The notes under the pieces: model-generated
Told to the model about the DNA's origin: nothing
The model's database searches: none
Seen by the model: the letters and a program-made list of their open reading frames with translations, nothing else
Program-made: the position numbers and the translations under genes
Shown here: positions 1 through 64,000 of the stretch, piece after piece
Position numbering within the stretch: the stretch's first letter is position 1
How the letters are laid out: each line of letters opens with the position of its first letter
Assembly: GCF_988242995.1 (NCBI RefSeq)
Contig: NZ_OZ547043.1
Reading direction: 5' to 3' (one strand)
DNA length: 64,000 nucleotides

Positions 1-66
1 AATGGCTTTCACCGTTACTGATGGACAACCACAAAATGGACATGGTTTAACATTGTCATATCTCAT
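1..66 (-). CDS. ralR: Restriction-alleviation protein RalR/Lar, N-terminal 22 codons only (gene continues beyond window start)
   Basis: Minus-strand translation from ATG at 66 reads MRYDNVKPCPFCGCPSVTVKAI, matching the start of Rac RalR as I recall it; lies just downstream of recT as in K-12 Rac. Confidence 0.6.
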   Translation of the reverse strand, partial: MRYDNVKPCPFCGCPSVTVKAI

Positions 67-122
67 AACTTTTCTCATAAAAAATATTTCAAGTTGGCGG
101 TGCATTACACCGCCAGGCTGAA

Positions 123-932
123 TTATTCCTCTGAATTATCGATTACACTGTATTCCCCGGTTAATACAGAGGAATCTGCAGGATCGATTGTCAGTGGTTC
201 CTTTTCATCCATTGATACTGCACGCTGGATCTCAATTGATACGGGCAGATATTTGAACAGGCGACGAATAGCCGTTTTCTTTGCCATTTCTTCCCAGTGA
301 GTTACCCACGGCCCGTTATTACCAGCTTTACTCAGGCTGCGCACCAGCTCAATCTGTTTGCGCGTCATAACTTCAAACTGAGTACCTCCGTCTTTCAGTC
401 TTGCGACAGCATAGACGTGGGTAACCGGGGCATCTTCGTTTTCTCCCGGGCGGTGTATTAACTTTTCATCAAGGCCAAATTCGAAGCTAAACTCGTCACC
501 TTCACGGACAACACGGGCTGACAGGCTGGCGATTTGACCAGAACGGCGAGCCAGATCAATCATGCCGCGATAGCCAATGATTAGCTGAACGTTCTTTTTA
601 CCGCTCTTTTCGTTTTTATTACCAAAAGGCAGTAAATATGCATGACCGAGGGCGCTACCTGGCTCAAGTCCGAGCTGTGAACACTGTACGATCGCACTGA
701 CAAAACTCATAGTGTCACAGTTTCCTAACGCCGGAACTTTACGAATTTCTGTAGTGGCGATACGGATCATACGTTCAGCCGTCATATGGCGTGGAAGAGC
801 TGCTGCCAGTTGCTCTTTCATTGATGGCTGGTTAATAAAGCTAATCACGTCGCTATTTTTAACTGCTGCTGGTGCACGGTTTCCCTGAGTTTTTTGCAGA
901 TCGGCTTTTGCGATTGGTGGTTGCTTAGTCAT
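123..932 (-). CDS. recT: RecT single-strand annealing recombinase (Rac prophage)
   Basis: ORF 123..989; product from internal Met [21 protein letters not shown]... is 269 aa and matches K-12 RecT from memory. Confidence 0.95.
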
Positions 933-3525
933 TTGCATATTCCTTAGCCCAGCGGGGCAGTGATAATGTCTTAATAGCTGGCCATTCATCGGTATTCAGG
1001 CAGTCAGACAGGGTTCGCAGATTGCGGTGATATTCCTGTTGACCTGCCAGTTTTGCTTCTTCGCCCATCATGAAAATTTCAACCGGATAACGTCCGCATT
1101 CAATAGTTGTGCTGGCAACCAGAAAAACGAAAGTTGGCTGCACTCCAAACTGTGCTTCATAACCGTCACTGTAGAATGCATCCTGAACGTGATAGCGGTA
1201 GTCGTAATAAGCGGTTTTGAATCGTTGAATATCCGCCGTAGTTTTCACGTCCATGATCCAGTGAAATTCAGGGATAATTTTGTCCGGACGGCACCGACAC
1301 AAAATTCCTGTTTCAGGATCTTCCCAGTAAATTGATGATTCAGCGTGTCCGGCGCTTTCAACAAGCCATTGCCCCAGCGGCAAAGCCATAACGCTTTGAT
1401 ACATGAGTTCAATTTTCCGGCCTTCTTCCGCAGTGATAACCGTTTTTCCTGTGCTTGCGCATTCCATCAGAAACGCTTTCTCTTCTTCTTTTCCGGCGTT
1501 TGTACGGCGGTTAAATTCAGGTGCTACGATAAAGCGGTTACTGAATTCTTCCGGTTCAAGTACCCGGCAGTGGAAAGCAGTTCCTAAATCGAGCGTTTTT
1601 GTCTTTGTGGTGTCCACGGGGGCATTTTTACGCCACAAATATAGTGCCGGAGTATCAGCAATGTCATCGAGCTGAGACTTACTGATACCGGGACCCGCGT
1701 GGTAATTCTCATTCGAAATTCCGTAATAAATACCTGGCTCTATGTCTTCTACGATTACGGGATCTGCGACTTCGCCAGTTTCATCACTGCAATCGTGATG
1801 CGGATCGCTGCCAGCATTCTCATTGTGCGGATGTTCAGCGCCTTCCATTTCCTCCGGATCATTTTCCTTAGCTTCAACCTGACTCTCTTCATCGAATGTT
1901 TCCTGGTATGTTGCGTCGCCCATCACCGCACCACAGTCAGGGCAGTTATCCCCGCCAGTCTGGCCGCAGGCATTGCAGGCTATTTCCGGTTCCTGTTGCA
2001 CTACTGGCTCAGGTTGATTCATATCTGGGCTGGTTTTTTCCGTTTCTGGCTGGTTCTGGTACACACAATCGCGAGTCTGGATCCCCTTTACCCATTTCGG
2101 ATCGTTCGGGTCGCTAATTCCGTCAACAAATTCACCACGTGATGCAGCAAGCAATTTATCGGCATCGACAGGATTTTTTGATGGAATGTTTTTCCGGGCT
2201 TCATGGAGTTCTGCCCACAGTTCCTGATATTTCGCATCAACAGAATTTACCTGTGACTGAGCATCCAGCGGCTGCGTGTCCTGATGATGTTCAGTTGCGT
2301 CCGGTTCCATTGTTTCAGCCTCTCCCTGTTCAACTGCCGTTGTTCCAGATGGTTGCGGTTTTTCTTCATCATCCTGTTTTCCTTCTTCTGTTACTCGCTG
2401 CGGCATCGGGGCAGAGGAGCGACCGCAGGCAATATCCACGATTTCCGGATCAGGGTTGGCATGATCGGTTTCAGTCAGTACTTTGTTCAGATATTCAGTG
2501 ACGTGCGCGGGGATGACCTCGATCCCAATTGGTGCTTCTTTTACGGACGCAACCACGATGGCGCGGGAATAATCCAGCCCGCCAGGCATGGTGATGAATT
2601 TGTCGCGGAAAACAGAAAAGGGCGGTTTATTTTCAGCGATAATTTCCTCAATGCGTTTAGCGTGTGCCGGATGAAGGTTATAGATGTCCAGATCCATTGA
2701 ACGGGCCAGTACGCCAGTGGCTACGTCGCGCGCCAGTGACGTCAGATCGTGTACGAAACCTTCGCCGCGATCGGTGAGGTTTCCGCCGCCAGCATTAGCA
2801 CCGGAAGCCGTGCGAGTGATGTGTGAAACACGATTACCCTTCATCCACTCTTTTGTCAGCAGTCCTCGATCGGTGTAGTCAGCGTTCAGGTATGCTTCGA
2901 AAAAAGCAGTTATCAGTCCCAGGTTTGAATTACCAGGATTAGGGAAAACTTTGTCAGTGTCACGAACCAGTTTGTGGAGTTCGCGAATTTCCAGCGGGTC
3001 GAGCAGGCTGGTTTTGTGGGAAACAGCCAGGGCAGTAACAGCCGGTAGTTCTTCAGCCCGAGCAATGTGTAATGCCTGGAGTCCGTCGCGTGAAACGTGC
3101 GTTACCGGTTTTTCGCTGCCGTGTTGAGCAAGCCAACGAATGGGCAGTTCCTGGCCAGAAATTGGGAGTAGCATATTCTCCTCAATCTCAGTCATGTCTT
3201 CGCCGTTGACGTTGGTATTGCCTTGATAGTGAGCGTTGTCTGGTGCTGCTCCCGGTTTTAGTTCCCATGTCATGGAGTCTTTGCTGAGTTGATAGCGTTC
3301 ACTCCAGGTAAAATCGATCTCACCTTCAGTGGGCAGGTCATTAACGACAGGAAAATTCGTGGCAACAGCTTTAAAATAGCTGCTCAGTTTTTTACCTGAC
3401 TTAACGATCAGGTAGTCCAGAGTGGCACAGGTCGATTCAAAATCGTTGCTTGCCCACAGGACGACGTCAGGTTCACCGGATGATTTTTTCGCTTTCCGTA
3501 ACAGGAAGAGTGGTTTTGTGCTCAT
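925..3525 (-). CDS. recE: Exodeoxyribonuclease VIII (RecE)
   Basis: 866-aa [23 protein letters not shown]...; length and sequence match K-12 RecE; overlaps recT start as in Rac. Confidence 0.95.
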
Positions 3526-3624
3526 TGTTTTTTAACCTCAACTCAGATTAAAATTCGTTTTGTTCAGTGAATGATCTTGCCGGATACACACTGTTCATAG
3601 CCTGCGCCATACGCAGGCTATTTC

Positions 3625-4337
3625 TTGTGCACAGAAAACCCCCAGCTAGGCTGGGGGTTCCGGAAAGCTTTCAGCTTTGAGCCAGTTATTAAAACCCCTT
3701 TTGATTTGTTAAAACACTTTGCGGTCTGGCAACTGCAAGTGTCAAACAAGAAATCAAAAGGGGGTCCCAATGGGGAACGAAAAGAGCTTAGCGCACACCC
3801 GATGGAACTGTAAATATCACATAGTTTTTGCGCCAAAATACCGAAGACAGGTGTTCTACAGAGAGAAGCGTAGAGCAATAGGCAGTATTTTGAGAAAGCT
3901 GTGTGAGTGGAAAAGCGTACGGATTCTGGAAGCTGAATGCTGTGCAGATTATATCCATATGCTTGTGGAGATCCCGCCCAAAATGAGCGTATCCGGCTTT
4001 ATGGGATATCTGAAAGGGAAAAGCAGTCTGATGCTTTACGAGCAGTTTGGTGATTTGAAATTCAAATACAGGAACAGGGAGTTCTGGTGCAGAGGGTACT
4101 ACGTCGATACAGTGGGTAAGAACACGGCGAAGATACAGGATTACATAAAGCACCAGCTTGAAGAGGATAAAATGGGAGAGCAGTTATCGATTCCCTATCC
4201 GGGCAGCCCGTTTACGGGCCGTAAGTAACGAAGTTGGATGCAAATGTCAGATCGTGTGCGCCTGTTAGGGCGCGGCTGGTAAGAGAGCCTTATAGGCGCA
4301 TTTGAAAAACCTCCGGCTATGCCGGAGGATATTTATT
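3625..4337 (+). mobile_element. IS200-family insertion sequence (IS200/IS605 family, tnpA only), copy 1
   Basis: About 713 bp identical to 16039..16751; left-end perfect palindrome cccccagctaggctggggg; single Y1 transposase ORF; 3' end hairpin cctccggctatgccggagg. Confidence 0.9.
3770..4228 (+). CDS. tnpA: IS200 transposase TnpA (HUH/Y1 type)
   Basis: MGNEKSLAHTRWNCKYHIVFAPKYRRQVFY...; classic IS200 TnpA sequence with H-x-H motif (YIHMLVEIPP); SD aagggggt upstream. Confidence 0.9.
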   Translation: MGNEKSLAHTRWNCKYHIVFAPKYRRQVFYREKRRAIGSILRKLCEWKSVRILEAECCADYIHMLVEIPPKMSVSGFMGYLKGKSSLMLYEQFGDLKFKYRNREFWCRGYYVDTVGKNTAKIQDYIKHQLEEDKMGEQLSIPYPGSPFTGRK

Positions 4338-4613
4338 TCAGATTTCACCTTTTAATTTCATTGCAATTAGAGTTGCCAGAAATTCGGCTTTTTTTTCTGC
4401 GGGCAGATTCTTTCCGATATGCACCAGGCACATTTTTTTGACACCTTCATCAAGTGTTTTTACGTTGCCTGATGGACCATCGATATCAACCACAGTGAAT
4501 GGGGTTTCTTTATTTTCTGTTTTAATTACGTAGCCAATGCGCTTTCCTTCCAGATTCACCTCGTGAACAATGTCATCGGTAGTTACAACAGTGGCTTCAT
4601 AATTGGTAATCAT
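4338..4613 (-). CDS. racC: Rac prophage protein RacC
   Basis: 91-aa product MITNYEATVVTTDDIVHEVNLEGKRIGYV... matches K-12 RacC from memory; stop codon abuts IS200 right end. Confidence 0.8.
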   Translation of the reverse strand: MITNYEATVVTTDDIVHEVNLEGKRIGYVIKTENKETPFTVVDIDGPSGNVKTLDEGVKKMCLVHIGKNLPAEKKAEFLATLIAMKLKGEI

Positions 4614-4687
4614 GTTTTTCTCCTTAATTAAGGTTGAGCGAATACCTGCCATTTCTGGCATAAATTTAGTTTCGAATAGTCAATTAA

Positions 4688-4858
4688 TTAAAGTTCATGT
4701 GCCATCTGGTCTTTTTCGGCACAAGCTTCACTGCAATATTTTCTCGGTTCGTCTTTTGATAAAATCCCGTGCATGAAGTGAAGCATTCTTTCAATAGCTT
4801 TGCTTTCTTCAACGTCTTTTTTGCAAAGGTGGTAAGCACATTTTATTTTCTTAGTCAT
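4688..4858 (-). CDS. ydaE: Small Cys-rich protein YdaE (56 aa)
   Basis: Hand translation [56 protein letters not shown]; start overlaps kilR stop (TGATG); below ORF-track length cutoff. Confidence 0.7.
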   Translation of the reverse strand: MTKKIKCAYHLCKKDVEESKAIERMLHFMHGILSKDEPRKYCSEACAEKDQMAHEL

Positions 4859-5079
4859 CACCATGACTCCGCCTTTACAGGTAAACCATCACGACCGAGG
4901 AAGACTTTAATCATGCGGTCAGTAATGCATGTTTTTGTGGTCAGGTTACGAATATATAGTTTTCGCTTTTTAATATTGTTTGCCGAGGCAATATATGTCC
5001 GGCCTTCATGAAGAACATAATCGCCAGGAGTCACACACTGACGTGGTATTTCATCAGTTCCGAAGTGATGTGCAATCAT
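4858..5079 (-). CDS. kilR: Cell-division inhibitor KilR (FtsZ inhibitor)
   Basis: 73-aa product [38 protein letters not shown]... matches K-12 KilR. Confidence 0.85.
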
Positions 5080-5520
5080 AATTATCTCCATTTTTACAAA
5101 TGAACTTTGTTGATGCGGTGCCTGGTGCCTCCAGGTGACTGCAACCAGTTAACAATTACAGTCGGCTTTCCCACCCAAACCAATAAGGACTAACATGACT
5201 TTTAACTGTGCCACGTGCGCTTAGCCGCATTCACCGCATCACAAAATTCACTTTAAAAAGGGCGGACATCAGCCGAACTTCAAGAAAAAAACTGATGCCG
5301 CCAGGACTACACACAGCAATGTCGTTATTTACAACCGGAGGCGCACTCCCACCATTTAAATTTAACAGACAAGACCGACTCTTTATGGATATCGGAAATG
5401 CGCCTTCGTGTTGTGCCCGGTTTTATTTCACCACCTCCGGGCTTCGGTGGTCTCGGCTATACCCCTACAGCGAGAGCTTGTGTTAACATTTCAATACCCT
5501 TACAGTTGAGAGTTATTGAT

Positions 5521-6009
5521 ATGTTGGATGTATTTACTCCATTGTTGAAACTTTTTGCTAACGAGCCACTCGAAAGACTTATGTATACGATTATCATTTT
5601 TGGTCTCACTCTCTGGCTGATACCGAAAGAGTTTACTGCCGCATTCAATGCTTATACTGAAATACCTTGGCTCTTTCAGATTATCGTTTTTGCCTTTTCT
5701 TTCGTGGTCGCCATTTCCTTCTCAAGATTGCGAGCACATATTCAAAAGCATTATTCATTACTACCAGAGCAACGAGTATTGCTTCGTTTATCTGAGAAAG
5801 AAATCGCTGTATTTAAAGATTTCCTTAAAACAGGAAATCTTATTATCACTTCTCCTTGCCGTAACCCGGTTATGAAAAAATTAGAACGGAAGGGCATCAT
5901 TCAACATCAGAGTGATAGCGCAAACTGTTCTTATTATCTCGTCACCGAAAAATACTCCCATTTTATGAAGTTATTCTGGAACAGCAGGAGTAGACGTTTT
6001 AATCGTTAG
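5521..6009 (+). CDS. sieB: Superinfection exclusion protein B
   Basis: 162-aa product from MLDVFTPLLKLFANEPLERLMYTIIIFGLTLWLIP... matches K-12 SieB; membrane segments visible. Confidence 0.9.
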   Translation: MLDVFTPLLKLFANEPLERLMYTIIIFGLTLWLIPKEFTAAFNAYTEIPWLFQIIVFAFSFVVAISFSRLRAHIQKHYSLLPEQRVLLRLSEKEIAVFKDFLKTGNLIITSPCRNPVMKKLERKGIIQHQSDSANCSYYLVTEKYSHFMKLFWNSRSRRFNR

Positions 6010-6161
6010 CTTACTGTGTGCTTCTCCAACCATCGGCGCGCACCAGTTTCGGTTTTAAATGTTTTGCTTTTGGTATACGTCATGGCAGTGAACGTTCCAT
6101 CCTGGTTGGGGAACACGCCGCACACCAGGGATTCGTTGTTGCCGAGGTCGATTTTTTGCAT
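6006..6161 (-). CDS. ydaF: Rac prophage small protein YdaF (51 aa)
   Basis: Hand translation MQKIDLGNNESLVCGVFPNQDGTFTAMTYTKSKTFKTETGARRWLEKHTVS; 3' end overlaps sieB stop. Confidence 0.7.
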   Translation of the reverse strand: MQKIDLGNNESLVCGVFPNQDGTFTAMTYTKSKTFKTETGARRWLEKHTVS

Positions 6162-6171
6162 TTTGCGAATC

Positions 6172-6306
6172 TCACATCTTGTTGCTACGTATAGCGACTT
6201 CTGCCTGCCAGAGATCCCAGTCGTTGCTGCGTAAAGCCTGCACAGCCTGGTTGTAAGTGATACCGCAACAATCCATCAAATACTGAACTACTTCGTAATG
6301 CACCAT
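6172..6306 (-). CDS. ydaG: Rac prophage small protein YdaG (44 aa)
   Basis: Hand translation MVHYEVVQYLMDCCGITYNQAVQALRSNDWDLWQAEVAIRSNKM. Confidence 0.65.
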   Translation of the reverse strand: MVHYEVVQYLMDCCGITYNQAVQALRSNDWDLWQAEVAIRSNKM

Positions 6307-6475
6307 CTTATCTCTCCCCTTAACGCCGGGTGGCGGAACTAACTGCTGCACTGCAAAATTTGAATCCCGCCGTCATGTTCATACGCCTCGGGCTGGCTAC
6401 TTAACCCCTTACCACTGCCTGGTAACTCGAAGTATTGCCCGGCGTTCTGTGGGGCGGGGTGGGTGGTATGCTGGA

Positions 6476-6517
6476 ACTATAGGTAATGCCTAATTGATTG
6501 TCAATAGGCTATGCCTA
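6476..6517 (-). promoter_or_regulatory. Leftward early promoter (PL-like) with repressor operator half-sites
   Basis: Minus strand -35 TTGACA (6504..6499), 17-bp spacer, -10 TATAGT (6481..6476); palindrome TAGGCtatGCCTA at 6505..6517 and GCCTAAT half-site in the spacer. Confidence 0.55.
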
Positions 6518-6614
6518 ATGTTTTGAGCGTAACCTAATAGGTGATGGCGACAGCAGAAAGTGATGGGGGGGTTAAATAACGGAATCCAGGAGTTTTCCGT
6601 CAGACCATATAAGT

Positions 6615-7091
6615 TTAAGTTCCAGTTTTTGTGATGTTCTGGCTTTTCCGTTCAGATTCTAGAGCTTTCAGATACTTACCCACTTTCATTTCCATCGCTG
6701 CTATATAGGCGCGAACATCGTGGTCAACCCAATCTGGTTCTGTAGCATTTCCAGATAACAGGAAAGCTACAATCGCTCTTATTTCATCAGAGGCTGCTTG
6801 ATAAAGGTTGTTTATATCTAAAAGTTCACTTTTTGTATCTGAATTGGTGGGGGTTGGTATGGGGTATTCGTTAAGCCCCCAATGCTCTGGACCAACAACA
6901 TCAGAAAAGAAACGCCATAATTCTGGAAGTTTATCTTTACTTATAGAGCCTTTCTTAATCCAGTCATAAATTGATGGTGGTTGGACTTTGAAGTGGCGTG
7001 CGACCTCCGCCTTTGATTTGACGGATCCCGATGCGATTTTTTTGTTAATGGCCTGCTCTATCGCTCGGCCTAAGTCTTTACCACTAAGCAT
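6615..7091 (-). CDS. racR: Rac prophage repressor RacR
   Basis: 158-aa ORF MLSGKDLGRAIEQAINKKIASGS...; matches K-12 RacR; divergent from ydaS. Confidence 0.9.
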   Translation of the reverse strand: MLSGKDLGRAIEQAINKKIASGSVKSKAEVARHFKVQPPSIYDWIKKGSISKDKLPELWRFFSDVVGPEHWGLNEYPIPTPTNSDTKSELLDINNLYQAASDEIRAIVAFLLSGNATEPDWVDHDVRAYIAAMEMKVGKYLKALESERKSQNITKTGT

Positions 7092-7144
7092 TGCTTAATA
7101 TTCTCCTATGCGCATTACATTAGGCAATCCCTACCCTTACCGCA

Positions 7145-7188
7145 TTAGGCACAGCCTATTGACAATTGCGTTAGGCGTCGCCTAATAT
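7145..7188 (+). promoter_or_regulatory. Rightward early promoter (PR-like) with two operator palindromes
   Basis: Palindromes TTAGGCacaGCCTA (7145..7158) and TTAGGCgtcGCCTAA (7171..7185); -35 TTGACA 7159..7164 and -10 TAATAT 7183..7188 about 27 bp upstream of ydaS. Confidence 0.55.
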
Positions 7189-7214
7189 TTCTGTGTGTTT
7201 TTGGAGTTCATTCG

Positions 7215-7511
7215 ATGAAAAAAGAGAACTATTCATTCAAGCAAGCTTGTGCTGTTGTCGGTGGGCAATCAGCAATGGCTAGGCTTTTAGGTGTATCACC
7301 TCCAAGCGTAAATCAATGGATCAAAGGGGTACGTCAATTGCCTGCCGAGAGATGTCCAGCAATTGAACGTGCAACAAGAGGTGAGGTTCTGTGCGAAGAA
7401 CTTCGTCCTGATATTGACTGGTCATATTTACGACGTTCGGCATGTTGTTCGCAGAATATGTCAGTGAAGCAACTAAATGACAGTAACAAATCCTCATTTG
7501 ATCATACCTGA
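7215..7511 (+). CDS. ydaS: Cro-like HTH regulator YdaS
   Basis: 98-aa ORF MKKENYSFKQACAVVGGQSAMARLLGVSPPSVNQWIKG...; HTH motif; matches K-12 YdaS. Confidence 0.9.
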   Translation: MKKENYSFKQACAVVGGQSAMARLLGVSPPSVNQWIKGVRQLPAERCPAIERATRGEVLCEELRPDIDWSYLRRSACCSQNMSVKQLNDSNKSSFDHT

Positions 7512-7533
7512 AACATCAAGAGGCAAATGATTC

Positions 7534-7956
7534 ATGAAAATCAAGCATGAGCACATCGAATCAGTGTTGTTTGCCCTAGCAGCCGAAAAAGGGCAGGCAT
7601 GGGTAGCCAATGCAATTACTGAAGAATATCTGCGCCAGGGGGGCGGCGAATTGCCCCTGGTTCCAGGCAAGGACTGGAACAATCAGCAGAATATCTATCA
7701 CCGTTGGTTGAAAGGTGAAACGAAAACGCAAAGAGAAAAAATTCAGAAGCTGATCCCAGCAATTCTGGCAATCCTTCCGCGCGAGCTGCGTCACCGACTC
7801 TGCATCTTCGATACCCTGGAACGCCGTGCATTACTGGCGGCGCAGGAAGCGTTAAGTACGGCAATTGATGCGCATGATGATGCAGTCCAAGCCGTTTACC
7901 GGAAAGCGCATTTCAGCGGCGGCGGTTCTTCCGACGATTCTGTCATTGTTCATTAA
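7534..7956 (+). CDS. ydaT: Rac prophage protein YdaT
   Basis: 140-aa ORF matching K-12 YdaT from memory. Confidence 0.85.
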   Translation: MKIKHEHIESVLFALAAEKGQAWVANAITEEYLRQGGGELPLVPGKDWNNQQNIYHRWLKGETKTQREKIQKLIPAILAILPRELRHRLCIFDTLERRALLAAQEALSTAIDAHDDAVQAVYRKAHFSGGGSSDDSVIVH

Positions 7957-7968
7957 GCAAAAGTTTCC

Positions 7969-8826
7969 ATGCTGTTTGTGCTTATTCTAAGCCACCGGGC
8001 AGCATCATACGGGGCAATTATGGCCGCATTACCATACATGCAACTGTACATAGCTGATTACCTGGCTGACACCATGCATTTGTCAGCAGAGGAGCATGGT
8101 GCGTATTTGTTGCTGATGTTCAATTACTGGCAAACAGGAAAGCCAATACCTAAAAACAGGCTGGCAAAAATTGCCCGTCTGACTAACGAGCGATGGGCTG
8201 ATGTTGAACCATCCTTGCAGGAGTTTTTTTGCGATAACGGCGAGGAATGGGTGCATCTTCGGATTGAGGAAGATCTGGCATCAGTCAGGGAAAAATTAAC
8301 CAAAAAATCAGCCGCAGGAAAAGCATCTGTTCAGGCCAGAAGAAGCAGAAAGGAAGCAGATGTTCAAACAAAACAAGAGAGAAATTTAACAGGTGTTCAA
8401 ACAGATGTTGAAGTGGTGTTTGAACATGATGTCAACACAAAGGCAACTAATAAAGATACAGATAAAGATCTAAAAACAGATCCCCCCCTAAATCCCCCCC
8501 GGGGGAATCGAGGTGTCAAAAAGTTTGACCCTCTGGATATTGCTTTGCCGAACTGGATTTCTGTCTCGCTTTGGCGTGAGTGGGTTGAATTTCGCCAGGC
8601 ATTGCGAAAACCGATTCGAACGGAGCAGGGCGCTAACGGGGCGATACGGGAGCTGGAAAAATTCCGCCAGCAGGGTTTTTCACCTGAGCAGGTGATTCGA
8701 CACAGCATCGCCAATGAATACCAGGGCTTGTTCGCGCCGAAAGGTGTTCGACCTGAGACGTTACTCCGACAGGTTAACACCGTCTCGTTACCGGATAGTG
8801 CGATCCCGCCAGGCTTCAGGGGGTAA
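7969..8826 (+). CDS. ydaU: Rac prophage protein YdaU (DUF1376-like, replication region)
   Basis: 285-aa ORF; position and length as K-12 YdaU. Confidence 0.8.
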   Translation: MLFVLILSHRAASYGAIMAALPYMQLYIADYLADTMHLSAEEHGAYLLLMFNYWQTGKPIPKNRLAKIARLTNERWADVEPSLQEFFCDNGEEWVHLRIEEDLASVREKLTKKSAAGKASVQARRSRKEADVQTKQERNLTGVQTDVEVVFEHDVNTKATNKDTDKDLKTDPPLNPPRGNRGVKKFDPLDIALPNWISVSLWREWVEFRQALRKPIRTEQGANGAIRELEKFRQQGFSPEQVIRHSIANEYQGLFAPKGVRPETLLRQVNTVSLPDSAIPPGFRG

Positions 8827-8832
8827 CTGACC

Positions 8833-9579
8833 ATGAAAAATATTGCGACAGGCGATGTTCTTGAACGTATCCGCAGACTGGCCCCGTCACATGTAACCGC
8901 GCCATTCAAGACGGTAGCGGAGTGGCGCGAGTGGCAACTTTCCGAAGGCCAGAAACGTTGTGAGGAGATCAACCGTCAGAATCGTCAGTTGCGGGTGGAA
9001 AAAATTCTTAATCGCTCTGGCATCCAGCCATTGCACCGCAAATGCTCGTTTTCGAATTACCAGGTGCAGAACGAAGGGCAGCGATACGCGTTGAGTCAGG
9101 CGAAATCCATCGCTGATGAACTGATGACCGGGTGTACAAATTTTGCGTTCAGCGGAAAACCTGGTACCGGAAAAAACCATCTGGCGGCGGCTATCGGGAA
9201 TCGCCTGCTGAAAGATGGCCAGACAGTGATTGTGGTTACCGTGGCTGATGTCATGAGTGCCCTACACGCCAGCTATGACGACGGGCAATCAGGCGAAAAA
9301 TTTTTGCGGGAACTGTGCCAAGTGGATCTGCTGGTTCTTGATGAAATTGGCATTCAGCGCGAGACAAAAAACGAGCAGGTGGTGCTGCACCAGATTGTTG
9401 ATCGCCGGACAGCGTCGATGCGCAGCGTGGGGATGCTGACAAACCTGAATTATGAGGCCATGAAAACATTGCTCGGCGAGAGGATTATGGATCGCATGAC
9501 CATGAACGGCGGGCGATGGGTGAATTTTAACTGGGAGAGCTGGCGTCCGAATGTCGTCCAGCCAGGAATTGCGAAGTAA
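8833..9579 (+). CDS. ydaV: DnaC-like replication/helicase-loader ATPase YdaV
   Basis: 248-aa ORF with Walker [16 protein letters not shown] and Walker B LLVLDEIG; matches K-12 YdaV. Confidence 0.9.
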
Positions 9580-9601
9580 TTTTTACCGGGAGAAAAATTT
9601 A

Positions 9602-10363
9602 ATGGAGACTGTTTTTGACGCACTGAAAGCAATGGGAAAAGCCACATCCATAGAACTTGCTGCGCGACTTGATATCAGCCGTGAAGAAGTGCTGAACGAA
9701 CTATGGGAACTGAAAAAGGCTGGTTTCGTTGATAAAAGCGCGTACACCTGGCGTGTGGCTGATAACAACGTTCAGCAGGAACAGCCAGCGCCGGCAGAAC
9801 TGCCGGAAGAAACTACCACGGCAACAGTCGCGAAAATTTCAGAGAGCGATTTAACTGCGACGATTGAACAACGTGGTCCACTAACTGCGGATGAACTGGC
9901 TACGTTGTTCGGTACCACATCCCGCAAAGTGGCTTCAACGCTGGCAATGGCAATCAGCAAAGCTCGTCTGATTCGCGTTAATCAGAACGGTAAATTTCGT
10001 TACTGCATGCCGGGCGGTAATTTACCAGCAGAGCCGAAAGCTGCATCGGTAGCGGAAACAGATGGTAAAGCCTTTCCTCAGCTAGCCGGTGTTGCGTTAC
10101 CAGTACAGGAAGCTGCAACACAGGAAGATATTAAAACAGAAACTGTGGCGGACATTGTGCAGTCGTTGCCATCGTTTACTGAAACGCAAGCGGATAACCT
10201 GATTTTACCATCGCTGCATATGGCAAACCGTGAACTGCGTCGGGCGAAAAATCATGTCCAGAAGTGGGAGCGAGTCTGCGCCGCGCTGCGGGAGCTGAAC
10301 AAGCACCGGGATATTGTTCGACAGATTTTCGATTCCTCCAGTCGTATTGTGTCGGAAAAGTGA
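9602..10363 (+). CDS. Phage protein with N-terminal winged-helix-like domain (intact counterpart of K-12 ydaW remnant?)
   Basis: ORF 9551..10363; likely start ATG 9602 ([30 protein letters not shown]...); the earlier in-frame start at 9551 would overlap ydaV. Confidence 0.5.
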
Positions 10364-10378
10364 TTGCCGGAGGCACCT

Positions 10379-10810
10379 ATGGCAAAAGTATTTACACCAG
10401 AAGAGCGGGAAAAAATTAAAGGGCAGGTTGTTGAACTTGTACGTCTGAGCGGTCGCGAGACGTTACGGGCTCTGGAGGCTAAAACCGGTGCATCAAGGTA
10501 TTACATAAGCACTCTCGCCAGAGAACTGGTCGCCAGTGGTGATGTTTACAATTCAGGCTACGGATTATTCCCGTCTGAGCAGGCTCGTAAGGACTGGCAA
10601 AACGCCCGCAAAAAACTATCCAGGGCAAAGGTGAAAAAAACGGTTGTGGTTGATCCTGACCTTATCTGGTCATTACCAGACGGAGAAATACGCCGCTACG
10701 ACAGGCGCCTGAATATAATCTGTCGCGAGTGCCGGAAAAGCGAAGTTATGCAGCGTGTACTGGCATTTTACCAGAGTAATTTCAGGAGGTTGTCTGGTGA
10801 GCACGATTAA
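10379..10810 (+). CDS. Hypothetical phage protein (143 aa)
   Basis: ORF with ATG at 10379 preceded by GGAGG; no family recognised. Confidence 0.5.
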   Translation: MAKVFTPEEREKIKGQVVELVRLSGRETLRALEAKTGASRYYISTLARELVASGDVYNSGYGLFPSEQARKDWQNARKKLSRAKVKKTVVVDPDLIWSLPDGEIRRYDRRLNIICRECRKSEVMQRVLAFYQSNFRRLSGEHD

Positions 10811-10835
10811 CTACTAGGGGGGATAACAATAAAAT

Positions 10836-10855
10836 AAAGCCTCCTAGGAGGCTTT
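10836..10855. terminator. Bidirectional intrinsic terminator between convergent genes
   Basis: Perfect palindrome aaagcctcctaggaggcttt flanked by T-runs on both strands; overlaps MTase stop codon. Confidence 0.6.
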
Positions 10856-11884
10856 GATTATATTAAGCAAATGTTTTCCAATCGTTTCAGACATCTTCGG
10901 AGGGACCGCATTTCCTATTTGACGAGCCCGAGATTGCAAAGAACCAATAAATTTATAATCCAAAGGAAATGTTTGTAGACACGCTGCTTCACGAACCGAT
11001 ATTGCTCGATTTTGTGTTGGATGTCCAAAACGTCCATTTGAATAGCTAATACAACGAGTTGTTAGTCCGCTGGCTGGTTTGTCCCAACTCAAACGTCCAT
11101 ATACGTCTGTATGCCCTTTATGGTTACGATGGCATTCTAAAATCAATTCATCTGGCCAAAATTCTCGACTTCCACCTTCAGGAGTGCATTTTATTCTACG
11201 TAAATTAAGCTCTGATAAGCGTGCAGCTTCATGATCAGGAATACTATTATGCTTTTCTCCTGCTTCTATCTTCGGTAAATTAGCGATCCAGTCCTTTACT
11301 GTTGAATAGGGAGTATTTCCAACCCCATGTGTAGGAGAAGGCAATGCGACATAAAAATCCTTGGATGCAATGAGCACTAATCTTTCTCGCGTCTGTGGTA
11401 CACCGTACCACGCAGCTGGCATTACTTTATAATCTACACTATATCCCTTTGATGAAAGCATTTCTAAAAACATCATGAATGTTCCTTCATTTTTGTTAAA
11501 CTTTTGCATTCCTGGCACGTTTTCAACAAAAATAAAATCAGGCATATAATGCTCTACAAAGCGACTGAATTCCTTTAATAGATCTAATCGTGGATCATCA
11601 TTTTTCTTATTTGAGTTTTGCTTAGAGTACGGTTGACAAGGCGCACATCCTGAAAAAAGAATGTAATCATTACGATGTTTTTTTACTAACTTGTTTATGG
11701 CATTGTTGTCGATTAACCTAATGTCCGAGTTAATAAAAGCAGCCTGCGGGAAATTTGCACGAAATGAACTGGCTGCATCAACGTCGAAATCGAGGCCAAA
11801 AACAATATCCATTCCAGCTTGATGGAAACCTTGGCTGGTTCCACCACAACCGGAAAAGAAGTCAAACACTTTGATTTTTTTCAT
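10844..11884 (-). CDS. DNA (cytosine-5)-methyltransferase
   Basis: Motif I FDFFSGCGGTSQGF, motif IV GCAPCQPYS (catalytic Cys), motif VI FVENVPGM, motif VIII QTRER, motif X GNAVPP; ATG 11884 with GAGGG SD; ORF track extends to a GTG at 11908; visibly AT-rich. Confidence 0.85.
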   Translation of the reverse strand: MKKIKVFDFFSGCGGTSQGFHQAGMDIVFGLDFDVDAASSFRANFPQAAFINSDIRLIDNNAINKLVKKHRNDYILFSGCAPCQPYSKQNSNKKNDDPRLDLLKEFSRFVEHYMPDFIFVENVPGMQKFNKNEGTFMMFLEMLSSKGYSVDYKVMPAAWYGVPQTRERLVLIASKDFYVALPSPTHGVGNTPYSTVKDWIANLPKIEAGEKHNSIPDHEAARLSELNLRRIKCTPEGGSREFWPDELILECHRNHKGHTDVYGRLSWDKPASGLTTRCISYSNGRFGHPTQNRAISVREAACLQTFPLDYKFIGSLQSRARQIGNAVPPKMSETIGKHLLNIIKAS

Positions 11885-11907
11885 TTTTCCCTCTGCATCC
11901 AGAATCA

Positions 11908-13737
11908 CTACCTAATGATACCACGGTCAAGAGCCTGAGTAATTATTTTTCTTATTTTTATAAATTCAGGCAATTCATTTTTAAGTCTTGCGGTCATCAT
12001 TTGTTGGAGGCAAAAAATTTCCTCTGCATTTACTTCTTCTTTATCATACAGGTGTTGCGCTAATAATCTTATTTGATTCTTATACAGTTCTGGATCATTA
12101 GAACTCCAGGTCTGTGAATCAATTATTTCTTTTTCACTTGGCGTAATTGCCTTTTCAATGAGTAATTGTTCGGGAGTATCAAATGGTAAATACTTCACTT
12201 TATTGAATGCATACTCAAGCACTTGCCTTTTGAGTCTATTAGATTCTTGTTCATTTTTTTTGCCATTACTACCACTGGCATTGATAATTAACTCGCAACC
12301 ATAATATTTGCACATTGTATTAACTAAATCAGCATCAGCAATTTCACTAATTCTTACTGGTTTTATTTTTTTGTTTTTATCACCATCAAGTAAAAACAAA
12401 ATATCATTGCGTTCTACCACAGCGTAACTGGGAAGATGCTTGCTTAAAATGGTCTCCGAACCACCTGGTATATAACTTACACTAAATGATAAGCTTAATC
12501 TTTCATCATTTTTAATCGCTTTATCTATAATTGCTTTAGCTAATTTATCTTCTACAATTATTGTTTTCTTGTTAATATCATGCCCTAGCTCTATAAAAGC
12601 TTCATCCGGTGCTATATTTTGAACTATTTTAGCTGTTTCACTCTCTTCATCAAAAACAAATAATTTAATGGCATCTTTGGGAAGAGTGTTCACAATAACA
12701 GGAGAATGGGTTGATATTACCACTTGATGTTTTTTCTGCTCAACAATAGAGTACAGAACATCCATCATCCTTTTTTGTGCACCAGGGTGAAGTGAAACTT
12801 CTGGTTCGTCAAGAAGAATTAATGAATTAGGTTTGGCCGAATAAATATTGAGTATTAGTGAAACTATTGCAAATTCACCACTTCCAGCAAACGCTTCTGT
12901 ATAGTTCAACTTATCAGTTGAAAGTAAAGCGGTTCCTCCTCTGGTTCCAAATAACCGATGCTCAAGAAATTTAATGACTTTATATTTTTTCCCTAATATA
13001 AATGAGACGTGCTCAACTAGTTCTGGCGCCAAGGTTATATTTTTAACAATGGTTTCCGCCCCCCAGAGTCTTAAATTACTTAGCTTTTCATCAAAAGCTT
13101 TCTTTATATATTTAGATTTGCTTCTGATATAGTCTTGCTTTGTAATTAATACACCACTCTTCTTCTTTCTTAATTTAAAATCAGAGTGATACATACATCT
13201 ATCAAATGCACTTATTTCCGATCTGAAATCTAGGAAAACCAATCCCTTCTTGATTTTTTTCCATCTGGTTGCATTACTATTAGCACCCAGATCATCCGAA
13301 ATACTCTCCATGTTATCACCAACAGATGGTCGACTTGTTTCCCAATAATCGATTGTTTTCTTGGTAGCATTGATACGTGCTTGGAGTATTTCAACTAAAC
13401 GGCCATCAGCATTTTTATATCCATATATATATCTAGGTTTAAGAGAACTGCCATCAGCAAGTTTTAGGTCAGGAAACTCATCTGTTTCAGTTGTGAACCA
13501 ATAACGAGTTATATTTTTACCATGTGGGCAACCAAATAGCGCTTTGATAACAGAACTTTTATTAGTTCCATTTTTTCCTACTAAAGCCGTTATAGGGAAC
13601 TGAAAATCGATCCTTGCATTCTGCTCTATATTTTTAAAGTATGGAAAACGGATATGTTGTATGAATGGTTCAAATTCACCGTTTTTTAACGCGCACTGGA
13701 GTGTTCGAATTTTGCTCTTGTATGCGGAAGTGCTCAT
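11908..13737 (-). CDS. OLD-family-like nuclease: N-terminal ABC-type ATPase plus C-terminal Toprim-like domain (609 aa)
   Basis: Walker A LVGKNGTNKSS; signature-like AGSGEFAIVSL; Walker B/D-loop LILLDEPEVSLHP; H-loop VISTHSP; C-terminal Toprim-like E (TIIVEDKLAK) and DxD (LFLLDGDKN); stop lies 23 bp from MTase ATG; visibly AT-rich. Confidence 0.7.
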   Translation of the reverse strand: MSTSAYKSKIRTLQCALKNGEFEPFIQHIRFPYFKNIEQNARIDFQFPITALVGKNGTNKSSVIKALFGCPHGKNITRYWFTTETDEFPDLKLADGSSLKPRYIYGYKNADGRLVEILQARINATKKTIDYWETSRPSVGDNMESISDDLGANSNATRWKKIKKGLVFLDFRSEISAFDRCMYHSDFKLRKKKSGVLITKQDYIRSKSKYIKKAFDEKLSNLRLWGAETIVKNITLAPELVEHVSFILGKKYKVIKFLEHRLFGTRGGTALLSTDKLNYTEAFAGSGEFAIVSLILNIYSAKPNSLILLDEPEVSLHPGAQKRMMDVLYSIVEQKKHQVVISTHSPVIVNTLPKDAIKLFVFDEESETAKIVQNIAPDEAFIELGHDINKKTIIVEDKLAKAIIDKAIKNDERLSLSFSVSYIPGGSETILSKHLPSYAVVERNDILFLLDGDKNKKIKPVRISEIADADLVNTMCKYYGCELIINASGSNGKKNEQESNRLKRQVLEYAFNKVKYLPFDTPEQLLIEKAITPSEKEIIDSQTWSSNDPELYKNQIRLLAQHLYDKEEVNAEEIFCLQQMMTARLKNELPEFIKIRKIITQALDRGIIR

Positions 13738-13885
13738 TGTTTACTAAAGTCCATAATAGGCTATTAACAGGTTGAGGATGACATGATAACGATTTTTAAT
13801 GCAGATAAAAGAGGTTTGTTGGTTAGCACACAACAGAAAAAGTGACCTTACCGCTTGAACGAAAGGTAAGGGTAAGTAGGCTGTG

Positions 13886-14038
13886 ATGCAGCAAAAGACG
13901 ATGTTAATCGCCCTGATTGTCATCTGTATTACCGTCGTTGTGATGGCACTGGTAACAAGGAAAGACTTCTGCGAGGTACAAATCCGAACCGGTCAGACGG
14001 AGGTCGCTGTCTTCACAGCTTACGAACCTGAGGAGTGA
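13886..14038 (+). CDS. hok: Hok/Gef-family type I toxin (50 aa)
   Basis: Hand translation MQQKTMLIALIVICITVVVMALVTRKDFCEVQIRTGQTEVAVFTAYEPEE; close to K-12 HokD/RelF as I recall; GC-rich hairpin ggcgagggagaaatccctcgcc downstream. Confidence 0.8.
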   Translation: MQQKTMLIALIVICITVVVMALVTRKDFCEVQIRTGQTEVAVFTAYEPEE

Positions 14039-14503
14039 GAGACCAGGCGAGGGAGAAATCCCTCGCCACCTCTGATGAGTCAGGCATCCTCAACGCACCC
14101 GCACTTAACCAACTTTGGCGGGTATATTTTATCTGTGAATATTTTTATAAAAATAATGCCCACGCACAGCATAAAACAAAAAGTATTACAGATAAAAAAG
14201 GAACGTAATGTGCAGATTTGTTGTTTTCCATATTTACTCACCTTAATATGATTAACCCTAATAGGGTTGTTATTTCAGCGGTTTTCAAATGAGATATTAT
14301 GGTGATCTGGCAGATTTGCATAACATTAAAATTTAATTTGTTTAACCGCTTTTAATAATAAGCGTTGTTTGTATCCCAGCAATCTGTTGTTTGGTTTTTA
14401 TTCCATTAAGGTGGGGCTTTACACTGGAGCCAGTTTATTTATACTTCATACGTCAGCCTGAACAACTGGCATCTGCTGCGCTGCGCCATCGAGAGATTAA
14501 GAA

Positions 14504-15103
14504 ATGGCGCATATACAACTGGTCAAACAAACCTCTTCCGGATTACTTCTCCCGGCGACGCCGGAGAGTTGTGATTTTCTGCATCAAATCAAAATAGGCG
14601 AGTGGATACACGCAGACTTTAAGCGTGTGCGTAACTACGCATTCCACAAGCGTTTTTTCAAACTCCTGCAACTGGGATTCGATTACTGGACTCCGGTCGG
14701 TGGGGCGATCACGCCTCGCGAACGAGAACAGCTGTCTGGTTTCGTTGATTACCTGTGCGAATCAGTTGGTCGGGAACACACGCCAGCCCTGAGTGATGCC
14801 GCAGAGCAATATCTGAATACAGTTGCGACACGCAGAACCCGGGATACGGCATTGCTAAAGTCGTTTGAGGCTTTTCGCGAGTGGGTAACCATTCAGGCTG
14901 GATTTTACACCGAACATTTTTATCCGGACGGTAGCCGCGGGCGTCGGGCAAAATCTATCGCTTTTGCGAATATGGACGAAACCGAGTTTCAGCAGGTTTA
15001 TAAATCTGTTCTGAATGTGCTGTGGAACTGGATTCTGTTCCGTAAATTTTCCTCTCCGGAACAAGTCGAAAATGTGGCCGCGCAGCTGCTGGAGTTTGCG
15101 TAA
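14504..15103 (+). CDS. Phage protein, DUF1367-like (nin-region)
   Basis: 199-aa ORF MAHIQLVKQTSSGLLLPATPESCDFLHQIKIGEW...; family call from memory and position before the YbcO-like gene. Confidence 0.5.
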   Translation: MAHIQLVKQTSSGLLLPATPESCDFLHQIKIGEWIHADFKRVRNYAFHKRFFKLLQLGFDYWTPVGGAITPREREQLSGFVDYLCESVGREHTPALSDAAEQYLNTVATRRTRDTALLKSFEAFREWVTIQAGFYTEHFYPDGSRGRRAKSIAFANMDETEFQQVYKSVLNVLWNWILFRKFSSPEQVENVAAQLLEFA

Positions 15104-15393
15104 TGGTGGATTTACGTAAAGCGGCGCGGGGGCAGATGTGCACCGTCAGAATTCCTGGCTACTGCAATCACAATCCCGAAACATCTGTGCTGGCGCATTA
15201 CAGGCTGGCGGGGACGTGCGGAACAGCGACAAAACCACACGATATGCAGGCAGCGATTGCCTGTAGCTCATGCCACGATTTAATCGACGGGCGGGTAAAA
15301 ACCAGCGATTACACCAAAGAAGAATTACGCCTGATGCATGCAGAAGGTGTTTTTCGCACACAAGAAATCTGGAGAAAGGAAGGTTATTTATGA
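15103..15393 (+). CDS. YbcO-like putative nuclease (DUF1364)
   Basis: 96-aa ORF MVDLRKAARGQMCTVRIPGYCNHNPETSVLAH...CSSCHDLID; resembles DLP12 YbcO; Cys/His motifs. Confidence 0.7.
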   Translation: MVDLRKAARGQMCTVRIPGYCNHNPETSVLAHYRLAGTCGTATKPHDMQAAIACSSCHDLIDGRVKTSDYTKEELRLMHAEGVFRTQEIWRKEGYL

Positions 15394-15932
15394 TTTACCC
15401 AACAAATACAGGCAAAAGCGGGGAACACCTTCGTCTCACCACGCTGGAAAGTGTCTGGATTCAGGGAAAACTGCGCATGTGGGGGCGCTGGTCGTATATT
15501 GGCGGCGGTAAGACGGGAAATATGTTTAACCAGTTGCTGGCATCCAAAAAATTGACGAAAACAGCCGTCAATGAAGCCCTGCGCAGGATGAAAAAAGCGG
15601 GAATAGAGAAACCTGAGCTGGAAGCGTTTTTGCGAGAGATGATCAATGGCAAGCAAAAGACCTGGCTGGCGCATTGTACTGATGCAGAGGCGTTATGTAT
15701 TGATAGAGTCATAAGTGAGGTGCTGGCAGAGCATCCTGGATTGATTAGTGTCCTCCGGCAACGGTATGAAGGACGGGGGATGACTAAGCGCAAAATGGCT
15801 GAATTGCTAAATGATGCACATCCTGAGTGGTGTTTTAGCACATGCGAAAAGCGAATTGCTAATTGGTTGGCTGTTGCTGAGTATGCCCTATATATTCCCA
15901 TGCGAGAATTATTTGCTCAAAAAATAGCTTGA
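15390..15932 (+). CDS. Putative late-gene antitermination protein (Q-like) by position
   Basis: 180 aa from MIYPTNTGKSGEHLRLTT...; last gene of the nin block before the lysis cassette; family not confirmed. Confidence 0.4.
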   Translation: MIYPTNTGKSGEHLRLTTLESVWIQGKLRMWGRWSYIGGGKTGNMFNQLLASKKLTKTAVNEALRRMKKAGIEKPELEAFLREMINGKQKTWLAHCTDAEALCIDRVISEVLAEHPGLISVLRQRYEGRGMTKRKMAELLNDAHPEWCFSTCEKRIANWLAVAEYALYIPMRELFAQKIA

Positions 15933-16038
15933 TTTTTTACGCATAAACTGCTTCAATTCCGGTATGCTTCGCAAAGCTGTATCGCGAGGCGAACCAAGCG
16001 CATGAACTTTACCAGAACCCGCCATTGAGCGGGTTTTG

Positions 16039-16751
16039 TTGTGCACAGAAAACCCCCAGCTAGGCTGGGGGTTCCGGAAAGCTTTCAGCTTTGAGCCAGT
16101 TATTAAAACCCCTTTTGATTTGTTAAAACACTTTGCGGTCTGGCAACTGCAAGTGTCAAACAAGAAATCAAAAGGGGGTCCCAATGGGGAACGAAAAGAG
16201 CTTAGCGCACACCCGATGGAACTGTAAATATCACATAGTTTTTGCGCCAAAATACCGAAGACAGGTGTTCTACAGAGAGAAGCGTAGAGCAATAGGCAGT
16301 ATTTTGAGAAAGCTGTGTGAGTGGAAAAGCGTACGGATTCTGGAAGCTGAATGCTGTGCAGATTATATCCATATGCTTGTGGAGATCCCGCCCAAAATGA
16401 GCGTATCCGGCTTTATGGGATATCTGAAAGGGAAAAGCAGTCTGATGCTTTACGAGCAGTTTGGTGATTTGAAATTCAAATACAGGAACAGGGAGTTCTG
16501 GTGCAGAGGGTACTACGTCGATACAGTGGGTAAGAACACGGCGAAGATACAGGATTACATAAAGCACCAGCTTGAAGAGGATAAAATGGGAGAGCAGTTA
16601 TCGATTCCCTATCCGGGCAGCCCGTTTACGGGCCGTAAGTAACGAAGTTGGATGCAAATGTCAGATCGTGTGCGCCTGTTAGGGCGCGGCTGGTAAGAGA
16701 GCCTTATAGGCGCATTTGAAAAACCTCCGGCTATGCCGGAGGATATTTATT
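16039..16751 (+). mobile_element. IS200-family insertion sequence, copy 2 (identical to copy 1)
   Basis: Identical to 3625..4337 (offset 12414 bp), same orientation; inserted between Q-like gene and lysis region. Confidence 0.9.
16184..16642 (+). CDS. tnpA: IS200 transposase TnpA
   Basis: Identical to the 3770..4228 product. Confidence 0.9.
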   Translation: MGNEKSLAHTRWNCKYHIVFAPKYRRQVFYREKRRAIGSILRKLCEWKSVRILEAECCADYIHMLVEIPPKMSVSGFMGYLKGKSSLMLYEQFGDLKFKYRNREFWCRGYYVDTVGKNTAKIQDYIKHQLEEDKMGEQLSIPYPGSPFTGRK

Positions 16752-16864
16752 GTTTCTGGTACTGGCGAACCTGATGTTTCATTTCTGGAGCGCGATTCCT
16801 GGCGGAATACCTAGAATCGAGACATTCTGGTAAAATTGTTTTCAGTACAGGATGTGGAGGTGAG

Positions 16865-17434
16865 ATGAGAGAACTACCTAAAGATTATTTTTTAGGAGTA
16901 GATGATGAGCTCGTCGATTATCTTGAAAAACAAGGGGAAGAGACGATACGAGAGATTCATCTTTCTAACAAAACCAATGTTGAGAATGGATACAAACTTC
17001 TGAACATTCAGATTGTTGGAATTGGTTCATCTTTTTTATTGCTGACACAGAAAACTAATTTCGATTTTCTCACCGCCGGAATTACCACATTTACATTACT
17101 ATGGACATGGTGCGCCATTTACTTGGTATGTACTGGTTTATCTGTGAAGGTTAGGGGCCTGATCAATGCCCCTCCTGATCATCTATATCATGAAAAATAT
17201 AAGGATATGGAGCCCTCGAGCTTTAAAATATTCGCTGATGCAGGATATTTAGGACCTGATAAGTTATTGCCGCTTATACGAAGGTATCGCCTTGTTGACT
17301 TGAGTGATACAGCAAGAGAGTTACTGTTGGAAAATGAGAAAATCCGCACGAGTCTCGATAAAGCAAGGATGTATACCATCCTTGCTCCGGTAGCGGCGAT
17401 GTTTATCTCGGCTGTTTTTTTATATGTTCAATGA
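16865..17434 (+). CDS. Hypothetical membrane protein (189 aa, about three predicted TM segments), AT-rich moron
   Basis: Hydrophobic stretches LLNIQIVGIGSSFLLL, GITTFTLLWTWCAIYLVCTGL and MYTILAPVAAMFISAVFLYV; visibly AT-rich versus neighbours. Confidence 0.55.
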   Translation: MRELPKDYFLGVDDELVDYLEKQGEETIREIHLSNKTNVENGYKLLNIQIVGIGSSFLLLTQKTNFDFLTAGITTFTLLWTWCAIYLVCTGLSVKVRGLINAPPDHLYHEKYKDMEPSSFKIFADAGYLGPDKLLPLIRRYRLVDLSDTARELLLENEKIRTSLDKARMYTILAPVAAMFISAVFLYVQ

Positions 17435-17564
17435 CTGAGTCGGCAGAATCTCCAACAAAAACACGACGTGTAGCAAAGTCTGTAGTACTTTGTGTTGGAG
17501 TTGGTTTTGGTGCCACGGGGTGCTGAGGTTTATTTTCACCTTGTGGTTTGTTTTTTTCAGACAT
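17403..17564 (-). CDS. Hypothetical small Lys/Pro-rich protein (53 aa)
   Basis: ATG at 17564 with AGAGGA SD 7 nt upstream; MSEKNKPQGENKPQHPVAPKPTPTQSTTDF...; convergent with and overlapping the 189-aa ORF. Confidence 0.35.
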   Translation of the reverse strand: MSEKNKPQGENKPQHPVAPKPTPTQSTTDFATRRVFVGDSADSVIEHIKKQPR

Positions 17565-17659
17565 AAAAATCCTCTTTGTTTGAATTGTTACTTTTGGCGA
17601 TTTAACGATATCAAACACGAGTATATACCGCCAGAAGCTTAATCTGGCACTCCATCTGA

Positions 17660-17683
17660 CCCCGGCATGTCCCGGGGCTTTTT
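17660..17683 (+). terminator. Intrinsic terminator upstream of holin (tR'-like candidate)
   Basis: GC stem ccccgg/ccgggg with 6-nt loop followed by cttttt. Confidence 0.5.
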
Positions 17684-17781
17684 CGTTGTTAGGCTCCGGA
17701 AACATCCTCGACTTCTTGTTAGCAAGCCTGAGAGCCTGAATCTTACACTTAGCACCATCCGAACTCTCGGAGGTGAGGCTT

Positions 17782-18123
17782 ATGAAAATGCACAATGCCC
17801 CTCATTCCTGGCCTGACTTACTGGAACTCTTACAAAGTTGGTGGCGTGGAGATACGCCGCTGGGTGCAGTGGTTATGTCAATTATTATGGCTGGTTTGCG
17901 CATTGCCTATTTTGGCGGTGGCGGCGGCTGGAAACGAAAAACGCTTGAGATTCTGCTTTGTGGTGCTCTGACGCTGACCTTTGCATCCGCGCTTGAGTAT
18001 GTCGGATGGCCTAAATCACTTTCTGTTGCCATTGGTGGTGGGGTGGGGCTGATTGGTGTTGATGCTATTCGTAGTGCGGCAATGAGGGTCATCGGTAACA
18101 AGTTCGGTGCCCATAAGGAGTAA
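17782..18123 (+). CDS. Holin
   Basis: N-terminus MKMHN... gives a dual-start motif (ATG 17782 and 17788) with GGAGGTGAGG SD; hydrophobic segments; immediately upstream of endolysin. Confidence 0.8.
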   Translation: MKMHNAPHSWPDLLELLQSWWRGDTPLGAVVMSIIMAGLRIAYFGGGGGWKRKTLEILLCGALTLTFASALEYVGWPKSLSVAIGGGVGLIGVDAIRSAAMRVIGNKFGAHKE

Positions 18124-18126
18124 TTA

Positions 18127-18603
18127 ATGCAGACACTTAATTCCCAGCGTAAAGCTTTCCTTGATATGGTGGCATGGTCAGAAGGAACAGATAACGGACG
18201 GCAGAAAACCAGAAATCACGGTTATGATATTATTGTCGGTGGCGAACTGTTCACTGATTACTCCGATCACCCCCGCAAACTTGTCACGCTAAATCCGAAA
18301 CTCAAATCAACAGCCGCTGGACGTTACCAGCTTCTTTCACGCTGGTGGGATGCCTACCGCAAGCAACTTGGCCTGAAAGATTTTTCTCCAGAAAGTCAGG
18401 ATGCTGTAGCGCTGCAGCAGATTAAAGAGCGTGGCGCTTTGCCGATGATTGATCGCGGTGATATCCGTCAGGCTATCGACCGTTGCAGCAATATATGGGC
18501 TTCACTGCCGGGCGCTGGTTATGGTCAGTTCGAGCATAAGGCTGACAGTCTGATTGCAAAATTCAAAGAAGCTGGCGGAACGGTCAGAGAGATTGAGGTA
18601 TGA
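18127..18603 (+). CDS. R: Endolysin (lambda R-like lytic transglycosylase)
   Basis: [34 protein letters not shown]...; near-identical to lambda R from memory. Confidence 0.95.
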
Positions 18604-19064
18604 GCAGAGTAACCGCGATTATCTCCGCTCTGGTTATCTGCATCGTCGTCTGCCTGTCATGGGGTGTTAATCATTACCGTGATAACGCCATCGCCTACAA
18701 AGAACAGCGCGACAAAAATGCCAGAGAACTGAAGCTGGCGAACGCGGCAATTACTGAGATGCAGATGCGTCAGCGTGATGTTGCTGCGCTCGATGCAAAA
18801 TACACGAAGGAGTTAGCTGATGCGAAAGCTGAAAATGATGCTCTGCGTGATGATGTTGCCGCTGGTCGTCGTCGGTTGCACATCAAAGCAGTCTGTCAGT
18901 CAGTGCGTGAAGCCACCACCGCCTCCGGCGTGGATAATGCAGCCTCCCCCCGACTGGCAGACACCGCTGAACGGGATTATTTCACCCTCCGGGAACGACT
19001 GGTAATGATGCAGGCCCAACTTGAAGGTGCTCAGCAATACATAACCGAGCAGTGTTTAAAGTAA
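18600..19064 (+). CDS. Rz: Spanin inner-membrane subunit Rz
   Basis: Matches lambda Rz; start overlaps endolysin stop (ATGA). Confidence 0.9.
18820..19005 (+). CDS. Rz1: Spanin outer-membrane lipoprotein Rz1 (embedded in Rz, +1 frame)
   Basis: [23 protein letters not shown]... lipobox and proline-rich region; matches lambda Rz1. Confidence 0.85.
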
Positions 19065-19201
19065 AATCTTAACTACAATATGATTCATTTTGATGATTGT
19101 TTCATAAGGAACAGTGAAGTAAGATCTAAGAGGAGTTAAATTTTATACAGTATAATCATAATATTGCAGCAAGGTGGTTATAATTGAAAGAATATTTAGA
19201 T

Positions 19202-20659
19202 ATGAATACATCTCATGTAAGAGTTGTTACTCATATGTGTGGGTTCCTGGTTTGGCTCTATAGTCTTTCAATGTTGCCACCAATGGTTGTAGCATTGTTT
19301 TATAAAGAAAAAAGCCTGTTTGTTTTCTTTATAACTTTCGTTATATTTTTTTGCATTGGTGGCGGAGCGTGGTATACAACTAAGAAATCTGGCATTCAAT
19401 TACGTACCCGTGATGGGTTTATTATAATTGTAATGTTTTGGATTTTGTTTTCTGTTATTAGTGCATTCCCTTTATGGATTGACTCAGAACTTAATTTAAC
19501 GTTCATTGATGCTCTGTTTGAAGGGGTTTCTGGAATAACAACAACAGGAGCAACTGTAATTGATGATGTTAGTTCATTACCTCGGGCATATTTGTACTAT
19601 CGGTCACAGTTAAATTTTATAGGTGGTTTAGGAGTTATTGTTCTGGCGGTTGCTGTATTGCCATTATTGGGTATTGGTGGTGCAAAGCTTTATCAGTCAG
19701 AAATGCCGGGGCCATTTAAGGATGACAAACTCACTCCCCGCCTGGCCGATACGTCACGGACACTGTGGATAACTTATTCTTTATTAGGTATTGCTTGTAT
19801 TGTCTGTTATAGACTTGCAGGAATGCCTTTGTTTGATGCTATTTGTCACGGGATTTCCACAGTTTCGCTTGGTGGTTTCTCAACTCATAGCGAGAGTATC
19901 GGATATTTTAATAACTATTTGGTTGAGCTGGTGGCTGGTTCTTTTTCCCTGCTATCGGCTTTCAACTTCACTCTTTGGTATATTGTTATTAGCAGGAAAA
20001 CGATAAAACCTTTAATCAGAGATATTGAACTTCGTTTCTTTCTGTTAATAGCCTTAGGTGTGATCATTGTTACCTCTTTCCAGGTCTGGCATATAGGTAT
20101 GTATGACTTGCATGGAAGTTTTATTCATTCGTTTTTTCTTGCCAGCTCCATGCTCACTGATAATGGTTTAGCTACGCAGGATTATGCAAGTTGGCCCACG
20201 CACACGATAGTGTTTTTGCTGTTGTCAAGTTTCTTTGGGGGATGTATAGGTTCAACTTGTGGTGGAATTAAGTCACTTCGATTTCTTATACTTTTCAAAC
20301 AAAGCAAACACGAGATAAATCAGCTTTCTCATCCCAGAGCGTTGTTGAGTGTAAATGTAGGAGGGAAGATAGTTACAGATCGTGTAATGAGGTCTGTATG
20401 GAGTTTCTTTTTTCTTTATACTCTCTTCACGGTGTTTTTTATACTGGTGTTAAATGGTATGGGATATGATTTTCTTACATCATTTGCAACAGTGGCTGCA
20501 TGCATTAATAATATGGGATTAGGTTTTGGGGCTACTGCATCGTCATTCGGAGTGCTTAATGACATTGCAAAATGTTTAATGTGCATAGCTATGATTCTTG
20601 GTCGCCTTGAAATTTATCCTGTTATTATATTGTTTTCAGGTTTTTTTTGGCGCTCCTAA
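19202..20659 (+). CDS. trkG: Trk potassium uptake protein TrkG (Rac prophage)
   Basis: ORF 19184..20659; product from MNTSHVRVVTHMCGFLVW... matches K-12 TrkG (485 aa); start may be off by 1 because my hand indexing of the displayed sequence disagrees with the ORF track here. Confidence 0.9.
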   Translation: MNTSHVRVVTHMCGFLVWLYSLSMLPPMVVALFYKEKSLFVFFITFVIFFCIGGGAWYTTKKSGIQLRTRDGFIIIVMFWILFSVISAFPLWIDSELNLTFIDALFEGVSGITTTGATVIDDVSSLPRAYLYYRSQLNFIGGLGVIVLAVAVLPLLGIGGAKLYQSEMPGPFKDDKLTPRLADTSRTLWITYSLLGIACIVCYRLAGMPLFDAICHGISTVSLGGFSTHSESIGYFNNYLVELVAGSFSLLSAFNFTLWYIVISRKTIKPLIRDIELRFFLLIALGVIIVTSFQVWHIGMYDLHGSFIHSFFLASSMLTDNGLATQDYASWPTHTIVFLLLSSFFGGCIGSTCGGIKSLRFLILFKQSKHEINQLSHPRALLSVNVGGKIVTDRVMRSVWSFFFLYTLFTVFFILVLNGMGYDFLTSFATVAACINNMGLGFGATASSFGVLNDIAKCLMCIAMILGRLEIYPVIILFSGFFWRS

Positions 20660-20796
20660 TATATGGCTGATTTATAATTGTGAGTTTAATATTATGTTGA
20701 CTCACTCATTGATCCAATACCTAACTTTACCAGCAACACCTCCGTCCCCAGTAGCACTGGCTGCTGGGGTGCGTTTTATTCATAAAGCAAGGCTGT

Positions 20797-21588
20797 ATGA
20801 GCGAGAAATTAAAGATAGTCTATCGCCCATTACAAGAATTGTCACCGTATGCGCACAACGCCAGGACGCACAGTACTGAGCAGGTGGCACAACTGGTAGA
20901 AAGTATTAAGCAATTCGGCTGGACTAATCCGGTGCTGATTGACGAAAAGGGCGAAATTATTGCGGGTCACGGTCGTGTTATGGCGGCTGAAATGCTCAAA
21001 ATGGATTCTGTTCCGGTCATTGTTCTGTCTGGCCTGACGGATGAGCAGAAAAAGGCGTACCGCCTGGCAGATAATCGCCTGCCGATGAATGCTGGCTGGG
21101 ATGAAGATCTGTTGCGGATGGAGCTGTCGGACCTAATCAATGCTGATTTTGATGTCTCCCTGACAGGCTTCATCCCGACAGAAATTGATGAACTGTTGAC
21201 GGATGTTTTGCCCGGTACAGGAAATGAGGAGGAGCCGTATACGACGAAAATTGATACGCCTGTTTATGAGCCGTCGGGCGGTAAACCGGATATCAGTGAA
21301 CTGTACGACGATACGAAAACTCAGGAGCTGATCAGCCGGATACGTTCGGCGTCCCTTGAGCCTGATATTGAGAAATTCCTCCTGTGTGCGGCAGAACGTC
21401 ACACGGTGTTTAATTTCAGCAGAATTGCGGACTATTACGCTCACGCCCCCTCTGAAATTCAGTGTTTTTTCGAGGAGTCGGCGCTGGTGATCATTGATTA
21501 TCAGCAGGCTATTGAAAATGGATTTGTCCGGATGACGCAGCGCATGGTGGAGATCATGCATGGTGGTGAGGAGGAGGAATATGCGTGA
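20797..21588 (+). CDS. ParB-like nuclease domain protein
   Basis: 263-aa ORF MSEKLKIVYRPLQELSPYAHNARTHSTEQVAQLVESIKQFGWTNPVLID... typical ParB/Srx N-terminal domain; K-12 ynaK/ydaY look like remnants of this gene. Confidence 0.75.
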   Translation: MSEKLKIVYRPLQELSPYAHNARTHSTEQVAQLVESIKQFGWTNPVLIDEKGEIIAGHGRVMAAEMLKMDSVPVIVLSGLTDEQKKAYRLADNRLPMNAGWDEDLLRMELSDLINADFDVSLTGFIPTEIDELLTDVLPGTGNEEEPYTTKIDTPVYEPSGGKPDISELYDDTKTQELISRIRSASLEPDIEKFLLCAAERHTVFNFSRIADYYAHAPSEIQCFFEESALVIIDYQQAIENGFVRMTQRMVEIMHGGEEEEYA

Positions 21589-22513
21589 TGATTTTTGCGC
21601 CTTTATTCTGACTCACGGGCGACCGGACAAAGTTCTGACTTACCGGACGTTGCGTCGTGCTGGCTATACCGGGAAAATTTTTATCGTTGTTGATGATGAA
21701 GATAAGACACGGCATCAGTACATGGCTGAATTTGGTGAACAGGTGCTGGTGTTTTCCAAAGCCGATATCGCCAGTCGTTTTGACGAAGCCGATAATTTCT
21801 GTGACCGCCGCTCAATTTTTTACGCCCGTAATGCCTGTTTCGACCTGGCAAAACTGGTCGGGTGTAAATACTTCATTCAGCTCGATGATGATTATCACGA
21901 GTTCCAGTTTCGGGTGGATCGCAACTATGACCAGGCCTATTTTCCGATAAGGAAACTGGATGCGATCCTTTCTGAAATGCTGGCGTACTACGAATCAATA
22001 CCTGCTCTTTCCATCGCTATGTCGCAGGGCGGGGATTTTCTTGGTGACAATGGCGGCCATGCTTCGTGGGTGAAACGCAAGGCAATGAACAGCTTTATCT
22101 GTTCGGTTGATCGACCGTTCTCATTCATGGGGCGCATTAACGAGGATGTGAATACGTACACGAATCTCGGTCGCTGTGGTGAATTGTTTATGACGATCGG
22201 TGCTGTCCAGTTAGGGCAGAAACAGACGCAGAAAAACAGCGGCGGAATGACCGAGCTGTATCTGGATTCCGGAACCTACGTTAAAAGTTTTTACTCCGTC
22301 ATGTATGCGCCGTCGTGCGTAAAAATTTCACTGATGGGTGCCAGCCATAAACGCATTCACCATCAGGTCACCTGGAACAACGCTGCAGTAAAAATCCTTC
22401 ACGAAAAATACAGGAAGAAGACACCCTGCATATCAATGGGGGTGACAAATGATTCCGTATTCGAAAGTCGAGTCTCTGGCAGCGTGCCGGATGACTGCAC
22501 AACAAATCGCTGA
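21581..22513 (+). CDS. Hypothetical protein (310 aa), function unknown
   Basis: ATG 21581 after strong SD GAGGAGGAA, overlapping ParB-like stop; contains HGRPDK and LDDDY motifs; no family confidently recognised. Confidence 0.5.
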   Translation: MRDDFCAFILTHGRPDKVLTYRTLRRAGYTGKIFIVVDDEDKTRHQYMAEFGEQVLVFSKADIASRFDEADNFCDRRSIFYARNACFDLAKLVGCKYFIQLDDDYHEFQFRVDRNYDQAYFPIRKLDAILSEMLAYYESIPALSIAMSQGGDFLGDNGGHASWVKRKAMNSFICSVDRPFSFMGRINEDVNTYTNLGRCGELFMTIGAVQLGQKQTQKNSGGMTELYLDSGTYVKSFYSVMYAPSCVKISLMGASHKRIHHQVTWNNAAVKILHEKYRKKTPCISMGVTNDSVFESRVSGSVPDDCTTNR

Positions 22514-22700
22514 CGTTCTGGATGTTGATCTGAACCGACTGAAAGAAAATCGGGAAGCAATGACAGATTTTTATGCGGCCATCCGTAAGGGCAGAGCGAA
22601 AGGTGAAGCCGAGTTACGAGCGGCATTGTTTAAGCTTGCCAGAAAAGGGGATGCCTTTGCTCTGCGCGAACTACTCAGGGTGGATAAAAATCAGGACTAA
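22449..22700 (+). CDS. Small putative DNA-binding protein (possible packaging accessory)
   Basis: 83-aa ORF with GGGGGTG SD; overlaps previous gene by 65 nt so the start is uncertain. Confidence 0.35.
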   Translation: MIPYSKVESLAACRMTAQQIADVLDVDLNRLKENREAMTDFYAAIRKGRAKGEAELRAALFKLARKGDAFALRELLRVDKNQD

Positions 22701-22703
22701 CTG

Positions 22704-23798
22704 ATGAGCAGACCGGACTGGGGGGCGTTGCAGCAGGAGTATATTGCTGAATACACCCGCTCCGGTATATCTCCGGTGGCATGGTGTGAAGCAAGGGGAC
22801 TGAATTACGCAACAGCCCGTCGTTACATCAAAAAAACTCCGAAAAATGCGCAGACAGAAATGTGCAAAACTGCGCAAAAAAGTGCGCAGAAAAAATCTGC
22901 GCAGACTGCACAAAAGCGGAACGAAAAATCTCAGGAAAAAAAGCCAGTATTCGATGCGGGCCTGAATGAGGGCGACGCGGAGGAATTTTCGTTCTGTCCC
23001 GATGAATTCGGCATTTCTGACCAGCAGGCTAAGTTTGCGATGCTTGTTGCTCAGGGTAAAAAGCCGACAGAGGCGTACCGACTAGCCGGTTATGAGGGGC
23101 AAGGTGCGACAGCTAACAGCAACGCCAGTCGTATGCTTAGAAATGCCAGGGTTTTTCGCGCTATCAGCTACTTCCGCAATCAGTACCAGAAACGCTATAC
23201 CGCAGACCTGGATTTACTAGTGAGTCAGTTGATGGCTATTGTCCTGGCCGACCCCAATCAGCTTGCACAATTTCGCCGTGTTAACTGCCGTTATTGCTGG
23301 GGCGAGAATCATCTCTACCAGTGGCGCGATATAGCAGAATTCGACAAGGCAGCGGCGCAGGCTTCCAGAGATGGCAAACCCGAACCGGAATATGGAGGCC
23401 TCGGCTTTGTTGATAACGCCATACCCAATCCGGACTGCCCGAAGTGCTGCGGTGAGGGAACGGGACAGCTTTATATGGCTGATACCACTCTGCTTGATGG
23501 GGATGCGCGGCAATTATATGCAGGGGCAAAATTCGGAAAATTCGGCGTTGAGATCCTGCTGGAGGATAAGGCTGCCGCCCGGCGTGAATTGTTGCGTTTG
23601 TTTTCTGCTGGCGGGGCTTTATGTGCAGATAAACGGCTACAGGAACTGGAAATTGAACGGCGCAGAATGGAAAACCAGAAGCTGCGCAAAGAGATCGAAA
23701 CGGTGGAAGATAATGAACATCCCCAGCCTGTGGCGATCAATATTAATGTGGTTGATGCCAGAGTAAGGAGTGATGAAGATGATCTCTCCGACGCTTAA
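22704..23798 (+). CDS. Terminase small subunit (putative)
   Basis: 364-aa ORF directly upstream of terminase large subunit; N-terminal HTH-like region. Confidence 0.55.
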   Translation: MSRPDWGALQQEYIAEYTRSGISPVAWCEARGLNYATARRYIKKTPKNAQTEMCKTAQKSAQKKSAQTAQKRNEKSQEKKPVFDAGLNEGDAEEFSFCPDEFGISDQQAKFAMLVAQGKKPTEAYRLAGYEGQGATANSNASRMLRNARVFRAISYFRNQYQKRYTADLDLLVSQLMAIVLADPNQLAQFRRVNCRYCWGENHLYQWRDIAEFDKAAAQASRDGKPEPEYGGLGFVDNAIPNPDCPKCCGEGTGQLYMADTTLLDGDARQLYAGAKFGKFGVEILLEDKAAARRELLRLFSAGGALCADKRLQELEIERRRMENQKLRKEIETVEDNEHPQPVAININVVDARVRSDEDDLSDA

Positions 23799-25080
23799 TG
23801 TGCCTCAGGCGCGATTTCTTTCAATGCCCCATAAATTTAAAGCCTATATTGCTGGTTTTGGCTCGGGCAAAACATGGGTTGGGTGTAGCGGCATATGCAA
23901 GGGGATTTGGGAGCATCCAGGTATAAATCAGGGATATTTTGCGCCAACGTATCCCCAAATTCGCGATATTTTTTACCCTACAGTGGAAGAAGTTGCTGCT
24001 GACTGGGGATTGAACGTAAAAATTAATGAGGGAAATAAAGAGGTTCACTTTTATTACGGACGCCAGTATCGGGGAACCACTATCTGCAGATCGATGGAGA
24101 AGCCACAAACGATCGTCGGTTTCAAAATTGGTAATGCGTTGGTGGATGAACTGGACATTTTGCCGAAGGAAAAAGCCAGAACGGCGTGGCGCAAGATAAT
24201 TGCACGTATGCGTTATAAGATTGATGGACTTCGCAACGGTATTGACGTTACAACCACGCCGGAAGGATTCAAATTTGTCTACGAGCAGTTTGTTAAAGCC
24301 GTGCGTGAAAAAACAGAGCTGGCCTCACTGTATGGTCTGGTGCAGGCATCTACTTTCGATAATGAAAAGAACCTGCCAGCAGATTACATTCCTTCGCTTC
24401 TTGAATCATACCCTCCAGAGCTGATTAAAGCCTATCTTCGAGGACAGTTTACTAACCTGACAAGTGGTACTGTTTACCATCAGTTTGACCGGAAACTGAA
24501 TAATTGCGAAGAAGTGGAGCAGCCAGGGGAGCCGATTTATATTGGGATGGATTTTAACGTTGGAAAGATGGCGGGAATCGTCCATGTGCTGCGTTTGGGG
24601 CTTCCATGTGCGGTAACTGAAATCATCAATGCCTACGATACGCCGGATATGATCCGCATCATTAAAGAACGCTTCTGGCTGTATGATGGGAATGATTACC
24701 GGAAAGTGAGGGAAATTTATATTTATCCAGATGCTTCCGGGGATTCCAGAAAATCAAGTAACGCAAGTACGACGGATATAGCCCAGCTTAAGCAGGCTGG
24801 TTTTAACGTTGTGGTGAACAGCTCGAACCCGCCAGTAAAAGATCGCGTTAACTCAATGAATGCAATGTTCTGCAATGCCAATGGTGAGCGTCGCTATAAA
24901 GTTAATGTGAAGCGTTGCCCGTTATATGCCGAATCTCTGGAGCAACAGGTCTGGGATGAGAAGGGGGAGCCTGATAAAAAATCTGGCAATGATCACCCGA
25001 ATGATGCCGGAGGTTATTTCATCGTTAAGCAATTCCCTATTGTCAAACCGACCGGAAGAGTCACATCACTTCGGATTTAA
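23770..25080 (+). CDS. Terminase large subunit
   Basis: 436-aa ORF; Walker A-like AGFGSGKT near N-terminus; position before portal. Confidence 0.7.
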   Translation: MMKMISPTLNVPQARFLSMPHKFKAYIAGFGSGKTWVGCSGICKGIWEHPGINQGYFAPTYPQIRDIFYPTVEEVAADWGLNVKINEGNKEVHFYYGRQYRGTTICRSMEKPQTIVGFKIGNALVDELDILPKEKARTAWRKIIARMRYKIDGLRNGIDVTTTPEGFKFVYEQFVKAVREKTELASLYGLVQASTFDNEKNLPADYIPSLLESYPPELIKAYLRGQFTNLTSGTVYHQFDRKLNNCEEVEQPGEPIYIGMDFNVGKMAGIVHVLRLGLPCAVTEIINAYDTPDMIRIIKERFWLYDGNDYRKVREIYIYPDASGDSRKSSNASTTDIAQLKQAGFNVVVNSSNPPVKDRVNSMNAMFCNANGERRYKVNVKRCPLYAESLEQQVWDEKGEPDKKSGNDHPNDAGGYFIVKQFPIVKPTGRVTSLRI

Positions 25081-25082
25081 TT

Positions 25083-26489
25083 ATGGCTGATATATCAACA
25101 CCCAACCTCGACTATAACGATATGCTGGAGGCGTGGGATATTAACGACGCACTGATGGGCGGTACGCTTGAAATGCGCAGGCAGGGGGAAAATTATCTCC
25201 CAAAATGGCCTAACGAAGATGAAGACGCTTATAAAAAACGCCTGTCTGTGGCTACGCTACTTCCTGTGTATGAAGAAAGCATCAAGCAAAATATTGGGCG
25301 CATATTTGCAGAGCCGACAGTATTGAGTGAGGAAACGCCGGCAAAAATCAGGGAATATGCAGAAAATATCGACATGGAGGGGAGCCGACTGGATGTGTGG
25401 GCGCAGCAATTTTTCAGCCTCGCATTTCAGTATGGTGTGGCACATGCGCTGGTGGACTATCCACGAACGGATATGAAAGAGATTCGGACAAAAGCCGATG
25501 AAAACGCGACCGGTGGTCGTCCGTACGTTACGATGCTGAATCCACGCCAGGTTATTGGATGGAAATCGAAAGTTGAAAAAGGGAAAGTTGTTCTCACTGA
25601 TTTGCGTATAAAAGAGGTCATCATTATTGATGGTGATGATTTCGGGCAGAAGAAGGTGGAGCAGATCCGCCATATTATGCCCCGTCGAGTTGAAATTTAT
25701 CGACGTAGCGAAGGCACTAATGGCGAATCTGTCTGGACGCTTCATGAGTCATGGAATACCAGCCGTGATGATATTCCTCTGGTAACACTGTACACGAAGA
25801 AAACAGGATTTATGCGTGGTACACCGCCATTGCTTAATCTTGGCTTGCTGAATATCAAGCACTGGCAAAGCCAGAGCGAGCAGGACAATATTCTTCATGT
25901 TGCCCGCGTTCCATTGCTGGTGGCCTACGGGCTGGACAGGAATGAAGAACTGACGGTTGGTGCATCCACCGCTACGATTTTTGAGGACAGAACAAAAAAT
26001 GGCCTCGAATATGTTGAACATAGTGGCGCAGCGATAGAATCTGGCGAAACATCACTTGAGAAGCTGGAAAATCAGATGCGTCATGCCGGCGCTAAACTTC
26101 TGCGTGCTGAAAATACATCCACCAAATCTGTTGATCAGACTAATGAAGAGCGAATGCAGGAAAACTCGCCGCTTTATACAATGGCGAACTCCCTCGAAGA
26201 TGCTCTCGATAATATTCTCCAGATAATGGCGGAATGGATCGGAGAGAGTTGCGGTGGCAATGTGGATGTGCGCACTGAACTGGATGTATCTGCCCAGGTG
26301 TTTGACTCATCCTCCGCGCTGGCTGTTCAGTCATTGCGTCAGGGCGGTGATATACGTCAGATTGATGCGGTTCGGGTGTTGCAGGCGTTGAAATTTATCG
26401 ATCAGGATTCCCGTCCAGAGGAAGTGATCGATGAATTAAAAAATCAGAGTGTAATGCTGATGGAAATCAATGATGCAAACCGTGAATGA
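25083..26489 (+). CDS. Portal protein (putative)
   Basis: 468-aa ORF immediately after terminase large subunit. Confidence 0.55.
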   Translation: MADISTPNLDYNDMLEAWDINDALMGGTLEMRRQGENYLPKWPNEDEDAYKKRLSVATLLPVYEESIKQNIGRIFAEPTVLSEETPAKIREYAENIDMEGSRLDVWAQQFFSLAFQYGVAHALVDYPRTDMKEIRTKADENATGGRPYVTMLNPRQVIGWKSKVEKGKVVLTDLRIKEVIIIDGDDFGQKKVEQIRHIMPRRVEIYRRSEGTNGESVWTLHESWNTSRDDIPLVTLYTKKTGFMRGTPPLLNLGLLNIKHWQSQSEQDNILHVARVPLLVAYGLDRNEELTVGASTATIFEDRTKNGLEYVEHSGAAIESGETSLEKLENQMRHAGAKLLRAENTSTKSVDQTNEERMQENSPLYTMANSLEDALDNILQIMAEWIGESCGGNVDVRTELDVSAQVFDSSSALAVQSLRQGGDIRQIDAVRVLQALKFIDQDSRPEEVIDELKNQSVMLMEINDANRE

Positions 26490-27585
26490 ACGGCTGCGTG
26501 ATGAATCAATTGCTCATGCAGTCTGGATATCCCGCTATAGCACTGGCGTGGCTGCCAGAATGGTGAAAATACTGAATGACAGCGATGCGGAACTTACTGC
26601 TCGCCTGCTGATAGCACTGGACAGCCTCGATCCAGGTAATTTTACCGTTAAGCGCCTGGAGTCACTTCTGGCGAGCGTCAGAGAGGTTAACCGCACTGCT
26701 ATTAACAGCATGTTTACCAGTCTCTCCGGAGAGCTGAACGAGCTGGCAATTTATGAGGCTGGTTATCAGTTAAGTCTGTTTGATTCTATGCTACCTGATT
26801 TTGTTGCTGATGTTCACCCTCTGGTTGGTATCTCTCCTGATGCACTTTATGCCGCTGCAATGGCGCGACCATTCCAGGGACGACTGCTCAGTGAGTGGGC
26901 CTCAGATCTTGAGGCGGATCGGCTCAGACGCATAACAAATACAGTGCGTCAGGGTTTTTTGCTGGGGGATACCAATGAGCAGATCGCAAGAAAAATTCGG
27001 GGACATGTCAGTAAGGGATTTCAGGATGGTGCATTGCAGATGAGCCGGGCTAATGCGGCCAGCATTGCAAAAACAGCGGTTGGACATCTTGCTGCTACTG
27101 CCCGTGAGAGTTTTGCCAGCGCGAATAATGATTTGATTAAGGGTAAGCAATGGTTATCAACGCTTGATAATCGTACTACGCCACAATGTCGAATCAGGGA
27201 TCGCCTCAAATATACGCTGAATAATAAACCTGTAGGTCACAGCGTGCCTTATTTGCAGGGGCCGGGAAAAATTCATTTCTGCTGCCGCTCAACGGAAACG
27301 TTCATTCTGAAATCAGCGAAGGAACTGGGTATTGATGTTCGCGATATTTCCCCGGCTGAGCGGGCCAGCATGGATGGCGTGGTGGCCGGAGATACAACCT
27401 ACAGGGAATGGTTTTTGCGTCAGCCTTACACCAGACAAAAACAGATTGTGGGGGAAACCCGAGCAAAGCTGATTCGGGATGGTGGTATGTCGCCAGATGA
27501 ATTTTACACCGATAAAGGCGAATGGCTGACGCTGAAGCAGCTCCGTGAGCGTGATGCACAGGTATTCAGAAAAGCAGGGATTTAA
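26470..27585 (+). CDS. Head morphogenesis protein (putative minor head protein)
   Basis: 371-aa ORF following portal; assignment by order and size. Confidence 0.45.
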   Translation: MMQTVNERLRDESIAHAVWISRYSTGVAARMVKILNDSDAELTARLLIALDSLDPGNFTVKRLESLLASVREVNRTAINSMFTSLSGELNELAIYEAGYQLSLFDSMLPDFVADVHPLVGISPDALYAAAMARPFQGRLLSEWASDLEADRLRRITNTVRQGFLLGDTNEQIARKIRGHVSKGFQDGALQMSRANAASIAKTAVGHLAATARESFASANNDLIKGKQWLSTLDNRTTPQCRIRDRLKYTLNNKPVGHSVPYLQGPGKIHFCCRSTETFILKSAKELGIDVRDISPAERASMDGVVAGDTTYREWFLRQPYTRQKQIVGETRAKLIRDGGMSPDEFYTDKGEWLTLKQLRERDAQVFRKAGI

Positions 27586-27604
27586 ATAAATCATTTATTA
27601 CAAC

Positions 27605-27630
27605 AGGCTACCTTCGGGTGGCCTTTTTTA
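27605..27630 (+). terminator. Intrinsic terminator-like hairpin
   Basis: aggctaccttcgggtggcct followed by ttttttatt. Confidence 0.4.
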
Positions 27631-27689
27631 TTGCTGCGATCCGGATGGTGAGCAGCGTAACTGTCGGAAGACTTAAACCAGGTACTAAT

Positions 27690-28454
27690 ATGAAACTGAA
27701 AACGGTCGAGATTAACGGAAAACAATACGCAGAAATTGATACTGCTGGCCTGCCAGTTTATGTGCACGACGATGGTAAAGAAATTGGCTTCGATGCACCG
27801 CTGGCGACAAAAAAAATTACAGAGCTTAATGGCGAGGCAAAAAATCATCGCCTGGCTAAAGAAGCTGCAGAGGAAAAACTGGCTAAGTTTGCCGCTATCG
27901 AAGACCCGAAGAAGGCGATCGAGGCACTGGAAATGCTGTCAAAAATCGACCAGAAAAAGCTGCTCGATGCGGGACAGGTTGACCAGGTTAAGGCAGAAAT
28001 TACGAAAAATTTTCAGCAGCAATTAGATGAAGAAAAGCAACGCTCTCAGATGCTGGAGAAGCAGCTTTACGATTCTATGATTGGCGGTAGTTTTGCGGGT
28101 TCAAAATATATTGCCGATAAAATTGCGATCCCGGCAGATTTATTACAAGCCCGCTTCGGGCAGGCATTCAAAGTGGAAGAAGGGAGGATCGTTGCTTATG
28201 ACGCTTCCGGCAACAAAATTTATTCCCGCGCGAAGCCTGGCGAACTGGCGCAGTTTGATGAGGCGCTGGAGTTCCTTGTCGAAAATTACCCTCAGAAAGA
28301 CTACATCCTGAAAGCCAGTGGCAACAATGGCGGCGGCTCCCGTCCGACACAGCATGATATTGGTCAGAAAACGATGAAACGCTCTGCTTTTGATGCACTG
28401 GATGTTGCAGGTAAGCAAAACGCATTGAAAGACGGTATCACAATCGTTGATTAA
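27690..28454 (+). CDS. Scaffolding protein (putative)
   Basis: Acidic, coiled-coil-like sequence immediately upstream of capsid gene; start taken at MKLKTV; ORF track begins 27618. Confidence 0.45.
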   Translation: MKLKTVEINGKQYAEIDTAGLPVYVHDDGKEIGFDAPLATKKITELNGEAKNHRLAKEAAEEKLAKFAAIEDPKKAIEALEMLSKIDQKKLLDAGQVDQVKAEITKNFQQQLDEEKQRSQMLEKQLYDSMIGGSFAGSKYIADKIAIPADLLQARFGQAFKVEEGRIVAYDASGNKIYSRAKPGELAQFDEALEFLVENYPQKDYILKASGNNGGGSRPTQHDIGQKTMKRSAFDALDVAGKQNALKDGITIVD

Positions 28455-28552
28455 CACATTTGTCAGCTTCCGGATGGGAGCTGGTGTCAGGGCTGGATAG
28501 CTCATTACTCCATCTATTCACAATTACGCAAATTTTTAAGGAATATTTAATT

Positions 28553-29692
28553 ATGGCTGGAAATACCCTGACCGGGTTGATCCCGACTATTTATACCGCC
28601 CTGGATGTTGTATCCCGTGAGCAGGTAGGTTTTATCCCTGCGGTAGCAAAAAACGCAAAAGCTGACGCCGCAGCAAAAGATCAGACGGTAACCGCGCCAG
28701 TTGCGCCTGAGGCGAAAACCGAAGATATCGTACCGGGGCCGTCAGCTCCGAATACCGGTGATCAAAATATTGGCACTGTTGATGTAAAAATTACTAAATC
28801 CAAAATGGCACCGGTTAAATGGAATGGTGAAGAACAACTGGCTCTTGGCCCTTCAGGGACTTACAACACCATTCTGGCTGATCAGTTCAAGCAGGCTTTT
28901 CGCGCCCTTGCAAACGAGGTTGAGGCTGATCTTGGTGCGTTGTATTTCGGTGCTTCCCGCGCCGTGGGAACCGCAGGGACAACGCCGTTTGGTGTTAAAG
29001 ATGATCTTTCTGATGCTGCTCTGGCTCGTCAGGTTCTGGAGGATAACGGCGCACCGACAACCGATCTGCAGATGGTGCTTGGCTCCACTGCCATTGCTAA
29101 TTTGCGCGGAAAACAGTCTGTATTGTTTAAAGTGAATGAATCCGGCACTGAACAGCTACTGCGTGAGGGCGTGTTGGGGCGTCTGGAGGGATTCAATATT
29201 CACAGTTCGGCAGGTGTGAAACGAGCGCCAAAGGTTGCTGCAACTGGTTATCTCGTGAATGGAGAGAAAAAAGAAGGCGATGTTCTTATTTCCATTGATA
29301 CTGGTTCGGGGAGTATTTCTGCAGGTCAGATTGTTACGTTCGCTGGTGATCCGAATCAGTATGTTGTGGCAGCAGCGACCAGCAATCTGATTACTCTTGC
29401 AGCGCCCGGACTGCGTCAGGATCTGGCCGATGATACTGCCATCACAGTTGTTGGGGCCTTTACTGCAAATATGGCGTTTGATCGCAACGCGTTTCTGCTG
29501 GCATCCCGTACTCCGGCAATGCCGGAAGGTGGCGATAATGCTGATGATGTAATGAATGTTACGGACCCGATTTCAGGGATTACGTTCCAGATTGCACTGT
29601 ATCGTCAGTATCGCCAGGTGCGCTATGAAGTTGGACTGGCATGGGGTGTTTCATCAGTGAAGCCGGCACATGGTTGTCTGATTCTTGGTTAA
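28553..29692 (+). CDS. Major capsid protein (putative)
   Basis: 379 aa from MAGNTLTGLIPTIYTAL... with AAGGAA SD; followed by a strong terminator. Confidence 0.6.
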   Translation: MAGNTLTGLIPTIYTALDVVSREQVGFIPAVAKNAKADAAAKDQTVTAPVAPEAKTEDIVPGPSAPNTGDQNIGTVDVKITKSKMAPVKWNGEEQLALGPSGTYNTILADQFKQAFRALANEVEADLGALYFGASRAVGTAGTTPFGVKDDLSDAALARQVLEDNGAPTTDLQMVLGSTAIANLRGKQSVLFKVNESGTEQLLREGVLGRLEGFNIHSSAGVKRAPKVAATGYLVNGEKKEGDVLISIDTGSGSISAGQIVTFAGDPNQYVVAAATSNLITLAAPGLRQDLADDTAITVVGAFTANMAFDRNAFLLASRTPAMPEGGDNADDVMNVTDPISGITFQIALYRQYRQVRYEVGLAWGVSSVKPAHGCLILG

Positions 29693-29702
29693 ACATTCAA
29701 AC

Positions 29703-29722
29703 GGGGCTTCGGCCCCATTTTT
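29703..29722 (+). terminator. Intrinsic terminator after capsid gene
   Basis: ggggcttcggcccc hairpin followed by attttt. Confidence 0.7.
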
Positions 29723-29734
29723 AATGGAGGGCAT

Positions 29735-29911
29735 ATGGCCGGATTAACTAAAGAGCAAAGAGCACAGCGTGAAGCCGCACAAAAAACGCAAATTGAGTTA
29801 GTGGTTATGGTGACCGATTATCAGATGTTTCCCGGCGCACCAACTATCGCTAATGTTCATCCTGATGAAGTTGACAACTGGAAGGCTATGGGCTGGAAAA
29901 CTCAGGAGTAA
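29735..29911 (+). CDS. Hypothetical small head-region protein (58 aa)
   Basis: Hand-found ORF MAGLTKEQRAQREAAQKTQIELVVMVTDYQMF... with GGAGGG SD; below ORF-track cutoff. Confidence 0.4.
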   Translation: MAGLTKEQRAQREAAQKTQIELVVMVTDYQMFPGAPTIANVHPDEVDNWKAMGWKTQE

Positions 29912-29914
29912 CAC

Positions 29915-30310
29915 ATGATCACTTACGTGACCTGTGATGACGTTGATAATGCGTTTGGGAACGCCTGGACGAGTGAGAACGCTAAAAATAAAGCTGTTTT
30001 AATGGCTAATGCCTGGCTTAATGGCTTCAACCTGAAAATTAACCCATCCCGTATTCCGGAAGAGGTAAAACTTGCGGGAGCATATGCAGCCAGAATTGCC
30101 TCATTCGGTAAGTTGTTTCAGCAGAAAAATGATTCTGGCGTTGTTATCAGTAAAGCCGTGTCGGCTGACGGGGTCAGTGTATCGAAATCATTTGCTGAGT
30201 TGCCAGCAAACAGCACTGTATTGCTTGAACCCGATTTACAGCTTGCGATAGCACTGCTGAAACCGTACGGACTTAGTCGCTCACAAGTCAGGGTTGTGAG
30301 GGGGGGATAA
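29915..30310 (+). CDS. Head-tail connector/adaptor protein (putative)
   Basis: 131-aa ORF in tightly packed head-to-tail gene series with overlapping stops and starts. Confidence 0.4.
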   Translation: MITYVTCDDVDNAFGNAWTSENAKNKAVLMANAWLNGFNLKINPSRIPEEVKLAGAYAARIASFGKLFQQKNDSGVVISKAVSADGVSVSKSFAELPANSTVLLEPDLQLAIALLKPYGLSRSQVRVVRGG

Positions 30311-30693
30311 TGGGGCTTCGTGAAGAGATTCAGTCAGAGGTTGCCGCTGCTTTTGATGAGGATTTAGCGGACGCCGTGAGTGATTTTTCTGGTTCTTACG
30401 TTACGCACCGGCACTGGGATCCTGTGACGGAAACTGGCGGCGAATCCACCGCAATCTATACCGGGCGAGGCGTGTTGACACGTTATAAGCTGGGCAGAAT
30501 TGATGGGATTAATATTTTGCATGGTGACCTTAAATTAACCGCTCTGGTATGCGAGGTTACGGATAAACCCGCTGTCGACCATATTATTGAGATTTATGAT
30601 CCTGTATTAAGGCAGTTACAACGATACGAGGTAATTACAGCGAGTGTAGATCCTTCCGCATCAGTTTACTCTATCCAGTTAAGGAGAGCGTAA
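30310..30693 (+). CDS. Head-tail joining protein (putative)
   Basis: 127-aa ORF, translationally coupled to neighbours. Confidence 0.4.
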   Translation: MGLREEIQSEVAAAFDEDLADAVSDFSGSYVTHRHWDPVTETGGESTAIYTGRGVLTRYKLGRIDGINILHGDLKLTALVCEVTDKPAVDHIIEIYDPVLRQLQRYEVITASVDPSASVYSIQLRRA

Positions 30694-31074
30694 ATGGCAA
30701 AGGCATGGGATATAGAACCGTCAATATTTGCCGGGATGATTGAGGAAGATGTGGGGCTGAAAATTCGCTACATCGCTATGCAGATTCTTACTGCTATTGA
30801 TATTGCTGCTCCGGTTGATACCGGACGTTTCAGAAATAACAACCTGGTGTCGTTACAGCATCCCGATTTTGGTATATCTGATAACGTGGATCCGAACGGT
30901 ACGATTGCGGTTCAGCGTGGGATCGGGGTTATTTCGAAAGCTGCAAATTACGGAGTTATTTATATCCAGAATAACCTTCCTTATGCAGAGGCTCTTGAAA
31001 ACGGTCATTCACAACAAGCGCCAACTGGCGTGTATGCCAACGCTTTTCATGGTGTTTTACAGGCTTACAAATGA
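30694..31074 (+). CDS. Head-tail joining/tail completion protein (putative)
   Basis: 126-aa ORF in head-tail series. Confidence 0.4.
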   Translation: MAKAWDIEPSIFAGMIEEDVGLKIRYIAMQILTAIDIAAPVDTGRFRNNNLVSLQHPDFGISDNVDPNGTIAVQRGIGVISKAANYGVIYIQNNLPYAEALENGHSQQAPTGVYANAFHGVLQAYK

Positions 31075-31463
31075 CGTTTACTGAAATCAGAAATACGGTT
31101 ATTTCCAGAATGACGGCACAGACGATTATTGATGGAAAAGACGTATTGTATCCGAACGCGCCAACGTTCGATCCTTCCGGTAAGTTAATCTGGGCGCGGT
31201 TAAGTAATATTCCCGGGCAGGCTGGAGTTAATGAAATTGGCGCGGGGCCGATTGTTTATCGCACGGGGATAATCATTATTCAGTTATTTGTCCCCGCAGG
31301 TTCTGGTTCAAAACTCATTACTGAGACAGCCGATAAATTGCGGGAACTGTTTGAGTTTCAGGATGACGATCGTCTCAGTTACCAGGCTGTTTCCTCAATA
31401 GCCGTTGGCGAAAAGAATGGCTGGTTCCAGCTTAATCTTCAAATTCCATATCGCGCGCTCTAG
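31071..31463 (+). CDS. Tail completion protein (putative)
   Basis: 130-aa ORF immediately upstream of major tail gene. Confidence 0.4.
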   Translation: MTFTEIRNTVISRMTAQTIIDGKDVLYPNAPTFDPSGKLIWARLSNIPGQAGVNEIGAGPIVYRTGIIIIQLFVPAGSGSKLITETADKLRELFEFQDDDRLSYQAVSSIAVGEKNGWFQLNLQIPYRAL

Positions 31464-31489
31464 CGCAATTAATGACATAGGAGGCTCCT

Positions 31490-32452
31490 GTGAGTTCAGG
31501 TGCAAAGGTTATCTCGGCATTTATCCGGGAGACGGTTGCAGGCACTACGCCAGCAAGTGGTGACTGGAGTTTATTAAAACGCACAAGCTGGGGAGTAAAA
31601 CCCACCCAGAATAAAGGCGAAAATAATGAGATTGGTGGCTCCCGGATGGCTCAGGGGGCGACGCCTGGCACTGTGGATGTCGGCGGTGATGTTGGTACCA
31701 AATTTCGCTGGGGTCAACATGATGATTTTCTTGCATCCTGTTTCGGCGCGGAATGGTCAGGCGATTCTCTGACAATGGGGAATGAGCGAATAACATTTTC
31801 TCTGGCGACCTATGCGTCCGATGTCGGAATTGCCTCTGTCGTCAGAGGAGCGCAGGTTGGCTCATGGAAAATGCAGATCCCTAACGACGGCGATATTACA
31901 GCGACCGTAACCTTTGCCGGACTGGACTGGGAATCAAAGGCCGATGATACGAATTTTATCAAAGGCGAACCTGTGGATAGTGCAGGAAAGCTACGTTATT
32001 CGTTTAAGGAGGTTTCAGCAGTAAGCCTGAATGGTGTTGCCGGAGGTAACGGTTTTTGTATCGACAGTTTTGATATTCAGTTCGATAACAAACTCCAGAC
32101 ACAGCGTTGTATCGGGACTGGCTCGCCTTATGCAGGAGCAAATATTCCGACTACTTTTACACCGTCCGGTACGGTGACGCTTTCATGGTCTAAAGCCGCG
32201 TGGGAAATCTGGAGTAAAACACTGACTGGAGAAACAGTTCCGTTCAGCTTCACGCTTTCGAATGGAGAGGGGGCATACACTTTCAGTTTCCCGAAGGTTC
32301 AGGTGTCAGGTGAATGGCCTGATGGGGGTAATAGCGACATTATCCAGGTTCAATTGAGCATTACCGCAGCAGATGAAGCACCTACGATAACCAGAAAAAA
32401 AAATTCCCCGGCTGCCGTGATCGCAAAAGCCAGTGCTGAGGCGATTAGTTGA
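31490..32452 (+). CDS. Major tail (tube) protein (putative)
   Basis: 320-aa ORF with strong SD; precedes tail assembly chaperone pair. Confidence 0.6.
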   Translation: MSSGAKVISAFIRETVAGTTPASGDWSLLKRTSWGVKPTQNKGENNEIGGSRMAQGATPGTVDVGGDVGTKFRWGQHDDFLASCFGAEWSGDSLTMGNERITFSLATYASDVGIASVVRGAQVGSWKMQIPNDGDITATVTFAGLDWESKADDTNFIKGEPVDSAGKLRYSFKEVSAVSLNGVAGGNGFCIDSFDIQFDNKLQTQRCIGTGSPYAGANIPTTFTPSGTVTLSWSKAAWEIWSKTLTGETVPFSFTLSNGEGAYTFSFPKVQVSGEWPDGGNSDIIQVQLSITAADEAPTITRKKNSPAAVIAKASAEAIS

Positions 32453-32500
32453 TTTTCCGTTATTCCTCCTGTGGTACTGCCCTACAGGGGGACGCATTGA

Positions 32501-32962
32501 ATGAGGTTATGGATGTTTATTCTTAATCAGAAAATTATCATTGGTGGAGAACGCTGGTTTACGCCAATGAAGGACTTAAAACCTGTAGACGGGTTAAAAC
32601 TGTTGGTGGTAAGCAGCGATAACGATCAGTATCGCTCCCGTAATGCATTAATCCGTCGCCACATTGAGAAAATGGATGCCAGTTTGCACGTCGGAACGAA
32701 GGAGTTTGATATTTCAAAGGTTTCCGAGGTGGATTCTGTTGATGATTTACTCATTGATAATGCCGCTCGTTATCTGCTGAAAGACTGGAAAGGGGTTGGT
32801 GAACTGGTTAATGGTGTTGAGGTTGCACTGGAATATACGGCAGAACGAGGGATCGCGCTGCTTAAGCAGAATCCAGAGTTGTACTGGCAGATCCTTGCAG
32901 AAGCAGCCAGCATCGCCCAGGGTAAAGAGCAGCAGAAGCAGGATACGATAAAAAAGCCATAG
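32501..32962 (+). CDS. Tail assembly chaperone (lambda G analogue)
   Basis: ORF upstream of tape measure gene ending with slippery A_AAA_AAG; true start may be ATG at 32567 (MKDLKPV). Confidence 0.65.
   Translation: MRLWMFILNQKIIIGGERWFTPMKDLKPVDGLKLLVVSSDNDQYRSRNALIRRHIEKMDASLHVGTKEFDISKVSEVDSVDDLLIDNAARYLLKDWKGVGELVNGVEVALEYTAERGIALLKQNPELYWQILAEAASIAQGKEQQKQDTIKKP
32950..32956 (+). other. Programmed -1 ribosomal frameshift slippery heptamer A_AAA_AAG
   Basis: In chaperone frame the codons are ATA AAA AAG CCA TAG; -1 frame is open from here to 33270. Confidence 0.7.
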
Positions 32963-33270
32963 CTGCCCAGCGGTGGTTATCGGAGTTCGGGGGAGAAAGG
33001 GGGGAAAAGGCAAGATGGAAGCGAGAAAAACTCAGGTTGCCACCGATACCGGAACCAGAAATAGACCCGGTGCTTAAGGAGTTGTTGTACGCCTATTCGG
33101 TAATATCCCGTGCCCGACGTTATGCTGGAATGGCTGGGGTGCCTTTGCCTTTATCTCTGACAGAGATAAATGAATATTTAGCCACTCATCCGGTATTGAT
33201 TGAGCGCGATGAATTTGAAGCAGTGATCTTTGCACTGGATGACCAGTATTTTCAGGAGCAGTGTGTGTAG
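32950..33270 (+). CDS. C-terminal extension of tail assembly chaperone fusion (lambda GT analogue), made by -1 frameshift
   Basis: -1 frame relative to chaperone ORF, open through the slippery site; ORF track reports 33037..33270. Confidence 0.6.
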   Translation, partial: KKAIAAQRWLSEFGGERGEKARWKREKLRLPPIPEPEIDPVLKELLYAYSVISRARRYAGMAGVPLPLSLTEINEYLATHPVLIERDEFEAVIFALDDQYFQEQCV

Positions 33271-33435
33271 TTGTTAATTACGTACACTCTGTTACAGAGA
33301 TGTGATTGTGTCTTTAATTAAATCGATGATGCTCCTGGAGAAAAGCATTGCGTGGCCTCGTAATCGCTATATCTACTATTATGTCGCCTGAAACCCACTT
33401 CGCGGTGGGTTTTTTGTTGTCAGGAGTTTTAATAA

Positions 33436-36400
33436 ATGGCAGAGCAAACCTCGCGTCTCGCAATAATTATTGATAGCACTGGAGCGAAAAATAATGCTGA
33501 CAATCTGACCTCCTCATTAGTCAAAATGACGCAGGCTGGGGAAACTGCTGCAAATAGCGCAGGGAAAGTGACTAAGGCAACAGAAGATGAGAAGAACGCG
33601 CTCGCAAAATTAAAAGCAGCTATTGATCCAGTTGGTGCCGCAATTGATACTGTCGGTCGACGCTATTCTGAATTAAAGAAATTTTTCGATAAAGGGCTTA
33701 TTGATAAAGAAGAATATGAATTTCTTGTCCGTAAACTTAATGAAACCACAGAGGAATTGAGCGGGGTTGCGCAAGCGCAGAGAGAAGCCGAGAAGGCCGG
33801 AAAACTTGCTGCCGCCCAGCAGGAAGCGCAGGCTCAGGCCTTTCAAAGAATGCTGGACAAGATCGACCCTCTGGCTGCGGCGCTAAGAAATCTTGAACAA
33901 CAGCATGATGAACTTAATGCTGCGTTTGCATCCGGGAAAATAAATGGTTCTCAGTTTGAGAATTATAGCCGAAAAATACAGGAAACACGGCGAGAGCTTA
34001 CCGGAGAGGCTCAGGCAGAGCGAGAAGCAGCAAAAGCGCATGATGAACAGGTTGTTGCTTTGCAACGTCTGATTGCTCAACTTGATCCTGTCGGAACTGC
34101 TTTTAATCGTCTGGTAGAACAACAGAAACAGCTCAATGAAGCAAAAGCTAAGGGGATGCTTTCTCCTGAAATGTATGAGGAGCTTTCTGGAAAACTTCGT
34201 GCTATGCGGAGTGAGCTTGAGGTTACTCAATCACAATTAAGCAAAACCGGAATGTCGGCAAAACAAACGGCTTTTGCTATGCGCATGTTGCCTGCACAAA
34301 TGACGGATATTGTTGTTGGGTTGTCCACTGGTCAGTCGCCATTTATGGTGTTAATGCAGCAGGGCGGCCAGCTAAAAGATATGTTCGGTGGGATTGGCCC
34401 GGCGATCAAAGGTGTAGGTTCTTATGTGCTGGGATTAATTAATCCTTTTACCCTGGCCGCAGCAGCCGTTGGGGTCTTAGGACTGGCTTACTATAAAGGC
34501 TCTCAGGAGCAGGACGAATTTAATAAATCTCTTATTCTTACCGGAAATCAGTTGGGGACAACCAGCGGGCAATTGGGCGATATAGCTCAACGTGCCGGGA
34601 ATGCGGCTGATTCGACAACTGGTGCTGCGGCGGCAGTATTAAATCAGCTTGTGCGTTCGGGAAAGGTAGCGAGCAGTTCGCTGGAGCAAGTGACGACAGC
34701 GATAGTAAAAACGAGCGAAGTAACAGGAATATCAACCGAACAACTGGTTAATGACTTCAATGAAATTGCAAAGGATCCTGTCAGTGCCATATCAAAACTT
34801 AATGATCAGTACCATTTTCTGACACTTGCGACTTATAACCAGATTAAGGCGCTACAGGATGAAGGGAACCAGCAGGAGGCCGCCCGCATTGCGACAGAAG
34901 AATACTCATCCTCAATGATCCAGCGCACCAACCAGATTAAAGAAAATCTTGGTTATCTTGAGACTGCATGGAAAGCTGTCGCAGACTCCGCAAAATGGGC
35001 ATGGGATTCCATGCTGGATATTGGCCGTGAGGCCTCCCTTGATCAAAAAATCTCAGATGTTCTCCGTCAAATTGATGAAATAGAAAAAAATACCCGACCC
35101 GGAGTTTTCGGGTTAGGTGGCATTGGAGATGGCGGAGCTCAAAATAAAAGGCTGGCACGATTAAAGCAGCAATTGGGCGTACTTCAAGCAGAAAAAATTG
35201 CTCAGGACGTACTAAATTCATCAATAAACGATTACAACAAGCGACAACAGGAAGGAATTGAACTCAGACAGAGAGCAGATGCCTTTTCAAAACAATATCA
35301 GACCCGGGAGCAGCAGAGAGCTAGTGAACTTGCAAAACTGGAAAAGCTAAAGAATCAGTATTCAAAGGAAGAATATAATAATCTTATCGCTCAAATAAAT
35401 GAGCGTTATAAAGATCCAAAGCAACCAAAGGCGAAAGGTTATTCTGATGATGCAGCCCAACGAATGATTGATCATCTGAATCAACAGAATGCGTTACTAA
35501 GTTCACAAGCTGAGTTGACCGTTAAATTAAGTTCCTCTGAACAGGAACTGGTTAAGTGGCGTCAGCGGATTGCCGACCTAGAGTCACGACCATCATCGAA
35601 ATTAACCCAGGATCAGAAATCGCTTCTCTTACACCGGGAAGAAATAACCGCGTTGATGGAGAAAAATGTTGCGATTGAAAAGAATAACAGGCTAATCAAG
35701 GAATCCGCCGAAATAACAGCATGGCGTGATTCATTGCAGGCTTCGATTGATAATCGTCAGCAGGGGTATGATATTCAGATTGCTGGTTATGGGGTTGGCG
35801 ATAAAAATCAGCAACGCCAGCAGGAATTACTGCGGATTGAACATGGATATAACAATCAGCGTCTGCAACTTGAACGTGACTATGCAGATAAATCCCGTGG
35901 AATGTCAGATCATGTTTTTCAAGAGAAAATGCAGGCTCTGAATGATGCTCTGGAACGGGAAAAAGAAATTGTCAGACAGAAAAACGAGCAGCTCGATATT
36001 CAGGCAGGAGACTGGGTTAGTGGTGCCTCCCAGGGATTCAATAACTGGCTGGATGACACTAAGGATATCAGTGAGCAGATAAAATCAACCACGACTCAGA
36101 TGTTTGATGGGATGACCGATGCGCTGGGTGATTTTGTCACGACAGGCAAGGCAAATTTTCGTTCTTTCGCTACTTCCGTGATTTCGGATCTTAGTCGAAT
36201 AGCATTAAAGGCTTCAATTACTGGGATTTTCGACAGCATTAGTAACAGTTCTTCTGGGGGGATTTTAGGAACTATCGGGAGTGCTATTAGTAAATTTATT
36301 CCGAATGCAAAGGGCGGTGTTTATGAGTCTCCGTCATTGAGCACGTATTCGAACGGTATTTATGATTCCCCGCAATTTTTTGCTTTTGCAAAAGGGGCTG

Positions 36401-36669
36401 GTGTTTTTGGTGAGGCTGGACCGGAAGCCATTATGCCATTAACACGAACTTCCGATGGTTCTCTTGGTGTCAGAGCTATTAATAGTAAAAGTGGTAATGG
36501 AGGCGGAGATATTACCTATGCCCCTGTATACCAAATCACTATTCAAAATGACGGCCAGAATGGAGAGATTGGCCCTCAGGCAATAAAAGCACTTATGGGG
36601 ATGGTTGATCAGCGGGTGCAGGGCACTCTGTTAAATATGCGACGTGATGGGGGAATGTTAAGTGGCTAA
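33436..36669 (+). CDS. Tail tape measure protein
   Basis: 1077-aa coiled-coil-rich ORF between chaperones and lambda-like M/L/K/I/J. Confidence 0.9.
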
Positions 36670-37000
36670 TACGGAAGAATTTCACTGGTTACCAGAGGAT
36701 GGAATGAAAACAGAAAATAAACCATCGATAAAAACTGTAAGATTTGGCGATGGTTATGAGCAACGAAGTCCAAATGGACTTAATCATTCTCTGCGCGTTT
36801 TCACCTGTGATTTCAAAGTTGAGGCGAATGAACGTGATTCATTTGAAAAATTTTTAGCCCGGCATGAAGGCTATAAATCTTTTTTTTGGCGCCCGCCGGG
36901 TATTAACAGAAAAATCAGAGTGGTGTGTCGAACGTGGTCAGCGACAGAACATATCACCTATACCGATTTTTCGTGTCAGTTTGACGAAGTGGTGATCTGA
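36662..37000 (+). CDS. M: Minor tail protein M
   Basis: [16 protein letters not shown]...SFFWRPPG... homologous to lambda M. Confidence 0.85.
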
Positions 37001-37698
37001 TGCAGGACATACAACAGGAAACACTGAATGAATGCATTCGGGCGGAGCAGTCGGCCAGCGTGGTGCTCTGGGAAATCGACCTGACAGAGGTTGGCGGGGA
37101 TCGCTACTTTTTCTGCAATGAGCAGAATGAAAAAGGTGAGTCTGTCACCTGGCAGAGTCGGCAGTATCAGGCCTATCCCATTCAGGGGAGTGGATTTGAG
37201 ATGAACGGCAAAGGTGCCAGTGCAAGGCCAACACTGAAAGTATCTAACCTGCACGGCATGGTCACCGGGATGGTGGAGGATTTACAGAGTCTGGTCGGCG
37301 GAACAGTCGTCCGGCGTAAGGTCTACGCCCGTTTTCTGGATGCGGTGAACTTCGTCAACGGAAACAGAGACGCCGATCCGGAGCAGGAGGTGATCAGCCG
37401 CTGGCGCATTGAGCAGTGCAGCGAACTGAGCGCGGTGAGTGCCTCTTTTGTACTGTCCACGCCGACGGAAACGGACGGCGCTGTTTTTCCGGGACGTATC
37501 ATGCTGGCCAACACCTGCACCTGGACCTATCGCGGCGATGAGTGCGGTTATCACGGTCCGGCGGTCGCGGATGAATATGACCAGCCAACGTCCGATATCA
37601 CGAAGGATAAATGCAGCAAATGCCTGAGCGGTTGTAAGTTCCGCAATAACGTCGGCAACTTTGGCGGCTTCCTTTCCATTAACAAACTTTCGCAGTAA
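37000..37698 (+). CDS. L: Minor tail protein L
   Basis: [47 protein letters not shown]... near-identical to lambda L. Confidence 0.95.
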   Translation: MQDIQQETLNECIRAEQSASVVLWEIDLTEVGGDRYFFCNEQNEKGESVTWQSRQYQAYPIQGSGFEMNGKGASARPTLKVSNLHGMVTGMVEDLQSLVGGTVVRRKVYARFLDAVNFVNGNRDADPEQEVISRWRIEQCSELSAVSASFVLSTPTETDGAVFPGRIMLANTCTWTYRGDECGYHGPAVADEYDQPTSDITKDKCSKCLSGCKFRNNVGNFGGFLSINKLSQ

Positions 37699-37702
37699 TC
37701 CC

Positions 37703-38446
37703 ATGACAGAGACAGAATCAGCGATTCTGGCGCACGCCCGGCGATGTGCGCCAGCGGAGTCGTGCGGCTTCGTGGTAAGCACGCCGGAGGGGGAAAGATA
37801 TTTCCCCTGCGTGAATATCTCCGGTGAGCCGGAGGCGTATTTCCGTATGTCGCCGGAAGACTGGCTGCAGGCAGAAATGCAGGGTGAGATTGTGGCGCTG
37901 GTCCACAGCCACCCCGGTGGTCTGCCCTGGCTGAGTGAGGCCGACCGGCGGCTGCAGGTGCAGAGTGATTTGCCGTGGTGGCTGGTCTGCCGGGGGGCGA
38001 TTCATAAGTTCCGCTGTGTGCCGCATCTCACCGGGCGGCGCTTTGAGCACGGGGTGACGGACTGTTACACGCTGTTCCGGGATGCTTATCATCTGGCGGG
38101 GATTGAGATGCCGGATTTTCATCGCGAGGATGACTGGTGGCGTCACGGTCAGAATCTCTATCTGGATAATCTGGAGGCCACAGGGCTGTATCAGGTGCCG
38201 TTGTCATCAGCACAACCGGGCGATGTGCTGCTGTGCTGTTTTGGTTCATCGGTGCCGAATCATGCCGCCATTTACTGTGGTGATGGCGAGCTGCTGCACC
38301 ATATTCCTGAACAACTGAGCAAACGAGAGAGGTATACCGACAAATGGCAGCGACGCACACACTCCCTCTGGCGTCACCGGGCATGGCGCGCATCTGCCTT
38401 TACGGGGATTTACAACGATTTGGTCGCCGCATCGACCTTCGTGTGA
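37703..38446 (+). CDS. K: Tail assembly protein K (JAB/MPN plus NlpC/P60-like)
   Basis: ILAHARRCAPAESCGFVVSTPEGERYFPCVNISGEPEAYF...HSHPGG matches lambda K; start taken at MTETES. Confidence 0.9.
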   Translation: MTETESAILAHARRCAPAESCGFVVSTPEGERYFPCVNISGEPEAYFRMSPEDWLQAEMQGEIVALVHSHPGGLPWLSEADRRLQVQSDLPWWLVCRGAIHKFRCVPHLTGRRFEHGVTDCYTLFRDAYHLAGIEMPDFHREDDWWRHGQNLYLDNLEATGLYQVPLSSAQPGDVLLCCFGSSVPNHAAIYCGDGELLHHIPEQLSKRERYTDKWQRRTHSLWRHRAWRASAFTGIYNDLVAASTFV

Positions 38447-38985
38447 AAACGGGGGCTGAAGCCATCCGGGCGCTGGCCACACAGCTCCCGGCGTTTCGTC
38501 AGAAACTGAGCGACGGCTGGTATCAGGTACGGATTGCCGGGCGTGATACAGGTGAAACGGAATTATCAGCCCGTCTTAATGAACCGCTGGCAAATGGTGC
38601 TGTGATCCATATCGTGCCGCGTCTGGCAGGAGCCAAAAGTGGCGGTGTGTTTCAGGCTGTGCTGGGGGCGGCTGTTATGGCGGTTGCTATATGGATGCCG
38701 GGGGTAGGAATTATGGCGAGTAATCTGCTGTTTTCTCTCGGTGCCAGTATGACGCTTGGCGGTGTTGCACAGATGCTGGCCCCTAAACCCAAAACCCCCC
38801 GCACACAGACAACGGATAACGGCAAACAGAACACCTATTTTTCTTCACTGGATAATATGGTTGCCCAGGGCAATGTTCTGCCCGTTCTGTACGGTGAAAT
38901 GCGCGTGGGATCACGTGTGGTATCTCAGGAGATCAGCACAGCAGATGAAGGTGATGGTGGTCAGGTTGTGGTGATTGGTCGCTGA
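38344..38985 (+). CDS. I: Tail assembly protein I
   Basis: MAATHTLPLASPGMARICLYGDLQRFGRRIDLRVKTG... matches lambda I. Confidence 0.9.
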   Translation: MAATHTLPLASPGMARICLYGDLQRFGRRIDLRVKTGAEAIRALATQLPAFRQKLSDGWYQVRIAGRDTGETELSARLNEPLANGAVIHIVPRLAGAKSGGVFQAVLGAAVMAVAIWMPGVGIMASNLLFSLGASMTLGGVAQMLAPKPKTPRTQTTDNGKQNTYFSSLDNMVAQGNVLPVLYGEMRVGSRVVSQEISTADEGDGGQVVVIGR

Positions 38986-39045
38986 TGAAAAACGTTTTAT
39001 GTGAAACCGCCTCCGGGCGGTTTTATCGTTTATGGAGCATGACGA

Positions 39046-42000
39046 ATGGGTAAAGGCAGCAGTAAGGGGCATACCCCGCGCGAAGCGAAGGACAACCTGA
39101 AGTCCACGCAGCTGCTGAGTGTGATCGATGCCATCAGCGAAGGGCCGGTTGAAGGTCCGGTGGATGGATTAAAAAGCGTGCTGCTGAACAGTACGCCGGT
39201 GCTGGACAGTGAGGGGAATACCAATATATCCGGCGTCACGGTGGTGTTCCGGGCCGGTGAGCAGGAGCAGACTCCGCCGGAGGGATTTGAATCCTCCGGT
39301 TCCGAGACGGTGCTGGGTACGGAAGTGAAATATGACACGCCGATCACCCGCACCATCACGTCGGCAAACATCGACCGTCTGCGCTTTACCTTCGGTGTGC
39401 AGGCACTGGTGGAAACCACCTCAAAGGGGGACAGGAATCCATCGGAAGTCCGCCTGCTGGTTCAGATACAACGTAACGGTGGCTGGGTGACGGAAAAAGA
39501 CATCACCATTAAGGGTAAAACCACCTCGCAGTATCTGGCCTCAGTGGTGGTGGATAACCTGCCGCCGCGCCCGTTTAATATCCGGATGCGCAGGATGACG
39601 CCGGACAGCACCACAGACCAGCTGCAGAACAAAACGCTCTGGTCGTCATACACCGAAATCATCGATGTGAAACAGTGCTACCCGAACACGGCACTGGTCG
39701 GCGTGCAGGTGGACTCGGAGCAGTTCGGCAGCCAGCAGGTGAGCCGTAATTATCATCTGCGCGGGCGTATTCTGCAGGTGCCGTCGAACTATAACCCGCA
39801 GACGCGGCAATACAGCGGTATCTGGGACGGGACGTTTAAACCGGCATACAGCAACAACATGGCCTGGTGTCTGTGGGATATGCTGACCCATCCGCGCTAC
39901 GGCATGGGGAAGCGTCTCGGTGCGGCGGATGTGGACAAATGGGCGCTGTATGTCATCGGCCAGAATTGCGACCAGTCGGTGCCGGATGGCTTTGGTGGCA
40001 CGGAGCCTCGCATCACCTGTAATGCCTGGCTGACCACGCAGCGCAAGGCGTGGGATGTGCTCAGTGATTTCTGCTCGGCGATGCGCTGTATGCCGGTATG
40101 GAACGGGCAGACGCTGACGTTCGTGCAGGACCGGCCATCGGATAAGGTGTGGACCTATAACCGCAGTAATGTGGTGATGCCGGATGATGGCGCGCCGTTC
40201 CGCTACAGCTTCAGCGCCCTGAAGGACCGTCATAATGCCGTTGAGGTGAACTGGATTGACCCGAATAACGGCTGGGAGACGGCGACAGAGCTTGTGGAGG
40301 ACACGCAGGCCATTGCCCGTTACGGTCGTAACGTCACGAAGATGGATGCCTTTGGCTGTACCAGCCGGGGGCAGGCACACCGCGCCGGGCTGTGGCTGAT
40401 TAAAACAGAACTGCTGGAAACGCAGACCGTGGATTTCAGCGTCGGCGCAGAAGGGCTTCGCCATGTACCGGGTGATGTTATTGAAATCTGCGATGATGAC
40501 TATGCGGGGATCAGCATTGGCGGGCGCGTGCTGGCGGTGAACAGCCAGACCCGGACGCTGACGCTCGACCGTGAAATCACGCTGCCATCCTCCGGTACCA
40601 CGCTGATAAGCCTGGTTGACGGGCAGGGGAGTCCGGTCAGCGTGGAGGTTCAGTCCGTCACCGACGGCGTGAAGGTGAAAGTGAGTCGGGTTCCTGACGG
40701 CGTTGCCGGATACAGCGTGTGGGGGCTGAAGCTGCCGACGCTGCGCCAGCGCCTGTTCCGCTGTGTGAGTATCCGTGAGAACGATGACGGCACGTATGCC
40801 ATCACTGCCGTGCAGCATGTACCGGAAAAAGAAGCCATCGTGGATAACGGGGCGCACTTTGACGGCGACCAGAGCGGCACGGTGAATGGTGTCACGCCGC
40901 CAGCGGTGCAGCACCTGACCGCCGAAGTCACCGCAGACAGCGGGGAATACCAGGTGCTGGCGCGCTGGGATACGCCGAAGGTGGTGAAGGGCGTGAGCTT
41001 TATGCTTCGCCTGACCGTGGCAGCGGATGACGGCAGTGAGCGGCTGGTCAGCACGGCCCGGACGACGGAAACCACATACCGCTTCAGGCAGCTGGCTCTG
41101 GGAAATTACAGTCTGACAGTCCGGGCGGTAAATGCGTGGGGGCAGCAGGGCGATCCGGCGTCGGTATCGTTCCGGATTGCCGCACCGGCAGCGCCATCGC
41201 GGATTGAGCTGACGCCGGGCTATTTTCAGATAACCGCCACGCCGCATCTTGCGGTTTATGATCCGACGGTACAGTTTGAGTTCTGGTTCTCGGAAAATCG
41301 GATTGCGGATATCAGGCAGGTTGAAACCAGCGCGCGTTATCTTGGCACGGCGCTGTACTGGATAGCCGCCAGTATCAATATCAAACCGGGCCATGATTAT
41401 TATTTTTACGTTCGCAGTGTGAACACCGTCGGCAAATCGACATTCGTGGAGGCTGTCGGTCGGGCGAGCGATGATGCGGAAGGTTACCTGGATTTTTTCA
41501 AAGGCAAGATAACCGAATCTCATCTCGGCAAGGAGTTGCTGGAAAAAGTCGACCTGACGGAGGATAACGCCAGCAGACTGGATGAGTTTTCGAAAGAGTG
41601 GAAGGATGCCAACGATAAATGGAATGCCATGTGGGCTGTCAAAATTGAGCAGACCAAAGACGGCAAACATTATGTCGCGGGTATTGGCCTCAGCATGGAG
41701 GATACAGAGGAAGGCAAACTGAGTCAGTTTCTGGTTGCCGCCAATCGTATCGCGTTTATTGACCCGGCAAACGGGAATGAAACGCCGATGTTTGTGGCGC
41801 AGGGCAATCAGATATTCATGAACGAAGTGTTCCTGAAATATCTGACGGCTCCCACCATTACCAGCGGCGGTAATCCTCCGGCATTTTCCCTGACACCGGA
41901 CGGGCGGCTGACGGCGAAAAATGCCGATATCAGCGGTAACGTGAATGCGAACTCCGGGACGCTCAACAACGTCACGATTAACGAGAACTGCCGGGTTCTG

Positions 42001-42441
42001 GGAAAACTGTCCGCGAACCAGATTGAAGGCGATCTCGTTAAAACAGTGGGCAAAGCTTTCCCCCGTGACTCCCGGGCACCGGAGCGGTGGCCATCAGGGA
42101 CCATTACCGTCAGGGTTTATGACGATCAGCCGTTTGACCGGCAAATTGTTATTCCGGCGGTGGCATTCAGTGGCGCTAAGCATGAGAGAGAGCATACTGA
42201 TATTTACTCCTCATGCCGTCTGATAGTGCGGAAAAACGGTGCTGAAATTTATAACCGTACCGCGCTGGATAATACGCTGATTTACAGTGGCGTTATTGAT
42301 ATGCCTGCCGGTCACGGTCACATGACACTGGAGTTTTCGGTGTCAGCATGGCTGGTAAATGGCTGGTATCCCACAGCAAGTATCAGCGATTTGCTGGTTG
42401 TTGTGATGAAGAAAGCCACTGCAGGCATCACGATTAGCTGA
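39046..42441 (+). CDS. J: Central tail fibre / host specificity protein J
   Basis: 1131-aa [40 protein letters not shown]... matches lambda J. Confidence 0.95.
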
Positions 42442-42508
42442 ATTTTATAACCCAGATACGGGCACCAGAAATGGTGCCTTTTTTATTGCAGAAAAGCGAG
42501 AGGTAATT

Positions 42509-43108
42509 ATGCGTAAATTATGTGCTGTTATTCTGTCCGCAGTAGTCTGGCTGGTTGCCGCTGGTACGCCAGCGAGCGCAGCAGAGCATCAGTCCACACT
42601 AAGCGCCGGGTATCTTCAGACCCATACTGATATGCCAGGCAGTGATGACCTGAAGGGCATTAACGTGAAATACCGTTATGAATTTACGGACATGCTGGGG
42701 CTGGTGACGTCATTCAGTTATGCCAATGCCAAAGATGAGCAAAGAACGCATTACAGCGATACCCGCTGGCATGAAGATTCAGTGCGTAACCGCTGGTTCA
42801 GCATGATGGCGGGGCCATCTGTACGCGTGAATGAATGGTTCAGTGCTTATGCGATGGCAGGTGTGGCTTACAGCCGTGTTTCGACGTTCTCCGGGGATTA
42901 TCTCCGCGTAACTGACAACAAGGGGAAAACGCACGATGTGCTGACCGGAAGTGATGACGATCGCCACAGCAACACGTCTCTGGCGTGGGGAGCTGGCGTG
43001 CAGTTTAACCCGACCGAATCCGTGGCCATTGATATTGCTTATGAAGGCTCCGGCAGTGGCGACTGGCGCACTGACGGTTTCATCGTGGGTGTCGGTTATA
43101 AGTTCTGA
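42509..43108 (+). CDS. lom: Lom-family outer membrane protein (Ail/Lom)
   Basis: 199-aa ORF with signal peptide; near-identical to lambda Lom from memory. Confidence 0.9.
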   Translation: MRKLCAVILSAVVWLVAAGTPASAAEHQSTLSAGYLQTHTDMPGSDDLKGINVKYRYEFTDMLGLVTSFSYANAKDEQRTHYSDTRWHEDSVRNRWFSMMAGPSVRVNEWFSAYAMAGVAYSRVSTFSGDYLRVTDNKGKTHDVLTGSDDDRHSNTSLAWGAGVQFNPTESVAIDIAYEGSGSGDWRTDGFIVGVGYKF

Positions 43109-43166
43109 TTAGCCAGGTAACACAGTGTTATGACAGCCCGCCGGTTCAGGCGGGCTTTTTTGTGGA

Positions 43167-45530
43167 GTGGATATGGCAGCAGTAAAAATCTCAGGTGTGC
43201 TGAAAGATGGTGCGGGAAAACCAATACAGAACTGCACTATTCAACTGAAGGCAAAGCGTAACAGCACCACGGTACTGGTGAACACGGTGGCCTCTGAAAA
43301 TCCGGATGAAGCCGGGCGTTACAGCATGGATGTTGAGTATGGTCAGTACAGCGTCACCCTGCTGGTTGAAGGTTTTCCGCCTTCACATGCCGGGACCATT
43401 ACCGTCTATGAAGGTTCCAGACCAGGTACGCTGAATGATTTTCTCGGTGCCATGACGGAAGATGATGTCATGCCGGAGGCATTGCGTCGTTTTGAGGCAA
43501 TGGTGGAAGAAGCGGCACGCAACGCCGAAGCCGCCTCTCAGAGCGCAGCAGCGGCAAAGAAATCCGAAACTGCAGCGGCATCATCGAAGAACGCGGCGAA
43601 AACCTCAGAAACAAATGCAGCTAACAGCGCACAGGCGGCAGCGTCCTCGCAGACTGCATCGGCAAACTCCGCGACAGCAGCCAAAAAATCAGAAACCAAC
43701 GCGAAAAATAGCGAGACAGCCGCAAAGACGAGCGAAACCAACGCAAAGTCCAGCCAGACGGCAGCGAAAACAAGCGAAACGAATGCCAAAGCCAGTGAAA
43801 CTGCGGCAAAAAACAGCCAGGTTGCAGCAGCCCAAAGCGAGAGCGCGGCAGCCGGTTCTGCGACTTCAGCAGCTGGATCAGCAACTGCTGCGGCTAACAG
43901 CCAGAAAGCTGCGAAGACGAGTGAAACTAACGCAAAGTCCAGCCAGACGGCAGCGAAGACCAGCGAAACGAATGCCAAAGCCAGCGAAACTGCGGCGAAA
44001 AACAGTCAGGATGCAGCAGCCCAAAGCGAGAGTGCTGCAGCTGGTTCTGCCACTGCATCAGCCAACAGTCAAAAAGCAGCAAAAACCAGTGAAACCAATG
44101 CAAAGACAAGCGAGACTGCAGCGGCGAACTCGGCGAAAGCATCCGCTGCAAGCCAGACCGCTGCAAAAGCAAGTGAAGACGCAGCCAGAGAGTATGCAAG
44201 CCAGGCAGCAGATCCGTATAAATATGTCTTACAGCCGCTGCCTGATGTGTGGATACCGTTTAACGATTCACTGGATATGATTACGGGCTTTTCGCCATCA
44301 TATAAAAAGATTGTTATTGGTGACGACGAAATAACGATGCCTGGCGACAAGATTGTTAAGTTTAAACGTGCATCGAAAGCAACCTATATTAACAAATCTG
44401 GTGTGTTGACAGAGGCTGCCATTGATGAGCCACGATTTGAACGTGATGGCCTGCTTATTGAGGGGCAAAGAACTAATCTTCTGCTTAATTCAACAAATCC
44501 ATCTAAATGGAATAAGTCAGGCAATCTGGAACTCACAGAAATATCCACGGATTCTTTTAATTTTACTTATGGGAGATTTACTGTAAAAGATACTCTTATT
44601 GGTCAGACAAGTGCTATTAATATCGTAACGATTTCTGGCAGTAAAGGGTTTGATGTCACAGGTGATGAAAAATATGTGACCATTTCATGCCGTGTAAGAA
44701 GTGATGTTGAAAATATAAGGTGTCGTTTAAGATTTGAACACCATGATGGTTATACTTACACTTTTTTGGGAGATGCTTACCTCAATTTATCAACACTTGT
44801 AATTGATAAAACTGGTACTGCTGCAGACCGTATTATTGCAAAGGCTGTAAAAGATGAGGTTACTGGTTGGATTTTCTATCAGGCTACAATTAATGCACTA
44901 GATACAGAGAGCATGATTGGTGCGATGGTTCAATACGCTCCTGTAAAAGGTTCAGGTACAGCATCTGGAGACTATCTGGATATCGCAACTCCACAAGTGG
45001 AAGGTGGATCAAGTGCTTCGTCATTTATTGTAACTGATATAACTGCAAGCACTCGCGCAAGCGATATGGTGACAGTCCCAATCAAGAATAACCTTTATAA
45101 TCTTCCTTTTACGGTTCTTTGTGAGGTACATAAGAACTGGTATAAAACGCCAAATGCAGCACCGCGTGTTTTTGATACCGGCGGTCATCAAACCGGAGCG
45201 GCTATTATTCTTGGCTTCGGTCGTTCAACAGATTACGACGGATTTCCTTATTGTGATATAGGTTTGGCTAACAGACGGGTAAACGAAAACGCATCGCTTG
45301 AAAAAATGGTTATGGGGATGCGTGTAAAGTCAGATCAGTCTACGTGCTCAGTAAGTAACGGGCGTATATCCAGCGAAAAGAAAGCCACATGGTCCTATAT
45401 TCAGAACTCCGCAATTATCCGTATTGGAGGCCAGACTACAGCCGGGTTGCGTCATTTATTTGGTCATGTCAGGAATTTCAGAATATGGCACAAGGCATTG
45501 ACTGATGCTCAGATGGGGGAGTCAATCTAA
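43167..45530 (+). CDS. stf: Side tail fibre protein (Stf-like) with Ala/Ser/Thr-rich repeats and distinct C-terminal domain
   Basis: N-terminus MAAVKISGVLKDGAGKPIQNCTIQLKAKRNSTT... as lambda Stf; C-terminal third is visibly AT-rich and ends with a motif I read as LamG-like (RNFRIWHKALTDAQ). Confidence 0.85.
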   Translation: MDMAAVKISGVLKDGAGKPIQNCTIQLKAKRNSTTVLVNTVASENPDEAGRYSMDVEYGQYSVTLLVEGFPPSHAGTITVYEGSRPGTLNDFLGAMTEDDVMPEALRRFEAMVEEAARNAEAASQSAAAAKKSETAAASSKNAAKTSETNAANSAQAAASSQTASANSATAAKKSETNAKNSETAAKTSETNAKSSQTAAKTSETNAKASETAAKNSQVAAAQSESAAAGSATSAAGSATAAANSQKAAKTSETNAKSSQTAAKTSETNAKASETAAKNSQDAAAQSESAAAGSATASANSQKAAKTSETNAKTSETAAANSAKASAASQTAAKASEDAAREYASQAADPYKYVLQPLPDVWIPFNDSLDMITGFSPSYKKIVIGDDEITMPGDKIVKFKRASKATYINKSGVLTEAAIDEPRFERDGLLIEGQRTNLLLNSTNPSKWNKSGNLELTEISTDSFNFTYGRFTVKDTLIGQTSAINIVTISGSKGFDVTGDEKYVTISCRVRSDVENIRCRLRFEHHDGYTYTFLGDAYLNLSTLVIDKTGTAADRIIAKAVKDEVTGWIFYQATINALDTESMIGAMVQYAPVKGSGTASGDYLDIATPQVEGGSSASSFIVTDITASTRASDMVTVPIKNNLYNLPFTVLCEVHKNWYKTPNAAPRVFDTGGHQTGAAIILGFGRSTDYDGFPYCDIGLANRRVNENASLEKMVMGMRVKSDQSTCSVSNGRISSEKKATWSYIQNSAIIRIGGQTTAGLRHLFGHVRNFRIWHKALTDAQMGESI
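43722..44100 (+). repeat. Imperfect tandem duplication (about 189-bp unit, 2 copies) inside stf
   Basis: Units beginning near 43722 and 43911 encode KTSETNAKSSQTAAKTSETNAKASETAAKNSQ.AAAQSESAAAGSAT; boundaries approximate. Confidence 0.7.
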
Positions 45531-45811
45531 TGAAAGATTTAACACTCAAATTTGCAGACAGGGCCGACTTTTCGGCCTTTATGGATAGCATTGGCTATTA
45601 TGATGACGAGTCGATGCAGGATGATATTCTTATTGACGTGATAGGTAACGTGTACAAAGAAACCGGAGAACTGACTGAAGATGGCGAACCGGTATGTGTT
45701 AAGGAAGACGGATATTTTGTAAACGTGCGCATCATTAATGATGCAAAAAAATCGTCAATATTCGATGAATACGCGGTTGTAGTTGAACATCAACTTCGTG
45801 GCTGGATGTGA
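45530..45811 (+). CDS. Hypothetical protein (93 aa) downstream of stf
   Basis: ORF with start overlapping stf stop; acidic. Confidence 0.45.
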   Translation: MKDLTLKFADRADFSAFMDSIGYYDDESMQDDILIDVIGNVYKETGELTEDGEPVCVKEDGYFVNVRIINDAKKSSIFDEYAVVVEHQLRGWM

Positions 45812-45820
45812 GGGAGACAA

Positions 45821-46525
45821 ATGGCTACATCGACAGTAATTCCAGGAGACATCACCACGTTAAAGGGAGATGTCAGTAAAGCCAAGGAAGATATTTCCTC
45901 AATTAACGGAAAAGTATCAACGCTTCAGGCTGATATGACCAGTGCAAAGCAGGATATCAGCACCAGATACACAAAAACTGAAGTTGATAATAAGCTGAAA
46001 AACAAACTGGAAGTGAACGCTCTGGAAAGCGGTCGTTATGGTGGAGATTTTTACCCGTTGACTGGCCGTGAAGCGTTTTATTTGTGGGGATTGGGCACGA
46101 CTACAGCGGCGGCAAACCTTTATCTTAATCCTGACCCCGCAATTTCGTCTGTGCTGCGGTCAACATCGTCTATCCGCTATAAACATTCAGTAGAGACAAT
46201 AGATTCAGAGCACGCCGAACTCATTTTCAGGATGCGCCCTGTGTGGTACAGGTCACAATGCGAAAATGACAGGCGTGACTGGGGATTCTACGGATTGATT
46301 GCCGAGGAAGTAGGAGAAATTGCCCCTCAGTTTGTACACTGGCGACCAGCTAACGAAGATGATGCACCGGAAGCTATTTCCAGCAATGGCCTTGTTGCCG
46401 AAGGTGTAATGTACGAACGTCTGGTTGTTCCACTGATTCACCATATCCAGAAGCTGACTGAAAGAGTTGATGAACTTGAGTCAGAATTAAAGTTGTTATC
46501 CGTTTCCCGAAGCGATATCGGATAA
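45821..46525 (+). CDS. Tail-fibre-associated protein with coiled-coil N-terminus and possible intramolecular-chaperone-like C-terminus
   Basis: 234-aa ORF; N-terminal heptad-like repeats; C-terminal region SSIRYKHSVETID...WGFYGLIAEEV reminiscent of tail-spike chaperone domains (from memory, unverified). Confidence 0.45.
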   Translation: MATSTVIPGDITTLKGDVSKAKEDISSINGKVSTLQADMTSAKQDISTRYTKTEVDNKLKNKLEVNALESGRYGGDFYPLTGREAFYLWGLGTTTAAANLYLNPDPAISSVLRSTSSIRYKHSVETIDSEHAELIFRMRPVWYRSQCENDRRDWGFYGLIAEEVGEIAPQFVHWRPANEDDAPEAISSNGLVAEGVMYERLVVPLIHHIQKLTERVDELESELKLLSVSRSDIG

Positions 46526-46535
46526 AGGAGGAGTA

Positions 46536-46829
46536 ATGGATATAACACCTTTCCTTCATGCGCTTTGTGCTGTGGCTGCGCAGCTACTGATTGGTCTTTT
46601 TACCGGGAACTGGGCTTACGGGGCGATAGCCGGTTGTACGTTCTTCATTGCGCGTGAACACACCCAGGCAGAATATCGCTGGATCGAAATGTTCGGGCAT
46701 GGCAAGCGAATGAATATGCCGTGGTGGGGCGGTTTTGATCCGCGCGCGTGGGATGTGGCAAGCCTGATGGATTTTGCTGTGCCGGTGGTGGCGTGTCTGC
46801 TGGTCTGGCTGTTGGTTAATCGTGGGTGA
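46536..46829 (+). CDS. Hypothetical membrane protein (97 aa)
   Basis: ORF with AGGAGG SD; two hydrophobic segments. Confidence 0.45.
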   Translation: MDITPFLHALCAVAAQLLIGLFTGNWAYGAIAGCTFFIAREHTQAEYRWIEMFGHGKRMNMPWWGGFDPRAWDVASLMDFAVPVVACLLVWLLVNRG

Positions 46830-46839
46830 AAAAAGGTGA

Positions 46840-46968
46840 GCTGTATATGCAACGGAGGAAGAAACCCCGTTGCTGGAAGCCTGGAAAAAGTATCGGATGC
46901 TGCTGAACCGTGTTGATACATCAACTGCACCTGATATTGAGTGGCCTACGAACCCTGTCAGGGAGTAA
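46840..46968 (+). pseudogene. tfa: Remnant of tail fibre assembly gene tfa (C-terminal about 40 codons only)
   Basis: Translation ...[37 protein letters not shown] matches the conserved C-terminus of lambda Tfa; no upstream ORF in frame. Confidence 0.75.
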
Positions 46969-47180
46969 TCATTGGGATTATGCCGCAGAAACGTTGTATG
47001 CAATAACGTTCTGCGGTTGGCTGATGCACTTTCGAGAGTGCATGTATTGAATTATTTCCAGCTATTATCGATTTTACGTATTTTTTGCATGAGAGAATTT
47101 GTACCTCCTCCCAACAACGACCTTCCATGACTTTCCGGACTTCTGTGGGCCAGCGGACGATGCTGCCCTCGGATGTTGTG

Positions 47181-48038
47181 CTAATTGGGTGATGACAAAT
47201 CCTGTGTATGGGTGTTTCCCTTTGTGCGTGCGTTGATGCTGGTAACGGTGAACGTCATGATGAACACAACCGCGAATAAGACGACAATCGTCGGAGCTGG
47301 TGCACTGTCGATAAAAAAGGACAACCAGACACCAGTCATTGACACTATTACCGATATGCCAATCGCCAGTAGGAGCGCAATATGAAAGCGTTGTGTCAGG
47401 AGTACCGCAATGGCGCCAGGCGCAATGAGCAGAGAAATGGAGAGAATGATACCTACCGCTTTCAGCGTCGCCACAATGGTCAGAGAGACCATGCACAGCA
47501 GCCCATAATGCAGACATCTCGTATGCAAACCGCTTACCTGCGCCTGTTGATAATCAAAGCTGAACAGCAAAAAATCCCGCCATTTTACGCTAATAACAAG
47601 TGTAACCAGCCCGGCAATAATCACCGTCTGGATTATATCGCCGATGGTTACCCCGAGCATGTCGCCGAAAAGAATATGGTCAAGATGTACGTCTGGTTTG
47701 ACTGCAATATACAAGATCAGACCTGCGGCAAACATGCCAGAAAAAACAATCCCCATCACTGTATCTTGCTTGATTCGGCTGTTGTCTTTCAGGTATCCCG
47801 TCGCCACCGCGCAGAATACTCCGGCGACGAATGCCCCTGTAGCCAGAGGTAACCCCAGAATCCAGGCAAGCACGATGCCAGGAAAAACCGCATGACTCAT
47901 CGCGTCACCCATCAGTGCCCAACCTTTCAGGACCAGAAAGACCGACAGCAGCGCACAGGGTATGGAAACTACCAGTGAAATCAGCAGTGCGTGACTCATA
48001 AAGGTGAACTGCAGTGGCTCCAGTAATAATGCCATCAT
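47181..48038 (-). CDS. sitD: Mn/Fe ABC transporter permease SitD
   Basis: 285-aa polytopic membrane ORF, last gene of a four-gene metal ABC operon. Confidence 0.85.
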   Translation of the reverse strand: MMALLLEPLQFTFMSHALLISLVVSIPCALLSVFLVLKGWALMGDAMSHAVFPGIVLAWILGLPLATGAFVAGVFCAVATGYLKDNSRIKQDTVMGIVFSGMFAAGLILYIAVKPDVHLDHILFGDMLGVTIGDIIQTVIIAGLVTLVISVKWRDFLLFSFDYQQAQVSGLHTRCLHYGLLCMVSLTIVATLKAVGIILSISLLIAPGAIAVLLTQRFHIALLLAIGISVIVSMTGVWLSFFIDSAPAPTIVVLFAVVFIMTFTVTSINARTKGNTHTQDLSSPN

Positions 48039-48892
48039 GAGCGATCCTCCAGCGCTTTATGCGCACGCCGACGATTTGCCAAAAGCCCATGGGTGGGCGC
48101 AAATACAAATGCTAAAAGAAACAGCAGTGTCTGCGCCACCACGATGATTCCACCTGTCGCGCCGTCCAGAAAGTAACTGACCCACGCGCCGAGGAAACTG
48201 GTTACACTGCCAATAGTTACAGCAATTATGAGCAGGCGGGGAAAACGATCGGTTAACAACCATGCTGTTGCACCGGGAGTCACCACCAGACAGATCACCA
48301 GAAAGGCACCAACCGTTTGCAGCGCCGCAACGGTCGAAACCGACAGCAGGGTGAAGAAGAGGATTTTTAATCTGCCCGGATGCAATCCAATAGCACGAGC
48401 GTGATTCTCGTCGAAAAAGGTCACCATAAGATCTTTCCATTTGAAAAAAAGCACGATGATCGAGAGAATGCCAATGATAGTGAGTTGCAGGATATCCGCC
48501 GGATCGATTGCCAGAATATTGCCCAGGACGATGGTCTGAATGTTCACGGATGTCGGGTTCAATGACACCATAAACAGCCCCAGGCCAAAAAAGGAGGAGA
48601 AGATCAGGCCGATGATGGCATCTTCTTTTAAGCGAGTGCGTTGGTTAAGAAACAGCATGCTGCCCGCTGCCAGTCCGCCGGAAAAGAAGGCTCCCAGAGA
48701 AAACGGAAGCCCCAGCATATATGCCCCCGCAACACCCGGGACAATAGAGTGCGACAGCGCATCGCCAATCAGCGACCAGCCTTTTAGCATCAGATAGCAT
48801 GACAGGAAAGCGCAGAGACCGCCGACCATCGCCGAGACCCACATCGCATTGAGCATATATTCATAGCTGAAGGGTTCCAGTAGCACGTTCAT
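48035..48892 (-). CDS. sitC: Mn/Fe ABC transporter permease SitC
   Basis: 285-aa membrane ORF paralogous to the downstream permease. Confidence 0.85.
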
Positions 48893-49716
48893 CTTGCTTC
48901 CCCCTGCACCGCTGACGGTCGATGTGCCACAAAAGGGTGTTCATCGTCAGTAATAATGCTTTCTTCCGAGCCGTTAAGTGTGACATGGCGCAGTACGCCG
49001 CTAAAAGCCAGCTCCAGGTTCTCGGCTGTAAAAGTGGTGTCTGTCGGCCCGCTTGCCAGGACGGTGCCTTTGACCATGACCGTATAATCGCAAAATGTCG
49101 TGACTGAGCCGAGATTGTGCGTTGAGACAAGCATCGTCTTGCCTTCCGCGCGTAACTCCCTCAACAGGCTGATGATTTTCGCTTCGGTTTTCACATCAAC
49201 GCCCGTAAAAGGTTCATCCAGCAGGATCACATCACCCTGCTGTGCAATCGCTCTCGCCAGAAAGACGCGTTTCTTTTGTCCACCGGAAAGCTCGCCGATT
49301 TGTCGATGGCGAAAATCCACCATATCGACACGTTCCAGCGCATCGGTGACAATCTGACGATCCCTCTTTTTGGCTATACGCAACATACCCATGTGCCCAT
49401 AGCGGCCCATCATCACCACATCTTCCACTAGTACAGGAAATGACCAGTCAACCTCTTCTGACTGAGGGACGTAGGCAACCAGGTTTTTCTGTAGCGCCTG
49501 TCGCGTGGGAATACCCAGAACAGATATCTTTCCGCTGGTCAGACGCACAAATCCCATAATCGCTTTAAACAACGTCGATTTTCCGGAACCGTTTACCCCA
49601 ACCAGAGCGGCAATAGATCCACTTGGTACTGTGAAGGATGCATCGCGCAGTGCTGTGTGCCCGTTACGCCAGGTGACAGTAACATCATTAACGACAATGC
49701 CCGCAGATTGCATCAT
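48889..49716 (-). CDS. sitB: Mn/Fe ABC transporter ATP-binding protein SitB
   Basis: Walker [13 protein letters not shown] signature LSGGQKKR, Walker [12 protein letters not shown]. Confidence 0.9.
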
Positions 49717-50630
49717 TATTTCTCCCTTTTCCCGGCTTTAATTCCCTGTACCAGCGTACTGGTAGTAACCTTCAGAAGGTCGATATACGTAGGTACCGGG
49801 CCGTTTTCTGTGCTCAGGGAATCGACATAGAGTACACCGCCGTAGTGCGCGCCGGTTTCACGCGCAACCTGACGCGCTGGTTTATCGGAAATCGTACTCT
49901 CGCTAAAGACTGCCGGGATATGATTTTTCTTCACCATATCAACAACCTTACGTACCTGCTGCGGCGTGCCTTGTTGATCGGCATTAATCGGCCACAGATA
50001 AAGCTCTTTTAGCCCCAAATCGCGTGCGAGATAAGAAAAAGCCCCTTCACTGGTGACCATCCATCGCTGATTCTCAGGGAGTTCAGCAATCTGCTTACGC
50101 AGGGGGGCAAGGGTTTGGGTAATCTTGGCTTTATAAGTATCGGCATTACGTTGGTAGGTTTGTGCATTTGCCGGATCGTATTTTATCAACGCATCACGAA
50201 TATTATCGACGTAAATCAGAGCATTATCTGGCGACATCCAGGCATGGGGGTTAGGTTTGCCCTCATAGGGGCCTTCAGTGATCCCTACTGGCGTCACACC
50301 CGAAGAGACAATTACTTCTGGAACCCCATTAAGATGCTGGTAAAAGCGTTGGAACCACAATTCCAGATTCATACCATTGGCGAGAATCAGTTGTGCCCCC
50401 TGCGCACGTTTAATATCGCCAGGGGTAGGCTGATACTCATGAATTTCTGCACCGGGCTTGGTTATGGATGAGACTTCTGCAGCATCTCCAGCCACGTTTT
50501 TGGCCATATCTGCGATGATGGTAAATGTTGTAATGACCTTGAATTTTTCAGTTGCACTCGCCTGAAATGCGATCGAGCAGGTGAGGGCGAGGCACCCCAA
50601 GAGCATGGTTACTTTTTTTATTGAGTACAT
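49716..50630 (-). CDS. sitA: Periplasmic Mn/Fe-binding protein SitA
   Basis: 304-aa ORF with signal peptide; metal-binding SBP family; first gene of operon. Confidence 0.85.
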
Positions 50631-50663
50631 AATTTAGTACCTATAGTGAGCAAAATTAGAACA

Positions 50664-50683
50664 AACATAGCAACGGCTATGTT
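50664..50683. promoter_or_regulatory. MntR operator-like palindrome upstream of sitA
   Basis: AACATAGCaacgGCTATGTT, the same palindrome type as the mntH MntR box as I recall. Confidence 0.6.
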
Positions 50684-50706
50684 TTATAGCACAACCTATA
50701 CAAAAT

Positions 50707-50725
50707 GAAAATGATTATCATTAGC
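50707..50725. promoter_or_regulatory. Fur box upstream of sitA
   Basis: GAAAATGATTATCATTAGC matches 16 of 19 positions of the Fur consensus GATAATGATAATCATTATC. Confidence 0.65.
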
Positions 50726-51216
50726 AGCTTTGGGGCCCAAAACAGGGATTAGGTTGTTTCCTGCTGGCGACGCGTTATTGAGGAAAAAAGTAAGGCAGCT
50801 AGTAGGCTTTGAAATGACTTGATGAGGAAAATTGTTGATGGCAAAAATGGGGCAAAGCGCTGCAAAAGGGGCAAAAAAGGGGCAAAAAAAGAGTGGGTTA
50901 TCGTAGCTTATTGTTGTCGCTGATGATATTTAACACATTGAAAAATAAGTAAAATACTTATGAGTCAGAGAGTTGTGATTTTTGCCCTTACTTGTTCAGG
51001 TTGTATTGTTCTTTCTTACTAAATTCTTGATTTTGCGACATTTAAAAGCGACTCAATTCGTTATATGGCATCAGAAGAGTATGCGTCATGCCGGAACGCC
51101 CAGCATAAGAAATCTGATATAAAAACTGTGGCGTGTATGGTACGGATTAGAGGGGAAAATGTCAGCACATTTGCGAAATGAATCAAAAAGCCCGCAGGAA
51201 TGTGCGGGCGTTAGTG

Positions 51217-51732
<516 letters not shown>

Positions 51733-51791
51733 TTAGATCAAAGGAGGAAGAATAAGCAGAAAAAGCCCGCCATAACAGCGGGCAGGAGGAT

Positions 51792-52910
51792 TTAGAACTG
51801 ATAAACCAGACCTAAAGCGACAATATCATCGGTAGAGATGCCGTTGGCAGCGTAGAAGCTGTCATCTTCATCCAACAGGTTGATTTTATAGTCAACATAA
51901 GTGGACATGTTTTTATTGAAATAGTAAGTCGCGCCAACATCGGCGTATTTAACCAGATCTTTATCACCGTCGGTACCGACCAAATCCTTGCCTTTAGACA
52001 TCAGGAAAGAGACTGCCGGACGCAGCCCAAAATCGAACTGATACTGCGCAGTAACTTCAAAGTTCTGGGTTTTGTTGGCAATCGTATTTGTTGAATCACC
52101 GTAAGGTGTCATGTTACGCGTTTCAGAATACATGGTCGCCAGGTAGATATTGTTAGCATCGTATTTTGCCCCGGCAGTCCAGGCATCTGCCTTATCGCCT
52201 TTTGCGGTAGAGAATTCAGCCTGCTGGTTAGTGCGATCGGAACTGGTATAGGCGGCACCAAAACTCATGCCCATACCTAAGTCGTAGGTAGTAGAGATGC
52301 CAAGACCGTCGCCATTGGCGTTCTTAATGTTTCGATCACCACCGTTTGCGGTACCTTCTTGCTCATGGGTGACCTGGTTTTCATTCGCACCCTGGTACTG
52401 TAACGCAAAATTCAGACCATCAACCAGACCGAAGAAATCAGTATTACGATAGGTTGCTACGCCATTGGCTCGACCGGTCATATAGTTATCGGCTTTGGTA
52501 TAAGAGTCACCACCGAATTCCGGTAGCATATCGGTCCAGCCTTCGATGTCGTACATTACGCCATAATTACGACCATAGTCGAATGAACCCAGGTCACCAA
52601 ATTTCAGACCGGCAAAAGCAAGACGAGTCCAGGAATCACCTTTATCACCTTCAGAGCCATTAGCCTGCACGTTATATTCCCACTGGCCATACCCAACCAG
52701 TTGATCCGTGATTTGCGTTTCACCCTTAAAACCAAAACGCACATAAGTTTGATCACCATCACTATTGGTATTATCAGAAAAATAATGCAGGCCATCAACT
52801 TTGCCATACAGATCTAATTTGTTGCCGTCTTTATTATAAACTTCGGCTGCATGTGCAGCACCTGCGGCGAGCAGGGCAGGAATTAAAAGTGCCAGTACTT
52901 TGCTTTTCAT
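51792..52910 (-). CDS. ompN: Outer membrane porin OmpN
   Basis: Signal peptide [21 protein letters not shown], porin beta-barrel ending ...VYQF; K-12 order uspF-ompN. Confidence 0.9.
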
Positions 52911-53138
52911 TGAATAAATCCTTTAGTTATTTTATTTGCCTTTTCATCCCCATTTTGGGGAGTGAAAGCATCCTAAAGGAGAAGTTCAGTTAGCCGATAA
53001 ATATCATTTGTTACGCCTTAAGTAAAACCTTAATCAAATAATTCTTCTGAAATGATAATAAGTCTGGTGAATGTATTGAAGATAATACATACAAAATAAA
53101 AATTATACTTTTAATTTGCTATACGTTATTCTGCGCGG

Positions 53139-53248
53139 GTTATATGCCTTTATTGTCACAGATTTTATTTTCTGTTGGGCCATTGCGTTGCTACTGATTT
53201 TCCAACAAATAATGAGACAAGCCCGAACAGTCGTTCGGGCTTTTTTTT
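53139..53248 (+). ncRNA. micC: MicC small regulatory RNA
   Basis: GTTATATGCCTTTATTGTCACAGATTTTATTTTCTGTTGGGCCATTG... ending in hairpin gcccgaacagtcgttcgggc plus T-run; matches K-12 micC from memory; between ompN and ydbK. Confidence 0.8.
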
Positions 53249-53276
53249 AGAATTGGATAATCCTTATCCAGTGCAT

Positions 53277-56200
53277 TTAATCGGTGTTGCTTTTTTCCGC
53301 TTTTCCGGCCATTTGTGCCAGGAAGTCATAGCGTTTTTGCAAATCAGCTGCAGCATCTTTCCATAACTGTTCTGCCACTTCTGGCTGCTGCGAATTCAGA
53401 CGACGGAAACGCTGCTCGTGAAGTAACGTTTCTTCCAGTGCTTCTGACGGCGGGCGTGAATCCAGTGCCAGCGGCAGTTTGCCTTCATCGGCTCGACGTG
53501 GATCGAAGCGATATAGCGGCCAGAAGCCGGTGGCAGTGAGTTGGCGCATCTGGTCGTGGCTGAGTGCCAGATCGTAACCATGCTCTTCACACGGGCTATA
53601 AGCAATGATCAGCGATGGCCCCGGATACGCTTCCGCTTCCTGAATCGCTTTCACCGTCTGGTTCAGCTGCGCGCCGAGAGAAATCTGCGCCACATAAACA
53701 TGACCGTACATCATCATACTGACGCCAAGATCTTTACGCGCTTTACGTTTGCCGTGCTCGCCAAACTTAGTCACCGCGCCAAGCGGCGTGGCTTTTGACG
53801 CCTGACCACCGGTATTGGAATAGCATTGCGTATCCAGCACCAGAATGTTGACGTTTTCCGTCAAACTCAATACATGATCCAGACCGCCAAAGCCGATATC
53901 GTAAGCCCAGCCGTCGCCACCAATCAGCCAGATTGATTTTTCCACCAGTGCATCTGCGTCACGTAGCAGTTCATGTGCTTCGGCAACATCGTTGAGTTGC
54001 TGGCGTAAAGCTGCGACCTGTTCTCGACGAACCTCTGGCGTGGCGTCTGATTTCAACGCAGTCAGTAATTCCGCCGGGATTTTATCGGCAAATTGATCCA
54101 GCAGACGCAGCACGCGGACACGGTGTTGATCGACCGTCAGGCGGAAACCAAGGCCAAATTCGGCATTATCTTCAAATAGAGAGTTCGCCCATGCCGGCCC
54201 GCGACCGTTGGTATCGGTGGTATACGGTGTAGAGGGCAGGTTACCGCCATAAATTGAAGAACAGCCGGTGGCGTTAGCGATCAACATCCGGTCGCCATAG
54301 AGCTGAGTCAGCAATTTAATATACGGCGTCTCGCCACAACCGGAGCAAGCACCGGAATATTCAAACAGCGGTGTAATCAGCTGCGATGTACGAATATCAA
54401 TACGCTCCAGTTTGCTACGGTCGATTTCTGGCAGGTTGAGGAAGAAATCGTAATTGATTTTCTCTTCTTCGACATGTTCCAGCCGCGACATCATATTGAT
54501 GGCTTTAATCTCTGGATTCTGACGGTCTTTCGCCGGGCAAACTTCGACGCACAGGTTACAACCGGTGCAATCTTCCGGAGCCACCTGCAAGACATATTTC
54601 TGCCCGCGCATATCACGCGATTTCACATCCAGCGAATGCAGGCTGGCAGGGGCGTTTTCCATCGCTTCAGGCGGCACCACTTTTGCGCGAATAGCTGAGT
54701 GTGGGCAAGCGGCGACGCAGTGGTTACATTGGGTACAGAGTTCCTCTTTCCAGATGGGGATCTCTTCGGCGATATTGCGTTTTTCCCAGCGCGTGGTGCC
54801 CATCGGCCAGGTGCCGTCTGGCGGCAGCGCCGAAACGGGGAGGGCATCACCAAGCCCGGCGAGCATCGCCGCGGTTACGGTTTTCACGAAATCAGGGGCG
54901 GCATCGGAAACCACTGGCGGTCGATTGGCGCTGTGCGGATTAACCGGCTGCAGCGGAACTTCTTCTACGGATTCACGTGCCAGCGCCAGAGCCTGCCAGT
55001 TGCGTTCCACCAGATCCTGACCTTTGCTACTGTAACTTTTGGCAATCGCACCCTGCAATTCTGCGAGGGCGCTATCGCCAGGCAGAATTTGCGTAAGATG
55101 GAAAAAAGCCATCTGCATGACGGTATTAATACGGGCCGCCAGGCCACATTCGCGGGCGATTTTCGCCGCGTTAATCACATAGAAGCGCGCTTTTTTCTGG
55201 TTTAACACGGCCTGAACTTCTTGCGGCAAGCGCGACCACACTTCATCTGCGCTGTACGGCGTGTTGAGCAGGAAAATGCCGCAAGGTTTTAAACGCTCAG
55301 CCATCTGATATTTATCGATAAACTGCAACTGGTGGCAGCCAACAAAATCAGCCTGGGAAATGAGATAAGCGGAACGAATCGGCTGTTCGCTCACGCGAAG
55401 GTGAGAAACCGTCAGGCCGCCCGCCTTTTTGGAGTCGTAAACAAAATAGCCCTGTGCGTACCACGGCGTGGAATTACCGATAATCTTGATATTGTTTTTG
55501 GTCGCGGAAACGCTGCCATCGCTACCAAGGCCATAAAACAAGGCTTCAAGTTTCGCCGAGTTTGGCAGGGTGTTTTCCGGCAACGGCAGTGACAGATTGG
55601 TCACATCATCGTAAATACCAACCGTAAAGCGCGCTTTCGGTTTAGCCGCGTTGAGCTCGGCAAATACCGCCAGTACACAGTCCGGGCCAAATTCTTTGGA
55701 TGAAAGACCATAGCGCCCACCAATGACACGGGGCAGGGTTTCGCGCTCGCCATTATTAAAGGCTTCTGCCAGTGCGGTCATCACATCCAGATAGAGCGGT
55801 TCAGCCTGGGCACCGGGTTCTTTGGTTCTGTCCAGTACCGCCACGCTGCGTACGGATCCCGGCAGAGCTTGTAGCAAGTGTTTGGCGGAGAAGGGACGGT
55901 ACAGGCGAACTTTCAGCACGCCGACTTTTTCGCCACGGGTTAGCAATTCATCAACCACTTCTTCACAGGTGCCAATGGCAGAGCCCATCAGGATAATCAC
56001 CCGTTCCGCTTGCGGATGCCCGTAATACTCAAACGGCTGATACTGACGACCTGTCGCGGCAGAGAAATCATTCATCGCCTGTTCAACATGGTCGTAAACT
56101 GCGTTGTACCACGGGTTGGTGGCTTCACGTGACTGGAAATAGGTGTCCGGGTTAGCCGAGGTACCACGAATCACCGGATGCTCCGGATTCAGCGCGCGGG

Positions 56201-56801
56201 CGCGGTGGGCATCAATTTCGGCCTGCGGTATCAGTTCAAGAATCGTGTCATCGGCCAGCGGGACAATTTTATTGATTTCGTGGGACGTGCGGAAACCATC
56301 AAAGAAATGAATAAATGGCACGCGACTCTTCAGCGTCGCGATGTGCGAAATAAGAGCAAAGTCTTGCGCTTCCTGGACGTTTGCCGCACACAACATCGCG
56401 CAACCCGTCTGGCGCACCGCCATAACGTCGGAATGATCGCCAAAAATAGAGAGTGCATGTGTGGCAACGGTACGTGCCGCTACATGCAGGACAAATGGCG
56501 TCAGTTCGCCTGCCAGTTTGTACAGCGTCGGGATCATCAGCAGCAAACCCTGCGATGACGTAAACGATGTTGAAAGGGCACCCGTCTGCAAAGCGCCATG
56601 CACGGTAGCGATAGCCCCCGCTTCCGACTGCATTTCAACCACGCGTGGTGTGTCTCCCCAAACGTTCTTCAAGCCGTTTCCGGCCCATGCATCAGCCTGT
56701 TCTGCCATCGTGGAACTGGGGGTAATAGGGTAGATGGCGATAACTTCACTGGTGCGAAACGCCACCGAAGCAACCGCGCCATTACCGTCAATAGTAATCA
56801 T
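53277..56801 (-). CDS. ydbK: Pyruvate:flavodoxin oxidoreductase YdbK (PFOR)
   Basis: 1174-aa ORF; ferredoxin-type Cys clusters (CTQCNHCVAACP, CTGCNLCVEVCP); matches K-12 YdbK. Confidence 0.95.
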   Translation of the reverse strand: MITIDGNGAVASVAFRTSEVIAIYPITPSSTMAEQADAWAGNGLKNVWGDTPRVVEMQSEAGAIATVHGALQTGALSTSFTSSQGLLLMIPTLYKLAGELTPFVLHVAARTVATHALSIFGDHSDVMAVRQTGCAMLCAANVQEAQDFALISHIATLKSRVPFIHFFDGFRTSHEINKIVPLADDTILELIPQAEIDAHRARALNPEHPVIRGTSANPDTYFQSREATNPWYNAVYDHVEQAMNDFSAATGRQYQPFEYYGHPQAERVIILMGSAIGTCEEVVDELLTRGEKVGVLKVRLYRPFSAKHLLQALPGSVRSVAVLDRTKEPGAQAEPLYLDVMTALAEAFNNGERETLPRVIGGRYGLSSKEFGPDCVLAVFAELNAAKPKARFTVGIYDDVTNLSLPLPENTLPNSAKLEALFYGLGSDGSVSATKNNIKIIGNSTPWYAQGYFVYDSKKAGGLTVSHLRVSEQPIRSAYLISQADFVGCHQLQFIDKYQMAERLKPCGIFLLNTPYSADEVWSRLPQEVQAVLNQKKARFYVINAAKIARECGLAARINTVMQMAFFHLTQILPGDSALAELQGAIAKSYSSKGQDLVERNWQALALARESVEEVPLQPVNPHSANRPPVVSDAAPDFVKTVTAAMLAGLGDALPVSALPPDGTWPMGTTRWEKRNIAEEIPIWKEELCTQCNHCVAACPHSAIRAKVVPPEAMENAPASLHSLDVKSRDMRGQKYVLQVAPEDCTGCNLCVEVCPAKDRQNPEIKAINMMSRLEHVEEEKINYDFFLNLPEIDRSKLERIDIRTSQLITPLFEYSGACSGCGETPYIKLLTQLYGDRMLIANATGCSSIYGGNLPSTPYTTDTNGRGPAWANSLFEDNAEFGLGFRLTVDQHRVRVLRLLDQFADKIPAELLTALKSDATPEVRREQVAALRQQLNDVAEAHELLRDADALVEKSIWLIGGDGWAYDIGFGGLDHVLSLTENVNILVLDTQCYSNTGGQASKATPLGAVTKFGEHGKRKARKDLGVSMMMYGHVYVAQISLGAQLNQTVKAIQEAEAYPGPSLIIAYSPCEEHGYDLALSHDQMRQLTATGFWPLYRFDPRRADEGKLPLALDSRPPSEALEETLLHEQRFRRLNSQQPEVAEQLWKDAAADLQKRYDFLAQMAGKAEKSNTD

Positions 56802-57074
56802 ATGACACCCTTACATTGCGCAAATGAGGGGCGCACGAAATTGCTGCGCGCCCAGTAGTAATCCTTCAATTTTAGCAAATGGCTTTCTTCTGCATTTTCG
56901 CTTTTGTGTCCCCCTCATCAGCGTAATGAATGTTTTGATCAAACAGAGGGCAAAAAAATAGCCATAAAAAAGTAAAAATGCGGGGCAACGCGCAGGACAG
57001 CTCTCGACGCCGCCCTCTGTGCTGCCTATTATTTATGGCGGTGTCGTTTGGCTTGAAGATCAGAGGAAGAAAAG

Positions 57075-57341
57075 ATGCGAGCAGCGTTTTGGGTAGGGTG
57101 TGCCGCTTTATTGTTGTCGGCGTGTAGTAGTGAACCTGTTCAGCAGGCGACTGCGGCGCACGTAGCGCCAGGTTTAAAAGCGTCGATGTCCAGTAGTGGA
57201 GAAGCAAATTGTGCAATGATCGGCGGTTCGCTTTCTGTTGCCCGTCAACTGGATGGTACGGCGATTGGGATGTGTGCATTACCCAACGGCAAACGCTGTA
57301 GCGAACAGTCACTTGCCGCCGGGAGCTGTGGCAGCTATTAA
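57075..57341 (+). CDS. ydbJ: Lipoprotein YdbJ
   Basis: 88-aa ORF with lipoprotein signal (LLSACSS); K-12 synteny. Confidence 0.8.
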   Translation: MRAAFWVGCAALLLSACSSEPVQQATAAHVAPGLKASMSSSGEANCAMIGGSLSVARQLDGTAIGMCALPNGKRCSEQSLAAGSCGSY

Positions 57342-57760
57342 TTCATTAAATCCGCTAGCTTATAAGTTAATGTCTGTTTCGCGGTCGCCAGCGTTAACTG
57401 GTTCGCGGTCAGATCCACTTGTGCACCTTCTTTCAGCATTTCGCTAATGGTGTTATCGAGTTCATTAAGCTGCGGGTTAGCGCACATCATACGGGTCATT
57501 GCCAGCCCTTTGGCTGTCAGTTTACCATTAGACAGTTTGCCATCACCGCTAAAGCGGTTACACATGCTGCCGGAAATCATCATTTTTTCACCAAAGCTGA
57601 TTTCTGGCGGATTTTTATCGCTGGTCACGGGCTTACCGTTTACGCTTTCCAGCACAAAGCGATGATGCTGTAGCTGTTCTGGGGTTACAGCAATTTTGTC
57701 ATTACTTACACATCCCGCCATCAGCAGGCTTAGCGCAACAAACGCGGCTACTTTCTTCAT
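57338..57760 (-). CDS. hslJ: Heat-shock lipoprotein HslJ
   Basis: 140 aa from MKKVAAFVALSLLMAGCVSND...; matches K-12 HslJ. Confidence 0.9.
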   Translation of the reverse strand: MKKVAAFVALSLLMAGCVSNDKIAVTPEQLQHHRFVLESVNGKPVTSDKNPPEISFGEKMMISGSMCNRFSGDGKLSNGKLTAKGLAMTRMMCANPQLNELDNTISEMLKEGAQVDLTANQLTLATAKQTLTYKLADLMN

Positions 57761-57870
57761 TGTGGTTCTCAATTACAGTTTCTGACTCAGGACTATTTTA
57801 AGAATAGAGGATGAAAGGTCATTGGGGATTATCTGAATCAGCTCCCCTGGAATGCAGGGGAGCGGCAAGA

Positions 57871-58860
57871 TTAAACCAGTTCGTTCGGGCAGGTTTCGCC
57901 TTTTTCCAGATTGCTTAAGTTTTGCAGCGTAGTCTGAGAAATACTGGTCAGTGCTTCTGCTGTCAGGAATGCCTGGTGCCCGGTAAACAGCACGTTGTGG
58001 CAGGCAGACAGACGACGGAACACGTCATCCTGGATCACGTCGTTGGATTTGTCTTCAAAGAACAGATCGCGTTCGTTCTCATACACGTCCATACCCAACG
58101 AACCAATTTTCTGATTTTTCAGCGCTTCAATTGCCGCCTGAGAATCAATCAATGCACCGCGACTGGTATTGACGATCATCACGCCATTTTTCATCTGATC
58201 GAAGGCGGCTTCGTTCAACAGATGGTAGTTTTCCGGTGTCAGCGGGCAGTGCAGAGAGATAACGTCTGATTCAGAGAACAGGGTTGGCAGATCGACATAC
58301 TCCACACCGAGTTCCAGTGCCGCCGCACTTGGATACGGATCGAACGCCAGCAGACGCATACCAAAACCTTTCAGAATGCGCAGCATCGCCACACCGATTT
58401 TACCGGTACCGATAACGCCTGCCGTTTTGCCATACATAGTAAAGCCGGTCAGACCTTCCAGAGAGAAGTTGGCGTCACGAGTACGCTGATACGCTCGATG
58501 AATACGGCGGTTCAGCGTCATCATCATACCGATGGCGTGTTCAGCAACGGCTTCTGGATCATAGGCTGGAACACGGACTACTTTCAGCCCCAGTTCTTTT
58601 GCCGCGTCAAGGTCGACGTTATTGAAACCGGCACAGCGCAGGGCGATATATTTAACGCCGTGCTTTTTCAGCTCTTCCAGCACCGGGCGGCTGCCGTCAT
58701 CGTTTACGAAAATACATACCGCTTCGCAGCCATTGGCGGTTTTAGCGGTTTTTTCCGTCAGCAGAAAGTCAAAAAATTCCAGCTCAAAGCCAAAGGACTC
58801 GTTCACCTGTTGCAGGTACTTCTTGTCGTACTGTTTTGTGCTATAAACGGCGAGTTTCAT
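57871..58860 (-). CDS. ldhA: Fermentative D-lactate dehydrogenase (NAD-dependent)
   Basis: 329-aa ORF MKLAVYSTKQYDKKYLQQVNESFGFELEFFDFLL...; matches K-12 LdhA. Confidence 0.95.
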   Translation of the reverse strand: MKLAVYSTKQYDKKYLQQVNESFGFELEFFDFLLTEKTAKTANGCEAVCIFVNDDGSRPVLEELKKHGVKYIALRCAGFNNVDLDAAKELGLKVVRVPAYDPEAVAEHAIGMMMTLNRRIHRAYQRTRDANFSLEGLTGFTMYGKTAGVIGTGKIGVAMLRILKGFGMRLLAFDPYPSAAALELGVEYVDLPTLFSESDVISLHCPLTPENYHLLNEAAFDQMKNGVMIVNTSRGALIDSQAAIEALKNQKIGSLGMDVYENERDLFFEDKSNDVIQDDVFRRLSACHNVLFTGHQAFLTAEALTSISQTTLQNLSNLEKGETCPNELV

Positions 58861-59067
58861 AAGACTTTCTCCAGTGATGTTGAATCACATTTAAGCTACT
58901 AAAAATATTTTACAAAATTTCAAATATAATTGAAAGCTATGGCGATATTGAAAAATTCATCAACAACTATGCTTAGTGTAGGCGCAACCTTCAACTGAAC
59001 GGTTAAACATGCCACAATACCCGTATTGAATGCTTAATTTTTCGCTAAATCAGGATATTAACTACCC

Positions 59068-61707
59068 ATGCTGGGTAAATATAAAGCCGTTCTCGCGCTG
59101 TTATTACTGATTATTCTTGTGCCGTTGACGCTGCTGATGACGCTCGGCTTGTGGGTTCCCACACTGGCGGGCATCTGGCTACCGCTCGGGACACGTATTG
59201 CATTAGATGAAAGCCCACGCATTACGCGTAAAGGTTTAATCATTCCCGATCTCCGTTATCTGGTGGGAGATTGTCAGCTTGCGCATATCACCAACGCCAG
59301 CCTTTCACATCCGAGCCGCTGGTTATTGAACGTCGGCACGGTAGAACTTGATTCTGCTTGTCTGGCGAAATTGCCGCAGACGGAGCAATCGCCTGCCGCT
59401 CCAAAAACCCTCGCGCAGTGGCAGGCCATGTTGCCTAACACCTGGATCAATATCGATAAACTAATTTTTTCTCCCTGGCAGGAATGGCAGGGAAAACTCT
59501 CTCTCGCATTAAACTCCGATATCCAGCAACTGCGTTATCAGGGCGAAAAAGTTAAATTTCAAGGCCAGCTGAAAGGGCAACAACTTACAGTCAGCGAACT
59601 GGATGTCGTCGCGTTTGAAAATCAGCCGCCGGTAAAACTGGTGGGGGAATTTACTATGCCGCTAGTGCCGGATGGACTTCCTGTAAGTGGTCATGCTACT
59701 GCGACGTTAAACTTGCCGCAGGAACCGTCACTGGTGGATGCCGAGCTGGACTGGTTGGAAAATAGCGGGCAATTGATTGTGCTGGCACGGGATAACGGCG
59801 ATCCGTTGCTCGATTTGCCGTGGCAAATTACTCGTCAACAATTGACCGTAAGCGATGGTCGCTGGAGTTGGCCGTATGCAGGTTTTCCTTTGAGTGGCCG
59901 ACTGGGTGTCAAAGTCGACAACTGGCAGGCAGGGCTCGAGAACGCTCTGGTCAGCGGACGACTGAGTGTGCTGACCCAGGGGCAAGCGGGTAAAGGCAAC
60001 GCGGTGCTTAATTTTGGCCCAGGAAAATTAAGCATGGATAACAACCAGCTGCCTATGCAACTGACCGGTGAAGCGAAACAGGCGGACCTCATTTTATATG
60101 CCCGTTTACCTGCGCAGCTAAGCGGAAGTCTGACTGACCCAACGCTGGCCTTTGAGCCTGGCGCGTTACTTCGTTCAAAGGGAAGAGTCATTGATTCGCT
60201 GGACATCGATGAAATCCGCTGGCCTTTAGCGGGTGTAAAAGTCACCCAACGTGGTATTGACGGACGTTTGCAGGCCATTTTGCAGGCGCATGAAAATGAA
60301 CTGGGCGATTTCGTGCTGCATATGGATGGACTGGCGAATGATTTTCTCCCTGACGCTGGCCGCTGGCAGTGGCGCTACTGGGGAAAAGGCAGTTTTACAC
60401 CGATGAATGCCACCTGGGATGTCGCAGGAAAGGGTGAGTGGCATGACAGCACGATTACGCTGACCGATCTCTCCACCGGTTTCGACCAGTTACAATACGG
60501 TACGATGACGGTAGAAAAGCCGCGATTAATTCTCGACAAGCCCGTCGTCTGGGTACGTGACGCACAGCATCCCTCCTTCAGTGGCGCGCTGTCACTGGAC
60601 GCCGGGCAAACGCTGTTCACTGGCGGCAGTGTGTTACCGCCATCAACCTTAAAATTTAGCGTCGATGGGCGCGATCCGACGTATTTCCTCTTTAAAGGCG
60701 ATTTACATGCTGGTGAGATTGGCCCGGTTCGGGTAAATGGTCGCTGGGACGGTATTCGTCTGCGCGGTAACGCCTGGTGGCCTAAACAATCACTGACTGT
60801 ATTCCAGCCGCTGGTGCCACCCGACTGGAAGATGAACTTACGCGATGGTGAACTGTATGCTCAGGTTGCATTTTCTGCTGCGCCTGAACAAGGATTCCGC
60901 GCGGGAGGGCACGGCGTGTTGAAAGGCGGTAGTGCCTGGATGCCAGATAATCAGGTTAACGGTGTCGATTTTGTCCTGCCTTTCCGTTTTGCCGATGGAG
61001 CCTGGCATCTGGGGACTCGCGGCCCCGTTACGTTGCGAATTGCCGAAGTGATTAATCTGGTGACAGCGAAAAATATTACGGCTGATTTGCAAGGGCGCTA
61101 TCCGTGGACTGAAGAAGAACCATTGCTGTTGACTGATGTTAGCGTCGATGTGTTAGGCGGTAACGTGCTGATGAAACAATTACGTATGCCGCAACATGAC
61201 CCGGCGCTGTTGCGGCTGAATAATCTCTCATCCAGCGAACTGGTTAGCGCCGTCAATCCGAAACAATTCGCCATGTCCGGGGCATTTAGTGGTGCATTGC
61301 CGTTATGGCTAAACAACGAAAAATGGATAGTGAAAGATGGTTGGCTGGCAAATAGCGGGCCAATGACCTTGCGGCTGGATAAAGACACCGCAGATGCGGT
61401 GGTGAAAGACAATATGACTGCGGGTTCAGCAATTAACTGGTTGCGCTATATGGAAATTAGCCGTTCATCGACAAATATTAATTTAGATAATCTCGGTTTA
61501 TTAACCATGCAGGCCAACATTACAGGTACCAGTCGCGTTGATGGTAAAAGCGGTACGGTAAACCTTAATTACCATCATGAAGAGAATATTTTTACGCTGT
61601 GGCGCAGTTTACGCTTTGGCGATAATCTCCAGGCATGGTTGGAGCAGAACGCACGTCTGCCGGGAAATGACTGTCCGCAAGGAAAAGAGTGTGAGGAAAA
61701 ACAATGA
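59068..61707 (+). CDS. ydbH: Large inner-membrane-anchored protein YdbH
   Basis: 879-aa ORF with N-terminal TM segment; K-12 synteny ydbH-ynbE-ydbL. Confidence 0.85.
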   Translation: MLGKYKAVLALLLLIILVPLTLLMTLGLWVPTLAGIWLPLGTRIALDESPRITRKGLIIPDLRYLVGDCQLAHITNASLSHPSRWLLNVGTVELDSACLAKLPQTEQSPAAPKTLAQWQAMLPNTWINIDKLIFSPWQEWQGKLSLALNSDIQQLRYQGEKVKFQGQLKGQQLTVSELDVVAFENQPPVKLVGEFTMPLVPDGLPVSGHATATLNLPQEPSLVDAELDWLENSGQLIVLARDNGDPLLDLPWQITRQQLTVSDGRWSWPYAGFPLSGRLGVKVDNWQAGLENALVSGRLSVLTQGQAGKGNAVLNFGPGKLSMDNNQLPMQLTGEAKQADLILYARLPAQLSGSLTDPTLAFEPGALLRSKGRVIDSLDIDEIRWPLAGVKVTQRGIDGRLQAILQAHENELGDFVLHMDGLANDFLPDAGRWQWRYWGKGSFTPMNATWDVAGKGEWHDSTITLTDLSTGFDQLQYGTMTVEKPRLILDKPVVWVRDAQHPSFSGALSLDAGQTLFTGGSVLPPSTLKFSVDGRDPTYFLFKGDLHAGEIGPVRVNGRWDGIRLRGNAWWPKQSLTVFQPLVPPDWKMNLRDGELYAQVAFSAAPEQGFRAGGHGVLKGGSAWMPDNQVNGVDFVLPFRFADGAWHLGTRGPVTLRIAEVINLVTAKNITADLQGRYPWTEEEPLLLTDVSVDVLGGNVLMKQLRMPQHDPALLRLNNLSSSELVSAVNPKQFAMSGAFSGALPLWLNNEKWIVKDGWLANSGPMTLRLDKDTADAVVKDNMTAGSAINWLRYMEISRSSTNINLDNLGLLTMQANITGTSRVDGKSGTVNLNYHHEENIFTLWRSLRFGDNLQAWLEQNARLPGNDCPQGKECEEKQ

Positions 61708-61889
61708 AAATTTTACTGGCTGCGTTGACGTCATCTTTTATGCTGGTTGGCTGTACGCCTCGCATTGAAGTCGCTGCGCCTAAGGAACCGATCACTATCA
61801 ATATGAACGTTAAAATTGAGCATGAGATCATCATCAAGGCAGACAAAGATGTCGAAGAGCTGCTTGAGACTCGTAGCGATCTTTTCTGA
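61704..61889 (+). CDS. ynbE: Lipoprotein YnbE
   Basis: 61-aa ORF with lipobox LVGCTP; overlaps ydbH stop. Confidence 0.8.
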   Translation: MKILLAALTSSFMLVGCTPRIEVAAPKEPITINMNVKIEHEIIIKADKDVEELLETRSDLF

Positions 61890-61896
61890 GGCGATG

Positions 61897-62223
61897 ATGA
61901 AGAAAACATTACTTCTTTGTGCGTTTCTTGTTGGGCTGGTAAGCAGCAATGTAATGGCATTGACTCTGGATGAAGCCAGAACTCAGGGGCGGGTAGGGGA
62001 AACATTTTATGGTTATCTGGTTGCGCTGAAAACAGATGCTGAAACAGAGAAATTAGTAAACGACATTAATGCCGAACGTAAAGCGAGTTACCAACAACTG
62101 GCAAAGCAGAATAATGTCTCGGTAGATGATATCGCGAAACTCGCCGGGCAAAAGCTCGTAGCTCGGGCTAAACCGGGGGAATATGTACAAGGGATAAACG
62201 GTAAATGGGTGCGAAAATTTTAA
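61897..62223 (+). CDS. ydbL: Periplasmic protein YdbL
   Basis: 108 aa from MKKTLLLCAFLVGLVSSNVMA (signal peptide); ORF track starts further upstream. Confidence 0.8.
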   Translation: MKKTLLLCAFLVGLVSSNVMALTLDEARTQGRVGETFYGYLVALKTDAETEKLVNDINAERKASYQQLAKQNNVSVDDIAKLAGQKLVARAKPGEYVQGINGKWVRKF

Positions 62224-62394
62224 TAGCAAAACCGCAATATCGGGATAACGCTACAGGAGAAGGCGATTATTCTATTTTCCGGAAACAAGGTGAATATTCA
62301 AAAATTCCTGTCAAATTGCCTTTCGCCCTGAAAAATGCATAGTCAAATATCTGTTTTAACTAATTCGCGTTGCTGTACATGCAACGCGAATTAG

Positions 62395-63300
62395 TTAGCG
62401 GAATTTACGTCGATACTCGCCTGGCGTCATCCCAAAGCGTTGCTTAAATACCGTTGAAAAATGACTCTGGTCGGAAAATCCCCAATGAAAGCCAATGCCT
62501 GCCAGTTTTTCATCATCTGCGGCATGGCGAATCGCATCTGCACAAAAATCGAGACGACGGTTACGGATATATTGCGCGACTACCAAACCTTTATCGGCAA
62601 ACATTCGGTACAAACTACGTACTGACATACCTGTCTCTCCGGCTATCCACTCCGGGCGTAATATCTCTTCGCGAATATTATCGTCTATCAACGTAACCAC
62701 TTTTTGAAACTGACGTTCACGGCGAGGTTGGACAGATTCCCGCTGATGAAGTACTGGGCGAAGCAGACACACCATCGCCTGTAGCGCAGCTTCACTTTCT
62801 GTTTCAGAAAGTGCCGGATTATTCATGCTCTCCTGTAACAGGCGATGACTGAGTTGCACCATGGGTAAGTCAGCGTCCAGTCTTTCTGCGCAGACAGGTT
62901 TTTGATGGGGAAAATATTGTTCCAGCAGAGTGCGTGGCAAAAGTAATGAAATCTGTTTAGAAGACTCCTGCCAGTAAAGCGAACAGGGGCGTGAGGCATC
63001 GAGTAACGTAATATCGCCAGCGCCAATCTGCACCTGACGCTCATCCTGCTCCATTATTGCCTGACCACTAAGCTGAAAAACGGTGTAAAACCAGGCATCG
63101 TCGCTGCCTTTTATTTCCTGCCAGGTGCGGGATAAATTCACCCCGTTGGTTGTCACGGTACTCAGCTTTAGTCCTTTGGCAAAATGCGTATCCAGTACAC
63201 CCGTGTAACGCTCAGTCAGCAGGCGTCCGGTAAAATTTCCGCATACCTGATTGATTTGGGAAAGCCATTGCTGAAACTCATTATCCACTGCGGGGTTCAT
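62395..63300 (-). CDS. feaR: AraC-family transcriptional activator FeaR
   Basis: 301-aa ORF with C-terminal AraC-type HTH; divergent from feaB. Confidence 0.9.
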   Translation of the reverse strand: MNPAVDNEFQQWLSQINQVCGNFTGRLLTERYTGVLDTHFAKGLKLSTVTTNGVNLSRTWQEIKGSDDAWFYTVFQLSGQAIMEQDERQVQIGAGDITLLDASRPCSLYWQESSKQISLLLPRTLLEQYFPHQKPVCAERLDADLPMVQLSHRLLQESMNNPALSETESEAALQAMVCLLRPVLHQRESVQPRRERQFQKVVTLIDDNIREEILRPEWIAGETGMSVRSLYRMFADKGLVVAQYIRNRRLDFCADAIRHAADDEKLAGIGFHWGFSDQSHFSTVFKQRFGMTPGEYRRKFR

Positions 63301-63535
63301 GGCACGTTTTCGCTCTGTGAAATGTATTTTTATTGTTGCATTTGTGTTGCAATAAACGAAGCTAATGAGCCTGACTATAGGAAATAAGTCTTGTCAGGCA
63401 TAGAGACATAAGCGGTTATTGTCACGATTTGCGGAGCTTGTCACAGCTGACAAAGCGAATGTCACAGCGAAAAAAGTGACTTTTCTTGTCGCTGCGTACA
63501 CTGAAATCACACTGGGTAAATGATAAGGAAAAGTG

Positions 63536-64000
63536 ATGACAGAGCCGCATGTAGCAGTATTAAGCCAGGTCCAACAGTTTCTCGATCGTCAACACGGTCT
63601 TTATATTGATGGTCGTCCTGGCCCCGCACAAAGTGAAAAACGGTTGGCGATCTTTGATCCGGCCACCGGGCAAGAAATTGCGTCAACTGTTGATGCCAAC
63701 GAAGCGGATGTAGATAACGCGGTCATGTCTGCCTGGCGGGCCTTTGTCTCGCGTCGCTGGGCCGGGCGATTACCCGCAGAGCGTGAACGTATCCTGCTAC
63801 GTTTTGCCGATCTGGTGGAACAGCACGGTGAGGAGCTGGCACAGCTGGAAACCCTGGAGCAAGGCAAGTCAATTGCTATTTCCCGTGCTTTTGAAGTGGG
63901 CTGTACGCTGAACTGGATGCGTTATACCGCTGGGTTAACGACCAAAATCGCGGGTAAAACGCTGGACTTGTCGATTCCCTTACCCCAGGGGGCGCGCTAT
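63536..64000 (+). CDS. feaB: Phenylacetaldehyde dehydrogenase FeaB, N-terminal 155 codons (runs off window end)
   Basis: [49 protein letters not shown]... matches K-12 FeaB N-terminus. Confidence 0.9.

Follow-up and report, generated by a model that had tools for sequence, protein, structure and literature searches.

The hok gene at positions 13886 to 14038 of the analyzed DNA (the window, 64,000 nucleotides of contig NZ_OZ547043.1 from assembly GCF_988242995.1) is probably the truncated remnant of a hokD-type locus, left as an orphan and likely silent toxin gene. The toxin reading frame is complete and belongs to the Hok/Gef family, but every defining regulatory feature of a hok/sok/mok locus that was tested fails in the window. 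The first-pass annotation had described a Hok toxin head-to-head with a defense-like operon, in a Rac prophage that has no hok in K-12, and had interpreted the whole as a toxin-antitoxin locus. The arrangement and the comparison with K-12 hold up; the toxin-antitoxin locus does not. The features on which this is based are the following.

10814-13737, minus strand: inserted cargo module with a methyltransferase (MTase) and an ATPase gene, GC content 34-39%, junctions from BLAST against phage Rac 442/2
10835-10856: bidirectional terminator at the left junction of the module
10844-11884, minus strand: DNA cytosine methyltransferase gene (PADLOC MTase_II, 1e-96)
11908-13737, minus strand: gene for an AAA_15/AAA_21 'ATP-dependent nuclease'-type ATPase of 609 aa (PADLOC HEC-04, 1.5e-34)
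13738-13856, no strand assigned: intergenic sequence brought by the module, 35% GC, found in 31 of 5,426 genomes
13857-13885, plus strand: what is left of the ancestral hok translation-initiation region; homology to intact hokD loci begins here
13864-13869, minus strand: degenerate remnant of the sok promoter -35 box, TTACCT (TTGCCT or TTGACC in intact loci)
13876-13886, plus strand: 5' arm (GUAGGCUGUGA) of a predicted 11-bp long-range helix, in the MFE and centroid folds
13886-14038, plus strand: hok open reading frame of the hokD type, ATG start, 50 aa, TGA stop at 14036-14038
14013-14023, plus strand: 3' arm (UCACAGCUUAC) of the predicted 11-bp helix, in the MFE and centroid folds
14046-14067, plus strand: 9-bp GC-rich hairpin of the hok 3' UTR, GGCGAGGGA-GAAA-TCCCTCGCC, kept in all aligned hokD loci
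14088-14100, plus strand: fbi (fold-back inhibition) element CCTCAACGCACCC, invariant in the alignments
14107-14130, plus strand: degenerate hok terminator, AACCAACTTTGGCGGGTATATTTT (in intact loci ACCCGCTTCGGCGGGT, followed by a T-run)

The 50-aa product (MQQKTMLIALIVICITVVVMALVTRKDFCEVQIRTGQTEVAVFTAYEPEE) agrees exactly with the translation given in the first-pass annotation. Its family membership is established by the Pfam model HOK_GEF (PF01848; E=1e-21, 76.7 bits), in which residues 6-46 align to model positions 2-42 of 42. The conserved Hok residues C14, T16, C29, E30 and E39 are all present, as is the N-terminal hydrophobic helix. More than 80% of Hok peptides share the positions numbered C16, T18, L30, C31, E32 and E41 in the published logo. 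The leucine preceding the conserved cysteine is a phenylalanine in the window and an isoleucine in the allele of an O103 strain. In Hok R1, the replacement of this leucine by alanine left toxicity in place, and overexpression was toxic for HokD and for 42 of 45 diverse Hok coding sequences (bioRxiv 10.1101/2025.08.07.668861).

Assignment below the family level is less sharp. NCBIfam Hok models match at E=2.6e-11, but the protein remains under the HokD equivalog and the other NCBIfam curated cut-offs (NF007279: 43.2 bits versus 73; NF007290, HokA: 42.1 versus 89), and a PADLOC run on Hok returned no matching model. At the DNA level, the coding sequence and 3' UTR are ~91% identical to hokD, and the protein differs from K-12 HokD by six amino-acid substitutions and the loss of Lys2. 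RefSeq already labels the gene product as a “Hok/Gef family protein” (WP_032158962.1), using a 51-aa form that starts at an in-frame GTG at 13883.

The host element is a Rac-like prophage adjoining ttcA, with intR, xisR, ralR, recT, recE, kilR, ydaT and ydaV on one side of hok, and DUF1367, DUF1364, DUF1133/Q and lysis genes on the other. Several complete E. coli chromosomes, among them that of ATCC 8739, match the 761 bp around the hok frame at 100% identity. Sequence of the hokD type is widespread: ~4,500 of 5,426 complete E. coli genomes contain it, in as many as nine places per genome, and so do 103 phage records. An intact hok/sok/mok locus is carried at exactly the same backbone position by phage Rac of E. 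coli 442/2 (MN652886; Rac 442/2 below). In K-12, hokD was found beside relBE in Qin, and Rac is without hok, as had been claimed. The accompanying description of the window locus as strain-specific prophage cargo, however, is the wrong way round. The intact hok/sok/mok locus belongs to the Rac/lambdoid backbone, as its position in Rac 442/2 shows, and the strain-specific cargo is the MTase-ATPase module, which is substituted for the 5' part of the hok locus. A genome-wide tally of intact and truncated loci from BLAST (8,657 leader places versus 9,164 CDS places) was not accepted as a clean estimate, since plasmids and other hok loci are matched by the leader query too.

The extent of the substitution was determined by comparison with Rac 442/2. 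The left block of homology stops at 10813, just past the DUF977 gene, and the right block restarts at 13862. The segment between them, 10814-13861, comprises 3,048 bp (the two genes for MTase and ATPase plus 124 intergenic bp) and stands where Rac 442/2 has 1,575 bp, made up of five small ORFs and the hok promoter, tac, mok start and sok. In BLAST, homology to every intact locus starts at 13857-13862, ~25 nt 5' of the hok ATG. Judged by eye, similarity to intact loci may reach ~13845 with indels.

The ATPase of the module also matches the ATPase-Toprim, AriA and PtuA-like models of PADLOC. Its gene is divergent from hok and shares an AT-rich intergenic region with it, just as the first-pass annotation stated; this region measures 148 bp and has a GC content of 37.8%, versus 47.7% for the whole window. 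The part brought by the module (13738-13856) occupies the place expected for the hok promoter, tac, ucb, mok start and sok. The promoter of the ATPase operon, and any hok promoter, should be located within it. The 148-bp region and the 3-kb module occur in an identical set of 31 of the 5,426 complete E. coli genomes, always with this hok junction and with at least 99.2% identity. The exact 51-aa protein is present in 973 blocks of the assembly collection, and is adjacent to the ATPase in 10 of the 10 places listed (28 contigs read). In the phage and plasmid collections, the ATPase has distant homologues only, the contexts of which are uninformative regarding a hok neighborhood. An ancestral hok variant with a different leader was also considered; it was rejected, as the 148 bp upstream of hok are never seen without the module and have none of the features of a leader.

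Intact hokD-type loci have a conserved upstream leader of ~190 nt, which contains the promoter, the 5' tac element (GGGTGCTTGAGG), the mok ATG (57-58 nt upstream of hok) and the Sok-complementary region. The window was aligned with K-12 hokD and four intact lambdoid prophage loci, and a second time with the same-backbone Rac 442/2. In each of the five intact loci, the Rfam model RF01794 matches the full length of this leader, with scores of 104-120 bits (111 bits for Rac 442/2). In the window it has no match, neither at E<=1 over the surrounding 1.2 kb (13400-14600) nor at the gathering score over the full 64 kb, and no other RNA family was found at the hok locus in the same searches. K-12 hokD has no RF01794 match either. 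Matches resembling isrK (E=0.05-0.18, below the gathering score) occur downstream of hokD elsewhere; they were judged to be due to chance and are absent from the window.

The search for a mok leader frame was negative. Stop codons (TAA at 13873, TAG at 13877 and TGA at 13884) close the three frames 2-13 nt upstream of the ATG, and there is no start further upstream; since all frames are closed within 13 nt, no mok frame is left. A search for a Sok promoter was equally unsuccessful, as the alignments with intact loci show replaced sequence at the place of the sok gene and its -10 box, with only the degenerate -35 remnant still present. We take the layout of the R1 sok promoter to apply to the position of this remnant. 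From the alignments, the position was also set by homology to the promoter layout of the hokW sok gene (PMC8621323).

Sigma-70 consensus scans of both strands, strict and relaxed, placed no hok, antisense or ATPase promoter. The strict scan gave two sites, versus 2.0 expected from shuffled sequence, and the best promoter-like sites in 13738-13856 reach 9/12 without the -11 A. One weak promoter-like site upstream of hok (TTGAGG-17-TTTAAT) is located at 13772-13800. The same scanner finds both the hok promoter, with TAGAAT as its -10 box, and the 3' terminator in Rac 442/2, and neither in the window, which is a weak negative as these are consensus scans.

Regulation in trans by a Sok RNA from elsewhere in the genome finds no target either. 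The predicted Sok of Rac 442/2 pairs perfectly with its own target, but its pairing energy with the window (-36.9 kcal/mol) is no better than with shuffled targets (-38.9 +/- 3.5 kcal/mol), and Sok from intact paralogues therefore cannot control the hok gene of the window.

Substitutions are denser in the short initiation region that is left, where 6 of 29 nucleotides deviate from the intact consensus, versus 16 of 220 elsewhere in the locus (Fisher p=0.029). The Shine-Dalgarno sequence is degraded from GGAG to GGGT, leaving TAAGGG at 13867-13872; the ancestral hok ATG has become GTG (13883) and the second codon has turned from AAG into ATG. Substitutions in the same region have weakened the sok -35 box from TTGCCT to TTACCT, and have given rise to the stop codons that close the three frames.

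Two of these changes affect the predicted RNA fold. Through the C to T change at 13877 and the A to G change at 13883, two stretches that were imperfectly complementary can now form a perfect 11-bp helix (13876-13886:14013-14023), which is predicted to bury the GTG/ATG start. The duplex energy of this predicted helix is -30.4 kcal/mol, versus -11.5 kcal/mol for the same regions of an intact locus, and for short transcripts it is predicted whichever 5' end is chosen. Predicted occlusion of the start is only modestly stronger than in intact loci, with a mean unpaired probability of the start region of ~0.2 versus 0.27-0.36, and it weakens in a long transcript, where this probability rises to 0.41. 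The 3' arm includes the Tyr46 codon TAC (14021-14023), which is part of a TACG motif (14021-14024). In K-12 hokD, this TACG motif is edited by TadA, changing Tyr46 to Cys (PMC5630033).

Downstream of the coding sequence, the GC-rich hairpin reported in the first-pass annotation is real. The fbi element follows it; in the fold of one intact locus (L005), fbi pairs with the 5' tac. In the window, this partner is deleted, and the predicted RNA fold contains no equivalent of the tac-fbi long-range pairing. The terminator stem has changed from CCCGC to CCAAC, its T-run is interrupted, and the terminator scan, which finds the site in Rac 442/2, does not find one here.

The truncated lineage is represented by three alleles (the window, EC11 and O103 RM8385), which have the junction and the initiation-region changes in common. 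The hok frame is intact in all three variants and in many assemblies; with only ~11 substitutions, an intact frame is expected under neutrality too. Compared with canonical HokD, dN/dS is ~0.5, versus 0.08 between intact loci of similar synonymous divergence, but those ~11 changes are too few to tell relaxed from purifying selection. The window and the O103 allele differ by 6.5% in hok, beside a difference of 0.7% in the adjacent module, from which it follows that the body of hok has been exchanged by homologous recombination with other prophage copies. Such an exchange is typical of the backbone and not of a module component. RefSeq gives the name hokD to the O103 allele at this junction; the window allele is only a 'Hok/Gef family protein'.

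A simple series of events would produce this locus. An ancestral hokD-type hok/sok/mok locus would have been situated in the Rac/lambdoid backbone, between the replication genes and DUF1367-DUF1364-Q. The 3-kb low-GC module, on the opposite strand, would have replaced the neighboring small genes and the 5' part of the hok locus, thereby removing the hok promoter, tac, ucb, the mok start codon, the Sok target and sok with its -10 box. The 3' two-thirds are left over, consisting of the hok coding sequence, ~25 nt of the initiation region, the 3' UTR hairpin, an fbi without partner and a decayed terminator. The surviving hok gene would then be silent in the lysogen, transcriptionally as well as translationally, and would be carried along with the module, as an orphan of the K-12 hokD kind that arose by an independent truncation.

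The assumption of silence builds on saturation mutagenesis of R1 hok/Sok. In that system, Hok is lost when the hok promoter or the mok start is mutated, or when mok contains a premature stop upstream of hok, and a chromosomal hok without Sok was recovered only with loss-of-function mutations (PMC9841398). As Hok requires its promoter and mok translation, and as an expressible hok without Sok is lethal, the hok gene of the window is most likely silent. The window combines all of the lesions that abolish Hok in R1, and a silenced orphan toxin gene, with the order of events given above, is therefore considered the most likely explanation. The changes in the start region would fit silencing as well, including the altered Shine-Dalgarno sequence and start codon, the stops in three frames and the helix perfected by two substitutions. 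Against it, K-12 hokD is leaderless, yet transcribed and edited, so truncated copies need not be silent at the RNA level. The weak upstream promoter-like sites, the UAAGG remnant of the Shine-Dalgarno sequence, the intact frame and the modest gain in occlusion are further counterpoints to silencing.

Other roles for the gene were weighed against this explanation. The first-pass annotation had proposed that a toxin-antitoxin pair stabilizes the island or acts in abortive infection, for which an antisense RNA from the shared intergenic region would have to repress hok in the manner of a hok/sok-like type I pair. Such a pair is very improbable here. Its toxin would be in place, the frame being intact and close to that of HokD, a coding sequence toxic on overexpression (bioRxiv 10.1101/2025.08.07.668861), and R1 hok/sok is cited in PMC8621323 as lowering T4 plating. 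Weak minus-strand promoter-like matches (8/12) are also present in the 5' coding region of hok, at 13955-13928 and 13944-13916, but promoter-like sites are as numerous as in shuffled sequence. No Sok or leader homology is detectable by a search in which the positive controls score over 100 bits, and the hok promoter, tac, mok start, Sok target and sok are all missing, with no Sok from intact paralogues able to pair with the window. With no unstable antitoxin, neither post-segregational killing nor abortive infection by Sok decay can work canonically. Generally, hok genes show no enrichment near defense systems (12% versus 9.4% expected) and are enriched in prophages (bioRxiv 10.1101/2025.08.07.668861). 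A coupling of hok to the ATPase/MTase operon, in which the 5' UTR or promoter of the operon controls hok by interference or antisense and Hok serves as a suicide effector or addiction element, can be given just as little credence. The hok junction is the same in 31 of 31 genomes and in every place listed for the assemblies, and the shared control region is merely 148 bp long; a single ancestral insertion, however, accounts for this strict linkage, and with a near-identical module in all carriers there are no independent events by which coupling could be tested. The exchange of hok by recombination beside a near-constant module is a passive backbone pattern, and in one assembly (L017) the ATPase and MTase are disrupted with hok intact. 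The nearest full-length homologue of the ATPase in the plasmid set is from Clostridium, a genus in which Hok is not known to occur.

A role as a lysis helper coupled to prophage induction is unlikely, although several observations are in line with it. In that case, hok would be transcribed only in the early-rightward transcript after induction and could do without a promoter or antitoxin of its own, and Hok would harm the inner membrane, advancing lysis and phage release. The gene lies between the replication genes and the DUF1367/DUF1364/Q-like genes and on the same strand, so that read-through of the early operon would include it; its start is predicted to be less occluded in the long transcript, its frame is intact in all variants, and the decayed terminator would favor read-through to the genes downstream. 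HokW is made after mitomycin C treatment, ~1 h before endolysin, and its deletion halves phage release (PMC8621323), but that effect was measured with a complete hokW-sokW and not with a truncated locus. Read-through would, moreover, have to pass the bidirectional terminator (10835-10856) and then ~2.9 kb in which the MTase and ATPase genes are oriented convergently. The Shine-Dalgarno sequence and start codon are weakened, Hok translation fails without mok translation in R1 (PMC9841398), and several regions of the prophage look degraded or bear IS elements, which makes productive induction doubtful. It is decidedly improbable, finally, that the orphan hok is no fossil at all, but a Sok-independent membrane effector rewired to the module or to the induction program, with the hok locus as a right-hand recombination anchor. 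If rewired, hok would be turned off by the start-occluding helix, and turned on by transcription across the shared 148-bp region or by read-through of the early operon; as an anchor, it would mark a hot spot for defense genes and morons in lambdoid prophages. The cargo found at the hok spot includes relBE, AbiH, a PtuA/OLD-like ATPase with MTase, an Sll1717 ATPase and paa. On the left side of hokD loci, whether intact or truncated, an MFS/LysR block occurs in addition to relBE, paa and an AbiH operon.

The window locus shows that toxin-only remnants, which lost their regulatory half through cargo exchange, may make up a sizeable share of prophage hok genes. Such remnants cannot use the canonical Sok-decay mechanism, and they bear on toxin-antitoxin censuses and on claims of clustering with defense genes. 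The replication-to-Q junction of Rac/lambdoid prophages may be a slot that swaps defense-like cargo beside a conserved hok landmark. Beyond these points, the locus is a case of ordinary prophage mosaicism; the gene had an annotation before, and hokD/relF is a textbook precedent for the phenomenon. No description of the hok-module junction of the window, or of its silencing-like substitutions, was found in the literature.

The closest intact relatives are Rac 442/2 and the hokW-sokW locus of Sakai Sp5, which have the same backbone order (ydaU-ydaV-DUF1627-DUF977...hok...DUF1367-DUF1364-Q). The coding sequence and 3' UTR of the Rac 442/2 hok gene are 90.5% identical to those of the window, with the VVV codons in common. 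Both loci possess a promoter, tac, mok, Sok target and sok gene of their own; the window has none of these 5' elements. The hokW-sokW locus is a demonstrated toxin-antitoxin pair, dependent on RNase III and Hfq, which aids phage release (PMC8621323). In comparison, hok/sok of plasmid R1 (parB) encodes a toxin of the same family (Pfam HOK_GEF) and has the same 3' fbi logic as the window, and its leader architecture is equivalent to that of the window's intact relatives in the Rfam alignment. It brings about post-segregational killing, for which it relies on an unstable Sok, on translation coupled to mok and on processing of the mRNA at the 3' end (PMC9841398). This mechanism cannot operate in the window, which is devoid of Sok, mok and tac.

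Erosion of a hok gene from its 5' side is also seen in strain GPEC389, where a P-loop ATPase of the Sll1717 family abuts hok from the left in the same slot of the same Rac-like backbone. There, the deletion enters the hok coding sequence, leaving an annotated pseudogene without N-terminus, whereas the coding sequence of the window is complete. As a third state of this slot, GPEC389 supports the idea that hok is eroded recurrently by cargo exchange.

The best parallel is provided by K-12 hokD (relF) in Qin. It encodes the same type of toxin, has the same 3' UTR with hairpin, fbi and terminator region, and occupies an equivalent slot, upstream of the late-regulator genes of its prophage. Like the window locus, it is without the RF01794 leader, sok or an ATG-initiated mok, and it lies directly 3' of inserted cargo, in this case relBE. 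It has been described as inactive, a statement that PMC5630033 cites from Pedersen and Gerdes (1999), and the same work reports that the leaderless hokD is transcribed and edited (PMC5630033). K-12 hokD keeps GGAG and ATG, in contrast to GGGT and GTG-ATG in the window. Its partner relBE is encoded upstream on the same strand, so that hokD can be co-transcribed with it; the module of the window is divergent, and hok is thus left with no co-directional promoter upstream. As both the truncation point and the upstream partner differ, the two truncations are independent events.

The operon adjoining hok, the 5'-truncated hokD-type toxin ORF, is encoded on the minus strand (window 10844-13737). It comprises a type II-like m5C methyltransferase gene and a gene for a 609-aa AAA_15/AAA_21 ATPase. 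The methyltransferase is DruM-like and matches the PADLOC model MTase_II (1e-96), and the best PADLOC matches of the ATPase are HEC-04 (1.5e-34), ATPase-Toprim I-B, AriA and PtuA. No full-length match to any known system was found in PADLOC. Within the plasmid set, the nearest full-length relative of the ATPase is from Clostridium estertheticum, with 30% identity. A perfect palindromic hairpin, AAAGCCTCCTAGGAGGCTTT, with a terminator score on both strands, is present at window 10835-10856. Its position coincides exactly with the left junction of the MTase-ATPase module, and part of it falls within the 3' end of the methyltransferase gene. In one other assembly carrying both module and hok (L017; GCA_000190835.1, 1-2855), the ATPase and methyltransferase are broken into several ORFs next to an intact hok; either module decay or a sequencing artefact may account for this.

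An element of ~0.7 kb occurs twice in the window (3627-4322 and about 16035-16751), with 99.9% identity across 717 bp. The second copy is located about 2 kb 3' of hok, directly past a Q-like gene. Both copies are absent from the corresponding places in the E. coli ATCC 8739 chromosome. Each contains a full-length match to Rfam STnc490, presumably an IS200-associated RNA:

3637-3760, STnc490 in the first copy, 144.6 bits
16051-16174, STnc490 in the second copy, 144.6 bits

The MicC sRNA gene is also found in the window (53136-53256, 124 bits), at a site presumed to lie outside the prophage, in the chromosome proper.

Downstream of hok, the spacer that extends to the DUF1367 gene (window 14131-14503) has a GC content of 34%, and other lambdoid prophages (the intact hokD-type locus L003) conserve it to about 93%. 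An Rfam search of this spacer gave zero matches. It holds three terminator-like hairpins and two promoter-like sites:

14253, 14347 and 14415, terminator-like hairpins
14225-14252 and 14418-14445, promoter-like sites

Weak matches to Rfam isrK, the Hfq-binding RNA of Gifsy-1, fall in the hokD 3' UTR/terminator region of three compared loci, scoring 25-27 bits where the gathering threshold is 50, and Rfam gave no isrK match in the window:

L002, 3174-3255
L005, 4188-4269
L006, 4192-4273

The Tyr46 codon of hok is held in a TACG motif (window 14021-14024), the context of A-to-I editing by TadA. Such editing changes Tyr46 to Cys in K-12 hokC, hokD and hokE (PMC5630033). In the predicted fold of the window RNA, this TAC would be paired with the start region and not exposed in a loop.

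In the four intact hokD-type loci (L003-L006), the mok ATG lies in the hok reading frame, and translation from this start would yield a 70-aa Hok with an N-terminal extension. A 1-nt difference shifts mok out of the hok frame in phage Rac of E. coli 442/2, the arrangement also seen in R1.

Follow-up and report, generated by a model that had tools for sequence, protein, structure and literature searches.

Several described phage and bacterial systems resemble the locus analyzed here. Lambda RexA/RexB is an exclusion system expressed from the prophage, in which RexB is a membrane channel and RexA its cytoplasmic activator. Entry of phage DNA is blocked without killing by T4 Imm, P22 SieA and HK97 gp15 (the gene for the last is located in the tail-gene region), and in T4 the small cytoplasmic protein RIII binds the cytoplasmic domain of the holin T. 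Morons, as defined in HK97 and HK022, are additional transcription units between conserved phage genes. SLATT proteins, with two or three transmembrane (TM) helices, are predicted to act as pore-forming effectors of CBASS, RADAR, DRT and AbiA systems (PMC9226505; bioRxiv 10.64898/2026.04.29.721553); SLATT-type effectors are common among anti-phage systems, and their mode of activation is an open question (bioRxiv 10.64898/2026.04.29.721553). The P2-like and P4-like antiviral hotspots are fixed loci at which unrelated small cassettes interchange between conserved flanks (PMC9122126).

The window, a stretch of DNA of 64,000 nucleotides, includes a Rac-like prophage of E. coli in which two small genes, ORF189 and ORF53, lie between the gene of the late-gene activator Q on one side and the lysis genes on the other. 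Judging by their genomic contexts, the two genes travel as a mobile two-gene cassette in lambdoid prophages, and this cassette is a candidate prophage-borne defense or membrane-toxin module.

Gene content and distribution of the cassette

ORF189 (16865-17434, + strand; PHROG 11870) starts with ATG behind the Shine-Dalgarno sequence GGAGG (16856-16860) and encodes a predicted inner-membrane protein of 189 aa with three TM segments. ORF53 (17403-17564, - strand; PHROG 14506) converges with it, overlapping it by 32 nt, and encodes a Pro/Gln/Lys-rich protein of 53 aa; its Shine-Dalgarno sequence, AGAGGA (17570-17575), stands 5 nt ahead of the ATG. An earlier note on this DNA, made from the letters alone, had reported a 189-aa ORF with about three hydrophobic helices and a convergent, overlapping, Lys/Pro-rich 53-aa ORF with a good Shine-Dalgarno sequence; both were found, and the coordinates confirm its placement of the block between an IS200 copy (copy 2 in that note) and the holin gene. 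The AT-richness that it had described holds but is modest, since the GC content is 0.37-0.42 over about 16850-17600 versus 0.48-0.53 in the flanks.

Both ORFs are genuine genes. Among 5426 complete E. coli genomes, 222 contain the block at 99.5-99.8% identity, and IMG/VR yielded 112 cassette loci. Homologs of ORF189 occur throughout Enterobacterales prophages at identities as low as about 50%. Clustering at 90% identity gives 104 groups, almost all with a length of 189 aa, and a set at 50% identity has 103 representatives; homologs are also present in the genomes of nine species. The survey of related prophages that the earlier note had suggested thus finds both ORFs conserved, with 222 genomes, 104 protein clusters and 112 loci far exceeding chance. 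ORF53 has also been annotated independently, by PGAP and by the depositor of one phage record.

The earlier note could place neither protein in a named family, and profile searches of Pfam, NCBIfam and PADLOC with both proteins and up to 72 family members likewise gave nothing significant. ORF189 has no match in Pfam even at E <= 10 and none in NCBIfam, no Pfam SLATT match was obtained at E <= 0.1 among 72 family members, and no defense-system model of PADLOC-DB 2.0.0 was matched at E <= 0.1 by either protein. The PHROGs of both are annotated as having no assigned function. No known lysis or structural component, which would have spoken against the reading as cargo, was matched in Pfam, NCBIfam, PADLOC or PHROGs. 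A second protein search with a broad alignment returned no further families and no relatives annotated in Pfam, and a profile search of the PDB yielded nothing but noise (GpsB, E = 0.057). A literature search found no mention of WP_001208722, WP_224482377 or either PHROG, and both accessions are absent from the portion of the DefensePredictor supplement text that was searched.

Predicted structure of the ORF189 protein

Three hydrophobic stretches without charged residues occur in ORF189 (residues 46-62, 69-92 and 169-188), the last two being separated by a Lys/Arg-rich segment (residues 93-168), and the AlphaFold2 model of the protein (mean pLDDT 83) consists of helices at residues 14-62, 68-92 and 134-188. 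The topology check proposed in the earlier note predicts a three-TM inner-membrane protein, with an acidic N-terminal helix in the cytoplasm, a TM1-TM2 hairpin with a periplasmic loop of 6 residues, a basic domain of some 75 residues in the cytoplasm, and TM3 at the C-terminus.

A Foldseek search matched the model over its whole length to SLATT (2TM effector) proteins, with TM-scores of 0.75-0.81, and the fold of ORF189 is predicted to be SLATT-like, resembling the pore-forming effectors of anti-phage systems. ORF189 falls within the SLATT size range (about 160-200 aa), has an N-terminal helix leading into a TM hairpin and a long C-terminal helix, and shows the published layout of two or three TM helices with cytoplasmic flanking helices (PMC9226505); like SLATT genes, it is carried by mobile elements, prophages included, and involves a partner gene. 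The best matches among ten distant members of the family were all under the cut-offs: PADLOC CBASS '2TM Effector' (E = 0.002), PycTM (E = 0.016), CARF_TM (E = 0.005), and NCBIfam SLATT_1 (E = 0.1). Unlike SLATT proteins, ORF189 has no significant SLATT HMM match (clan CL0676, NF033634, PADLOC 2TM/SLATT), its third helix is a clear TM segment, and its partner is a convergent gene for a 53-aa non-enzyme, instead of an operonic cyclase, reverse transcriptase, TIR or SLOG gene. No nucleotide-generating or nucleotide-sensing partner (SMODS, SLOG, reverse transcriptase or TIR) lies beside ORF189 at its various loci, where the neighbors are Q-type antiterminators, antirepressors, holins and endolysins, and the sole constant neighbor is the 53-aa ORF.

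A different role for such a protein would be superinfection exclusion, in which ORF189 blocks the entry of incoming phage DNA without cell death and ORF53 modulates or stabilizes it. This would suit an inner-membrane protein that is encoded by a prophage, hardly extends into the periplasm, and is carried as a moron with a promoter-like element of its own, and also the occurrence of distant homologs as morons in tail-gene regions, namely in the tail cluster of a Pandoraea myovirus and in the tail region of a siphovirus. It is rendered rather improbable by the top fold matches, which are effector-type SLATT proteins, and by the searches, which found no named exclusion family in Pfam or PHROGs and nothing better than E = 0.26 among the viral models of BFVD (in which Imm, SieA and gp15 may not be included). 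To our knowledge, moreover, Imm, SieA and gp15 have no obligate soluble partner.

Boundaries of the cargo slot and expression signals

The Q gene (15390-15932; PHROG 753, E = 1.9e-79) overlaps at its 3' end a pR'-like site identified by a consensus scan (TTGGCT-18-TATATT, 15867-15896, + strand), which is putatively the late promoter; in related loci, every Q type has a promoter-like site of its own, with a short leader and then a terminator behind it. The corresponding tR'-like terminator of the window, a hairpin with a T-tract (16013-16042, + strand; -16.1 kcal/mol, z = -4.3), forms the left boundary of the slot. In relatives, the conserved sequence GTTTCTGG comes after this hairpin; a terminator lies immediately ahead of the cassette in almost all loci, and the IS-free relative L001 has its tR'-like site at 3979-4012. 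An IS200 insertion (16043-16749, + strand) directly 3' of the hairpin, 82 nt upstream of the -10 element of ORF189, is outside the cassette and is missing from the 222 E. coli genomes and four phages that have the same block. IS-free versions are carried, for example, by E. coli FORC 064 and phage vB_EcoS-666R9; E. coli K-12 does not have the cassette. A second IS200 copy is found in the window at about 3628, and the IS200-associated STnc490 (16051-16174, E = 7e-31) was the only match in an Rfam scan of the region.

ORF189 probably has its own promoter, with a putative extended -10 element, TGgTAAAAT (16828-16836, + strand), 28 nt before the ATG. Of 28 diverse loci, 20 have TAAAAT unchanged and 6 differ from it at one base, and its distance to the start codon is near-constant while the flanking sequence varies. 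Identification of TAAAAT with pR' was ruled out, as the promoter and terminator belonging to each Q type lie upstream of it. At locus L062, there is no -10 element and a terminator stands right ahead of the ORF189 start codon, so that expression there would be late-only. The view that this is a position of late-expressed cargo therefore stands as regards location, but expression of ORF189 need not be confined to the late phase, given the probable promoter of its own.

The right boundary is a conserved 27-nt element (GTTAYTTYTGGCGATTTAACRATAYCA as read on the + strand; 17587-17614, - strand), of which the copy in the window comprises 28 nt by one additional conserved 3' base. Its start lies about 22 nt ahead of the ATG of ORF53; it includes a -35-like TTGATA on the - strand and is nearly invariant where the coding regions share only about 65-70% identity. 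The element is present in 271 of the 5426 E. coli genomes and in 108 IMG/VR stretches, in which it also heads at least six unrelated leftward cargo genes; on this ground, specificity for the cassette was rejected, and the element is putatively a generic leftward expression signal. Since both the convergent layout and the leftward signal belong to the slot and are common to unrelated cargo, the regulatory logic of the locus is not specific to this pair.

Between this element and the holin gene lie a conserved hairpin (GCCAGA-N7-TCTGGC, 17630-17648, + strand) and an intrinsic terminator (17660-17685, + strand), the latter with a 6-bp all-G/C stem (17660-17677) followed by CTTTTTCG. The hairpin has a compensatory change at L062 (GCCAGT/ACTGGC), and at L063 and L073 it has G-U pairs only in the + strand reading. 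Together, the hairpin and terminator fold with -21.1 kcal/mol (z = -2.1). The terminator ends 99 nt before the ATG of the holin gene, matching the distance of about 100 bp given in the earlier note, and is predicted to shield the holin against rightward transcription of the cassette. Most related loci have a + strand terminator at the equivalent site, and some have a tRNA gene instead; the terminator and the sequence upstream of ORF53 are a property of the shared cargo slot, not of the cassette alone. Next come the genes of a lambda-family holin with an MKM dual start (17782-18123, + strand; PHROG 126, E = 5e-39) and a GH24 endolysin (18127-18603), followed by Rz/Rz1 and trkG.

Mobility of the cassette and other cargo of the slot

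The cassette is combined with four Q families upstream (PHROG 753, 127, 79 and 304) and four holin families downstream (PHROG 126, 20, 198 and 217). At L080, an allele of 58% identity has been exchanged into the same backbone, and at L138 and L122 a Rac-like backbone with flanks as in the window has different cargo, which at L138 is a converging pair of a 76-aa and a YmfI-like gene, one rightward and one leftward. Compared across these loci, the slot is bounded by tR' and GTTTCTGG on the left and by the 27-nt element on the right. Its cargo families are ORF189/ORF53, an ECs_2282-type Zn-ribbon protein, the YmfI-like protein, and PHROG 5663, 26342, 3983 and 1244; for none of them is a function known, and none gave a significant match in PADLOC, so a role of the slot in defense remains putative. 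A literature search on ECs_2282 and YmfI returned unrelated papers only.

Of the two examples of cargo at this position that the earlier note had named, stx is indeed cargo at the Q-to-lysis junction of Stx phages, but bor lies beyond Rz. The interpretation as moron-type cargo is supported by features shared with stx and with HK97-type morons: a site downstream of pR'/tR', presence/absence polymorphism among syntenic prophages, deviating composition, and a terminator of its own, to which are added the mixing of Q and holin families and terminators on both sides. The conserved -10-like TAAAAT before ORF189 and the element with the -35-like TTGATA before ORF53 are candidates for the promoter of its own that a moron would have. 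In contrast to stx, which is co-oriented with and reliant on Q-dependent late transcription, ORF53 is oriented against the late operon, and each of the two genes seems to carry signals of its own; the slot also differs from stx and other morons in its conserved boundary sequences and reusable leftward expression element. The P2-like and P4-like antiviral hotspots (PMC9122126) are similar in the interchange of unrelated small cassettes between conserved flanks at a fixed locus, but belong to another phage family and another locus.

The neighborhood of the cassette raises the possibility, which we consider unlikely, that ORF189 is an accessory of lysis timing, a late holin-like or holin-modulating protein that helps or delays the triggering of the holin, with ORF53 as its cytoplasmic regulator. 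At all enterobacterial loci, the cassette lies directly upstream of the holin gene within the Q-dependent late transcription unit, and at L062 expression would be confined to the late phase. Foldseek also matched ORF189 to 'Holin-X, holin superfamily III' and 'phage holin family protein' models (TM-scores of 0.70-0.79), a weak fold resemblance that accompanies the adjacency of lysis genes, and the predicted arrangement is like that of T4 T/RIII, a membrane permeabilizer under the control of a small soluble protein bound to its cytoplasmic part. In contrast to T and Holin-X, however, ORF189 matches no holin HMM (in Pfam there is no match, and in PHROGs only PHROG 11870), and the prophage already has a lambda-type dual-start holin. 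A full set of holin, endolysin and Rz/Rz1 exists without the cassette, which is dispensable in sister prophages that swap in other cargo, and is combined with unrelated holin families where it occurs; it brings along its own conserved -10 element, a terminator separates it from the holin gene, and the distant homologs in tail-gene clusters are remote from lysis genes. ORF189 as a core lysis gene was rejected because the lysis set is complete without it and the cargo is exchangeable.

Pairing of ORF189 with ORF53

The small product of ORF53 is predicted to be soluble and mostly disordered, and its conserved motif is DF-x3-R-x2-VGDSA(D/E). It is hardly credible that ORF53 is untranslated and that the conserved feature is an antisense or leader RNA regulating ORF189 or late transcription. 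The sequence directly upstream of ORF53 is better conserved than its coding part, and this short ORF has a low complexity, as such an RNA would allow, but its ATG and Shine-Dalgarno sequence are retained at every locus, its indels are all in frame, its C-terminal peptide motif survives the divergence of the DNA (pN/pS = 0.57), and Rfam is blank for ORF53.

ORF53 was found at every intact locus examined, with a 3' overlap with ORF189 that is always 20-35 nt. The pairwise distances of the two proteins are correlated (r = 0.74, with 0 of 2000 permutations as high), and the distant homologs of ORF189 in phage tail regions are likewise accompanied by a small Pro/Lys-rich ORF that converges with them and overlaps their 3' ends. 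On the strength of these comparisons, the two genes form an obligate pair that diverges together, although their co-occurrence could be explained in part by physical linkage.

A contact between the two proteins is predicted from an artificial single-chain fusion, modeled with AlphaFold from 29 paired sequences and with moderate pLDDT as the measure of confidence: pLDDT is 63-72 for residues 24-50 of ORF53, strands are predicted nowhere except at F36-G38 of ORF53 and V96-G98 of ORF189, and pLDDT in the ORF189 loop rises by about 9 points over the model of ORF189 alone. The predicted contact is thus a beta-strand pairing of ORF53 with ORF189. Type II toxin-antitoxin modules and TA-type abortive infection modules consist of two neighboring, co-inherited genes, one of them for a small protein that touches the product of the other; ORF189 and ORF53 are co-inherited, and a contact is predicted in the fused-chain model. 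The co-transcribed operon of such modules, in which the antitoxin gene comes first or overlaps in the same orientation, is absent, as ORF189 and ORF53 converge and overlap at their 3' ends.

That these are two unrelated cargo genes, co-travelling because of the tiny slot and the overlap, with ORF189 serving host physiology (ion or envelope homeostasis) and ORF53 acting as a separate regulator, seems quite improbable. The slot does routinely carry converging rightward and leftward genes, such as the 76-aa/YmfI-like pair of L138, the leftward expression element is generic, and exchange at the conserved flanks would co-transfer whatever genes lie inside. Against this, no recombinant was found in about 90 ORF189 and 56 ORF53 loci, at divergence to about 50% identity, the divergence of the two genes is correlated, the distant homologs outside the slot have similar small convergent ORFs, and direct contact of the proteins is predicted.

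Proposed function

Our tentative preference, held with less than even confidence, is that the cassette encodes a membrane-permeabilizing effector, gated by its small partner, for phage exclusion or abortive infection. Going by its fold, ORF189 would oligomerize and then permeabilize or depolarize the inner membrane, as SLATT/2TM effectors do. The VGDSA segment of ORF53 may dock as a beta-strand on the juxtamembrane loop of ORF189 that follows TM2 (V96-G98), and this docking would gate ORF189, most simply by keeping it inactive. In the lysogen, the two genes would each be transcribed from their own promoters, facing each other; we propose that the terminators insulate the cassette on both sides, and that the lysis genes therefore stay silent. 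Two triggers can be envisaged, both speculative. A superinfecting phage might remove or titrate the labile partner, leading to abortive infection or exclusion; alternatively, late transcription antiterminated by Q, which would be sense for ORF189 and antisense for ORF53, might shift the ratio toward ORF189 at lysis. From the position of the cassette within the late operon, ORF189 must be strongly expressed late, a circumstance that suits a lysis role equally.

The gated effector proposed here would resemble RexA/RexB of lambda in being a lambdoid two-gene unit that pairs a polytopic inner-membrane protein with a soluble partner, and in depolarizing the membrane upon superinfection, which for ORF189/ORF53 is only proposed. 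There is no sequence relationship between the two systems; RexB has four TM segments and RexA is large, and the rex operon is in the immunity region, whereas ORF189 and ORF53 are convergent in the late region.

A more elaborate version, jointly requiring an undescribed two-component membrane-suicide or exclusion system, an unrecognized hotspot, and a ratio flip driven by Q, is doubtful as a whole. In it, a SLATT-like pore would be closed by a disordered protein of roughly 50 aa through a single beta-strand clamp on the juxtamembrane loop, the leftward element of a lambdoid cargo hotspot would drive many other uncharacterized small genes, and convergent Q-dependent late transcription would flip the effector-to-inhibitor ratio on induction. 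If this were true, one module would both guard the lysogen against superinfection and aid depolarization at the lysis of its own phage.

Some 4% of the complete E. coli genomes carry the cassette, as do prophages across Enterobacterales, yet it is functionally unannotated. Several uncharacterized families replace one another in its slot, which can be mined systematically in the same way as the P2/P4 hotspots. If the proposed function is correct, a SLATT-like protein with a 53-aa partner, and with no enzyme, would provide a simple model of effector gating.

Organization of the locus

The block lies in a Rac-like lambdoid prophage of E. coli with the gene order DUF1367 (14504-15103), DUF1364 (15103-15393), Q-type antiterminator (15390-15932, PHROG 753, E = 1.9e-79), IS200, block, lambda-family holin (17782-18123, PHROG 126), GH24 endolysin, Rz/Rz1 and trkG. 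The earlier note had described an AT-rich block with a 189-aa ORF, a convergent overlapping small ORF with a good Shine-Dalgarno sequence, and a terminator before the holin, and all of this was borne out. GC falls to 0.37-0.42, versus 0.48-0.53 in both flanks; ORF189 (16865-17434, + strand, GGAGG 4 nt before the ATG) and ORF53 (17403-17564, - strand, AGAGGA 5 nt before the ATG) overlap by 32 nt; and the terminator was found by consensus scan (17660-17685) and by folding together with the preceding hairpin (-21.1 kcal/mol, z = -2.1). The holin opens with MKM (17782-17790), a dual-start motif of the lambda S107/S105 type, which suggests that the prophage is already equipped with a holin/antiholin pair of its own.

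An IS200 copy (approximately 16043-16749) is inserted right behind the hairpin (16013-16038, z = -4.3) of tR', the terminator 3' of Q, and puts 0.7 kb between the late promoter pR' with tR' and the late genes. Both IS200 copies lie directly 3' of a terminator-like hairpin and T-rich run (3600-3627, AGCCTGCG..CGCAGGCT-ATTTCTTG; 16013-16042, AACCCGC..GCGGGTT-TTGTTGT), which suggests a common target preference. Upstream of tnpA, in the 5' part of the IS200, lies a match to the Hfq-binding sRNA STnc490 of Rfam (16051-16174, E = 7e-31).

Conservation of the two genes

The stretch 16746-17800 is found at 99.5-99.8% identity in 222 of 5426 complete E. coli genomes, and likewise in four induced phages (vB_EcoS-473R12, -666R9, -673R7 and -613R10), with no IS200 in the block in any of them. 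ORF189 is conserved beyond E. coli also, in 104 clusters at 90% identity (nearly all exactly 189 aa, all unnamed) from Escherichia, Klebsiella, Citrobacter, Morganella, Providencia, Proteus, Serratia, Yersinia, Pantoea, Sodalis and Salmonella; an exhaustive HMM search returned just 103 relatives among 1.84 billion cluster representatives.

In each intact locus among the 91 fetched for comparison, the ORF189 homologue shares its last 20-35 nt with a small convergent ORF; of five loci apparently devoid of ORF53, four proved to have a diverged copy and one to be disrupted. The ORF53 alignment consists of MS(E/Q)xNKPxGExKPQ, a Pro/Gln/Lys-rich linker of variable length, DF-x3-R-x2-VGDSA(D/E) and a basic tail. 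Its indels are all in frame, pN/pS is 0.57 outside the overlap, and the gene was annotated twice independently, by PGAP and by a phage depositor; that ORF53 is non-coding is highly improbable. The PGAP form has 71 aa (4658-4873 in L001, an IS-free relative; window 17403-17618) and a GTG start 18 codons upstream, within a conserved non-coding element, whereas the 53-aa form is the one favoured by the ATG, Shine-Dalgarno sequence and protein, which are conserved across loci. Divergence of ORF189 and ORF53 is correlated (r = 0.74; none of 2000 permutations as high), and it is quite unlikely that the two are unrelated genes hitch-hiking together. Comparative sequence evidence thus indicates that both are genes.

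A cargo slot and its putative expression signals

The pair occupies the cargo position between Q and the lysis genes, as the earlier note had proposed: the upstream gene is of four Q families (PHROG 753, 127, 79, 304) or an inserted antirepressor gene, the downstream gene is of four holin families (PHROG 126, 20, 198, 217), and loci such as L138 and L122 have other cargo there. Each Q type has behind it a promoter-like site of its own, then a leader of 60-130 nt and a terminator; we read the site as pR' and the terminator as tR' (at 3979-4012 in L001). DNA homology among divergent loci extends from approximately 60 nt before the ORF189 ATG to 50-200 nt past the ORF53 ATG. In locus L080 the backbone is that of the window, but the pair is exchanged for an allele of 58% identity. 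In L138 and L122, tR', hairpin and terminator are those of the window, but between them a rightward ORF of 76 aa and a YmfI-like leftward gene run towards each other.

A nearly invariant 27-nt element upstream of ORF53 (17587-17614; - strand TTGATATCGTTAAATCGCCAAAAGTAAC) is present in 271 of 5426 complete E. coli genomes. A search of IMG/VR yielded 108 stretches with the element, 105 of which were analysed: 59 have ORF189 and ORF53, 11 are cut off, and 35 have other cargo, an unrelated leftward gene beginning approximately 22 nt from the element. At least seven different families of leftward cargo genes follow the element; the other cargo comprises an ECs_2282-type Zn-ribbon protein, YmfI-like proteins and PHROG 5663, 26342, 3983 and 1244, none with a known function or a significant PADLOC match. 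From these 35 stretches and the L138/L122 comparison, the element appears to be a generic leftward expression signal, the slot has tR' and GTTTCTGG as its left limit and the element as its right limit, and the convergent layout is typical of it.

One locus, L163 (approximately 6430-6580, element orientation), is a deletion derivative: tR' is directly joined to a remnant of an ORF53 homologue, approximately its first 15 codons (MSQSNKPTGESKPQP...), which adjoins the conserved element, and ORF189 is lost. Actinobacillus phage vB_Apl-pPE4 (PP818812.1; Hok/Gef, DUF1367, DUF1364, Q and cassette) and Elizabethkingia phage EKP1 (OM284015.1) have an enterobacterial-type late region or the element, indicating either an unexpectedly broad host range or doubtful host labels.

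A putative promoter of ORF189 itself is the -10-like TAAAAT (16831-16836, TG before it at 16828-16829), located 28-35 nt from the start across loci and exact in 20 of 28 diverse loci, with one mismatch in six more, amid variable surrounding sequence. The allele in L062 (approximately 5975-6000) lacks TAAAAT and has a terminator directly before ORF189, which in this phage may be expressed by late read-through only. Most loci share the hairpin GCCAGA-N7-TCTGGC (17630-17648) and the terminator that follows it on the right. The hairpin is in the same position in L005, L009, L062, L063, L073 and L091, with a compensatory change in L062 and G-U pairs on the + strand reading only (L063, L073), and may act as a second terminator element or as a structure at the 3' end of an RNA. 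In many loci, such as L043, L045, L047, L101, L103 and L110, the place of hairpin and terminator is taken by a tRNA gene that has a promoter-like site of its own. In L063 the cassette is separated from tR' by several tRNA genes, an arrangement also seen in Stx phages.

Predicted protein structure and function

The 189-aa protein stands outside named families, as the earlier note had it: ORF189 and 72 family members have no match in Pfam, NCBIfam or PADLOC, and a literature search found nothing on either protein. The three or so hydrophobic helices then noticed are recovered from hydropathy and charge as a TM1-TM2 hairpin closed by a 6-residue loop, and TM3, with the N-terminus inside, the C-terminus outside and a basic cytoplasmic segment (residues 93-168). 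The AlphaFold2 model (pLDDT 83) shows three helices in an elongated arrangement. Foldseek against AFDB50 gave the protein's own relatives first and some "Holin-X" and "phage holin family" models among the matches; PDB and BFVD searches added nothing. A lysis-timing accessory, in a prophage with its own holin, is unlikely.

A core lysis component was rejected on two grounds: sister prophages with the same lysis-gene set carry different cargo, and distant homologues are cargo far from lysis genes, in a Mu/P2-like tail cluster of Pandoraea and in a siphovirus tail region rich in other morons. Their 3' ends too are overlapped by a small convergent Pro/Lys-rich ORF.

Distant members have sub-threshold matches to the CBASS 2TM effector, PycTM, CARF_TM and SLATT_1. 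SLATT proteins, which have 2-3 TM helices, are predicted pore-forming effectors in CBASS, RADAR, DRT and AbiA systems; how they become activated is not understood (PMC9226505; bioRxiv 10.64898/2026.04.29.721553). ORF189 resembles them in predicted fold, but departs from them in sequence and in partner, both of which were tested. From the fold matches, the sub-threshold matches and this literature, ORF189 most likely works like a SLATT effector, membership in SLATT not being established.

A contact between the two proteins is predicted with moderate confidence from an artificial fusion modelled without PAE (paired alignment of 29 ORF53-(GGGGS)6-ORF189 fusions). The linker and the disordered ORF53 N-terminus have pLDDT below 50, ORF53 residues 24-50 reach 63-72, and the only two beta-strands are ORF53 F36-G38 and ORF189 V96-G98; the latter lies in the loop after TM2, least confident in the monomer model, which gains approximately 9 pLDDT points.

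Non-lethal exclusion by the cassette is improbable; a SLATT-like membrane effector that is gated by its small partner and acts in exclusion or abortive infection is tentatively favoured. The pair is firmly shown to be a real, conserved, mobile two-gene cargo cassette in a defined prophage slot.

Follow-up and report, generated by a model that had tools for sequence, protein, structure and literature searches.

A late gene pair of a Rac-like Escherichia coli prophage encodes a predicted TAGT-family glycosyltransferase and its conserved partner protein, a candidate system for phage DNA glycosylation

What is the function of two overlapping late genes that stand, both intact, directly before the packaging genes in a Rac-like prophage of Escherichia coli? 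The pair, ORF A and ORF B, was analysed within a window of 64,000 bp, which is the whole stretch of contig NZ_OZ547043.1 under study, and the relevant features are given below in window coordinates.

20746-20769, + strand: terminator-like hairpin of 10 pairs, 7 of them G-C, followed by a T-rich tail
20797-21588, + strand: ORF A, partner gene (intact ynaK), 263 aa, pI 4.5
20797-21201, + strand: ParB/Srx N-terminal (CTPase-fold) domain, aa 1-135 of ORF A
21232-21585, + strand: conserved C-terminal partner domain, aa 146-263 of ORF A
21570-21577, + strand: Shine-Dalgarno sequence GGAGGAGG of the TAGT gene, within the 3' end of ORF A
21581-22513, + strand: ORF B, predicted TAGT-family GT-A glycosyltransferase gene, 310 aa; PF20691, phrog_842
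21620-21622, 21884-21892 and 22142-22147, + strand: predicted catalytic residues R14, D102-D104 and E188-D189 of ORF B, invariant alignment columns
22449-22700, + strand: small ORF overlapping the 3' end of the TAGT gene; phrog_309, E 8e-23; PGAP start at 22491
22704-23798, + strand: terminase small subunit gene, directly 3' of the cassette (context, outside the cassette)
23770-25080, + strand: terminase large subunit gene (context, outside the cassette)
21051-32610, no strand assigned: segment of 11,560 bp deleted in E. coli K-12 Rac, as shown by a blastn comparison of the window with the MG1655 locus

The open frame of ORF B begins at 21560, but the gene itself starts with the ATG in position 21581, since homologues begin with MR[DEN]DF at this point and PGAP annotates the same start. 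The Shine-Dalgarno sequence lies 3 nt 5' of this ATG, and the ATG (21581-21583) and the TGA of ORF A (21586-21588) are both contained in ATGCGTGA, giving an overlap of 8 nt. The TAGT gene is thus translationally coupled to the partner gene, and the intact, coupled pair of a 263-aa ParB/Srx-like gene and a 310-aa gene upstream of the terminase genes is present as originally predicted, with the terminase genes following directly after ORF B. The small ORF at the 3' end of the TAGT gene, similar to a portion of a small terminase subunit, is the first of the packaging genes. On the other side, the hairpin is located 3' of the trkG moron and 27 nt 5' of ORF A. No good sigma-70-like site was found between the hairpin and ORF A, and we infer that the pair is read from an antiterminated late transcript.

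The product of ORF B matches the Pfam family PF20691 (TAGT) over aa 8-222 with 122.3 bits (cut-off 27.5; E 3.4e-35) and phrog_842 with an E value of 6e-104, and PGAP names it a 'GREB1-related protein'. This family, said to have been defined by Iyer et al. in 2013, includes the base-J glucosyltransferase, the second glucosyltransferase of T2/T6 and GREB1. The two motifs that had been noticed but left unassigned in the original prediction, HGRPDK (aa 12-17) and LDDDY (aa 101-105), are real family signatures: R14, D102-D104 and Y105 are invariant in the family, and the first two of these are catalytic residues of the R...DDD...ED set. This set is intact in ORF B, with R14, D102-D104, E188 and D189 invariant in the alignments of homologues; its third motif is EDV, as against EDY/F in the R...DDD...ED(Y/F) pattern. 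The AF2 model has a pLDDT of 86-98 over most of the TAGT part, while the last ~22 aa form a non-conserved tail of low model confidence. Foldseek matched the model to GT-A enzymes in the PDB and, at a TMt of 0.83, to models of viral TAGT proteins. Among the closest solved folds are those of the peptide glycosyltransferases ThuS and SunS, and the GT-A/GT2-like fold is common to K4CP, SpsA, GpgS and AvpGT; no membrane-spanning helix is predicted. A sequence search of the PDB gave no match, and neither NCBIfam nor PADLOC had a model matching the protein. The family match and the modelled fold together identify ORF B as a predicted TAGT-family GT-A glycosyltransferase, and the original guess that the 310-aa protein might be a glycosyltransferase-like DNA-modification enzyme is supported within the limits of sequence, fold and context.

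ORF A consists of two parts. Its N-terminal domain has the ParB_N fold, matching the Pfam model with 29.3 bits (cut-off 26.3; E 9e-7), and the protein matches PHROG 620 with an E value of 1e-90. Of the motifs for nucleotide binding and hydrolysis (GERR of box II, Asn of box III), GHGR (aa 57-60) is found where canonical ParB has GERR, the Arg being retained and the catalytic Glu replaced by His, so NTP hydrolysis by ORF A is uncertain; N21 and N93 are conserved, and other members read GN[GMHQ]x. The closest relatives of this ParB_N domain are those fused to DNA methyltransferases (aa 10-144: phrog_498, E 9e-51; PADLOC MTase_II, E 1.5e-38), although only the N-domain matches these fusions and ORF A has no methyltransferase domain. 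Neither Pfam nor the predicted model revealed an HTH domain, the score against TIGR00180 (38) is below the cut-off of 58, and no ParA is annotated in a near-identical prophage. The protein had been called a ParB-like nuclease, a label that should be dropped: nothing indicating nuclease activity was seen, and 'nuclease' is merely a historical name of the ParB_N domain. The C-terminal 118 aa gave no Pfam and no fold match. This stretch includes the new element of the locus, a highly conserved domain of ~100 aa for which there is no Pfam model, with the motifs YTxKIxxPxYEPxG, AAxRHxVF and SALVIIDxxxAIENG and the invariant residues Y148, P155, Y157, R201, F205, Y214, E226, D234 and G242.

The association of the two genes was surveyed in 169 related viral loci. 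Wherever the sequence allowed, a C-domain gene was found directly upstream of the TAGT gene or, in 7 loci, at no more than about 3 kb from it. A gene encoding both ParB_N and the C-domain abuts or overlaps the TAGT gene in 144 loci, a C-domain-only ORF adjoins it in 10 (about 7 apparently genuine stand-alone genes and 3 apparent frameshift splits), the partner is situated 0.4-3 kb upstream in 6, and the remainder are contig-edge cases, apart from one locus (L108) in which all three domains are fused in one ORF. The latter is the only genuine fusion, the single other ParB-TAGT fusion, met among 382 proteins, being a start-site artefact. A C-domain-only partner is also seen in the Vibrio 191-kb phages. 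The ParB_N domain is present in about 90% of partners and dispensable in some lineages, and in the contexts examined the C-domain is sometimes seen apart from ParB_N but always together with TAGT. The constant partner of the TAGT enzyme is the C-domain of ORF A and not ParB_N, a point missed in the original prediction. The two proteins differ in charge (pI ~4.5 for the partner and ~8.7 for TAGT). They were modelled as an artificial covalent fusion with a paired alignment, in which the interface was judged from the change in pLDDT alone. Values for partner residues 231-250 rose from 66/56 alone to 93/90 in the fusion model, SALVIID becoming a strand, and residues 228-255 are predicted to form a strand and a helix only when TAGT is present.

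The cassette is distributed widely in bacterial and archaeal viruses, namely those of Firmicutes, Actinobacteria, Proteobacteria and haloarchaea, including temperate phages of E. coli, Salmonella, Klebsiella and Lactobacillus, and among complete E. coli genomes about one in six carries it. It is placed upstream of at least five types of terminase, a position conserved in one archaeal virus as well. In large phages it belongs to the replication module, far from the structural genes; phage contigs of ~140 kb carry a stand-alone C-domain gene and TAGT between PolA/beta-clamp and RecA/clamp-loader genes. Domains fused to the cassette or encoded next to it include a second TAGT, a SAM methyltransferase, a sulfotransferase, a P-loop kinase-like domain and radical SAM enzymes, the latter adjacent in 6 of 79 representative loci used for the neighbour survey. 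No genes from outside phage modules recurred in the neighbourhoods examined. The prophage of the window also carries a C5 cytosine methyltransferase, which is not linked to the cassette, because close relatives that keep the cassette do not have it.

Comparison with E. coli K-12 explains the reduced state of the locus in Rac. The K-12 deletion takes most of ORF A, the whole TAGT gene and the terminase, portal, head and tail-tube genes, and its junction creates the ynaK and ydaY stubs. The pair had been proposed as the intact ancestor of both. This holds for ynaK, a 5' stump of ORF A identical to its first 254 nt. It fails for ydaY, derived from a tail-region ORF on the far side of the deletion (window 32501-32962); intact relatives carry ydaY as a gene of its own, located between those for the tail tube and the tape measure, which rules it out as a remnant of ORF B.

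The TAGT family reportedly owes its name to a context that includes a TET/JBP dioxygenase or some other supplier of 5hmC or 5hmU, and no such context was found here. The annotation of the near-identical prophage and the window-specific genes include no TET/JBP or thymidylate-synthase-like gene, the ~45-kb prophage contains no oxygenase or hydroxymethylase, and no TET/JBP or hydroxymethylase is among the recurrent neighbour clusters of the 79 loci. Likewise, no family making 5hmC or 5hmU is among the 25 families listed of the 63 Pfam families matched by 148 upstream neighbour proteins. To our knowledge, all characterised acceptors of the TAGT family are hydroxyl groups (of 5hmU, 5hmC, glucosyl-5hmC and protein Ser/Thr). 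Since neither 5hmC nor 5hmU has a source here, only a canonical or host-methylated base, or some other position in DNA, would be left as acceptor. It is conceivable, though rather doubtful, that the C-domain and TAGT together transfer sugar straight to ordinary, unhydroxylated DNA, for instance to an exocyclic amine or elsewhere on a base that is canonical or methylated by Dam/Dcm. The small C-domain would then make an O-glycosyltransferase scaffold accept unhydroxylated DNA, a chemistry without precedent.

On balance the cassette is probably, if only by a little, a two-subunit phage glycosyltransferase that adds sugar to phage DNA after replication and before packaging. In such a system the acidic C-domain, as the fusion model suggests, may dock onto the basic TAGT enzyme and supply recognition or activation of the acceptor, while the CTPase-fold ParB_N domain, by analogy with ParB-dependent thymine dioxygenases and ParB-methyltransferase fusions, could load or hold the complex on double-stranded DNA. 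Late Q-antiterminated transcription would express the pair together with the terminase, so that progeny genomes would be modified before encapsidation, and the modification would presumably blunt host nucleases.

A protein acceptor is unlikely, whether TAGT were to O-glycosylate its own partner at Tyr148 or Tyr157 in a glycogenin-like manner, or a packaging or virion protein. It would agree with GREB1, a member of the family that O-GlcNAcylates a protein (PMC7968844), with ThuS and SunS among the solved-fold matches, with the invariant tyrosines lying in the poorly structured YTxKIxxPxYEP segment of low-to-moderate model confidence, and with the packaging genes adjoining the cassette; the kinase-like, sulfotransferase and methyltransferase tailoring enzymes suit any glycan and are compatible with this target too. 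However, such an acceptor fits poorly with the replication-module position in large phages and with a DNA-clamp-type ParB_N in most partners. The region of Y157 is fairly confident even without TAGT (pLDDT 74), which suggests a structural role, and at locus L005 the virion-glycosylation genes are separate GT2 genes following the capsid gene. Quite improbable, in turn, is classical TAGT chemistry on 5hmC, 5hmU, 5-hydroxycytosine or an attached sugar that an unlinked or unrecognised enzyme supplies or that a superinfecting hmC phage brings in its DNA; in the latter event the cassette would serve exclusion or defence and not self-protection. Every characterised DNA-acting TAGT uses hydroxylated or sugar acceptors (PMC13390438, PMC13216743, 10.1101/2023.12.21.572611), and the last of these, a preprint, raises the idea of prophage glycosyltransferases acting on invading genomes. 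The C5 cytosine methyltransferase of the prophage and the radical SAM enzymes at a few loci point the same way, but the methyltransferase is missing from close relatives with the cassette and no oxygenase or hydroxymethylase is seen in the prophage or recurs in its relatives. The late-operon position and the presence in virulent large phages suit a lysogen-expressed defence gene poorly, and Aeromonas phage 65 has a T4-like TAGT homologue with no C-domain partner, so the partnered clade is functionally distinct.

A cell-envelope glycan, as in seroconversion, or a small molecule or nucleotide is a very improbable target, even though the fold is shared with polysaccharide and small-molecule enzymes (K4CP, SpsA, GpgS, AvpGT) and glycan pathways often involve fusions with sulfotransferases and methyltransferases. 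In most cases the obligate partner is joined to a ParB DNA-clamp fold, and the neighbourhoods hold no recurrent genes from outside phage modules. A seroconversion glycosyltransferase in particular was rejected, since the model has no membrane helix and the packaging/replication position is conserved even in an archaeal virus, whose envelope differs. Finally, the two genes might be unrelated neighbours, ORF A being a partition- or nuclease-type ParB for the maintenance or packaging of the prophage, as historical annotations such as 'chromosome (plasmid) partitioning protein' and 'ParB-like nuclease' would have it, and the glycosyltransferase an adjacent moron. This is strongly disfavoured and has next to no probability: the genes abut or overlap at most loci and are fused once, the C-domain is tied to TAGT independently of ParB_N, and a partition or nuclease role was rejected given the absence of an HTH and of an annotated ParA and the integrated state of the prophage.

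Many phages have a solitary TAGT gene, as do 288 of 753 TAGT-bearing phage genomes (PMC13216743), and these genes are acknowledged as unexplained. The present analysis indicates that one large clade of them was never really solitary, a small, conserved and previously undescribed partner domain being always present, usually fused to a ParB DNA-clamp fold and placed where DNA is replicated or packaged. A literature search found no paper on the ParB+TAGT cassette, on intact ynaK or on the L. delbrueckii phages carrying the cassette. If the product is glycosylated DNA, common temperate phages would possess a hypermodification independent of any hydroxymethyl precursor, with consequences for the evasion of restriction and CRISPR, for targeting by type IV restriction, for the sequencing of induced phages and for phage engineering. 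The results also give a lead on the function of the K-12 y-gene ynaK, and the system, only 1.7 kb in size, is directly testable in K-12, which is without the cassette.

Several known systems resemble the cassette in part. ORF A does not show the combination of HTH, parS and ParA that characterises canonical ParABS ParB. GREB1, which O-GlcNAcylates the oestrogen receptor (PMC7968844), shares the TAGT family with ORF B but is an animal/eukaryotic multidomain protein. The beta-glucosyl-HMC-alpha-glucosyltransferase of T2/T6, which adds a second glucose to alpha-glucosyl-5hmC (PMC13390438, PMC13216743), is likewise a phage GT-A enzyme of PF20691 and PHROG 842 acting post-replication, but it requires a dCMP hydroxymethylase and an alpha-glucosyltransferase, neither of which is present here, and T4-like TAGT homologues are only 22-24% identical to ORF B. 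Kinetoplastid JGT and the metavirome 5hmC GT-A enzymes associated with 5mYOX/C5-MT act on DNA (10.1101/2023.12.21.572611) and share the GT-A fold and the R...DDD...ED pattern; they differ in having the third motif EDY/F and in receiving 5hmC or 5hmU from a neighbouring TET/JBP dioxygenase. For a ParB acting as activator of a DNA-modifying enzyme on double-stranded DNA, the precedent is 5mYOX176/ParB176 (PMC13229309), where a ParB with a nucleotide-binding domain and a non-HTH C-terminal domain is encoded beside the enzyme; that enzyme is an Fe/2OG dioxygenase in place of a glycosyltransferase, and in some lineages of the present cassette the C-domain serves as partner by itself. Closest to ORF A in its N-domain (phrog_498) are the fusions of ParB_N with N6/N4 DNA methyltransferases that occur in prophages (PMC12704722), in comparison with which ORF A has a novel C-domain and a separate glycosyltransferase instead of the methyltransferase.

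A Rac-like lambdoid prophage of E. coli occupies window positions 1 to ~43,500, with recET at the left, followed by Q, the lysis genes, a trkG moron and the structural genes. The features considered here are as follows.

10844-11908, minus strand: C5 cytosine methyltransferase gene of the window's prophage
19184-20659: trkG moron, between the lysis genes and the ORF A-ORF B cassette
20797-21588: ORF A, 263 aa, the partner gene
21581 (ATG) to 22513: ORF B, 310 aa, the TAGT-family glycosyltransferase gene

The predicted gene pair was confirmed, as were the motifs HGRPDK (ORF B aa 12-17) and LDDDY (aa 101-105). The ORF B frame opens at 21560 in the ORF listing, but its true start is the ATG at 21581, since homologues begin MR[DEN]DF there and the PGAP start is identical. 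The sequence GGAGGAGG lies upstream of this ATG, at 21570-21577, and the start of ORF B and the stop of ORF A both fall within ATGCGTGA. The trkG region (19000-20700) has a markedly low G+C content (0.33-0.41 vs ~0.48 in the surroundings) and a strong terminator-like hairpin 3' of trkG (20746-20769), a classic moron signature. No good promoter was found 5' of ORF A in the window sequence, which together with this hairpin makes it likely that the cassette is read from the antiterminated late transcript. A two-gene insert at 10844-13737 (minus strand), missing from the close relative L001, comprises the C5 cytosine methyltransferase gene (Pfam E 5e-61; PADLOC MTase_II/DruM-like) and, overlapping it, a gene for a 609-aa ABC/OLD-type ATPase (AAA_21/AAA_15) with best PADLOC matches to HEC-04, ATPase-Toprim_I-B, AriA and PtuA; it is probably a defence or restriction-modification-like moron. 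An IS200-like Y1 transposase ORF (3719-4228, plus strand; Y1_Tnp E 7e-37) has inserted into the early-left region and coincides with an alignment gap relative to L001 (window ~3627-4322).

The original prediction left ORF B unassigned. However, it matches the Pfam family PF20691 (TET-Associated Glycosyltransferase, TAGT) with 122 bits (cut-off 27.5), as well as phrog_842 (E 6e-104); PGAP names it 'GREB1-related protein'. Residues R14, D102-D104, E188 and D189 are invariant in family alignments and correspond to the published GT-A active site R...DDD...ED(Y/F) (10.1101/2023.12.21.572611). The structure prediction proposed earlier as a check for a glycosyltransferase-like fold gave a confident AlphaFold model of the TAGT part, whose structural matches include PDB entries of GT-A enzymes and, at TMt 0.83, models of viral TAGTs. 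By its conserved residues and fold, ORF B is a GT-A TAGT whose set of catalytic residues is intact. The C-terminal ~22-28 aa of the E. coli TAGT (window 22428-22513) are missing from homologues, have pLDDT below 50 in the model and overlap the 5' end of the following ORF, which starts at 22449 or 22491; this tail may be a mere result of the overlapping gene arrangement.

ORF A encodes two domains. Its ParB_N domain carries GHGR at the site of the canonical ParB GERR, and no HTH was found in the protein; the nearest sequence matches of this domain are ParB domains that form fusions with phage DNA methyltransferases (phrog_498 E 9e-51; PADLOC MTase_II E 1.5e-38). The best-conserved part is not the ParB domain but the C-domain (residues ~146-245), whose motifs are YTxKIxxPxYEPxG, AAxRHxVF and SALVIIDxxxAIENG. 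Among sequences from proteobacterial, Lactobacillus, Nocardia and haloarchaeal viruses, residues Y148, P155, Y157, R201, F205, Y214, E226, D234 and G242 do not vary. Searches revealed neither a Pfam model nor a structural neighbour for the C-domain, and a profile search retrieved 3,024 proteins, the best matches being stand-alone proteins of ~130 aa.

The survey covered 169 fetched loci encoding a TAGT of the ORF B clade. A ParB_N+C gene abuts or overlaps the TAGT gene in 144 of them. A C-domain-only ORF adjoins it in 10; in ~7 of these it encodes a genuine stand-alone protein of 120-145 aa, and 3 look like frameshift splits. In 6 loci the partner lies 0.4-3 kb upstream. In one locus, L108 (9287-10855), ParB_N, C-domain and TAGT share a single ORF; the remainder are contig-edge cases. 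The partner is also C-only in Vibrio 191-kb phages (L010). The T4-like Aeromonas phage 65 encodes a distant TAGT homologue that lacks a C-domain partner. Together with the C-domain profile, these data identify the C-domain, rather than ParB_N, as the obligatory partner of TAGT in this clade. The L108 joint reads ...KRFLK-MRDDF..., and the ORF may be a natural Rosetta-stone fusion or may result from a sequencing frameshift. Some phages carry dual cassettes, one C-only+TAGT and one ParB_N-type+TAGT, or as many as three TAGT paralogues (L094 9583-10867 and 13101-15234; L162 9649-14020; L123 8741-10858), which suggests multi-sugar glycans.

When ORF A was modelled alone, the N- and C-domains were confident, and the SALVIID motif and beyond were poor (pLDDT 66 for residues 231-240 and 56 for 241-250). 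In a head-to-tail fusion of both proteins, modelled with an alignment of 27 natural gene pairs, the same residues reach pLDDT 93 and 90, 231-234 becoming a strand and 235-254 a helix (pTM 0.66). The median pI values, 4.5 and 8.7, make the partner acidic and the TAGT basic. This gain in pLDDT, the opposite charges and the single-ORF arrangement of L108 indirectly support a complex of the two proteins.

The match between MG1655 and the window ends at 21050 and starts again at 32611; the genes for TAGT, terminase, portal, head and tail tube are lost in the 11,560-bp gap. The view that the pair is the intact ancestor of ynaK and ydaY therefore holds for ynaK, an 87-aa 5' stump of ORF A, but not for ydaY, which derives from an ORF at 32501-32962 and is annotated by PGAP in intact relatives as a separate gene between the tail tube and tape-measure genes. 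In many E. coli proteins the N-terminal 150-275 aa of TAGT are linked to tail-protein domains, indicating that K-12-like deletions recur. In many E. coli database proteins (P0005, P0008, P0021, P0034-P0036, P0043, P0194, P0227 and others), the leading 60-90% of TAGT or the leading ~165 aa of ORF A, at near-100% identity, runs into tail, Lom or terminase domains; internal deletions of the K-12 kind, recurring in Rac-like prophages, would explain them. In L001 (strain E21), PGAP marks ynaK at 20001-20258 as an incomplete pseudogene, an annotation artefact that comes from naming after the truncated K-12 protein, since the full 263-aa ORF is intact at 20001-20792.

Of 5,426 complete E. coli genomes, 888 carry the whole cassette and 1,579 part of it; it is also present in 10 induced-phage records. 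Relatives occur in prophages of Salmonella, Klebsiella, Serratia, Pantoea and Yersinia, in Lactobacillus phages phi jlb1, c5, LL-Ku and phiLdb, in Nocardia phage NTR1 and in haloarchaeal virus HHTV-2. Across 79 clusters (85% identity) it lies between replication/regulatory and packaging genes. One of four TerL clusters is found within 7 kb in 51 of the 65 loci with enough downstream sequence, and most others have further TerL types, including GpA-type. On ~140-kb contigs, a stand-alone C-domain and one or two TAGT genes are flanked by PolA/beta-clamp and dUTPase/RecA/clamp-loader genes. The cassette is thus placed in DNA-replication and packaging modules.

Some relatives have glycan-tailoring additions, among them a second or third TAGT and domains fused to TAGT. 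These fusions join TAGT to a P-loop kinase-like N-domain (P0271, P0306, P0318; Walker A GxxxxGKS, no significant Pfam match), class-I SAM methyltransferases (P0248, P0250, P0286), Sulfotransfer_2 (P0285) or a second TAGT-like domain (P0266, P0268). A radical SAM enzyme (~320 aa, CxxxCxxC) directly adjoins the ParB-TAGT cassette in 6 of the 79 clusters, and also a P-loop-TAGT fusion (L124, L126, L147, L156, L162, L167, L170); it may tailor the sugar or make the acceptor. Two Glycos_transf_2 genes just 3' of the major capsid gene, in a phage also carrying the cassette (L005 15837-16894; L006 8659-9716), are possibly separate virion-glycosylation genes.

Characterised TAGT-family enzymes use hydroxyl groups as acceptors (PMC13390438, PMC13216743, 10.1101/2023.12.21.572611, PMC7968844): 5hmU for JGT and 5hmC for metavirome GT-A enzymes (10.1101/2023.12.21.572611), glucosyl-5hmC for the T2/T6 enzyme (PMC13390438, PMC13216743) and protein Ser/Thr for GREB1 (PMC7968844). 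No TET/JBP dioxygenase, dCMP/dUMP hydroxymethylase or similar enzyme was found in the annotation of a near-identical prophage, among window-specific genes or in recurrent neighbour clusters. Neither TET/JBP nor a hydroxymethylase appeared among the 25 listed of 63 Pfam families matched by 148 distinct upstream neighbours, a census that leaves room for a rare single occurrence. Within this coverage, a hydroxymethyl-base pathway is absent alongside the cassette. The C5 cytosine methyltransferase of the window's prophage is missing in close relatives that keep the cassette, and 5mC provides no nucleophile.

Classical TAGT chemistry, whether the acceptor comes from elsewhere or is foreign hmC DNA, would agree with the characterised enzymes and is unlikely beside this missing pathway. 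Protein glycosylation, with GREB1 as a family precedent and the partner's invariant tyrosines as conceivable self-glycosylation sites, is rather unlikely for a cassette that lies in the replication module of ~140-kb contigs. Envelope or small-molecule glycosylation is very improbable for a cassette whose place in packaging or replication modules is conserved. The obligate genetic coupling of TAGT to the C-domain leaves hardly any likelihood that ORF A and ORF B are unrelated neighbours.

The TAGT and ParB_N families and the association of ParB with DNA modification are already known, and solitary TAGTs were previously noted as unexplained (PMC13216743). No description was found in the accessible literature of the C-domain as a constant partner, of its stand-alone, ParB-fused and TAGT-fused forms, or of the systematic lack of a precursor pathway for this cassette, which is directly testable in K-12. 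In the proposed mechanism, which as a whole is considered somewhat probable, the C-domain would bind TAGT and give acceptor recognition or activation, and ParB_N, where present, would act as an NTP-gated clamp that holds the complex on dsDNA; the pair would be made late and progeny DNA modified before packaging. Direct attack on canonical DNA, if true, would be new chemistry and is put forward tentatively. The clamp role of ParB_N would resemble that of ParB176, which works with its thymine dioxygenase on dsDNA (PMC13229309), and that of the ParB domain in ParB-methyltransferase fusions (PMC12704722).

What the first reader, a model, noticed from the sequence alone, without database searches (positions are those of the whole stretch)
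32950..33270. Programmed -1 frameshift site (A_AAA_AAG) joining tail assembly chaperone frames
The chaperone ORF ends ...ATA AAA AAG CCA TAG, and the -1 frame is open from the heptamer A_AAA_AAG (the dnaX-type slippery sequence) through to 33270, just before the tape measure gene. This is the conserved G/GT recoding arrangement of long-tailed phages and shows that the annotated 33037..33270 ORF is really the C-terminal part of a frameshift fusion protein.
Basis: partly seen in the sequence, partly recalled or inferred. Interest (0 to 1): 0.35.

Follow-up and report, generated by a model that had tools for sequence, protein, structure and literature searches.

The report
Prophage tail chaperone -1 frameshift site
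This is a real but ordinary example of the well-known "G/GT" trick of long-tailed phages: a slippery A_AAA_AAG near the end of the tail-chaperone gene of an E. coli Rac-type prophage lets a fraction of ribosomes slip back one base and make a longer fusion protein, which current genome annotations miss.

Summary
A_AAA_AAG lies at 32950-32956 in the correct X_XXY_YYZ phase, one codon before the TAG of a 149-aa tail assembly chaperone gene (32513-32962). The -1 frame is open from 32926 to 33270, between the tail tube gene and the tape measure gene.

The heptamer alone is common (34 in the window), so the support is comparative:
- T lies in the -1 frame in 79 of 80 related viral loci.
- All 82 enterobacterial-type loci keep A_AAA_AAG, although the 0-frame stop moves.
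- Third-codon-position variability switches from the 0 frame to the -1 frame at the site.
- The 27-codon linker has no start codon, yet is 67-78% identical in the -1 frame against 22-33% in the other frames.
- Distant relatives slip at the same aligned Lys codon using G_GGA_AAG, G_GAA_AAG or C_GCA_AAG.
- Acinetobacter phage TRS1 already carries an annotated joined CDS.

The predicted G structure best matches the HK97 tail assembly chaperone. No conserved stimulatory RNA structure was found.

Verdict: a genuine, unannotated member of the known G/GT recoding class, in the YdaY/phrog_313 family of Rac-type prophages. The frameshift product and its efficiency are inferred, not measured. Low novelty.

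The parts
31490..32452 (+). Tail tube (major tail) protein gene, the upstream neighbour that defines the G/GT position
   Evidence: Pfam Phage_tube_2 E 9e-32; PGAP 'phage tail tube protein' in matching genomes
32513..32962 (+). G: tail assembly chaperone ORF, 149 aa from ATG 32513 (GAGG SD at 32503-32506). An alternative ATG at 32501 gives 153 aa. This is the full-length form of the K-12 Rac remnant ydaY
32939..32943 (+). SD-like CAGGA, 6 nt upstream of the heptamer. It is a candidate 5' stimulator only
   Evidence: Invariant in 47 distinct enterobacterial-type sequences but absent in the Erwinia, Pseudomonas and Acinetobacter relatives. It also encodes Gln-Asp/Glu. Function not tested
32950..32956 (+). 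Slippery heptamer A_AAA_AAG in X_XXY_YYZ phase; proposed -1 shift site
   Evidence: present in all 82 enterobacterial-type loci; slip-codon Lys invariant in A1 and >=90% conserved in 60 diverse G proteins
32960..32962 (+). 0-frame TAG stop of G, one codon after the heptamer
   Evidence: Its position is not conserved: relatives have 0 to 37 residues after the slip Lys
32956..33270 (+). T: the -1 frame extension, 104 codons plus stop, read only after the slip. The first -1 codon is GCC at 32956-32958. GT fusion = 32513..32956 + 32956..33270, 252 aa
   Evidence: phrog_1189 E 1e-36 and a weak Pfam Phage_TAC_18 hit; linker 32956-33036 has no start codon yet is 67-78% identical in the -1 frame against 22-33% in the other frames; AF2 model pLDDT 91.5
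32959..32980 (+). Local 9-bp hairpin starting 2 nt after the heptamer. It is not supported as a stimulator
   Evidence: Fold z-scores 0.20 and 0.93 against shuffles; alifold consensus -4 kcal/mol with 0 compensatory pairs; a 2-nt spacer is shorter than usual for stimulators (general knowledge)
33390..33413 (+). Terminator-like hairpin with a T-run in the 165-nt T-to-tape-measure spacer. This is context, not part of the recoding signal
   Evidence: no Rfam family; conserved only in the close E. coli lineage
33436..36669 (+). Tape measure protein gene, the downstream neighbour
   Evidence: Pfam TMP_2 E 1e-81, Tape_meas_lam_C, TMP_4

Best explanation
Ribosomes translating the tail assembly chaperone gene G (32513-32962) of this Rac-type E. 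coli prophage reach A_AAA_AAG at 32950-32956. Most of them read on through CCA and stop at TAG, which yields the 149-aa G protein. A minority slip back one base: tRNA-Lys moves from AAA-AAG to AAA-AAA. Those ribosomes continue in the -1 frame through 104 more codons to 33270 and make a 252-aa GT fusion. By analogy with lambda gpG/gpGT, the G moiety would coat the tape measure protein and the T moiety would recruit the tail tube protein, so the slip frequency sets a fixed G:GT ratio. What is shown here: the site, its phase, the open frame, protein-level conservation of the start-less -1 region, positional conservation of the slip codon across distant relatives, and the chaperone-like fold and gene position. 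What is inferred: that slipping actually happens, its efficiency (probably a few per cent or more, given that A_AAA_AAG is the most shift-prone heptamer in E. coli), and the roles of G and T in tail assembly.
For: 1. Site geometry is exact, and it is unique among the 34 AAAAAAG copies in the window.
2. Gene order is tail terminator, tail tube, G, T, tape measure, then M/L/K/I/J-like genes.
3. G matches phrog_313 TAC at E 6e-46; T matches phrog_1189 and also the C-terminal part of the 258-position phrog_313 profile.
4. In 79 of 80 viral-contig relatives T is in the -1 frame. A_AAA_AAG is present in all 82 enterobacterial-type loci, while the G/T overlap ranges from 37 to 244 nt because the 0-frame stop moves.
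5. Third-codon-position variability shifts from the 0 frame upstream to the -1 frame immediately downstream. Linker aa identity is 67-78% in the -1 frame against 22-33% in the other frames at about 60% nt identity. 30 of 47 distinct sequences have no ATG/GTG/TTG within 40 codons after the slip.
6. Relatives at 25-57% identity slip at the same alignment column: Erwinia C_GCA_AAG-TAA, Pseudomonas G_GAA_AAG, Acinetobacter G_GGA_AAG. A conserved aromatic residue sits 7 residues downstream, Trp in six of the seven loci and Tyr in TRS1. In 60 diverse G proteins the site dipeptide is GK 43, KK 10, EK 5, AK 1.
7. An exhaustive profile search found 527 clusters whose members match either the G half, ending at about 144-149, or the T half, starting anywhere from 147 to 204.
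8. Acinetobacter phage TRS1, a homolog, carries an annotated joined chaperone CDS.
10. Literature: G/GT frameshifting is widely conserved despite low sequence similarity, and A_AAA_AAG is the dnaX site and highly shift-prone in E. coli (PMC5009743). An unrelated E. coli prophage chaperone, ECs1801, uses the same heptamer (PMC4066793 Table S4).
Confidence: 0.9

Rival explanations
1. T is an independent gene translated from its own start (TTG 33037, or TTG 33082/33085 behind the SD-like TAAGGAG). The heptamer in G would then be coincidental.
For: TAAGGAG at 33075-33081 is a strong SD-like sequence followed by TTG codons. Annotators of phage SPF_0923 and PGAP sometimes call a separate short ORF here.
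Against: The SD+TTG is present in only 5 of the 82 loci, and most relatives have ATC CTC at that spot with no start. TTG 33037 occurs in 9 of 47 distinct sequences and its only upstream purine run abuts the codon. The 27-43 codons upstream of any candidate start are conserved as protein in the -1 frame. Gene callers choose T starts anywhere between profile positions 147 and 204.
Confidence: 0.04
2. The -1 frame is reached by transcriptional slippage: RNA polymerase adds one A in the A6 run, so a subset of mRNAs encodes GT in a single frame.
For: The site contains six consecutive A residues, and inserting one A would put T in frame. Transcriptional slippage is a known alternative route in some genes, such as Thermus dnaX (PMC5009743).
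Against: Efficient slippage is described for runs of about 9 A/T (PMC5009743), and A6 is short. Homologs that slip at the same column use G_GGA_AAG, G_GAA_AAG or C_GCA_AAG, which have no homopolymer run but retain the ribosomal A_AAG motif.
Confidence: 0.04
3. G and T are the two halves of a gene broken by a frameshift mutation in a decaying prophage, that is, a pseudogene rather than a recoding site.
For: The K-12 Rac copy is a truncated remnant that databases treat as a pseudogene-like fragment. Some assemblies show indel-type variants (P0002-P0004).
Against: The same -1 arrangement is found in 79 of 80 loci, including isolated, viable phages of five genera. Both frames remain under purifying selection. 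The slip codon is conserved across a family of 527 clusters.
Confidence: 0.01

Closest known systems
Phage lambda gpG / gpGT (G_GGA_AAG -1 frameshift; Levin 1993, Xu 2004/2013/2014 as summarised in PMC5009743)
   Same: Same gene position between the major tail and tape measure genes. Two overlapping ORFs with T in the -1 frame. An in-phase heptamer ending in A_AAG a few codons before the G stop (lambda checked). No conserved stimulatory structure was found here. More distant members of this family use the very same G_GGA_AAG.
   Different: No detectable sequence similarity (hhalign probability 0.15%). The heptamer here is A_AAA_AAG, not G_GGA_AAG. The T extension is 104 aa against about 145 aa in lambda. 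A 165-nt spacer with a terminator-like hairpin separates T from the tape measure gene, whereas lambda T overlaps H.
Acinetobacter phage vB_AbaS_TRS1 tail assembly chaperone, annotated joined CDS YP_009289757 (NC_031098)
   Same: True homolog: about 25% identity over the fusion, with the T part at 39%. Same -1 arrangement, slipping at the same alignment column.
   Different: It uses G_GGA_AAG, located 26 codons before the G stop, and extra genes lie between T and the tape measure gene.
E. coli O157:H7 Sakai prophage Sp9 ECs1801/ECs1802 (cluster A_AAA_AAG_25 of Sharma et al. 2014, PMC4066793 Table S4)
   Same: An E. coli prophage tail assembly chaperone with an in-phase A_AAA_AAG at the very end of G and T in the -1 frame.
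   Different: It is an unrelated protein family (no BLAST hit), and its heptamer abuts the stop codon directly (AAG TAG).
E. coli dnaX gamma/tau frameshift
   Same: Identical slippery heptamer A_AAA_AAG, read by the single tRNA-Lys (PMC5009743).
   Different: dnaX has an upstream SD 10 nt away and a downstream stem-loop that give about 50% shifting, and its shifted product is the shorter one. Here no supported stimulators were found, and the shifted product is the longer one.

Membership tests
G/GT-type tail assembly chaperone recoding (Xu, Hendrix & Duda 2004 class) | Two ORFs located between the major tail (tube) gene and the tape measure gene | tested here: met
   Tube 31490-32452, G 32513-32962, T to 33270, tape measure 33436-36669
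G/GT-type tail assembly chaperone recoding (Xu, Hendrix & Duda 2004 class) | The second ORF overlaps the 3' end of the first, lies in the -1 frame and lacks a conserved start of its own | tested here: met
   37-nt overlap with the -1 frame open from 32926; -1 frame in 79 of 80 relatives; no conserved start
G/GT-type tail assembly chaperone recoding (Xu, Hendrix & Duda 2004 class) | An in-phase slippery sequence within the overlap, conserved among relatives | tested here: met
   A_AAA_AAG at 32950-32956 in phase; found in all 82 enterobacterial-type loci; a positionally homologous A_AAG slip codon in distant relatives
G/GT-type tail assembly chaperone recoding (Xu, Hendrix & Duda 2004 class) | Both G and the GT fusion are produced, at a low GT:G ratio | not testable with these tools
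   Needs a western blot, mass spectrometry or a reporter assay
G/GT-type tail assembly chaperone recoding (Xu, Hendrix & Duda 2004 class) | G and GT are required for tail assembly and absent from virions; G binds the tape measure and T binds the tube protein | not testable with these tools
   Function is inferred from lambda (PMC5009743)
Tail assembly chaperone fold (HK97 chaperone, PDB 2ob9) | Structural similarity of the G protein to a solved tail assembly chaperone | tested here: inconclusive
Lambda gpG / gpT sequence families | Sequence homology to lambda G or T | tested here: not met
   hhalign probability 0.15%. No Pfam lambda G or T family was hit. Sequence similarity is not required for the G/GT class (PMC5009743)
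phrog_313 / YdaY family (precomputed Pfam PF27119) | Sequence match of G to the family profile | tested here: met
   phrog_313 E 6e-46; all close database homologs carry PF27119; K-12 ydaY is the truncated copy at 99.9% DNA identity
dnaX-type stimulated frameshift cassette | A heptamer plus an upstream SD at about 10 nt and a downstream stem-loop | tested here: not met
   The heptamer is identical, but there is no conserved downstream structure. The SD-like CAGGA is at 6 nt and restricted to one clade

The most novel reading that the evidence does not exclude
Within one homologous chaperone family the slip position is fixed while the heptamer turns over: G_GGA_AAG, A_AAA_AAG, G_GAA_AAG, and C_GCA_AAG next to a stop. 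Only the A_AAG tetramer is invariant. If the non-canonical variants are functional, the family would be a natural series showing that single-tRNA-Lys slippage on A_AAG is enough for G/GT recoding. The enterobacterial switch to the much shiftier A_AAA_AAG, together with an invariant CAGGA 6 nt upstream, would then have re-tuned the G:GT ratio well above lambda's roughly 1:30.
Probability: 0.25. Interest if true: 0.4.

Novelty: new member of a known kind. Interest (0 to 1): 0.2.

Why it matters
The main value is for annotation. This chaperone pair is present in about 1,060 of 5,426 complete E. coli genomes and in many Klebsiella, Citrobacter and Salmonella prophages. None of the E. coli or enterobacterial phage records I inspected annotates the frameshift. 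G is named 'YdaY' or 'hypothetical', often with the truncated K-12 length copied on to it, and T is called or dropped inconsistently. Recognising the GT fusion gives a function to the K-12 orphan gene name ydaY: it is a remnant of a tail assembly chaperone. It also supplies a correct 252-aa protein for prophage annotation and adds a second, unrelated E. coli prophage chaperone family that uses the dnaX heptamer. It does not change what is known about recoding.

Tried and rejected
1. Downstream stimulatory structure. Single-sequence folds of 32957-33056 and 32920-33020 are no better than shuffles (z 0.20 and 0.93). RNAalifold on 12 diverse relatives gives -4 kcal/mol with no compensatory pairs. 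Rejected as unsupported.
2. Rfam scan of 32800-33600. The only hit was a chance match of the terminator stem to sroH (14.7 bits against a gathering score of 80).
3. Homology to lambda GT by profile comparison: none. Sequence search of the PDB with the family profile: nothing. NCBIfam: no family.
4. Database search for a deposited GT fusion. P0001 looked like one, but it is a genomic 35-nt deletion between direct repeats. P0002-P0004 read like homopolymer indel variants or assembly errors. None is evidence for the slip product.
5. Literature. No searchable paper links ydaY or the Rac chaperone to frameshifting. Gurvich et al. 2003 could not be retrieved under the id I recalled. Sharma 2014's cluster A_AAA_AAG_25 (ECs1801) turned out to be a different protein family.
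6. Independent T start at TTG 33037 or 33082/33085: not conserved.
7. The T-to-tape-measure spacer and its hairpin are too little diverged among the loci that have them to test for function.

Full report
WHAT IS THERE. The window region is the tail module of a Rac-type lambdoid prophage of Escherichia coli. The 1.1-kb stretch around the finding is 100% identical to E. coli PF9285. It is present at 80% coverage or more in 1,059 of 5,426 complete E. coli genomes, and 10 phage records carry it, including Salmonella phage SPF_0923. K-12 carries a 5'-truncated copy, the Rac remnant genes ydaY and ynaA. The gene order is tail terminator, tail tube (31490-32452, Pfam Phage_tube_2), a 149-153 aa ORF (32501/32513-32962), a short ORF ending at 33270, the tape measure gene (33436-36669; TMP_2, TMP_4, Tape_meas_lam_C), and then M-, L-, K-, I- and J-like genes.

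CHECK OF THE OBSERVATION. The first ORF ends ...ATA AAA AAG CCA TAG. AAAAAAG occupies 32950-32956, with AAA and AAG as 0-frame codons, which is the correct X_XXY_YYZ phase. The -1 frame is open from 32926 to the stop at 33268-33270 and contains no ATG, GTG or TTG before 33037. A slip yields a 252-aa fusion counted from ATG 32513. That start has a GAGG 6 nt upstream and is the one the SPF_0923 annotators chose. The heptamer on its own proves nothing: the window holds 34 copies, against 20.3 +/- 4.5 in shuffles. Of those 34, however, only this one has a long in-phase ORF upstream (150 codons), a 0-frame stop one codon later and a 104-codon -1 continuation.

COMPARATIVE TEST: THE MAIN EVIDENCE.
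- A tblastn search of the predicted fusion against 50,697 phage records found 47 records. In all 30 listed hits that cover both halves, the match is in two pieces, meaning two frames.
- I fetched six representatives and then 80 viral-contig loci, out of 542 confirmed relatives. T is in the -1 frame relative to G in 79 of the 80; the exception has an N in the sequence.
- All 82 enterobacterial-type loci keep A_AAA_AAG at the same place. Meanwhile the 0-frame stop wanders (TAG to TTG or TCG), which stretches the overlap from 37 nt to as much as 244 nt. What is conserved is the heptamer, not the stop.
- Across 47 distinct sequences, third-codon-position variability lies in the 0-frame phase upstream of the site (0.03/0.07/0.26) and in the -1 phase immediately downstream (0.05/0.07/0.23).
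- In the 27-codon linker that has no start codon, amino-acid identity to relatives at about 60% DNA identity is 67-78% in the -1 frame, against 22-33% in the other two frames.
- Thirty of the 47 distinct sequences have no potential start codon within 40 codons after the slip. TTG 33037 is present in only 9 of them.
- The strong-looking TAAGGAG followed by TTG at 33075-33087 is confined to the window's own narrow lineage.

DISTANT RELATIVES. Relatives at 25-57% identity shift at the same alignment column. Erwinia phage Gungnir39 has C_GCA_AAG followed directly by TAA. Pseudomonas phages phiPSA1 and Aurca01 have G_GAA_AAG-CCA. Acinetobacter phages TCUAN1 and TRS1 have the lambda-type G_GGA_AAG, 26-29 codons before the G stop. 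In six of the seven loci a Trp lies seven residues after the slip; in TRS1 it is Tyr. TRS1 already carries an annotated joined chaperone CDS.

An exhaustive profile search of 1.84 billion cluster representatives found 527 related clusters. The listed proteins match either the G half, ending at about profile position 144-149, or the T half, starting anywhere between 147 and 204, and hardly ever both. In 60 diverse G proteins the slip-site Lys is at least 90% conserved. The dipeptide there is GK in 43, KK in 10, EK in 5 and AK in 1, and the 0-frame tail after it ranges from 0 to 37 residues. The commonest heptamer in the wider family is therefore probably the lambda-type G_GGA_AAG. This is inferred from the Gly-Lys dipeptide, and the DNA was verified only for the Acinetobacter phages. 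The enterobacterial clade uses A_AAA_AAG.

MECHANISM. The best-supported reading is a programmed -1 ribosomal frameshift of the lambda G/GT type. Most ribosomes terminate at TAG 32960 and give G. A fraction re-pair tRNA-Lys from AAA-AAG to AAA-AAA and continue through T to give GT. In lambda the two products are made at about 30:1. G binds the tape measure protein and T binds the major tail protein, and neither ends up in the virion. The arrangement is conserved among long-tailed phages despite low sequence similarity (PMC5009743). [quoted passage not shown] The site, phase, conservation and protein families are shown here. The slip itself, its efficiency and the assembly roles are inferred.

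STIMULATORS. I found none that is supported. A 9-bp hairpin begins 2 nt after the heptamer, but the region folds no better than shuffled sequence (z 0.20 and 0.93). A consensus fold over 12 diverse relatives gives -4 kcal/mol and no compensatory pair. An SD-like CAGGA at 32939-32943 is invariant across the 47 distinct enterobacterial-type sequences. However, it is only 6 nt from the heptamer, at the edge of the 6-17 nt range searched by Sharma et al.. It also codes for Gln-Asp/Glu and is absent from the distant relatives. It remains a candidate only.

RIVALS.
- Independent initiation of T is contradicted by the lack of any conserved start and by protein-level conservation upstream of every candidate start.
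- Transcriptional slippage on the A6 run is unlikely. Efficient cases involve runs of about nine (PMC5009743), and homologs without any homopolymer run shift at the same column.
- A decaying pseudogene is excluded, because the arrangement is conserved in viable phages of five genera.

COMPARISON WITH WHAT IS KNOWN. In function and architecture this is a textbook member of the G/GT recoding class. It is not a sequence relative of lambda G/T (hhalign probability 0.15%). A different E. coli prophage chaperone, ECs1801/1802 of Sakai Sp9, was already listed by Sharma et al. 2014 as cluster A_AAA_AAG_25, 'tail assembly chaperone; [true]'. I fetched it, and it has the same heptamer flush against its stop but no sequence similarity to the present family. 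No searchable paper links ydaY or the Rac chaperone to frameshifting. None of the E. coli, Salmonella-phage, Klebsiella, Erwinia or Pseudomonas phage records I inspected annotates the join. The finding is thus a new, unannotated member of a known kind.

VERDICT. Novelty is low and interest is about 0.2. The value lies mainly in annotation: ydaY turns out to be a remnant of a tail assembly chaperone gene, and the 252-aa GT product is missing from about a thousand genome annotations. The most novel reading not excluded is that heptamer turnover at a fixed A_AAG position re-tunes the G:GT ratio, and that single-tRNA slippage suffices in the non-canonical variants.

Noticed in passing
window 33271-33435 (hairpin 33390-33413, + strand): The 165-nt spacer between T and the tape measure gene contains a strong terminator-like hairpin followed by a T-run (GAAACCCAC-TTCGC-GGTGGGTTTTTT), inside what should be a single late operon. 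It is kept at 96% identity or more, with loop and T-run length variants, only in the close E. coli lineage. It matches no Rfam family. In the Klebsiella, Pseudomonas and Acinetobacter relatives, one to four or more extra small genes sit at this same position, so it looks like a moron insertion spot. The function of the hairpin is unknown.
   Followed up: partly
window 32897-32906 and 32932-32941: Two 10-bp direct repeats (GCAGAAGCAG) lie 35 nt apart near the end of G. Deleting one copy plus the spacer puts T in frame with G. This explains database protein P0001 (E. coli NB16F79_39920, 240 aa), a genomic G-T fusion that would make GT only and no G.
   Followed up: yes
window 32513-32962; L091 10604-10963; L002 3168-3563: PGAP annotates the full-length chaperone gene with the length of the 5'-truncated K-12 remnant YdaY (119 aa), or with a later ATG (32567), which drops about 20-30 N-terminal residues. 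The T ORF is called 'hypothetical protein' in some genomes and omitted in others.
   Followed up: partly
L003 (K-12 MG1655) 2249-2852; protein P0041: In K-12 the Rac deletion joins ynaK (ParB/Srx-like) directly to the truncated chaperone gene. The slip site and the whole T frame are still intact there. One database protein (P0041, 246 aa) carries both the ParB N-terminal domain and the YdaY domain, apparently by reading across that junction.
   Followed up: no
whole window, both strands: AAAAAAG is over-represented: 34 copies against 20.3 +/- 4.5 in dinucleotide-preserving shuffles, and none of 100 shuffles reaches 34. Local clusters occur near 50784-50891 and 48445-48593. None of the other copies has a frameshift-like ORF geometry.
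   Followed up: partly
L002 (E. coli PF9285) 135-1294, corresponding to window 30310-30693: In PF9285 the head-tail gene that is intact in the window (127 aa, 30310-30693) is split by an IS1A insertion. PGAP labels the two halves 'glutamate 5-kinase', which looks like a misannotation.
   Followed up: no
L092 (O157:H7 Sakai Sp9) 25002-25681: ECs_1801/ECs_1802 form an unrelated chaperone pair with A_AAA_AAG directly abutting the TAG stop and a 102-codon -1 continuation. The RefSeq record still annotates them as two separate genes, although Sharma et al. 2014 flagged the frameshift.
   Followed up: yes
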